24,000 nt of DNA from Lyngbya sp. (GTDB taxonomy: Bacteria > Cyanobacteriota > Cyanobacteriia > Cyanobacteriales > Microcoleaceae): positions 524-24,523 of the forward strand of contig JAYKHV010000135.1 of assembly GCA_035285085.1 (NCBI GenBank), read 5' to 3'. This document shows positions 1 to 24,000 of this stretch, one piece after another. The position numbers and the translations under genes were made by a program. Under the pieces are notes generated by a model. It was not told the DNA's origin and searched no databases. It saw nothing but the letters and a program-made list of their open reading frames with translations. Within the stretch, counting starts at the first letter, position 1. The number at the start of each line of letters is the position of its first letter.

Positions 1-3000
1 GGGGTTAATACCGTTCCCGGTACTGTCAATATTGACATTATTAGCCCCGATACTGATACCGACGGGGATGGTATTCCTGATATTAATGACCTCGACGACG
101 ATAACGACGGAATTTTCGATAGCAACGAAGGCGACGGCGACACGGACGGAGACGGTATCCCAGACAGTCTCGACCTCGATAGCGATAACGATGGGGTTCC
201 CGACCTCAACGAAAGCGGACTCACCCCCGACCAAATAAACCAACTCGATAGCGATGGCGACGGTATTATCGACCCCAGCAACACTTTTGGAGACAACGGC
301 GTTATTGACCGTTTGGAAACGACCCCAGACTCCGGTCAACTCGACCTCAACGGCGACGGTAAACCCGATAACCCCCTCGACACCGATAAAGACGGAGTTC
401 CCGACTTCCAAGACCTCGATAGCGACAACGATAGTATTCCCGACGTTATTGAAGCGGGAGGAACAGACACCGATGGCGATGGGTTAATAGATGGGGCGAA
501 TACCGATACAGACAAAGATGGGTTAGCGGATGCGGTTGACCCCGATAATGGCGGGACTGCGGTTGCTATTCCCGATATTGATAATGATGGCGTCGCCGAC
601 TTCCGCGACCTCGATAGCGATAACGACGGTATTTCCGACCTCATCGAAGGCGGACAAGACCCCGCAGTGGTCGATACAGATAGGAATGGTATTGTCGATG
701 GTTCCGATAGCGATGGGGATGGTATTCTTGATGTCATTGATGACAACGACGGCTTCAGCGACGCCAAAAACGACCCCTTACCCGATGCTGACCAAGACGG
801 AACTCCCGACTATCAAGAAATTGACAGCGATAACGATGGGACTCCAGACCGAGTAGAAGCGGGACTTCCGACGGGAGAGGGAACCCCCGATGTTAACGGA
901 GAGGGTAAAATTGATGACCCTACAGATAGCGATGGGGATGGTGTTCCCGATAGTATTGATACCCTTCCCGATGGCGACGGAGGTTTTGAAACGCCAACCC
1001 CTCCAACCAACCAACCCCCAACCGTTGCGAGTAACAGTATTCGAGTCGATGTTACCAGCGACAATAACAACCTCGGACTCAGCGCCCCCACTGACCCGGA
1101 AACTGACAATTTAACCATTACCATTTCTTCAATACCCACACTGGGAACTATTACCAAAACAGACGGAACAGTTGTTAAAATTGGGGATAGTCTAACTCCC
1201 GCAGAACTAGAAGGACTGGTTTATAACGCCCCCGACAACTACAACGGTAGCGATGACTTGGGTGAGTTTGGCTATAACGTCAGCGACGGTGTAAATACGG
1301 TTTCCGGTAAAGTTGATATTGCGGTCGTTACGCCAGATATTGATAGTGATGGGGATGGTATTCCCGATATTAATGACTTAGACGATGATAACGACGGTGT
1401 TCTCGATATCGATGAAGGGGAGGGAGACAAAGACGGCGATAATGTTCCCAATATTCTCGACCTCGACAGCGATAACGATGGTATTCCCGACCTTTACGAA
1501 AGCGGACTTCCTCTAGACCAAGCTAGCCAACTTGATACCGATGGAAATGGCATTATTGACCCGACTAACGATTTTGGTAACAATGGGTTTGCAGATAGTA
1601 TAGAAAACCCTCCCGAGTCCGGTCAAGTAGACTATAACGGCGACGGTCAAACCGATACTCCCGTTGATACCGATAGCGATAATACCTCCGACTTCCAAGA
1701 CCTCGACAGCGACAACGACGGAATAAACGACGTCATCGAAGCGGGAGGAACAGACGCCGATAACGATGGCTTAGTAGATGGGACCGATACCGATACGGAC
1801 GGAGATGGGTTAGTTGATAGCGTTGACCCAGACAACGGAGGAACAGCCAATATTCCACCGGATACCGATAGTGATAACGTCCCCGACTTCCGTGACCTCG
1901 ATAGCGACAACGATGGAATAAACGATGTCATCGAAGGCGGTTCACCCGACCCCGATGGCGATGGGGTTATCAATGGAGATGATACCGATAGTGATGGTAT
2001 TCCCGATGTTGTTGACAATAATGATAGCGGTTTTGGTAATAGTGGCGGAACTCCGACTCCAGACACCGACAGCGATGGAAGTCCTGACTATCAAGACCTC
2101 GACAGCGACAACGACGGGTTAAACGATATCGAAGAAGTGGGTTTAGATGACCCCGACGGCGATGGGGTTATCAATGGAAATGATACGGATAATGACGGAA
2201 TTCCCGATACCGTTGATAATAATAATGGCGGTTTTGGTAATAGTGGCGGAACTCCAACTCCCGATACAGACAACGATGGTATCCCCGACTTCCGAGATAC
2301 TGACACACCTCCGAGTCCACCGGTTGGAGAAGATAATCCTACAGTTCCTACCCCAACCGAACCTCCCACTCCCGGTAACGCCCCCGTTGCGGTCGATGAT
2401 ACACCCAACACACCCCAAGATACTCCCGTTGTTATTGATGTTCTCGAAAATGACAAAGATAGCGATGGAGACGGTACACTAAACCCAGGTACTGTGGTAG
2501 TTGTCACCGAACCGGAAAACGGTACTTTAGTTAATAACCAAAATGGGACGTTAACCTACACACCCAACCCTGAATACATCGGTTCAGATACTATTTCTTA
2601 CACCGTTGAAGACCAAGATGGCAACTTATCCAATATTGCCACCGTTACCATTACTGTTAACGCCCAAGGTACTATCAATACCGAATGTTGTCGCTGTCCG
2701 GAACCGCCCCAACTCGGCGAAAAAATTCTCCCGACTCCTCCAGAAGTCACCGTTAGCAATTTAAACAGTACCAATCATGCTGACCTGTTAGTGGGGACTC
2801 TTAGCAATGATATCATTACCGCTTCTGCGGGGAACGATACCCTAGTTTCCAGCCAAGGCAATAATCTCAACTATACAGGTGAGGGTGATGATTTAGCCTT
2901 CAGTTCCATCGGAAATGATACTCTATATGGTGAACTCGGCAAAGATACCCTGATTGCTGGCCCTAGTGGTTTAGAACCTATTGGTGATAGCGGCGACCAA

Positions 3001-3912
3001 GATGTTCTGTGTGGTGATGAGAATGATGACTGGTTAGTGGGAAGTTTGGGTCAAGATACCCTTCACACCGGTCAACACAATGACCAAGCCTTCGGGGGTA
3101 AAGATGATGACTGGGTGATGGGTGAACGGGGAAATGATACCGTTGTCGGGGATATGGGAAATGATACCGTTCTCGGTGGTACAAATAACCTCCCCGATGA
3201 CCCCACCCGCGATACCTTCGGCGAAGACTGGCTATTTGGCGGCGAGGGAAATGACTTCATGGACGGTAACGAAGCCAACGATACTTTAGTCGCAGGTGAA
3301 GGGGATGATACCGTTCATGGCGGTAAACAGGATGATTGGCTGTGGGGTGAAGCCGGAAATGATCTGATGTTCGGCGATATTGGCAATGATAGCCTCTGTG
3401 GAGGTCAAGGAAATGATACCATGCGCGGCGATCAAATCGATGATGGTGATTCCCCCTCAGTTGGCGCCAATGGTCAACAGGATAAACTCTCTGGCGGCGC
3501 CGGAAATGACCTCATATTTGGAGATGAAGGTCAAGATATCCTCTGCGGTGGGGAGGATAATGATACCTTACATGGCGGTAAAGATGATGACCTGTTGAAA
3601 GGATGCAGTGGAGATGATTTACTGTTAGGTGAAATGGGCAATGACAGCTTAGTGGGCGGTAACGGTAACGATACGCTGACAGGCGGCGAAGGAAACAACT
3701 ATTTTGTCCTACAACTCAATTCCGGTTCAGACTGGATAACCGATTTTCTAGTCGGTCAGGATAAGTTAGTTTTAGCATCCGGTTTAACCCTCTCCCAATT
3801 GCAAATTAACCCCCAAGGTGACAACACAACAATCACGATTAATAGTCAAATCATTGCCACTTTACTAGAAGTCGATGCAACCGTAATTATGGCTTCAGAC
3901 ATCCTTGTTTGA
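1..3912 (+). CDS. Giant secreted Ca2+-binding adhesin-like protein, 5'-truncated by the window edge. Thrombospondin type-3 repeat arrays, two cadherin/Ig-like domains and C-terminal RTX nonapeptide repeats. Likely a T1SS substrate.
   Basis: Frame 1 is open from nt 1 (GVNTVPGTVNIDIISPDTDTDGDGIPD...), so the Met at 313 is internal. There are dozens of DxDxDGxxDxxD (TSP3) motifs. Cadherin-like segments include VAVDDTPNTPQDTPVVIDVLENDKD...TYTPNPEYIGSDTISYTVEDQDG. About 20 GGxGxDxL/GxxGNDxL RTX repeats lie at 2800-3700. The stop codon is at 3910-3912. Confidence 0.9.
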   Translation, partial: GVNTVPGTVNIDIISPDTDTDGDGIPDINDLDDDNDGIFDSNEGDGDTDGDGIPDSLDLDSDNDGVPDLNESGLTPDQINQLDSDGDGIIDPSNTFGDNGVIDRLETTPDSGQLDLNGDGKPDNPLDTDKDGVPDFQDLDSDNDSIPDVIEAGGTDTDGDGLIDGANTDTDKDGLADAVDPDNGGTAVAIPDIDNDGVADFRDLDSDNDGISDLIEGGQDPAVVDTDRNGIVDGSDSDGDGILDVIDDNDGFSDAKNDPLPDADQDGTPDYQEIDSDNDGTPDRVEAGLPTGEGTPDVNGEGKIDDPTDSDGDGVPDSIDTLPDGDGGFETPTPPTNQPPTVASNSIRVDVTSDNNNLGLSAPTDPETDNLTITISSIPTLGTITKTDGTVVKIGDSLTPAELEGLVYNAPDNYNGSDDLGEFGYNVSDGVNTVSGKVDIAVVTPDIDSDGDGIPDINDLDDDNDGVLDIDEGEGDKDGDNVPNILDLDSDNDGIPDLYESGLPLDQASQLDTDGNGIIDPTNDFGNNGFADSIENPPESGQVDYNGDGQTDTPVDTDSDNTSDFQDLDSDNDGINDVIEAGGTDADNDGLVDGTDTDTDGDGLVDSVDPDNGGTANIPPDTDSDNVPDFRDLDSDNDGINDVIEGGSPDPDGDGVINGDDTDSDGIPDVVDNNDSGFGNSGGTPTPDTDSDGSPDYQDLDSDNDGLNDIEEVGLDDPDGDGVINGNDTDNDGIPDTVDNNNGGFGNSGGTPTPDTDNDGIPDFRDTDTPPSPPVGEDNPTVPTPTEPPTPGNAPVAVDDTPNTPQDTPVVIDVLENDKDSDGDGTLNPGTVVVVTEPENGTLVNNQNGTLTYTPNPEYIGSDTISYTVEDQDGNLSNIATVTITVNAQGTINTECCRCPEPPQLGEKILPTPPEVTVSNLNSTNHADLLVGTLSNDIITASAGNDTLVSSQGNNLNYTGEGDDLAFSSIGNDTLYGELGKDTLIAGPSGLEPIGDSGDQDVLCGDENDDWLVGSLGQDTLHTGQHNDQAFGGKDDDWVMGERGNDTVVGDMGNDTVLGGTNNLPDDPTRDTFGEDWLFGGEGNDFMDGNEANDTLVAGEGDDTVHGGKQDDWLWGEAGNDLMFGDIGNDSLCGGQGNDTMRGDQIDDGDSPSVGANGQQDKLSGGAGNDLIFGDEGQDILCGGEDNDTLHGGKDDDLLKGCSGDDLLLGEMGNDSLVGGNGNDTLTGGEGNNYFVLQLNSGSDWITDFLVGQDKLVLASGLTLSQLQINPQGDNTTITINSQIIATLLEVDATVIMASDILV

Positions 3913-3916
3913 CCTT

Positions 3917-3942
3917 AAAAGGGGCGCAAACCGCTGCGCCCC
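3917..3942. terminator. Intrinsic terminator hairpin between convergent genes, best oriented for the minus-strand gene
   Basis: GGGGCGCA (3921-3928) pairs perfectly with TGCGCCCC (3935-3942) around the loop AACCGC. On the minus strand the stem is followed by TTTT (complement of 3917-3920). It lies 9 nt from each stop codon. Confidence 0.7.
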
Positions 3943-3951
3943 TCAAAAACA

Positions 3952-5460
3952 TCAAAACGGTTCAGCCTCGCTTGTAGAAGCCATTACCGCTGGCATCGGT
4001 AAAGATTGGGGAAATTTGGGAAGTTCAATAGAAGCCAGACTTCGCAATTTTTTCTGACGAGTGGGTTGAATTAACGGCGCCGGCCAATTGGACGTTTTTG
4101 ATGAAGCGGAAACCGTTTGCTGTGGTTGTGAACCCCGATGCAATTGATCGATCGGTTGATGGGGTGAAGCAATAAACCCCGATTTCCCCATGTCTAACTC
4201 AAAACTGGGTATTGTCGAGGAAGCGTATTCAATCCGAATTCGATCCAACTCATCCTCTACAAACCGAGGAGAAGGTTGCACGGGTGGAGGTTCAACCCAT
4301 TGAGATTCTGACTCCGAAGCTTGCTCAAACGGATTTGGTGTTAAAGTGGTATTGTCGGAATCATCTTGATGCCAATAGTTTTCTAATTCCCCTAAATCCG
4401 GCAGTTCTGACAGTTGAGAAGCGGGTAAACTTTGCCGATAATCTCTGAGGTGATCGGGTGGGGAAAAATCTTCCGTACTGTCTTCTCGATCAACAGGAAT
4501 TTGTTCATCTAACTCCAACCATTCATCCACCATTTCCTCGTCAAAATCATCAGGGTGTTGTTCTTGTCGGAGAAATTCATCGAGACGTTCTACACTATCA
4601 TTATCGCTGCTGGAGTCGGCTGACCAAGGTTGAACCGGCTGAGATCTCGGAACAGCCATGCGATCGCGAGAAAGTTCAAATGAGGGAGACTGACTCGAAT
4701 CATCCCCTGTACTCCCACTATCAATTTTAGGTAAATCTAAAATCACCTTGTTGGGTTCAACTCGTCCTGAACTCGACTGTCGCGACTGCATCTCCAAACA
4801 TCGCTCTAATGCCACTTTAAACTGTAGGGTATGACGTTGCTGACGGTGTAAACGCGATCGCAATTCTCGACAAACATTTTGAGTTTGCACTAACTCATGG
4901 AACTGTTCATTATAACGCTGTTGAGCGCTGGCACATTCTCGTTCCATCTGAGCCATGCGAGTTTGGCTGGTTTCCCATTGTTCTGTCAAGGTTTCCACCA
5001 AAACTTGTTGGCGGCGAATGACTTGATTAGACAGTTCTAGCTTCCCAAACAAACGACTCACTTGCTCGGTCGCAAAAGCCAGTTCTTGAGTACGTCGCTC
5101 GACTAAATTCTCTTTGTCTTCTAACCCTTTTCTGCATTCATCGAGTTCAATTTCCAGTTCTGTGACTCGATTGACTAAATCTCGATTACACTCGTGTAAG
5201 GCTTGAATCAGTTGAGATGGATTTTCCCTTTGATGATGTCTAACTGTTACTTCTGGGGAGGCTAACTTCTCTTCAACCGCTTCTGGGCTGGTTTCTTCCT
5301 CTGAGATCTCCTCTATAACGGGAAGCTGATCGATACTGATGGCATTGGGTAAATTAACAGTCTCCCATTCTTGTTCTTCGGAGTGACTCAAAGGGTGAGA
5401 ATCTGTTGGAGGAGTGGAATCAGACGGATTGAGGTTGGGCGGAAGATCGGCTCCGGGCAT
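3952..5460 (-). CDS. Hypothetical acidic coiled-coil protein (502 aa), no family recognised
   Basis: Long ATG-initiated ORF. Its central region (about aa 70-230) is heptad/charged-rich (RVTELEIELDECRKGLEDKENLVERRTQELAFATEQVSRL...). It is flanked by Pro/Ser/Asp/Glu-rich low-complexity regions. A terminator lies just downstream. Confidence 0.65.
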   Translation of the reverse strand: MPGADLPPNLNPSDSTPPTDSHPLSHSEEQEWETVNLPNAISIDQLPVIEEISEEETSPEAVEEKLASPEVTVRHHQRENPSQLIQALHECNRDLVNRVTELEIELDECRKGLEDKENLVERRTQELAFATEQVSRLFGKLELSNQVIRRQQVLVETLTEQWETSQTRMAQMERECASAQQRYNEQFHELVQTQNVCRELRSRLHRQQRHTLQFKVALERCLEMQSRQSSSGRVEPNKVILDLPKIDSGSTGDDSSQSPSFELSRDRMAVPRSQPVQPWSADSSSDNDSVERLDEFLRQEQHPDDFDEEMVDEWLELDEQIPVDREDSTEDFSPPDHLRDYRQSLPASQLSELPDLGELENYWHQDDSDNTTLTPNPFEQASESESQWVEPPPVQPSPRFVEDELDRIRIEYASSTIPSFELDMGKSGFIASPHQPIDQLHRGSQPQQTVSASSKTSNWPAPLIQPTRQKKLRSLASIELPKFPQSLPMPAVMASTSEAEPF

Positions 5461-5544
5461 AGCTTTAACTTAGACAGCAACAGAATTACATCCAGTTTAT
5501 CTTAAGCTTACCTTCCACCAAAGCGCTCGGGCATTTCCCAGTCC

Positions 5545-5579
5545 AAAAAGCCCCCAGTAAAATGTTACTGTAGGGCTTT
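5545..5579 (-). terminator. Intrinsic terminator downstream of tRNA-Met
   Basis: Composite hairpin AAAGCCC-c-CAGTAA / aatg / TTACTG-ta-GGGCTTT (5547-5579). Read on the minus strand the stem runs into GGGCTTTTT. It starts 17 nt after the tRNA 3' end. Confidence 0.6.
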
Positions 5580-5595
5580 CTTTGGTATCTCTTAC

Positions 5596-5672
<77 letters not shown>

Positions 5673-5685
5673 TTGCATACTTATT

Positions 5686-5715
5686 ACTATAACCTGCCGT
5701 GTCATCAATTGACAA
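5686..5715 (-). promoter_or_regulatory. Candidate sigma70-type promoter for the tRNA
   Basis: On the minus strand: TTGTCA (complement of 5710-5715), an 18-nt spacer, then TATAGT (complement of 5686-5691). The -10 element ends 13 nt before the mature tRNA 5' end. Confidence 0.35.
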
Positions 5716-5892
5716 CCCCTACCGCCAATTATTTTTTTCATTTCCTCAATCAATTGCCTATGCGTGGGTTGCAGCGATGGGACAGAAAAACCCGGTTTCC
5801 CATGAGTGACCGGGTTTCTCGGATTTACGGTGGCGAAGCGTAGAGCAAACGTATTTTAATCAGGGGATATAAGCGAGCGCAGCCCACTTTAG

Positions 5893-5921
5893 TTGGCAGT
5901 GAAGGAAAGTTATGATACAAT
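5893..5921 (+). promoter_or_regulatory. Candidate promoter of TnpB element 1
   Basis: TTGGCA (5893-5898), a 17-nt spacer, then an extended -10 TGaTACAAT (5913-5921). It lies 28 nt upstream of the ATG. Confidence 0.45.
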
Positions 5922-5948
5922 CGTTTATCGTGAGCGTTCAAGATAACT

Positions 5949-7169
5949 ATGCTCGTATATGAAATGAAACTAAACGGAACGGAAAGCCAGTACCAAAGGC
6001 TAGATCAAGCCATTCGGACAGGTAGATTCGTTCGGAATAGCGTCATCAGAGCATGGTTAGATGGTCAAGTCAAAAGTCGTAATGATGCCTACAAATATTG
6101 CAAGGTACTGTCAGATAATCCTGAGTTTCCTTGGGTATCAAAGTTAAACTCGATGGCACGACAAGCTCACGCAGAAAGAGCCTGGGCATCAATTGAACGG
6201 TTCTATAAGAATTGTCGGCAAAAGATACCAGGAAAGAAGGAATTTCCTCGGTTTAAAAAGTACCAAGTTAGAGAATCTGTTGAGTACAAGTCCTCGGGCT
6301 GGAAACTATCTAATGACAGACGTTATTTAACGTTTTCAGACAAGTTTCAAGCAGGTACATTTAAACTTTGGGGAAGTCGAAACCTGCACTTCTATCAACT
6401 CGAACAAATTAAACGAGTGAGGGTAATTAGAAGGCATGACGGGTATTATGCACAATTTCTGATAGACCATGAACGAGAGGAGAAGAAAAAACTCACAGGA
6501 AAACAAACAGGATTAGACGTTGGTTTAAACTATTTCTACACTGATTGTTCTGGGAATCAGATAGACAATCCTCGGTTTTTGAGAAAGGATGAACGCAAAA
6601 TTAAAAAGTTGCAACGTCGGTTATCGAGAACTCAAAAAGGAAGTCAAAATTGCAAAAAAGCCAGAAACAGATTAGGTAGAGCGCATCTCAAGGTTTCACG
6701 CAGACGTAACGATTGGGTTTGTAAATTAGCCCAACACGTCATACGGTCTAACGACTTAGTAGCGATTGAAAATCTACGGATTCGCAACATGGTTAAAAAC
6801 CATCATCTAGCCAAGTCGATTAGTGATGCAGCTTGGTATAGATTTAGAGAATGGCTAGAATATTTTGGGAGAATTTATGGGGTTCCAGTTATTGCTGTTG
6901 AACCTAAAAACACCTCCCAAAACTGTTCAAGATGTGGCGAGAAAGTCTTTAAAACTCTCAGCACTAGAACCCATAAATGTCCGCATTGTGGACATGAAGC
7001 AGATCGCGATAAAAACGCATCGGAAAACATTCTCAAATCTGCATTAAGACAACTCGCAAATACCGTCGGGCAGACGGAAATTAACGCCTCCAGAGAGAAT
7101 GATCTCTGCTTTGTTGGGGAAACTCAACCTAGTAAATCAACTCGTAGAAAGAGGAAACCCAAACAGTAA
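5949..7169 (+). CDS. tnpB: TnpB, the RNA-guided RuvC endonuclease (IS200/IS605-family OrfB, IS1341-like), apparently intact
   Basis: 406 aa. The N-terminus MLVYEMKLNGTESQYQRLDQAIRTGRFVRNSVIRAW is typical. RuvC-I is GLDVGLN, RuvC-II is VAIENLRIRNM and RuvC-III is ADRDKNASENI. The zinc finger is CSRCG...CPHCG. Confidence 0.9.
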   Translation: MLVYEMKLNGTESQYQRLDQAIRTGRFVRNSVIRAWLDGQVKSRNDAYKYCKVLSDNPEFPWVSKLNSMARQAHAERAWASIERFYKNCRQKIPGKKEFPRFKKYQVRESVEYKSSGWKLSNDRRYLTFSDKFQAGTFKLWGSRNLHFYQLEQIKRVRVIRRHDGYYAQFLIDHEREEKKKLTGKQTGLDVGLNYFYTDCSGNQIDNPRFLRKDERKIKKLQRRLSRTQKGSQNCKKARNRLGRAHLKVSRRRNDWVCKLAQHVIRSNDLVAIENLRIRNMVKNHHLAKSISDAAWYRFREWLEYFGRIYGVPVIAVEPKNTSQNCSRCGEKVFKTLSTRTHKCPHCGHEADRDKNASENILKSALRQLANTVGQTEINASRENDLCFVGETQPSKSTRRKRKPKQ

Positions 7170-7227
7170 TGTTTGGATTCCCCCGCGATTTATCCGGGGG
7201 AGGATGTCAATCGTCTAATCTCTACAC
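7040..7227 (+). ncRNA. Predicted omega-RNA (reRNA) of TnpB-1. The scaffold overlaps the tnpB 3' end and the element's right end, followed by a flank-derived guide.
   Basis: GC hairpin CCCCCG/CGGGGG (7180-7185 / 7195-7200) with loop CGATTTATC. It is followed by GGAGGATGTCAAT ending at 7211. The same terminal motif closes the two other TnpB loci, at 15217 and 16550. The 5' boundary is a guess. Confidence 0.45.
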
Positions 7228-7298
7228 TCCTTCCCCGACACCCGACACCCAAAAGCTGAATGGCTGATTAATTTTTCAACCCGAGAAGTCCGATCGGA

Positions 7299-7580
7299 TT
7301 AGCTGGCCACTTTTAGACCATTCCCTTCTTCAACCTGCAAATTACCGCAGGAATGCTTTGCCAGTAATTTCACGCCGTTGGTGTCCCCCTCGTAAACTTC
7401 CAGTTCCGCCTCGGAAGGGGCTTCAAAGAGGAAATATTCTCGGGGAAAAACAACTCGTTCTAAATACCAATTTTGAATATTAGTAATTCGGACAACTTGC
7501 ATTTTTTCACTGCTATTTGAGTAGCAGCAAAGTTTCTTGCTCCCGTAGCTTCCAGGCAATTTATCTAACGTTAATGTCAT
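7299..7580 (-). CDS. DUF1830-family small cyanobacterial protein
   Basis: 93 aa. The segment CCYSNSSEKMQVVRITNIQNWYLERVVFPREYFLFEAPSEAELEV matches my recollection of the DUF1830 core (CYY.N....IQI.RITNI.NWYFERVVFPG...LFEAP.EA.LE). Confidence 0.8.
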   Translation of the reverse strand: MTLTLDKLPGSYGSKKLCCYSNSSEKMQVVRITNIQNWYLERVVFPREYFLFEAPSEAELEVYEGDTNGVKLLAKHSCGNLQVEEGNGLKVAS

Positions 7581-8111
7581 CTCAAAATCCCCATTTCAAA
7601 TGTTGTTTTTACGAGCCTAAACTTCCCCGTTTTACTGAGGAATAATCCCAAGTCATTCCGAAAAAATTGAGAGGCTTGAAAATTTCCGAGATTTCTCATC
7701 CTCTCCCCAGTAAAAAAACCAGCTAAACCTGTTTGTTCATTTGACTTTTCATTCAAAAGGACAGACTCACAGCTTTTTCGCCTGTCTGTCCAAGTTGGGT
7801 TTAACCTGATTGTTCTTCTATTGAAACAGGTTGGACTGAATTTTTCTTCGCCAACCCGGGGGTTGACCTGTCTCGTTGTCTTGATCCCTAGCATCTTGAC
7901 TTTATGTTTAGGTCAATCCTTCATTCAATTCTACTCCTCTTCTTAACCCTTTTGCAAGATCAGTTTGATTAATTTCTATCTGAAGTTAGAGATGAAGAAT
8001 TAGCCATCCTTTATTTGCCGGGGAGAAGTAAAAATTACGAATTGGCTATTAACAATTTTTCCGTTTATATTTTTCTTTTTGTAAAGAATTTCTAAAAATT
8101 AGCAAAGGCGA

Positions 8112-8140
8112 GAAAAAAAGAACTGTTCGGGTTCAGTTTT
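8112..8140 (-). terminator. Weak intrinsic terminator of hemW
   Basis: On the minus strand: AACTG-aacccgaa-CAGTT followed by CTTTTTTT (complement of 8112-8119). It starts 4 nt after the stop codon. The stem is short and AT-rich. Confidence 0.4.
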
Positions 8141-8143
8141 TCC

Positions 8144-9409
8144 TCAACTGTACTGGCAAAAAAGCTCCGCATCGGTAAAATCGCTAAAGAGGCTGGCTAA
8201 AATGGTATTAGAAAATAAAAACCCTTCTGGATCGGTTAATCTCAGAGATCCGGACATCGAAAGATCCCCTTGGCGATCAACAGACTTGTTTTGATCATCA
8301 ACCTCGAAAATTTCCACCCATCCCTGTTGCTGGTAGGGGCGCAAGCCGTGTAAAATCCGTTCAACGGTTTGAATGCCAAATTGTTGACTTAAACTGCTTA
8401 AATTGAGTCCGACCGCCAAGCGCAACCCCAACATCAACCTTTCAAGTAAGCGATCGCCAGCACTATCAACCCATTCGGCATTTTCCATTTGATTTTCAGA
8501 GCGAACCCACTGATAATAAAGCCGAGTCTGTCGGGGACGAGTGAGGCGATATCCCTGTAAATAACTGGCAGCCCCCATGCCAAACCCGTAGTAAGGTAAA
8601 CAATGCCAGTAAACTAAATTATGGCGACATTCCCGACCCGGTTGGGCATAATTCGACACCTCATAGTGAGTATAACCTGCTTGAGTTAAGGTTTTTTGGG
8701 CTAAACGATACATGGCAGTTGTGGCTTCATCCGTCGGTAGCGGTGACTCTCCGGGTGAATAATATCGTCCAAAAACCGTTTTGGGTTCCACAATCAGGTC
8801 ATAATGAGAAATATGAGGGGGATTGATGTTTAAAACCTGTTCTAGAGACTGTTGCCAAAGTTCTAGGGTTTGATGGGGTAAACCGGAAATTAGATCCAGA
8901 CTGTAGTTGGCAACTCCAACAGCATCAATGAGATCAACCGCCTTCCAAACATCTGCGACTGTATGCGATCGCCCACAAGCTTGTAACAGTTCATCTTGAA
9001 ACGCTTGCACGCCCAAGCTTACCCGATTAATTCCCAAATTCACAAACCCTTGTAACCGATCGCGATCAAAGGTGTCCGGGTCCATTTCCATCGAGATTTC
9101 CGCATCGGAATCAATCCCAAAGCGTTGTTCAAGTGTATCAAGAATCTGACCCAATTGACTCACCGATAACAGCGAAGGCGTTCCCCCGCCGAAAAAAACC
9201 GTTTCTAGAGGCCGATCCCCAACGGGGGCTTGAGTAATTTCCTCACACAACACGTCTACATACTGTTGCATCCAAGCCGAATTTTCACCCCGTTGGCCGC
9301 CAACCACCGCAACCGCAAAATCGCAATAATAGCAGCGACGACGACAGAAGGGAATATGAACATAAGCCGATCTTGGCATTAAGGAAATTGAGGTGTTGAC
9401 CATTTCCAT
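8144..9409 (-). CDS. hemW: Radical-SAM HemN-like protein, HemW-type heme chaperone (coproporphyrinogen III oxidase-like)
   Basis: 421 aa. YVHIPFCRRRCYYCDF carries the CxxxCxxC radical-SAM cluster motif and lacks the extra HemN cysteine. FFGGGTPSLL is present, along with a HemN_C-like C-terminus. Confidence 0.85.
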   Translation of the reverse strand: MEMVNTSISLMPRSAYVHIPFCRRRCYYCDFAVAVVGGQRGENSAWMQQYVDVLCEEITQAPVGDRPLETVFFGGGTPSLLSVSQLGQILDTLEQRFGIDSDAEISMEMDPDTFDRDRLQGFVNLGINRVSLGVQAFQDELLQACGRSHTVADVWKAVDLIDAVGVANYSLDLISGLPHQTLELWQQSLEQVLNINPPHISHYDLIVEPKTVFGRYYSPGESPLPTDEATTAMYRLAQKTLTQAGYTHYEVSNYAQPGRECRHNLVYWHCLPYYGFGMGAASYLQGYRLTRPRQTRLYYQWVRSENQMENAEWVDSAGDRLLERLMLGLRLAVGLNLSSLSQQFGIQTVERILHGLRPYQQQGWVEIFEVDDQNKSVDRQGDLSMSGSLRLTDPEGFLFSNTILASLFSDFTDAELFCQYS

Positions 9410-9691
9410 ACTTTTTGTAACAACAAATCAACAATATTTAACTGTATCTATTTTTTGTTAAGATCGGCAGACAGAGGACGGGTGGGGTAAAAGCGAAGAA
9501 AGTCTCAGTCAAATCGGGATCTTGATAAAGAACGTTTATCGAAAAATCCTCAGTTGATGAGAATATTGTAGGGTTTAGCGAAATCGGATCGGTCAACCCG
9601 TAGGATTTGATTGAACGATATAATAGAACGAAAACCGAAGGAGATTTCCTCCCTGTGGGGAATCCTTATCCAATTCCATTAGCCTAAAGTA

Positions 9692-10777
9692 ATGCTAGAT
9701 GCAATCATTATCATTCTATTCATCCTAGCGGGCGCCGGAATGGGCTTCTATGGTATTGAACTGCTTCCTTACAATGTACTGGAGCAAGTCAGCAATATCG
9801 AGGGACTGCGATCGGTGACGGCTGCATTCACCGCCCTGATCGGAGGAGTGATGGGCTTAGTGGTTCAAACCACCTACCGCCGACTCGAAGAACAAGTCCG
9901 ACAGATGCCCATTGACGTACTGCTAACTCGTGCCATTGGCTTGGTCATTGGGCTGTTAGTGGCGAACTTGATGCTGGCCCCCTTATTTCTGTTGCCAATT
10001 CCGAAAGAATTTGGTTTTATCAAGCCGTTAGTGGCGGTGTTGTTCAGTGTGATGTTAGGGTTTACGGGCGTGAACTTGGCAGATACTCATGGACGAGCTT
10101 TTTTGCGACTGATCAACCCCAACAGTTTAGAAAGTATGCTCGTCGCGGAAGGTACGCTCAAACCCGCACCCACTAAAATTATCGATACGAGTTGTATTAT
10201 TGACGGTCGGGTTGAGAAGTTGTTAGAAACAGGCTTTCTCGAAGGACAAATCCTCGTTCCTCAATTTATTTTACAAGAGTTGCAACTGGTGGCAGATGCG
10301 GCTAACGACCAAAAACGAGCGCGGGGACGGCGGGGATTAGAGATTTTGAATCAAATTCGAGAAAATTACCCCGAACGCATTCAAATTCATCCGGCGGACT
10401 ACGAAGACATACAAACCGTTGATGCCAAGTTGGTGCGGTTAGCACAGGAAATTAATGCGACATTGCTCACGAATGATTACAATTTGTCTCAAGTGGCAAC
10501 CGTGCAGCAAATTCCGGTGTTGAACATCAACGACTTGACTCAAGCAGTACGCCCCAACTACTTGCCAGGAGACATCATAGACCTGAAAATTCGTAAAGAA
10601 GGGAAAGAACCCTCCCAAGGCATTGGCTATCTCGACGATGGAACAATGGTCGTGGTGGAAGCGGGAAGTGATTATGTCGGCGATCAGGTCAGAGTGATTG
10701 TTACCAGTTCTTTACAGACTTCGGCGGGACGGATGATTTTTGCTCGACCAGAACAATCAGTTATGGCTCAGGGTTGA
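9692..10777 (+). CDS. Membrane-anchored PIN/TRAM domain protein (YacL-like)
   Basis: 361 aa. The N-terminal ~130 aa form hydrophobic helices. The PIN core is IIDTSCIIDGRVEKLLETGFLEGQILVPQFILQELQLVAD...RGRRGLEIL. The C-terminal TRAM-like beta domain is GDIIDLKIRKEGKEPSQGIGYLDDGTMVVV. Confidence 0.8.
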   Translation: MLDAIIIILFILAGAGMGFYGIELLPYNVLEQVSNIEGLRSVTAAFTALIGGVMGLVVQTTYRRLEEQVRQMPIDVLLTRAIGLVIGLLVANLMLAPLFLLPIPKEFGFIKPLVAVLFSVMLGFTGVNLADTHGRAFLRLINPNSLESMLVAEGTLKPAPTKIIDTSCIIDGRVEKLLETGFLEGQILVPQFILQELQLVADAANDQKRARGRRGLEILNQIRENYPERIQIHPADYEDIQTVDAKLVRLAQEINATLLTNDYNLSQVATVQQIPVLNINDLTQAVRPNYLPGDIIDLKIRKEGKEPSQGIGYLDDGTMVVVEAGSDYVGDQVRVIVTSSLQTSAGRMIFARPEQSVMAQG

Positions 10778-10829
10778 CTGCGATCAGAACCTAACCATGA
10801 GTACCAGCAAACAACAAGCAACCCATAAC

Positions 10830-10859
10830 ACGGCGATCAAGTGGTCGTCGTGTTTTTTT
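10830..10859 (+). terminator. Intrinsic terminator of the PIN/TRAM gene
   Basis: ACGGCGA (10830-10836) pairs with TCGTCGT (10845-10851) in a 7-bp stem with one G:U pair and an 8-nt loop. After one G comes T7 (10853-10859). Confidence 0.7.
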
Positions 10860-10864
10860 GCAGA

Positions 10865-11234
10865 TTTGGCTCAAGCCTGCCTAATGTTGTGGTTTTAAGC
10901 TACACTGTTCGTGAACCGGATCAGCTCAGTCTGAACTCGCTCAGATTGCAGATCTCAGAAATTAGATCTTTTATGGGATCAATTCTCGGTAAGATTTAAA
11001 GAACAGTCGGGATTGCCTGTCGAGTCAATAACCCATCGCTAAAAGCGAGGGCTTGCAGGGAGTAAGCCTTGCAGAAAATTGACTAGATCAATCAGCGTTT
11101 AACTGGCACGTACTTCTGGGTACTTCCCTAGCCCGGATTATTTACAAGCAATCTTATTAATTGCGCCTTAAGAGGGGACATCTTGTTGAGCGTGATCGAA
11201 GGGACTTTTAACTTTACACGAGAGGTTTATCACC
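10865..11234 (+). ncRNA. Predicted IsrB/IscB omega-RNA (HEARO-class) upstream of the ORF, with the guide expected at its 5' end
   Basis: This 370-nt ORF-free segment lies between a terminator and the IsrB start. In IscB/IsrB loci the omega-RNA occupies this position and strand. Local hairpins are visible, for example AGATCT-cagaaatt-AGATCT at about 10948-10967 and TCGCT-aaa-AGCGA at about 11035-11050. I could not fold the scaffold or fix its ends. Confidence 0.5.
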
Positions 11235-12368
11235 ATGTATCGTGTTCCCGTTATTAGTAAATCTGGCAAGCCTTTAATGCCTGCTAAAGCTAGTCGTGTT
11301 AGACGCTGGCTAAAGGAAGGTAAAGCCAAGATATACCGTAACGATTTGCAACAGTTTGCTGTTCAATTAACAGTTGACGCCGAAACCCAAACTCAACCAA
11401 TAGCTATCGGTATTGACCCGGGTAAATTGTTCACTGGAATAGGTGTTCAATCATCAAAAGCAACCCTTTTTACCGCCCACCTGGAATTACCTTTTAAGAC
11501 TGTTACAAAGCGAATGTCAGACCGTCGCATGATGCGTCGTAGCCGTAGAGGTAGACGAATTAATCGCAAACTACCCTATGATCAACGTTCGCATCGACCA
11601 ACTCGTTTTGATAATCGCAAAACCAGAAAGTTACCACCAAGTATTCGAGCGAACAAACAACTCGAATATCGAGTAGCCAAAGAGTTAACTCAACTGTTCC
11701 CCGTTACTGGCATTGTGTACGAATACATTAAGGCTAGAGGGGATAAAGGCTTTAGCCCTGTAATGGTAAGTCAAAAAGTGATGATTGAGGAGTGGTTGCC
11801 TCAGTTGGCATCAGTCACAACCAGGTATGGTTGGGAAACTTCAAATCTGAGACAATACTTAGGTTTGCACAAAGACAAGTCAAACAAGGCTAATCAATCT
11901 CCGGCAACTCATGCTGTTGATGGGGTCGCACTAGCATCTCATTACTTTTTGAAGTGGAAAGAATTCCGAGGTAAAATTGGTCAATGGAAAGGGTATGCTG
12001 CGGTCACGGCTGCTCCATTTCTAATTATTAGACGACCACCAGTTAGTCGTAGACAGCTACATCTAATGGTGTTTGCTAAAAATGGGGTGCGTCGCAAATA
12101 TGGTGGTACTGTCACTCGTCACGGGTTTAGAAAGGGAGATTTCGTTGAGACTGAGCGCCAAGGAATTTTCTATCGGGGTTGGGTATCGGGAGATACCAAA
12201 ACTCAAATCTCAGTATCGGATTCAAACTGGAAAAGATTAGGACAGTTTTCGGTTAAGAAAACAAAGCTACTAAAACGTAGCACAAGATTAATTTGTCAAC
12301 CATTAGTTGGAGGCGTGGCTTTCCTCCCATCGGTCAAACCGAGGGTTTCCAGCCACCAAATCAGATGA
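11235..12368 (+). CDS. isrB: IsrB, an HNH-less IscB-family omega-RNA-guided RuvC nuclease/nickase
   Basis: 377 aa. PLMP domain is SGKPLMP and RuvC-I is IAIGIDPG. The Arg-rich bridge helix is RRMMRRSRRGRRINRK, followed by RFDNRKTRKLPPS. RuvC-II is IVYEYIK and RuvC-III is THAVDGVA. No CxxC...HxxP...N HNH insert lies between the bridge helix and RuvC-II. Confidence 0.85.
   Translation: MYRVPVISKSGKPLMPAKASRVRRWLKEGKAKIYRNDLQQFAVQLTVDAETQTQPIAIGIDPGKLFTGIGVQSSKATLFTAHLELPFKTVTKRMSDRRMMRRSRRGRRINRKLPYDQRSHRPTRFDNRKTRKLPPSIRANKQLEYRVAKELTQLFPVTGIVYEYIKARGDKGFSPVMVSQKVMIEEWLPQLASVTTRYGWETSNLRQYLGLHKDKSNKANQSPATHAVDGVALASHYFLKWKEFRGKIGQWKGYAAVTAAPFLIIRRPPVSRRQLHLMVFAKNGVRRKYGGTVTRHGFRKGDFVETERQGIFYRGWVSGDTKTQISVSDSNWKRLGQFSVKKTKLLKRSTRLICQPLVGGVAFLPSVKPRVSSHQIR
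12315..12356 (+). repeat. Imperfect subterminal stem-loop, candidate right end of the IsrB element
   Basis: The outer stem is GTGGCT (12315-12320) / AGCCAC (12351-12356). The inner stem is TCGGT (12330-12334) / ACCGA (12338-12342), extended by CC/GG. It sits inside the last 18 codons of isrB and ends 9 nt before the next gene's ATG. Confidence 0.45.
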
Positions 12369-13771
12369 ATCCAGAATCCACATTAAACCAGCTCAAAATA
12401 GCACAGCCCAACGGTCAACTGCCTTCAAGCTTTGGAGTTTACTATAAAAACACCTTAGTGGCACTGTGCCATGCTTTAGAAGACCACATTTTACAAACCT
12501 CTAACCCAGACCCAAACCAACAACCCCTGGTTTTAGTCACCTTTCAAGAAGGAAAGTGGTATCTGCAAGAGGCCGAACGCTACTATGATATTGCTCAATG
12601 TTGCCGTCATGTGGCGATCGCTGCCAAACCGGACAGTGGATTTATCAATCATCGCACAGGCAAACTGGAAAATGTATCGTTGATTAACTTAGACTCCAGC
12701 GATGACTTGGTTTGGGAGTGGAATTTAATTGTTCTAGCTCCTGGTTACACCGCAATGGTTCTGTGTTATGAACTCTCAGAAGAAGAATATCTCCCCCAAG
12801 GTCTACCGAGTGTTGATACAGAGCGGAAATTTTACGGGTTATGGACGTTTGACTCCAACTTGGTTCGCAAGTCGGCGGAAATTTTAATCCAACGTATGGC
12901 GCCCTATAATGGTGAGTTAGCCAACCAACTGCAACAACAACATCAAGAGATTATCGGAACGAGCAGTACAACCATTCCCGACTTGAGCGGTGTAGTTTCC
13001 CGGATTGTCACCTACTTACAAACTTCTCAACAAGAACTGATTACCATTAACCGCCAAACCCGGGAACTCCGAGAACTCGAAGGTCAAGCCAAGCGAGTGA
13101 GTCGTAACATTAACGCCAATAAATTACAAGCTTTTCTGCGAATGGCTCAACGAGTCGATGAACGAGACAAAGATAATCCCTATGCTTCTTTGCAAGTCTC
13201 GGCTTTGTGCGAAACAATCGGTCAACTGTTAGATTTACCGACGGTGGAGTTGCGGCGTTTGCGGTTGGCGGGGTTATTGCATCGCATCGGTTTGGCTTCC
13301 GCTCCCCCAGAAGTCTTTACTCAAACTCCAGAAGAAATGGATGATGCTACTCGCGCTTTCTGGAAAGAACGGCCAGTGATTGGAGCTAGACTGTTAGAAG
13401 CGATGCCGGAAATTGCGATCATCAAGGATGTTGTCGCTCATCATTTGGAACATTGGGATGGTAGCGGAAAACCCGATGGTCAACAGGGCGAAGAAATTAA
13501 TATCAAAGCTCGAATTTTAGGATTAGTTTCTTATTTTCAAGAATTAACTCAACCTCGGGGAAATCGTTCGGCATTGAGTTTATCAGAAGCGTTGGAAAAA
13601 TGTCAACAACTCAGCGGGACTCGCTTTGATCCGCAGTTAGTGGAGTCGCTCACTAGCGTAGTTCGTCTGACAGAAATGGGTTTAATGCAGTTACCAGACC
13701 GACCGACTCAACTGCCAAATGTTTGGTTAGAGGAAACCTCTCCTTTAAATCAAATTAAATCCAATAATTGA
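12365..13771 (+). CDS. Signalling protein: N-terminal DICT-like sensory domain, coiled-coil linker and degenerate HD-GYP-like domain
   Basis: I take the ATG at 12365 (MNPESTLNQLK...) as the start. The ORF-track start at 12293 lies inside isrB and its right-end hairpin. The DICT-like region is LVALCHALEDHIL...LVLVTFQEGKWYLQEAERYYDIA...VAIAA...EWNLIVLAPGYTAMVLCYE. The HD-GYP-like region is LLHRIG...HHLEHWDGSGKPDG. Confidence 0.7.
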   Translation: MNPESTLNQLKIAQPNGQLPSSFGVYYKNTLVALCHALEDHILQTSNPDPNQQPLVLVTFQEGKWYLQEAERYYDIAQCCRHVAIAAKPDSGFINHRTGKLENVSLINLDSSDDLVWEWNLIVLAPGYTAMVLCYELSEEEYLPQGLPSVDTERKFYGLWTFDSNLVRKSAEILIQRMAPYNGELANQLQQQHQEIIGTSSTTIPDLSGVVSRIVTYLQTSQQELITINRQTRELRELEGQAKRVSRNINANKLQAFLRMAQRVDERDKDNPYASLQVSALCETIGQLLDLPTVELRRLRLAGLLHRIGLASAPPEVFTQTPEEMDDATRAFWKERPVIGARLLEAMPEIAIIKDVVAHHLEHWDGSGKPDGQQGEEINIKARILGLVSYFQELTQPRGNRSALSLSEALEKCQQLSGTRFDPQLVESLTSVVRLTEMGLMQLPDRPTQLPNVWLEETSPLNQIKSNN

Positions 13772-13991
13772 GGTTTGATGGATGAAGAAGTGGCTGAGTG
13801 AGCGCAGTCAGAGGAATTTAGAAATTCTCTACCTGCTGAAATCTCGGACGAAGATGAGAAAAGGCGCGATTTATCGCCGGGATGAAAAATGAGGTACGGA
13901 ATTTATTCCGTAGATCCTGCTTAGACGTGCAGGATATGCTAGAATTCCACTATCAACAAATTACATAGCCATTCATCGACTTGCAGAACCC

Positions 13992-15201
13992 TTGACGACA
14001 CTGACCTTGACGCTTAAGCTGCCTTTCTATCGACTCAACGCTTGTAAAGCGGCTGAGTTTGAGCGACTAACGCTGCTCAATACCGAGGTGGCTAATACGT
14101 TGATTTCAGTTGAAAAAACTGAGCGGCGTAAGTATACCAGTAAAGATTTTCAGCACATTGAGATTGGATCAATGTGGATTAATCAAACAATTCGGAACAC
14201 TTGCGCTAGAACCAAGGTCAAAAAGTTTAAGCGTTTACCCTTAGAAATCAACAATCAGGGGTATCGTGTCAGTCGCAATGGCAATTTATTTACTGTTTCT
14301 TTCAGTTTGTACAGAGGAGCCAAGAAACGAATCCCTCTATCTGTCCATTCAGCTTCACACCAAAACACTCTGGAAAAAATTATAAATTCAGAAGCTAAAT
14401 TAGGTTCTTTGAAAGTTTCAAAGTCCAGAAAAGGAATTTGGTATGCGCTCATATCAGTATCGATGGATGTTCCCGATGCTTATGAGCCGAATGGCTGGAT
14501 TGGAGTTGATCGAGGTCAAAATAATATAGCCGTAGCTGCACTGCCTAAAAGCTTTGGAAAGTTCTGGAGTGGTAAGCAGGTTAAAGCTCTGCGAAAACAT
14601 TACCAAAAGCTTAGAAAATCACTCCAAAAAGCTAAAAAGTTGACAAAGCTTAAAGATATAGAAAGACGTGAGCGTCGAATTATGACTCACATCAACCATG
14701 TGATTTCTAAGCAGTTGGTGCAACTAGCTTCTGACTATGGAATGGGGTTGCGGTTTGAAGACTTGTCTGGGATTCGACAAACTTCAAAGCAAAGAAAGAA
14801 AACTAAATCGAATGCCAGTAAAAACCGTGACTTTTGGGCTTTTTATCAATTAGAGCAATTCACTCGGTATAAAGCCATTCGTGCGGGCGTGCCTGTAGAA
14901 TCTGTGCCTGCACCATACACAAGCAAGTCAGACCATCGCAACGGTGTAATTGGAAAACGAGTCAAGCATAGGTTCACGCTCGTTTGACAATTATCGGTGT
15001 AACGCTGACTGGAACGCCAGCCAAAATATAGGTCAATGGCTAGGGTTTTCTTGTCCTTTAGATCTTGAGAAATTTGTCTCTGTAATGGATGCAAACGATT
15101 TAGAGGATGGGGTCAATGACAGTCCCTTAACTGATGTGAAGTCGTGCGCAGGCGGATTTATCCCCTGCGCACGACAACCTTCAGAATCCACGTGGTTTTA
15201 A
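13992..15201 (+). pseudogene. TnpB-like gene (element 3), decayed: TTG start, frameshift, and all four zinc-finger cysteines replaced
   Basis: Frame 0 (13992-14987) carries RuvC-I GVDRGQNN, RuvC-II LRFEDLSGI and then YTSKSDHRNGVIGKR...HRFTLV*. The frame starting at 14950 carries ...FDNYRCNADWNASQNIG (RuvC-III). The expected CxxCG...FxCxxCG reads DHRNG...F-T-L-V-D-N-Y instead. Confidence 0.7.
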
Positions 15202-15233
15202 CCCGTGGAGTGTCAAAACTAAGCGTCTTCTTC
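15040..15233 (+). ncRNA. Predicted omega-RNA 3' region of TnpB element 3 plus its guide position
   Basis: A perfect 12-bp hairpin GTCGTGCGCAGG (15141-15152) / CCTGCGCACGAC (15164-15175) has loop CGGATTTATCC. A second hairpin is CCACG (15188-15192) / CGTGG (15204-15208). The scaffold ends in GGAGTGTCAAA at 15217. Confidence 0.45.
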
Positions 15234-15294
15234 AACTTCTCAACTGTTTATCTAGAAGTTGCCAGAAGACCCTCACTTTTAGTGACGGTCGGGA

Positions 15295-15324
15295 ATGGCA
15301 ACACAGGGTCTAACGTGCTACCAT
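15295..15324 (+). promoter_or_regulatory. Candidate promoter of TnpB element 4
   Basis: ATGGCA/TGGCAA (15295-15301), a 17-18 nt spacer, then an extended -10 TGcTACCAT (15316-15324). This matches the layout of the element-1 promoter. Confidence 0.35.
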
Positions 15325-15347
15325 AGTGTTTAGCGTTTGATAAATAG

Positions 15348-16503
15348 ATGTTAAAAGCCTACAAGTACCGTATCTATCCAACTTCTGAGCAGCAGGTCTT
15401 ACTTGCTAAGTCCTTCGGTTCAGCACGTTGGTTTTACAATTACGGGTTGGAGCTCACATCTAGAACCTACAAAGAAACAGGTAAAGGGTTAAGTCGCAAT
15501 GACATAATCAAGCTTTTACCTAAACTGAAGAAAGAGTATGAGTGGCTAACAGAACCGCCATCTCAAGTTCTACAACAAGCTGCGTTAGACCTGTCTAGTG
15601 CTTTCTTAAACTTCTTTGAAGGTAGGGCTAAATACCCGCGTTTTAAAAACAAGCACAAAAGGCAATCTATTCGCTTTCCTCAAGGGTGCAAACTAACGGT
15701 CGACTACCTGACTTTACCAAAGCTCAAAAAGGTCTATTGTCGTGTTTCTCGTTTACCCGTTGGTACTCTTAAATCGGTTACAGTTTCTTTGACAGCATCA
15801 GGTGAATACTACGCATCATGTCTATATGATGATGGAAAAGAAAAACCATTAGTAAGCAGTGATGGTAAAGCAGTAGGAATTGATGTTGGCTTAACTGATT
15901 TTGCAATCACTTCTGATGGCAGCAAGCACGGTAATCCTAAATACTATCGTAAGTACGAGAAAAAACTTGGCTCAAGCCAAAAACGATTGAGCAAAAAAGA
16001 GAAAGGCTCTAAAAATCGAAACAAAGCCAGAAAAGTAGTAGCTAAAGTTCATCAAAAGATTAACAGATGTCGTGAGGATTTTCTACACAAATTAAGCCGT
16101 AAATTAGTTGACGATAACCAAGTCATAGTTGTAGAAAATCTAGCTGTTAAGGGTATGGTTAAAAACCACAAACTAGCCAAGTCAATTAGTGACGCTGGCT
16201 GGGGAATGTTTTGTACCATGCTCAAATACAAGGCTGAATGGGACGGAAAAACCTACCTAGAAATAGATAGATTTTTCCCGTCTTCAAAAACCTGTCATGT
16301 TTGCCTAAATCAAGTAGGAAGTCTACCTCTTAGTGTCAGAGAATGGACTTGCGACAAATGTCAGAGAAAGCATGACAGAGATATTAACGCGGCAGTAAAT
16401 ATAAGAGATGAAGGTTTACGGGTTTTGGCGGGAGGGCCGGAGCGCTACCGCTTCTGGAGTTCGAGTAAGACCAAGCAAAGGCACTGCCTTTGTGAGGCGT
16501 TGA
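15348..16503 (+). CDS. tnpB: TnpB (IS200/IS605 OrfB, ISDra2-like), element 4. An apparent 1-nt frameshift near 16431-16440 removes its stop, so the six-frame ORF runs on to 17204.
   Basis: The N-terminus is MLKAYKYRIYPTSEQQVLLAKSFGSARWFYNYGL. RuvC-I is GIDVGLTDFA and RuvC-II is VVENLAVKGM. The zinc finger is CHVC...CDKC and RuvC-III is HDRDINAAVNI. After ...EGLRVLAGG, the +1 frame reads RSATASGVRVRPSKGTAFVRR with a TGA at 16501-16503. That resembles the usual TnpB C-terminus as I recall it. Confidence 0.8.
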
Positions 16504-16566
16504 ACTGTGAAGGAAGAATCCCTCGCTTGAGCGCGATGGGAGTTGTCAATGAACGTTTATTTGAAA
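16400..16566 (+). ncRNA. Predicted omega-RNA of TnpB element 4: scaffold ending at 16550, then about 16 nt of guide
   Basis: The palindrome CAAAGGCA-c-TGCCTTTG lies at 16476-16492. An imperfect hairpin CCCTCGC-ttga-GCGcGAtGGG lies at 16520-16540. The terminal GGGAGTTGTCAAT ends at 16550. The 5' boundary is a guess. Confidence 0.45.
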
Positions 16567-16571
16567 ACATT

Positions 16572-17204
16572 ATGAATCTTGACTTAACGGCTATTCGACT
16601 GGGTAAACTCAAAGAACTCACTAATGCCTACCTTGCTGGTGCAGACTTATCGGGTGCTGACTTAAGGGATGCCGACTTATCTCAAGCCAATTTAATGGGT
16701 GCGAGTTTAACCGGTGCCAATTTACAAGGGGCAAATCTACGTGCTAATTTACGGGGCGCCAACTTAACGGGTGCCAATTTACAAGGGGCGGACTTGCGAA
16801 ATGCTGACTTGCGGGGTGCAATTTTGGTCGATGCGGATGTCTCGGAAGCCAGTTTTGCCGGGGCATTTCTAACAGGGGCTAGTTGTGGACCGTTGGATTT
16901 AACTGGGGTTGATTTGCGAGGGGCGGATTTACGGGGGGTTAGTCTATCTCAAGCTATTTTACAACACGCTGACTTGAGAAATACCAACCTTTCAGGAGCA
17001 GATTTATCTCAAGCGGACTTAGAAGAAGCCAACCTCAGCGGCGCTGTTTTACGCGGAACCAACCTACAACGGGCGAATTTACTCTGTGCCATTGTCGAAC
17101 AAACTCAATTCTTGGGAACCGTTTTGGATGGGGCTTGTTTGGAAGGAACACCCATAACCGAGAATATTAATGAATTTGAGGATAACAAGCAAATTCTATT
17201 GTAA
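16572..17204 (+). CDS. Pentapeptide-repeat protein (about 210 aa)
   Basis: MNLDLTAIRLGKLKELTNAYLAGADLSGADLRDADLSQANLMGASLTGANLQGANL... is a continuous A(D/N)LxG pentapeptide array. The ATG at 16572 is the first Met after the TnpB element's right end (16550). An in-frame ATG at 16536 lies inside the element. Confidence 0.8.
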   Translation: MNLDLTAIRLGKLKELTNAYLAGADLSGADLRDADLSQANLMGASLTGANLQGANLRANLRGANLTGANLQGADLRNADLRGAILVDADVSEASFAGAFLTGASCGPLDLTGVDLRGADLRGVSLSQAILQHADLRNTNLSGADLSQADLEEANLSGAVLRGTNLQRANLLCAIVEQTQFLGTVLDGACLEGTPITENINEFEDNKQILL

Positions 17205-17243
17205 ATCTTGTGTAAATCTTGCCATTTTTATGGAAATAGTCTC

Positions 17244-18218
17244 TTAAACAAAGTCTTCTGTGTCAATCTGATTACTTGCTAGAACGGGGATGGCGGGGTC
17301 ATCCCCAATATTCGCATTCAGTACCGCCAGAAGTTGACCCGTCTGAACCAGTCGAATTCCAATGTCTGTGGGAGCGTTTATCCAACCTAGATCTGGAATC
17401 TGGTTGAGAATATCGGCATTTACTCCGAGTTCAGCGATCGCCAGATCATCAAACGAGATACCCTCCGGCAGCTTGAATTTATCAATGCCATCCTCAAAAT
17501 CGGAGATCAGATCAAAGGAGATATCAGACTGAACCTCCAACACGAATTCATCGGGCGTATCATCCCCTGGGAACGACGGGGCACCCCCTTCTGGTGGGAT
17601 TCCAAAATCCCCTCCAATTAGAACGTCAAACCCGTTTCCTCCGGTCAATATATCTACCCCGGCTCCAGCTTGCATATTGTCGTTTCCTCGATCTCCCCAA
17701 ATCGAATCATTTCCAGCCCCAGCAGTCAGATTATCGTCACCTTGGCCCCCATAAAGTAAATTTACTTCCAGTGGGAGACTCTGATCTCGAATAAAATCAT
17801 CTCCTTCCCCACCAAAAATAGTGTCATTTCCGACTTGACCCTCGATAGAATCTCCAGCACTCTGGCCAAACAGTAAATCATTTCCATCTCCGCCCCTTAA
17901 TGCTTCGATGCCCACTCCACCGTAGACAGTATCATCACCAAAACCTCCGGTGAAATTATCATCTCCTGAACCTCCATAAAATAGGGTTGTACCCAAACCA
18001 AATCCAGTAAATTCGTCACTGTCTTCTAAGCCAAATACAATTTTTGAGCCTTCGTCAAAGCTAAAAACAGTATCAATTGAAGCTGTTCCAATAAAGACAC
18101 CAGAGCCACGAAGTTCAACAGAACGACCCACTCCTTGAACCCCATCAGGAGGAAATAACGACAATGTTCCATCGGGATTTTGAATCTCTCCGTTTGGCAA
18201 TGAAATGATTGTAAGCAT
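17244..18218 (-). CDS. RTX (hemolysin-type) calcium-binding repeat protein, 324 aa
   Basis: There are more than 10 GGxGxDxx nonapeptides (YGGSGDDNFTGGFGDDTVYGG...GGDGNDLLFG...GGEGDDFI...GGQGDDNLTAGAGNDSIWGDRGNDNM). The C-terminal non-repeat tail is typical of T1SS substrates. Confidence 0.85.
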   Translation of the reverse strand: MLTIISLPNGEIQNPDGTLSLFPPDGVQGVGRSVELRGSGVFIGTASIDTVFSFDEGSKIVFGLEDSDEFTGFGLGTTLFYGGSGDDNFTGGFGDDTVYGGVGIEALRGGDGNDLLFGQSAGDSIEGQVGNDTIFGGEGDDFIRDQSLPLEVNLLYGGQGDDNLTAGAGNDSIWGDRGNDNMQAGAGVDILTGGNGFDVLIGGDFGIPPEGGAPSFPGDDTPDEFVLEVQSDISFDLISDFEDGIDKFKLPEGISFDDLAIAELGVNADILNQIPDLGWINAPTDIGIRLVQTGQLLAVLNANIGDDPAIPVLASNQIDTEDFV

Positions 18219-18427
18219 TTATGTTATCTATTAGATTATTAGAGTTCAAAAGATCTCTGGTATATTTTACAATCTTTATTTTAAGTTTAATAGAAAGTTA
18301 ATTAAATACGATACTTTTTAAAAATTTTTTATCTAAAAAATTTTTATCTTTCGTTTATAAAACCTCTGATACAATTCAAGTAACGGAAAGAAAAATCCGC
18401 GAAAACCTTCAAATTAGGATCAATATA
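18219..18427. promoter_or_regulatory. Very AT-rich divergent intergenic region between the two RTX genes, with a tandem A-tract/T-tract motif
   Basis: A5T6ATCT (18320-18334) is directly followed by A6T5ATCT (18335-18349). The 209-bp region is far more AT-rich than its flanks. Confidence 0.4.
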
Positions 18428-19450
18428 ATGGCTACACCTTTATTTGGAACTAATAATAGTGAAAATATCCAAGGATCGGCAGGGGATGATACCATCTACG
18501 GATTGGGAGGTAACGACAGTATAAATGGCGCAGGAGGTCGTGATTTAATATTTGGAAATGGGCAAAACGACTTATTGTTCGGATCTTCTGACCGAGATAC
18601 TATGTTTGGTGGGCAAGGAAATGACAACGTAGAAGGGTCAAGTGGTCGTGACGACTTGTATGGTGATAGTGACAACGACACCTTGAATGGAGGTAGTGAC
18701 ACAGACACTTTCACGGGTGGAAGTGGCAGTGATTTATTTATACTTAGCACAACGGAGTTTGTTAACTACACCCGAGATTTCAACAGTAGCGAAGGTGATA
18801 ATGTATTTCTGACCAATAGCCCTTTTGCACTTGTGGTTCCAGAATCTGATGTGATAGGCATTGAATCGGTATCTGAATCTAGCTCGTCTGAAACCCCCTA
18901 CGCAATAGAATTAATCCGTCAGGGCGATCACCTGTTCTTAACTTCTTCATGGACTGAGGATTACGGCATACTTCGTGGAGCCGGAGAAGAGATTGAAAAT
19001 ATTCCTCAGTTGCTTTCCTCTGTCAATTTTAATGAAGTTCCGTTAATTGATCTGGCTCCGCCTGCGGATGAAGTAATCGAAGAAGATCCTTTAACAGGAT
19101 TATCTGAATCTCGTTTTTTTCTAGAGCAAGAAATTCGTCGTACTGCACAACAAGAGGCTAATGGAACCTTAGATGAAAATGCACCTACCGTAGAAGATTT
19201 AGAAAGTGCCCTTGTTGAAGTCAATGAACGCATTGCAGACTTTGAGAGTGGTGAATTCGACTTGTTGAAGCCTCTCCAACCTGATTTCTCTCTCCCAAGC
19301 GAACGAGTTATTATTCTAGAAATAACAGATGTAGCTGTACTGAACAACACCTCTGCAACAGTTAACCTCACCGAAGATATGGGTACAATCGAAACCGAGG
19401 TGTTCACCGTACCCGATGGATACTTCCAATTCCAAAATAACGTAATGTGA
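18428..19450 (+). CDS. RTX calcium-binding repeat protein (N-terminal repeats, unassigned acidic C-terminal two-thirds), 340 aa
   Basis: GSAGDDTIYGLGGNDSINGAGGRDLIFGNGQNDLLFGSSDRDTMFGGQGNDNVEGSSGRDDLYGDSDNDTLNGGSDTDTFTGGSGSDLF is followed by a non-repeat region. Confidence 0.85.
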   Translation: MATPLFGTNNSENIQGSAGDDTIYGLGGNDSINGAGGRDLIFGNGQNDLLFGSSDRDTMFGGQGNDNVEGSSGRDDLYGDSDNDTLNGGSDTDTFTGGSGSDLFILSTTEFVNYTRDFNSSEGDNVFLTNSPFALVVPESDVIGIESVSESSSSETPYAIELIRQGDHLFLTSSWTEDYGILRGAGEEIENIPQLLSSVNFNEVPLIDLAPPADEVIEEDPLTGLSESRFFLEQEIRRTAQQEANGTLDENAPTVEDLESALVEVNERIADFESGEFDLLKPLQPDFSLPSERVIILEITDVAVLNNTSATVNLTEDMGTIETEVFTVPDGYFQFQNNVM

Positions 19451-19590
19451 CATACTCGACACAAGCTAAAGACAGAACAATATTAAGTTTTGATATACAA
19501 GCGACTCTAAAGGAAGATGAAGTAATTGCTTGGCAACTAGAAGCATTGTTGAGTCTAGCAATCACACCTCAAGAAAATTATTATCGTCTG

Positions 19591-19707
19591 GCTAGGAACA
19601 GTTTTAGATGGGGCTTGTTTAGAAGGAACACCCCTAGCCCTCAAACAGAATTAGGGGTGTTTTTAATTGTTATTGAACTGGGTGATAACAAGCAAACTCT
19701 ATTTTGA
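19591..19707 (+). repeat. Relic copy of the 3' end of the pentapeptide-repeat gene (a direct repeat of 17111-17204)
   Basis: 19601-19633 matches 17121-17153 at 31/33. 19684-19707 matches 17181-17204 at 21/24, including the stop position. The relic carries about 23 extra nt that form the terminator hairpin. Confidence 0.7.
19629..19664 (+). terminator. Intrinsic terminator, probably for the 18428-19450 transcript
   Basis: CACCCCTA (19629-19636) pairs perfectly with TAGGGGTG (19652-19659) around a 15-nt loop. It is followed by TTTTT (19660-19664). Confidence 0.65.
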
Positions 19708-19759
19708 CGAACAAGTTTGGATTCAAGCGAACAACACAAATCGATTAATTGCAGAAGAA

Positions 19760-19921
19760 TTAGTTTCGTTCCTCAACCCAACCTACAAATTTCTCTGAGC
19801 GGGCTTTGTTGGGTTTCGTTCCTCAACCCAACCTACAAATTTCTCTGAGCGGACTTTGTTGGGTTTCGTTCCTCAACCCAACCTACAAATTTATTTGTTG
19901 GGTTTCGTTACTTAACCCAAC
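19760..19921 (+). repeat. Hairpin-repeat array 1: three full GTTGGGTT-N9-AACCCAAC hairpins plus one half unit, with 50/50/39-nt periods
   Basis: The hairpins lie at 19808-19832, 19858-19882 and 19897-19921. The unit is TTTGTTGGGTTTCGTTCCTCAACCCAACCTACAAATTTCTCTGAGCGG(G/A)C. A half unit lacking the left arm lies at 19761-19804. Confidence 0.85.
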
Positions 19922-20155
19922 TAGAAGTATAGATAACTAACAACGACTCAACCGTAAATTCTCGGAGTTGCTGAAAACTTTTGATACAACCCAATTTATC
20001 GAAATTCCGTACAATCACTAATTGTATGTTTGGTTGGGATGATTGATAATAGTAACGACGGATAAAAAAGGGAATCCTAATCAAATTAAATTGTTTTTTT
20101 GAAAAGGATTTTGAATGGGTAATGGTAATGGGTTGAGTTCTAGAGGTTAACAAAC
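19922..20155 (+). other. Conserved leader A of the duplicated cassette (non-coding; possible promoter plus 5' UTR)
   Basis: It is about 97% identical to 21652-21879, with 7 substituted bases at 5 sites and one 6-nt GGTAAT indel. A possible promoter is TTGTAT (20022-20027), 17 nt, GATAAT (20045-20050). GAGG lies 10 nt before the ATG. Confidence 0.5.
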
Positions 20156-21493
20156 ATGGTTATTCCAGGATGGACGGTTGTTCGAGAAATTCCCCCAGAA
20201 GTTATGATGGGTATAATAACTGGAAAATACAAGGTTTGGGGCGGTGTAATTCGTTGGGCTGCGGGAACAGAACACGCAGGTCAAATTGTTCGACATTTAG
20301 TAGCATCTCCACTCAATCCCCTCAGTGGTGCTGTTTCAGGGCTTAATTTAATTTCTGGAATTATTGCCAATGTTCAACTTGAACAAGTCAAAGCAGCAAC
20401 TCGACAAATTCAAGAAATTGCCCAATTTAACACCTATCAATTATTTCAGTTGTCGGGTCAGGTTAATTCACTTTCACAGATGACTCAACAAGTTCTTCAA
20501 ATCGCAACCGGTACGGCAATTTTATCGGGTTTGAATTTGGCAGTCAGTTGCGTTGGTTTTGCTGTTATTAATAATCGGTTAAACGCCATCGATAATAGGC
20601 TGCAAGAAATCCAAAAAGACGTTAAGGAAATCAAATCTTTTCTAGAAACTTCCGAACGCGCACAGCTTTTTTATGCTCTCAAACAACTGTTAAAAGTAGA
20701 TGATAATATTCCGGTTGAACATCGCCATACAATTCTGCACGATTCCCGCAAAAAACTGGGTGAGATCAATATGCGCTATCAGGAGCTTTTATCCCAGTCT
20801 AATACAATTGAGATAGCGATGGCTAATGAGGAATATTTTTCGCTAACAGCATTAGCCCATGCAAGATGTACGGCTGAATTGGGGATGCTAGATTCAGCCT
20901 ATGAAGAAATACTAGAAATGAATATATTTTGGCAAGCCCAAGCCCGACGAATTGCCAAAGAAGTTTTAATTGGAGAGTATCCCCAACGTTTTATAGCAAC
21001 TGATTTTGTTGATGATGTTCCAACAAGAGAGCTAATTCAATGGTTTGATTTTGCCTTTAAAGAAGAAAAAGGGTTGATATGGATTGACGATTTAAGGCGT
21101 AAAATTAAAGAGCCTTGGTATGAAAAAAGTTGGTTTACTGGTAGTGATGAAACCAAGTCTAAAACAGAACAAAATTTCGATTTCTTTGGAAGTGTTGGTA
21201 ATATGTTTGGAGGAATGACCGAGCAAATCAAAGAAAACTTGGAAAGCGGTAAAGGTCTTAATAAAAATATTGGTGTTGGTTTGGAAAAAGAGAAAACCCT
21301 GGTCATTCCAGCCCTGCGAAAATTAATGGCTAGGAGCGAAGTTTTTGAAGGTTACGTCTCCCAATACGAACTGTTAAAACATTATCAAATGAAACCCTCT
21401 GAATTTGAAAAAGGAGTCGCAGCATTACCCGAATCCTCTGCTGTTAACGGATATTTTATCCTTGAACCCGCCTTTGAATTGACGGGTTTTTGA
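20156..21493 (+). CDS. Uncharacterised protein, paralogue A (445 aa): conserved N-terminal motif, Gly-rich hydrophobic/TM-like segments, coiled coil and a helical C-terminal domain
   Basis: ATG-initiated ORF with an RBS-like GAGG. It contains MVIPGWTVVREIPPEV...GGVIRWAAGTEHAGQIVRHLV and SGLNLISGIIANVQL. It also contains TGTAILSGLNLAVSCVGFAVI and NRLNAIDNRLQEIQKDVKEIKSFLE. I recognise no family. Confidence 0.8.
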   Translation: MVIPGWTVVREIPPEVMMGIITGKYKVWGGVIRWAAGTEHAGQIVRHLVASPLNPLSGAVSGLNLISGIIANVQLEQVKAATRQIQEIAQFNTYQLFQLSGQVNSLSQMTQQVLQIATGTAILSGLNLAVSCVGFAVINNRLNAIDNRLQEIQKDVKEIKSFLETSERAQLFYALKQLLKVDDNIPVEHRHTILHDSRKKLGEINMRYQELLSQSNTIEIAMANEEYFSLTALAHARCTAELGMLDSAYEEILEMNIFWQAQARRIAKEVLIGEYPQRFIATDFVDDVPTRELIQWFDFAFKEEKGLIWIDDLRRKIKEPWYEKSWFTGSDETKSKTEQNFDFFGSVGNMFGGMTEQIKENLESGKGLNKNIGVGLEKEKTLVIPALRKLMARSEVFEGYVSQYELLKHYQMKPSEFEKGVAALPESSAVNGYFILEPAFELTGF

Positions 21494-21651
21494 TCGGGCT
21501 TTGTTGGGTTTTCTCAAGCCAACCTACAAATTTATTTGTTGGGTTTCGTTGCTTAACCCAACCTACAAATAAATTTGTTGGGTTTCGTTCCTCAACCCAA
21601 CCTACAATATTACTCAACTGATTGTTGGGTTAAGCGATAACGCAACCCAAC
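21494..21651 (+). repeat. Hairpin-repeat array 2: four hairpins of the same family, between the paralogues
   Basis: The hairpins are 21503-21523 (one stem mismatch), 21538-21562, 21577-21601 and 21624-21651. The stems GTTGGGTT/AACCCAAC are conserved. The loops differ: TTCTCA.., TCGTTGCTT, TCGTTCCTC and AAGCGATAACGC. Confidence 0.85.
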
Positions 21652-21879
21652 TAGAAGTATAGATAACTGACAACGACTCAACCGTAAATTCTCGGAGTTG
21701 CTGAAAACTTTTGATACAACCCAATTGCTCGAAATTCCGTACAATCACTAATTGTATGTTTGATTGGGATGATTGATAATGGTAACGACGGATAAAAAAG
21801 GGAATCCTAATCAAATTAAATTGTTTTTTTGAAAAGGATTTTCGATGGGTAATGGGTTGAGTTCTAGAGGTTAACAAAC
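21652..21879 (+). other. Conserved leader B of the duplicated cassette
   Basis: Counterpart of 19922-20155. The same TTGTAT (21752-21757) / GATAAT (21775-21780) pair and the same RBS region are present. Confidence 0.5.
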
Positions 21880-23244
21880 ATGGTTATTCCAGGATGGACG
21901 GTTGTTCGAGCAATTCCCCCAGAAGTTATTATGGGTATAATAACTGGAAAATACAAGGATTATGGCGGTGTAATTCGTTGGGCTGCGGGAACAGAAAATG
22001 CAGGTCAAATTGTTCGACATTTAGTAACATCTCCACTCAATCCCCTCAGTGGCGCTGTTTCAGGGCTGAATTTAATTTCTGGAATTGTTGGTAATGCTCA
22101 ACTATTTGGGTTGTCGGGTCAGGTTAATTCAGTTTCACAGATGACTCAACAACTTCTTAAGATGACAACAGGTACAGCGTTTGTTTCAGGGCTTAATTTA
22201 ATTTCTGGAATTGTTGGCAATGTTCAACTTGAACAAGTTAAAGGAGAAACTCGACAAATTAAAGAAATTGCTCAATTGAACACCGATCAATTATTTGAGT
22301 TGTCGGGTCAGGTTAATTCACTTTCACAGATGACTCAACAACTTCTTCAAATCGCAACAGGTACAACAATTTTATCGGGTTTGAATTTAACGGTTAGTTG
22401 TGTTAGTTTTGCTGTTATTAATAACCGACTAAACGCCATCGATAATAAGCTGCAAGAAATCCAAAAAGACGTTAAGGAAATAAAATCTTTTCTAGAAACT
22501 ACCGAACGCGCACAGCTTTTTTATGCTCTCAAACAACTGTTAAAAGTAGATGATAATATTCCGGTTGAACATCGCCATACAATTCTGCACGATTCCCGCA
22601 AAAAACTGGGCGAGATTAATATGCGCTATCAGGAGCTTTTATCCCACTCTAATACAATTGAGATAGCGATGGCTAATGAGGAATATTTTTCGCTAACAGC
22701 ATTAGCCCATGCAAGATGTACGGCTGAATTAGGAATGCTTGAAATTGCTTTACAAGAAATAAAGGAAATGAACTTATTTTGGCAAACTCAAGCCCGACGA
22801 ATTGCCAAAGAACTTCTGATTGGAGAGTATCCCCAACGTTTTATAGCAACTGATTTTGTTGATGATGTTTTAGTTTTAGAGCTAACAAAATGGTTGGATT
22901 TTGCATATAAAGATGAGAAAGGGCTGTTTTGGATTGAGGAATTGAGACGCAATCATATTAACGAATTTTGGTATTCTAAAGGTCTTTTGAGAAAAGGTAA
23001 ATCTGGTCTTAATCAAAATGTTGGTGTTGGTTTGGAAAAAGAGAAAACTCTAGTCATTCCAGCCCTGCGAAAATTAATGGCTAGGAGCGAAGTTTTTGAA
23101 GGTTACGTCTCCCAATACGAACTGTTAAAACATTATCAAATGAAACCCTCTGAATTTGAAAAAGGAGTCGCGGCATTACCTGAATCCTCTGCTGTTGGCG
23201 GATATTTTATCCTTGAACCCGCCTTTGAATTGACGAGTTTCTAA
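21880..23244 (+). CDS. Uncharacterised protein, paralogue B (454 aa), with a 42-aa internal module duplication and a divergent, shorter variable region
   Basis: Its N- and C-termini are almost identical to paralogue A. An extra 126-nt repeat unit is present (22061 vs 22187). The variable segment is about 22870-23030. Confidence 0.8.
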   Translation: MVIPGWTVVRAIPPEVIMGIITGKYKDYGGVIRWAAGTENAGQIVRHLVTSPLNPLSGAVSGLNLISGIVGNAQLFGLSGQVNSVSQMTQQLLKMTTGTAFVSGLNLISGIVGNVQLEQVKGETRQIKEIAQLNTDQLFELSGQVNSLSQMTQQLLQIATGTTILSGLNLTVSCVSFAVINNRLNAIDNKLQEIQKDVKEIKSFLETTERAQLFYALKQLLKVDDNIPVEHRHTILHDSRKKLGEINMRYQELLSHSNTIEIAMANEEYFSLTALAHARCTAELGMLEIALQEIKEMNLFWQTQARRIAKELLIGEYPQRFIATDFVDDVLVLELTKWLDFAYKDEKGLFWIEELRRNHINEFWYSKGLLRKGKSGLNQNVGVGLEKEKTLVIPALRKLMARSEVFEGYVSQYELLKHYQMKPSEFEKGVAALPESSAVGGYFILEPAFELTSF

Positions 23245-23385
23245 GTTGGGTTGTGTTTGAAAATATTACTCCCTTATTCTTGTAGGAAAGGATCGGGCGG
23301 AGAAGTTCCGAACAACTTGGGTTAGATGATGCGTCAAATCTTAAAAGTTCTTGATGAGATAGTTAACTTAACGATTTGACGCCTC

Positions 23386-23420
23386 CTACAAATTTATACA
23401 AATTTCTCTACAAATTTCTC
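23386..23420 (+). repeat. Remnant of the hairpin-repeat family (three CTACAAATTT-type tails without stems)
   Basis: The sequence is CCTACAAATTTATACAAATTTCTCTACAAATTTCTC. A lone left arm GTTGGGTT lies at 23245-23252, directly after the paralogue B stop. Confidence 0.6.
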
Positions 23421-23442
23421 CCCTTTCCTCGCAGGAGAGGGG
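23420..23442. terminator. GC-rich hairpin between convergent genes (paralogue B and ggt). Terminator function is uncertain.
   Basis: CCCCTTTCCT (23420-23429) pairs with AGGAGAGGGG (23433-23442) in a 10-bp stem with one G:U pair and a 3-nt loop. There is no clean T-run on the minus strand. TTTTT at 23455-23459 on the plus strand is 12 nt away. Confidence 0.35.
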
Positions 23443-23464
23443 TTGGGAGAGAGGTTTTTAACCC

Positions 23465-24000
23465 CTAATTTTCAAGCCCGATCGCCGCCCCTTCCCGCCT
23501 CGGATCGGCTGCACCTTCTAACACGCCCCTTCCCGTCATTCGGATTAAATTTGCATTTCCCCAACCGTCCCATTCATCAATATTATGTCCCCGACGCCGC
23601 AACTCATCCAACGTTTCCGGGTTCATTCTCCCCTTTTCAACTATTAACTTATCCGGTAGCCACTGATGATGTATTCGGGGTTCCGATACCGCCTCACCCG
23701 CATTCATCCCAAACTCAACCACATTTAACACCAGTTGTAGCGACGTGGTGATAATGGTACTCCCACCCGGCGAACCCCCCGCCATCACAAACTTTCCATC
23801 TTTCGTAACAATAACCGGACTCATACTCGATAACGGCGTTTTCAACGGGGCGATCGCATTCGCCTCTCCCCCAACCAACCCGAACAAATTGGGAACACCC
23901 GGCGCCGCAGCAAAATCATCCATCTCATTATTTAACAAAATTCCCGTTCCCTCCGCAACCACAGCGGCGCCAAAACTCCCGTTAATGGTAAACGTCAAAC
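23465..24000 (-). CDS. ggt: Gamma-glutamyltranspeptidase, C-terminal (small-subunit) part. The ORF continues beyond the window.
   Basis: Contains ...GILLNNEMDDFAAAPGVPNLFGLVGGEANAIAPLKTPLSSMSPVIV...GGSPGGSTIITTSLQLVLNVVEFGMNAGEAVSEPRIHHQWLPD, which are characteristic GGT motifs. The frame is open to nt 24000. Confidence 0.85.
   Translation of the reverse strand, partial: LTFTINGSFGAAVVAEGTGILLNNEMDDFAAAPGVPNLFGLVGGEANAIAPLKTPLSSMSPVIVTKDGKFVMAGGSPGGSTIITTSLQLVLNVVEFGMNAGEAVSEPRIHHQWLPDKLIVEKGRMNPETLDELRRRGHNIDEWDGWGNANLIRMTGRGVLEGAADPRREGAAIGLEN

Follow-up and report, generated by a model that had tools for sequence, protein, structure and literature searches.

Tandem JukB-like genes in a Lyngbya cyanobacterium as candidate orphan, C-terminally extended membrane-permeabilising defence effectors

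Introduction

JukB of Pseudomonas aeruginosa (PA14_03350; PADLOC model PDLC04114; PDB 9JHT) is the effector of the two-gene JukA-JukB system, Juk (jumbo phage killer), which acts against jumbo phages. Reviews describe it as a pore-forming tetramer that is recruited by JukA and makes the early infection vesicle of phiKZ-like phages permeable (PMC13282480, PMC13434031). The Juk preprint counts cyanobacteria and chloroflexi among the phyla that bear JukB. Other alpha-helical pore formers that act against early-infection vesicles of phages are known, such as DinC of the Dionysus system (bioRxiv 10.1101/2025.09.30.679545).

Here we analyse a 24-kb stretch of DNA from a Lyngbya cyanobacterium (the window) that carries two head-to-tail paralogous genes. 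Judged by their homology, the encoded proteins are distant, longer relatives of JukB and members of the JukB superfamily. An earlier note on this DNA had called the protein unassignable, a verdict overturned by one PADLOC scan; its tentative reading, an effector of conflict or defence that targets membranes, is supported by the same homology. The pair represents a variant of a known defence protein, JukB, rather than a new kind of system.

Results and Discussion

All coordinates below are window positions on the + strand. By homology, copy 1 (20156-21493) and copy 2 (21880-23244) encode JukB-like proteins of 445 and 454 aa, and both open reading frames had been given with exact coordinates in the earlier note. 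Its head-to-tail duplication was likewise borne out: direct repeats of 95-97% identity cover the leader and the 5' part of the coding sequence at the claimed offsets of 1724 and 1730 nt, which become 1850 and 1751 nt deeper into the coding sequence because of indels. The two proteins are 73% identical in a gapped alignment and 87% identical over aligned codons, and two large indels separate them. Copy 1 has an extra low-complexity loop of ~35 aa, rich in Gly, Ser, Thr, Glu and Lys; copy 2 has an extra internal repeat unit of ~42 aa (22057-22182, located by a BLASTP gap and a 104-nt direct repeat family), which consists of a Q-rich amphipathic segment and a second SGLNLISGIVGN hydrophobic segment. 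This extra unit was found only in the Lyngbya/Limnoraphis/Capilliphycus clade. Capilliphycus and further genomes of Limnoraphis and Lyngbya have a single copy, which is of the copy 2 form.

Three assemblies of Limnoraphis robusta also contain the tandem pair. Gene conversion has homogenised the two genes outside aa 240-325 (20873-21130 in copy 1, delimited by dS and omega). In this segment dS was 0.56 for the window pair and 1.8 for the L. robusta pair, compared to 0.05-0.25 elsewhere, and omega was 0.13-0.33, indicating purifying selection. By these values the segment is anciently diverged between the paralogues. Because L. robusta has the pair too and the dS of the unconverted core is 0.56-1.8, we judge the tandem duplication to be old. 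Both copies appear to be functional, since dN/dS between orthologues (0.13-0.30) indicates purifying selection on each. Owing to the retained differences, aa 240-325 and the two indels, the copies probably differ in their specificity for a trigger or partner, and each copy would be expressed from its own upstream region.

In the PADLOC scan, the JukB model PDLC04114 was the sole significant match of the window proteins (E=3.4e-21 for copy 1, E=3.2e-18 for copy 2), spanning model positions 7-150 of 323; the model was also matched by 24 of 24 diverse family members. Alignment of the family with a 30-sequence JukB alignment by hhalign gave a probability of 99.5% (E=1.6e-22), with family match columns 7-264 (approximately aa 5-270 of copy 1) aligned to JukB 5-259 of 325. 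The homology is limited to the first ~265 residues, and the last ~65 residues of JukB are unaligned. A plasmid of Pseudomonas luteola carries a bona fide jukA-jukB operon adjoining a type I restriction-modification (RM) system (JukA E=2e-28; JukB E=4e-142, full length), and over aa 13-196 its JukB and the window protein share 29% identity (E=1e-19).

Seven residues (G29, G30, V31, R33, G42, H47 and L48) and the SGLxL.VS..GF helix are invariant in both alignments. R33, the Arg of GGV(I/V)R, is shared by all of 114 family members, and the Arg of the GGV motif is present in every JukB-family sequence that has this motif, at positions 31-37. In PA14 JukB, the R31A substitution abolishes defence; we infer that R33 of the family is the equivalent of R31.

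The architecture of the window protein resembles that of JukB over this shared region. Both have a small N-terminal beta-strand domain with GGV(I/V)R...AGQIV.HL, a Gly/Ser-rich hydrophobic helix (SGLNLAVS..GF) at the same position, and then a helical bundle that can be aligned to about residue 265; neither has a Pfam domain. In copy 1, the beta-strand domain, with GGVIR(33)...AGQIVRHL, comprises aa 1-50 and is followed by a weak Gly/Ser hydrophobic segment (aa 55-75), the main hydrophobic helix (QVLQIATGTAILSGLNLAVSCVGFAVI; aa 112-138, 20489-20569, from Kyte-Doolittle analysis and alignments) and a helical domain (aa ~140-320 and 375-440), with a disordered insert at aa 326-360. Thus, the N-terminal motif, Gly/Ser/Leu hydrophobic segments, Q-rich segments and helical C-terminus that had been read from the DNA earlier were all recovered. 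The QVLQIATGTAILSGLNLAVSCVGFAVI helix aligns with the JukB segment ANLALSGLNLAVSVAGFAIV, and the Kyte-Doolittle maxima, at the aligned segments SGLNLAVSCVGFAVI and SGLNLAVSVAGFAIV, are 1.95 for the window protein and 2.05 for JukB. A predicted hydrophobic helix suited to pore formation is therefore present at the JukB-aligned position.

Outside the shared region the proteins differ. The window proteins, at 445-454 aa, are longer than JukB (305-327 aa) and contain an extra weakly hydrophobic Gly/Ser segment, which is duplicated again in copy 2. They also have a family-specific C-terminal region of ~175 aa, and no counterpart of these last ~175 residues was found in JukB, Pfam, NCBIfam or PDB sequences.

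A structure search, which the earlier note had proposed as a check, led to the same relative. The AF2 monomer model had a pLDDT of 71 and a pTM of 0.70, with pLDDT <50 in the central, putative pore-forming region. Among 350,542 PDB chains, the top Foldseek match of this model was JukB, 9jht_A ('Jumbo phage Killer B'; E=1.2e-2, probability 0.99), in an alignment of 327 columns to the 271-residue chain whose geometry is weak (TM-score 0.24/0.35, rmsd 12 A).

It was conceivable that the genes encode an offensive alpha-helical pore-forming toxin, perhaps a two-component one like XaxAB, directed against competitors or grazers. One JukB cluster carries the automatic UniRef name 'Alpha-xenorhabdolysin family binary toxin subunit A', two different paralogues are adjacent, and RTX-repeat proteins are encoded upstream in the window. 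However, these RTX genes are missing from the orthologous loci, no signal peptide or secretion genes were evident, and most genomes that carry the family have a single copy, so that the 'multi-copy' architecture noted earlier is the exception. Furthermore, ClyA, XaxA, Hbl and Nhe were absent from the top 50 Foldseek PDB matches and from Pfam matches at E<=1, and a toxin of the ClyA/XaxA/Hbl type was rejected. We consider an offensive toxin very improbable. The likeness of the window proteins to DinC and to ClyA/Hbl/Nhe-type toxins is one of functional analogy only, as Pfam, PADLOC and Foldseek gave no sequence or fold match to these families.

The Juk two-gene system is recognised by an adjacent jukA gene, encoding a YaaW/DUF3944-type sensor, and no such gene adjoins the window pair. 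JukA gave no match in a PADLOC scan of the uncharacterised ORFs of the window, DUF3944 gave none in Pfam scans of its large ORFs, and a phmmer search of 37 loci with E. coli YaaW was negative. Nor was jukA a recurrent neighbour in the 34 related loci: when 141 ORFs from the neighbourhoods were scanned with PADLOC, with P. luteola JukA added as a positive control, the recurrent families did not include JukA, and the P. luteola operon was recognised by direct scan. JukA homologues are listed for Chondrocystis NIES-4102 and assembly GCF_020091585 (Kovacikia) in the Juk preprint (Supplementary Table 3). At the loci of the Chondrocystis and Kovacikia family members (L042 and L044), no called gene up to 10 kb away had a DUF3944 annotation, and the PADLOC scan, in which JukA was not recurrent, included the ORFs up to 4.5 kb away. 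According to the same preprint, some JukA and JukB proteins are encoded at separate locations. JukA acting in trans is plausible on these grounds. Given that jukA is lacking in cis, the trigger would be either a JukA-type sensor whose gene lies at another site in the genome or the C-terminal region that is specific to the family.

A pattern-based scan of one genome per species, covering 185,579 species, yielded only 34 loci, in cyanobacteria, Moduliflexus and Vecturithrix, Anaerolineales, a gammaproteobacterial MAG and Truepera. This count, also suggested in the earlier note, reveals a small, patchy and mostly cyanobacterial family whose sparse distribution crosses phyla. No neighbour is conserved family-wide among the 34 loci, and synteny is kept only inside the Lyngbya/Limnoraphis/Capilliphycus clade. 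In the closest relatives, the gene keeps a stable position, flanked by a Ser/Thr kinase gene on one side and a gamma-glutamyltranspeptidase (ggt) gene on the other, and the syntenic neighbours are ordinary genes (kinase, ggt, acyltransferases); the Chondrocystis member lies among housekeeping genes. TnpB elements are common around the gene, and some distant members adjoin RM or PARIS-like genes. One member has a type I RM system and AAA_15/DUF4276 beside it, one plasmid-borne member has helicases, and AriA and AbiLi matches occur among the family neighbours. The mobile and defence context claimed earlier thus holds for TnpB and for some distant members, but the closest relatives have no recognisable defence island.

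These neighbourhoods bear on whether the family, despite its JukB ancestry, has an ordinary membrane function such as remodelling, stress-induced permeabilisation or vesicle handling, inherited vertically in the Lyngbya/Limnoraphis/Capilliphycus clade and not immune. The conserved place beside ggt and the kinase gene, the setting of the Chondrocystis member, the purifying selection on both copies and the lack of a sensor gene in cis would all fit such a role. It is harder to reconcile with so sparse a distribution across phyla, with several members being pseudogenes (genes are split or truncated at 4 of the 34 loci), with the lack of any conserved neighbour or operon partner, or with members on plasmids or beside RM, PARIS-like and helicase genes, and the sole characterised relative is a defence effector. 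We regard an ordinary function as unlikely.

The reading we favour, and hold to be fairly probable from the homology, is that the two paralogous genes encode orphan, C-terminally extended JukB-like membrane-permeabilising defence effectors. By analogy to JukB, each protein would most likely oligomerise and insert into a membrane through its Gly/Ser-rich hydrophobic helical hairpin, and the resulting permeabilisation would be the effector step of an anti-phage response.

The window genes differ from Juk in forming a tandem paralogue pair, in having no adjacent jukA and in their cyanobacterial host. No nucleus-forming jumbo phage is known to infect cyanobacteria. The JukB-like N-terminal module is also found in proteins encoded by plasmid pTCL26-01_C of Nostoc sp. 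TCL26-01 and by a plasmid of Candidatus Chlorohelix allophototropha; like the window proteins, these have a C-terminal part that is both longer and different, and no JukA neighbour. Over the N-terminal module, their identity to the window protein is only 33-37%. In addition, the Nostoc member lies in an apparent operon with genes for a dynamin-family protein and a 282-aa protein of unknown function, and the Chlorohelix member in one with two helicase genes, whereas the window genes stand alone.

A region of ~230 nt, presumed to contain the promoter and 5' UTR, precedes copy 1 (19922-20155, from alignment with relatives); its counterpart before copy 2 (21652-21879, from alignment with the first leader and relatives) is 97% identical. 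On the + strand of the copy 1 leader no sigma-70-like consensus was found. A GAGG Shine-Dalgarno motif lies 9 nt before the copy 1 ATG and is overlapped by a candidate 11-codon upstream ORF (MGNGNGLSSRG*; 20115-20150, read from the sequence and alignment), which ends 5 nt before the main ATG. In the copy 2 leader, alignment places a 9-codon upstream ORF at 21845-21874, and the candidate frame is kept across a 6-nt indel among copies and orthologues. The last ~190 nt before the ATG can be aligned across three genera.

Such a leader might be a structured regulatory RNA, acting as a riboswitch or as an attenuator that encodes a leader peptide. The hairpin arrays described below might be functional RNA or DNA control elements. 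The kept frame over the Shine-Dalgarno motif and the alignable ~190 nt would agree with regulation at the RNA level. Nevertheless, among close relatives the leader is 71-97% identical, no more than the 79-94% at 4-fold degenerate sites for the same genome pairs. It has no relevant Rfam match and no unusual folding energy (z = -1.1), and more distant family members lack it, their upstream regions being unrelated. A structured cis-regulatory leader RNA was rejected on these grounds. Of the 'conserved ~230-nt leader' proposed previously, the region before each copy stands, but its conservation does not exceed that of synonymous sites.

Hairpin array A (19763-19921, from repeats, folding and comparison with relatives) lies before the copy 1 leader and begins with a 5'-truncated unit, of which only the right half is present, followed by three full units; the periods are 50, 50 and 39 nt. 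In the 50-nt unit, the hairpin is joined by a stretch of ~14 nt that resembles the stop-codon junction of the gene. Array B (21496-21650), directly after the copy 1 stop codon, contains three units with a period of 39 nt and one divergent hairpin. The hairpin unit GTTGGGTTTCGTTCCTCAACCCAAC occurs 5 times at <=3 mismatches, with 0 occurrences expected by chance. Single units fold at -9.4 to -12.7 kcal/mol and the whole of array B at -44.4 kcal/mol (z = -4.1). The arrays are more stable than shuffled sequence (z = -3.2 to -4.1), as control elements might be, but relatives have only one or two hairpin units, 3' of the gene. Taking leader and arrays together, we see little likelihood of the RNA-level regulation outlined above.

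After copy 2 there is only a half-hairpin remnant (AGTTGGGTTG; 23244-23253, from comparison with loci L007 and L008), so copy 2 is flanked by an array on only one side. The arrays that were said to bracket each copy are thus present before copy 1 and between the copies but not after copy 2. Because the right half of the hairpin and the sequence following it resume from about 23385, the 3' hairpin of copy 2 was apparently interrupted. Comparison with relatives also argues against the hairpin as a general bracketing device: it is, by this comparison, the gene's own 3' element, amplified in the window. At each copy it is probably a terminator or an mRNA 3' stabiliser, and amplification of the hairpin with recombination between its copies may have generated both the arrays and the tandem duplication.

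The arrays resemble REP/BIME arrays in being short imperfect palindromes, repeated in tandem in one orientation, intergenic and directly 3' of a gene. The hallmark of REP/BIME is genome-wide dispersal. In the window and ~760 kb of fetched loci, all occurrences of this element adjoined members of the gene family in the Lyngbya/Limnoraphis group. At its upstream edge, the cassette is marked off by the remnant of an xisI gene (FDEQVWIQANNTNRLIAEELV; 19700-19762), recognised by three-frame translation against the intact xisH-xisI pair that precedes the orthologue in a Limnoraphis MAG (L004) and cut off by the first hairpin array.

A tandem pair of JukB-like genes

Copy 1 (20156-21493, + strand, 445 aa) and copy 2 (21880-23244, + strand, 454 aa) lie head-to-tail, and the products of both are recorded as hypothetical proteins (VKK42_23560 and VKK42_23565, on a 53.7-kb contig of a Lyngbya sp. 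MAG). Direct-repeat analysis showed the unit to be duplicated with offsets of 1724 and 1730 nt over the upstream region and the 5' end of the coding sequence, with 95-97% identity; further into the unit, because of indels, the offsets become 1850 and 1751 nt. The two proteins are 73% identical by gapped BLASTP and 87% identical over aligned codons, with a ~42-aa internal repeat unit extra in copy 2 and a ~35-aa low-complexity loop extra in copy 1. The GC content of the cassette is 37-39%, compared with 42-51% upstream. An earlier note on this DNA had described a duplicated cassette with hairpin arrays on either side of each gene. Both ORFs and the repeat offsets stand, but there is no array after copy 2, where we find only a half-hairpin (23244-23253).

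Scans of both proteins against Pfam and NCBIfam returned sub-threshold coiled-coil noise only and no domain; PADLOC was the sole informative library. Its JukB model, PDLC04114, matched copy 1 (E=3.4e-21) and copy 2 (E=3.2e-18), as well as every one of 24 diverse members tested of what we call the family, that is, the C-terminally extended, mostly cyanobacterial JukB-like proteins that include both copies. In current understanding, JukB serves as effector in Juk, a two-gene system (sensor gene jukA and pore effector gene jukB) that acts against phiKZ-like jumbo phages of proteobacteria.

To obtain a true JukB for comparison, the N-terminal 175 aa were used as a tblastn query against plasmids. 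This led to a Pseudomonas luteola plasmid on which a type I RM system is immediately followed by two genes, overlapping at stop and start codons, for a 243-aa and then a 319-aa protein. PADLOC assigns the pair as JukA (E=2e-28) and JukB (E=4e-142, full length), respectively. The window protein is 29% identical to this JukB over aa 13-196 (E=1e-19), and the two have in common the blocks GGVIRWAAGTEHAGQIVRHL vs GGVVRVTKGYEGAGQIVGHL and LSGLNLAVSCVGFAVI vs LSGLNLAVSVAGFAIV. When the 114-sequence family alignment was compared with a 30-sequence JukB alignment using hhalign, the match had a probability of 99.5% (E=1.6e-22) over 230 columns, spanning family match-column positions 7-264 (copy 1 aa ~5-270) and JukB positions 5-259 of 325. 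The one hydrophobic segment of JukB (Kyte-Doolittle value 2.05) aligns with the main hydrophobic segment of the window protein (1.95). The Arg of GGV(I/V)R does not vary across the family or among JukB sequences that carry the GGV motif. The R31A substitution in JukB abolishes immunity (2022 Juk preprint). The GGV(I/V)R arginine is a good candidate for the equivalent of R31, with a putative correspondence of numbering.

Sequence searches of the PDB with the window protein, the family profile, or the true JukB retrieved no JukB chain, the sequence set evidently lacking entry 9JHT. This entry was recovered by structure. In an AF2 model from the 114-sequence alignment (pLDDT 71, pTM 0.70), aa 1-50 form a small domain of beta-strands, aa 170-320 plus 375-440 a confidently modelled helical domain, and aa 55-131 (pLDDT below 50) a poorly defined central helical region that holds the hydrophobic segments. 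With this model, the top Foldseek match among 350,542 PDB chains was 9jht_A, 'Jumbo phage Killer B' (E=1.2e-2, probability 0.99, 327 columns). A first model, from 24 sequences, was too weak (pLDDT 60), and with it 9JHT ranked second. Because the TM-scores of the 9jht_A match are low (0.24 and 0.35), the Foldseek result corroborates homology to JukB and does not establish it alone. A search of BFVD, a library of viral structures, gave no meaningful match.

From PADLOC, hhalign and Foldseek together, we regard the window proteins as very probably homologous to JukB. The earlier claim that they are unassignable therefore gives way to a description as divergent, C-terminally extended JukB-like proteins that do not have an orphan fold.

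Size and distribution of the family

A word-indexed search placed 344 clusters at 90% identity in the family. In an exhaustive search of a 50%-identity library, 588 clusters matched the family profile at E<=1e-3, and 137 of these at E<=1e-30. A pattern-based scan of one genome per species, covering 185,579 species, yielded 34 loci. Most are cyanobacterial (Limnoraphis, Lyngbya, Capilliphycus, Microcoleus, Pantanalinema, Limnothrix, Phormidesmis, Alkalinema, and Pleurocapsales); the others belong to Moduliflexus, Vecturithrix, an Anaerolineales MAG, a gammaproteobacterial MAG, and Truepera. The 114-sequence alignment contains 26 invariant columns, including P13, G29, R33, G125, F135 and, toward the C-terminus, a series of aromatic and charged residues. 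No relatives turned up among IMG/VR viral contigs, and on this ground a phage origin of the gene was rejected. Given the homology, several hundred 'hypothetical proteins' could be reannotated as 'JukB-like pore-forming effector, orphan type'.

Differences from JukB and the search for jukA

JukB proper is 305-327 aa in length and mostly gammaproteobacterial, whereas the window proteins have 445 and 454 aa. They also differ in having an additional, weakly hydrophobic Gly/Ser segment (aa 55-75), repeated once more in copy 2, and beyond ~aa 270 they have no detectable counterpart in JukB or in any library searched.

In the Juk system, jukA and jukB are both required against phiKZ, with JukA sensing infection and recruiting JukB (2022 Juk preprint). 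In the window, the uncharacterised ORFs gave no JukA match with PADLOC and Pfam scans gave no DUF3944 match. A phmmer search with E. coli YaaW detected nothing in 37 loci, and when 141 ORFs lying up to 4.5 kb from family members were scanned with PADLOC, the families that recurred did not include JukA. Across the family, no conserved neighbour was seen beyond clade-level synteny; a 314-aa gene downstream of the family gene in Microcoleus had no Pfam or PADLOC match. The JukA of the P. luteola plasmid (NZ_CP044084; positions 3237-3968 of the fetched locus) is matched by PADLOC JukA models at E=2e-28, yet it has no Pfam match at E<=0.01, DUF3944 included, so Pfam-based neighbourhood tables can miss JukA.

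JukA homologues are listed for Chondrocystis NIES-4102 and Kovacikia GCF_020091585 (Juk preprint, Supplementary Table 3). Each of these genomes also carries a family member, with no DUF3944 annotation among the called genes within 10 kb of it; their ORFs within 4.5 kb were included in the PADLOC neighbour scan. Because two genomes listed as having JukA show no DUF3944 gene near the family gene, a JukA-type sensor acting in trans is possible.

Function of the JukB-like proteins

While JukB is known as a defence protein, what we describe here is a divergent, extended JukB-like variant without JukA in cis, belonging to a conserved orphan branch that is mostly cyanobacterial. The earlier note had cautiously guessed at a membrane-targeting defence effector, and the JukB-like identity indicates that this guess pointed in the right direction. 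We lean toward both proteins being defence effectors. The most likely mechanism would be the triggered insertion of the Gly/Ser-rich helices into a membrane to give an oligomeric pore, and pore formation would be part of phage defence. The tetrameric pores of JukB permeabilise the early phage infection vesicle and not the cell membrane (2026 reviews, PMC13282480, PMC13434031).

These comparisons raise the question of whether JukB-type pore formers are triggered in trans or by their own C-terminal domain. One reading, which we consider unlikely, is that the cyanobacterial family comprises JukA-independent, self-contained immune pore-formers: sensing of infection would fall to the C-terminal domain and permeabilisation of a host or phage-derived membrane to the JukB-like core, and old paralogues would keep two alternative sensing segments (aa 240-325) while conversion homogenises the rest. 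If this were true, either filamentous cyanobacteria face phages with membrane-bound early-infection compartments, or JukB-type pores have targets beyond the vesicles of jumbo phages. Another question is what JukB-type proteins would target in organisms for which nucleus-forming phages are not known.

History of the pair

The orthologue dN/dS is 0.13-0.30, indicating purifying selection on both copies. Identity between the paralogues is a mosaic, at 94-99% over the leader (the ~230-nt region upstream of each gene), both ends of the gene and a central stretch, and at 69-85% over 20874-21267. Synonymous divergence between them is 0.05-0.25 in most regions; over aa 240-325 it rises to 0.56 between the window copies and to 1.8 between those of Limnoraphis robusta, with an omega of 0.13-0.32. 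Over these residues each window copy is nearest to the L. robusta copy in the corresponding position (copy 1 with copy 1, copy 2 with copy 2), and thus the duplication is older than the split of the genera. Leader 1 is 97% identical to leader 2 and 76% identical to its own orthologue. As read from these identities, gene conversion since the duplication has homogenised the flanks, leader included. The segment that resisted conversion straddles the boundary between the JukB-homologous and the family-specific parts. The pair is in this sense a natural experiment, in which the single segment spared by conversion marks a candidate specificity determinant.

Hairpin arrays and leaders

With <=3 mismatches allowed, five occurrences of the hairpin core GTTGGGTTTCGTTCCTCAACCCAAC were counted (0 expected). 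Array A (19763-19921) lies upstream of copy 1 and array B (21496-21650) between the copies, and single units fold at -9.4 to -12.7 kcal/mol. Because their units are 39-50 nt long with almost no spacer, CRISPR-like arrays were rejected. In ~760 kb of fetched loci, the hairpin is limited to the Lyngbya/Limnoraphis-group clade and always has the orientation of the gene. It lies directly 3' of the stop codon in a Lyngbya MAG, in L. aestuarii and in L. robusta, where copy 1 is followed by a single unit and copy 2 by two; across the fetched loci the only units that are not immediately 3' of the gene are one ~1 kb upstream in a Limnoraphis MAG and array A itself. This position in the relatives identifies the hairpin as the gene's own 3' element, plausibly acting as a terminator or a stabilising stem-loop. 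Amplification of this element produced the arrays in the window, and the 50-nt unit of array A includes a copy of the stop-codon junction. Such repeats would be a ready substrate for unequal exchange producing tandem duplications. Array A abuts a 21-codon xisI remnant (19700-19762, + strand); in the Limnoraphis MAG, the corresponding position upstream of the orthologue (about 9300-9760 of that locus) holds a complete xisH-xisI pair.

Some 190-215 nt before the ATG align across Lyngbya, Limnoraphis and Capilliphycus. Pairwise, the leaders are 71-97% identical, which does not exceed the identity at 4-fold degenerate sites of the coding sequence (79-94%); their fold is not unusual (z = -1.1), Rfam gave no match, and the sequence upstream of distant family members is unrelated. 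For these reasons, a leader RNA element was rejected, and we interpret the leader as an ordinary promoter followed by a 5' UTR, both duplicated along with the gene. A short upstream ORF is present in leader 1 (20115-20150, + strand, encoding MGNGNGLSSRG and a stop) and in leader 2 (21845-21874, + strand, MGNGLSSRG and a stop), each overlapping the Shine-Dalgarno sequence and ending 5 nt before the main ATG. An AGGA motif lies ~7 nt upstream of the ATG of the short ORF, whose frame is kept across a 6-nt indel in all relatives; the arrangement could reflect translational coupling or mere coincidence.

A simple sigma-70 scan of the leaders found no + strand site. It showed one sigma-70-like TTATCA-17-TACAAT per leader on the - strand (20049-20021 and 21779-21751), directed away from the gene. 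Antisense ORFs of 81 and 87 aa in the leaders (19908-20153 and 21614-21877) were treated as chance ORFs in duplicated DNA; the one scanned, 19908-20153, had no family match.

Genomic context

In three L. robusta assemblies the pair is again found, with the 445-aa gene first and the 454-aa gene second, flanked by a Ser/Thr kinase gene on one side and ggt on the other. Only the 454-460-aa form, adjoining ggt, is present in Capilliphycus salinus and in one MAG each of Limnoraphis and Lyngbya. The gene is broken in L. aestuarii BL J, and three other loci are split or truncated. In Kovacikia, the family gene directly follows a type I RM system within which an AAA_15/DUF4276 pair is embedded, in Microcoleus a SocA_Panacea gene is nearby, and in Chondrocystis it lies among housekeeping genes. 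Overall, the family behaves as an accessory gene that is not confined to defence islands.

More distant JukB-like proteins of 429 and 389 aa are encoded in apparent operons on the Nostoc sp. TCL26-01 plasmid pTCL26-01_C (514-5257 of the fetched locus) and on a Ca. Chlorohelix plasmid (1-8102), respectively. The Nostoc gene follows a dynamin-family gene and is accompanied by one for a 282-aa protein without a Pfam or PADLOC match; the Chlorohelix gene lies between genes for a DEAD/DEAH helicase and a helicase-related protein. These operons may be uncharacterised defence systems that reuse a JukB-like module.

About 4-8 kb downstream of the JukB-like gene, an AAA_21 ATPase and RloB pair (PARIS- or AbiL-like) is present in the fetched loci of Capilliphycus (18036-19873), the Lyngbya MAG (6207-7876) and L. 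aestuarii (15657-17494); the equivalent position falls beyond the end of the window. The PADLOC neighbour scan, whose output was not attributed to single ORFs, included AriA and AbiLi matches among neighbouring ORFs. Upstream of the window genes by 6-11 kb are a radical-SAM gene (8144-9409, - strand) and a DICT/CHASE6_C/HD signalling gene (12293-13771, + strand). Radical-SAM and DICT-CHASE6_C-HD genes also occur 5-8 kb upstream of the family member in Chondrocystis (2184-5217 of that locus), possibly by coincidence.

In the window, a 618-aa ORF (15348-17204, + strand) joins a complete TnpB (aa 1-352; HTH_OrfB_IS605, OrfB_IS605, and Cas12f1-like TNB) in frame with ~190 aa of pentapeptide repeats; it is either a true fusion or the product of a TnpB insertion ahead of a pentapeptide-repeat gene. 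The window has two further ORFs of TnpB type (5949-7169 and 13992-14987; one is degraded) and one for an RRXRR-domain protein (11235-12368), all on the + strand; the 3' end of the RRXRR-domain gene overlaps the start of the DICT-HD gene. IS200/IS605-type elements are frequent at the orthologous L. robusta loci as well. Elsewhere in the window, a 201-nt tandem repeat (1894-2279, + strand; 1.9 copies, 83% match) lies inside a 1199-aa RTX/cadherin-like ORF (313-3912), and a 502-aa ORF (3952-5460, - strand) has no Pfam domain and a weak SMC/LmuB-type coiled-coil similarity (PADLOC, E=2e-4).
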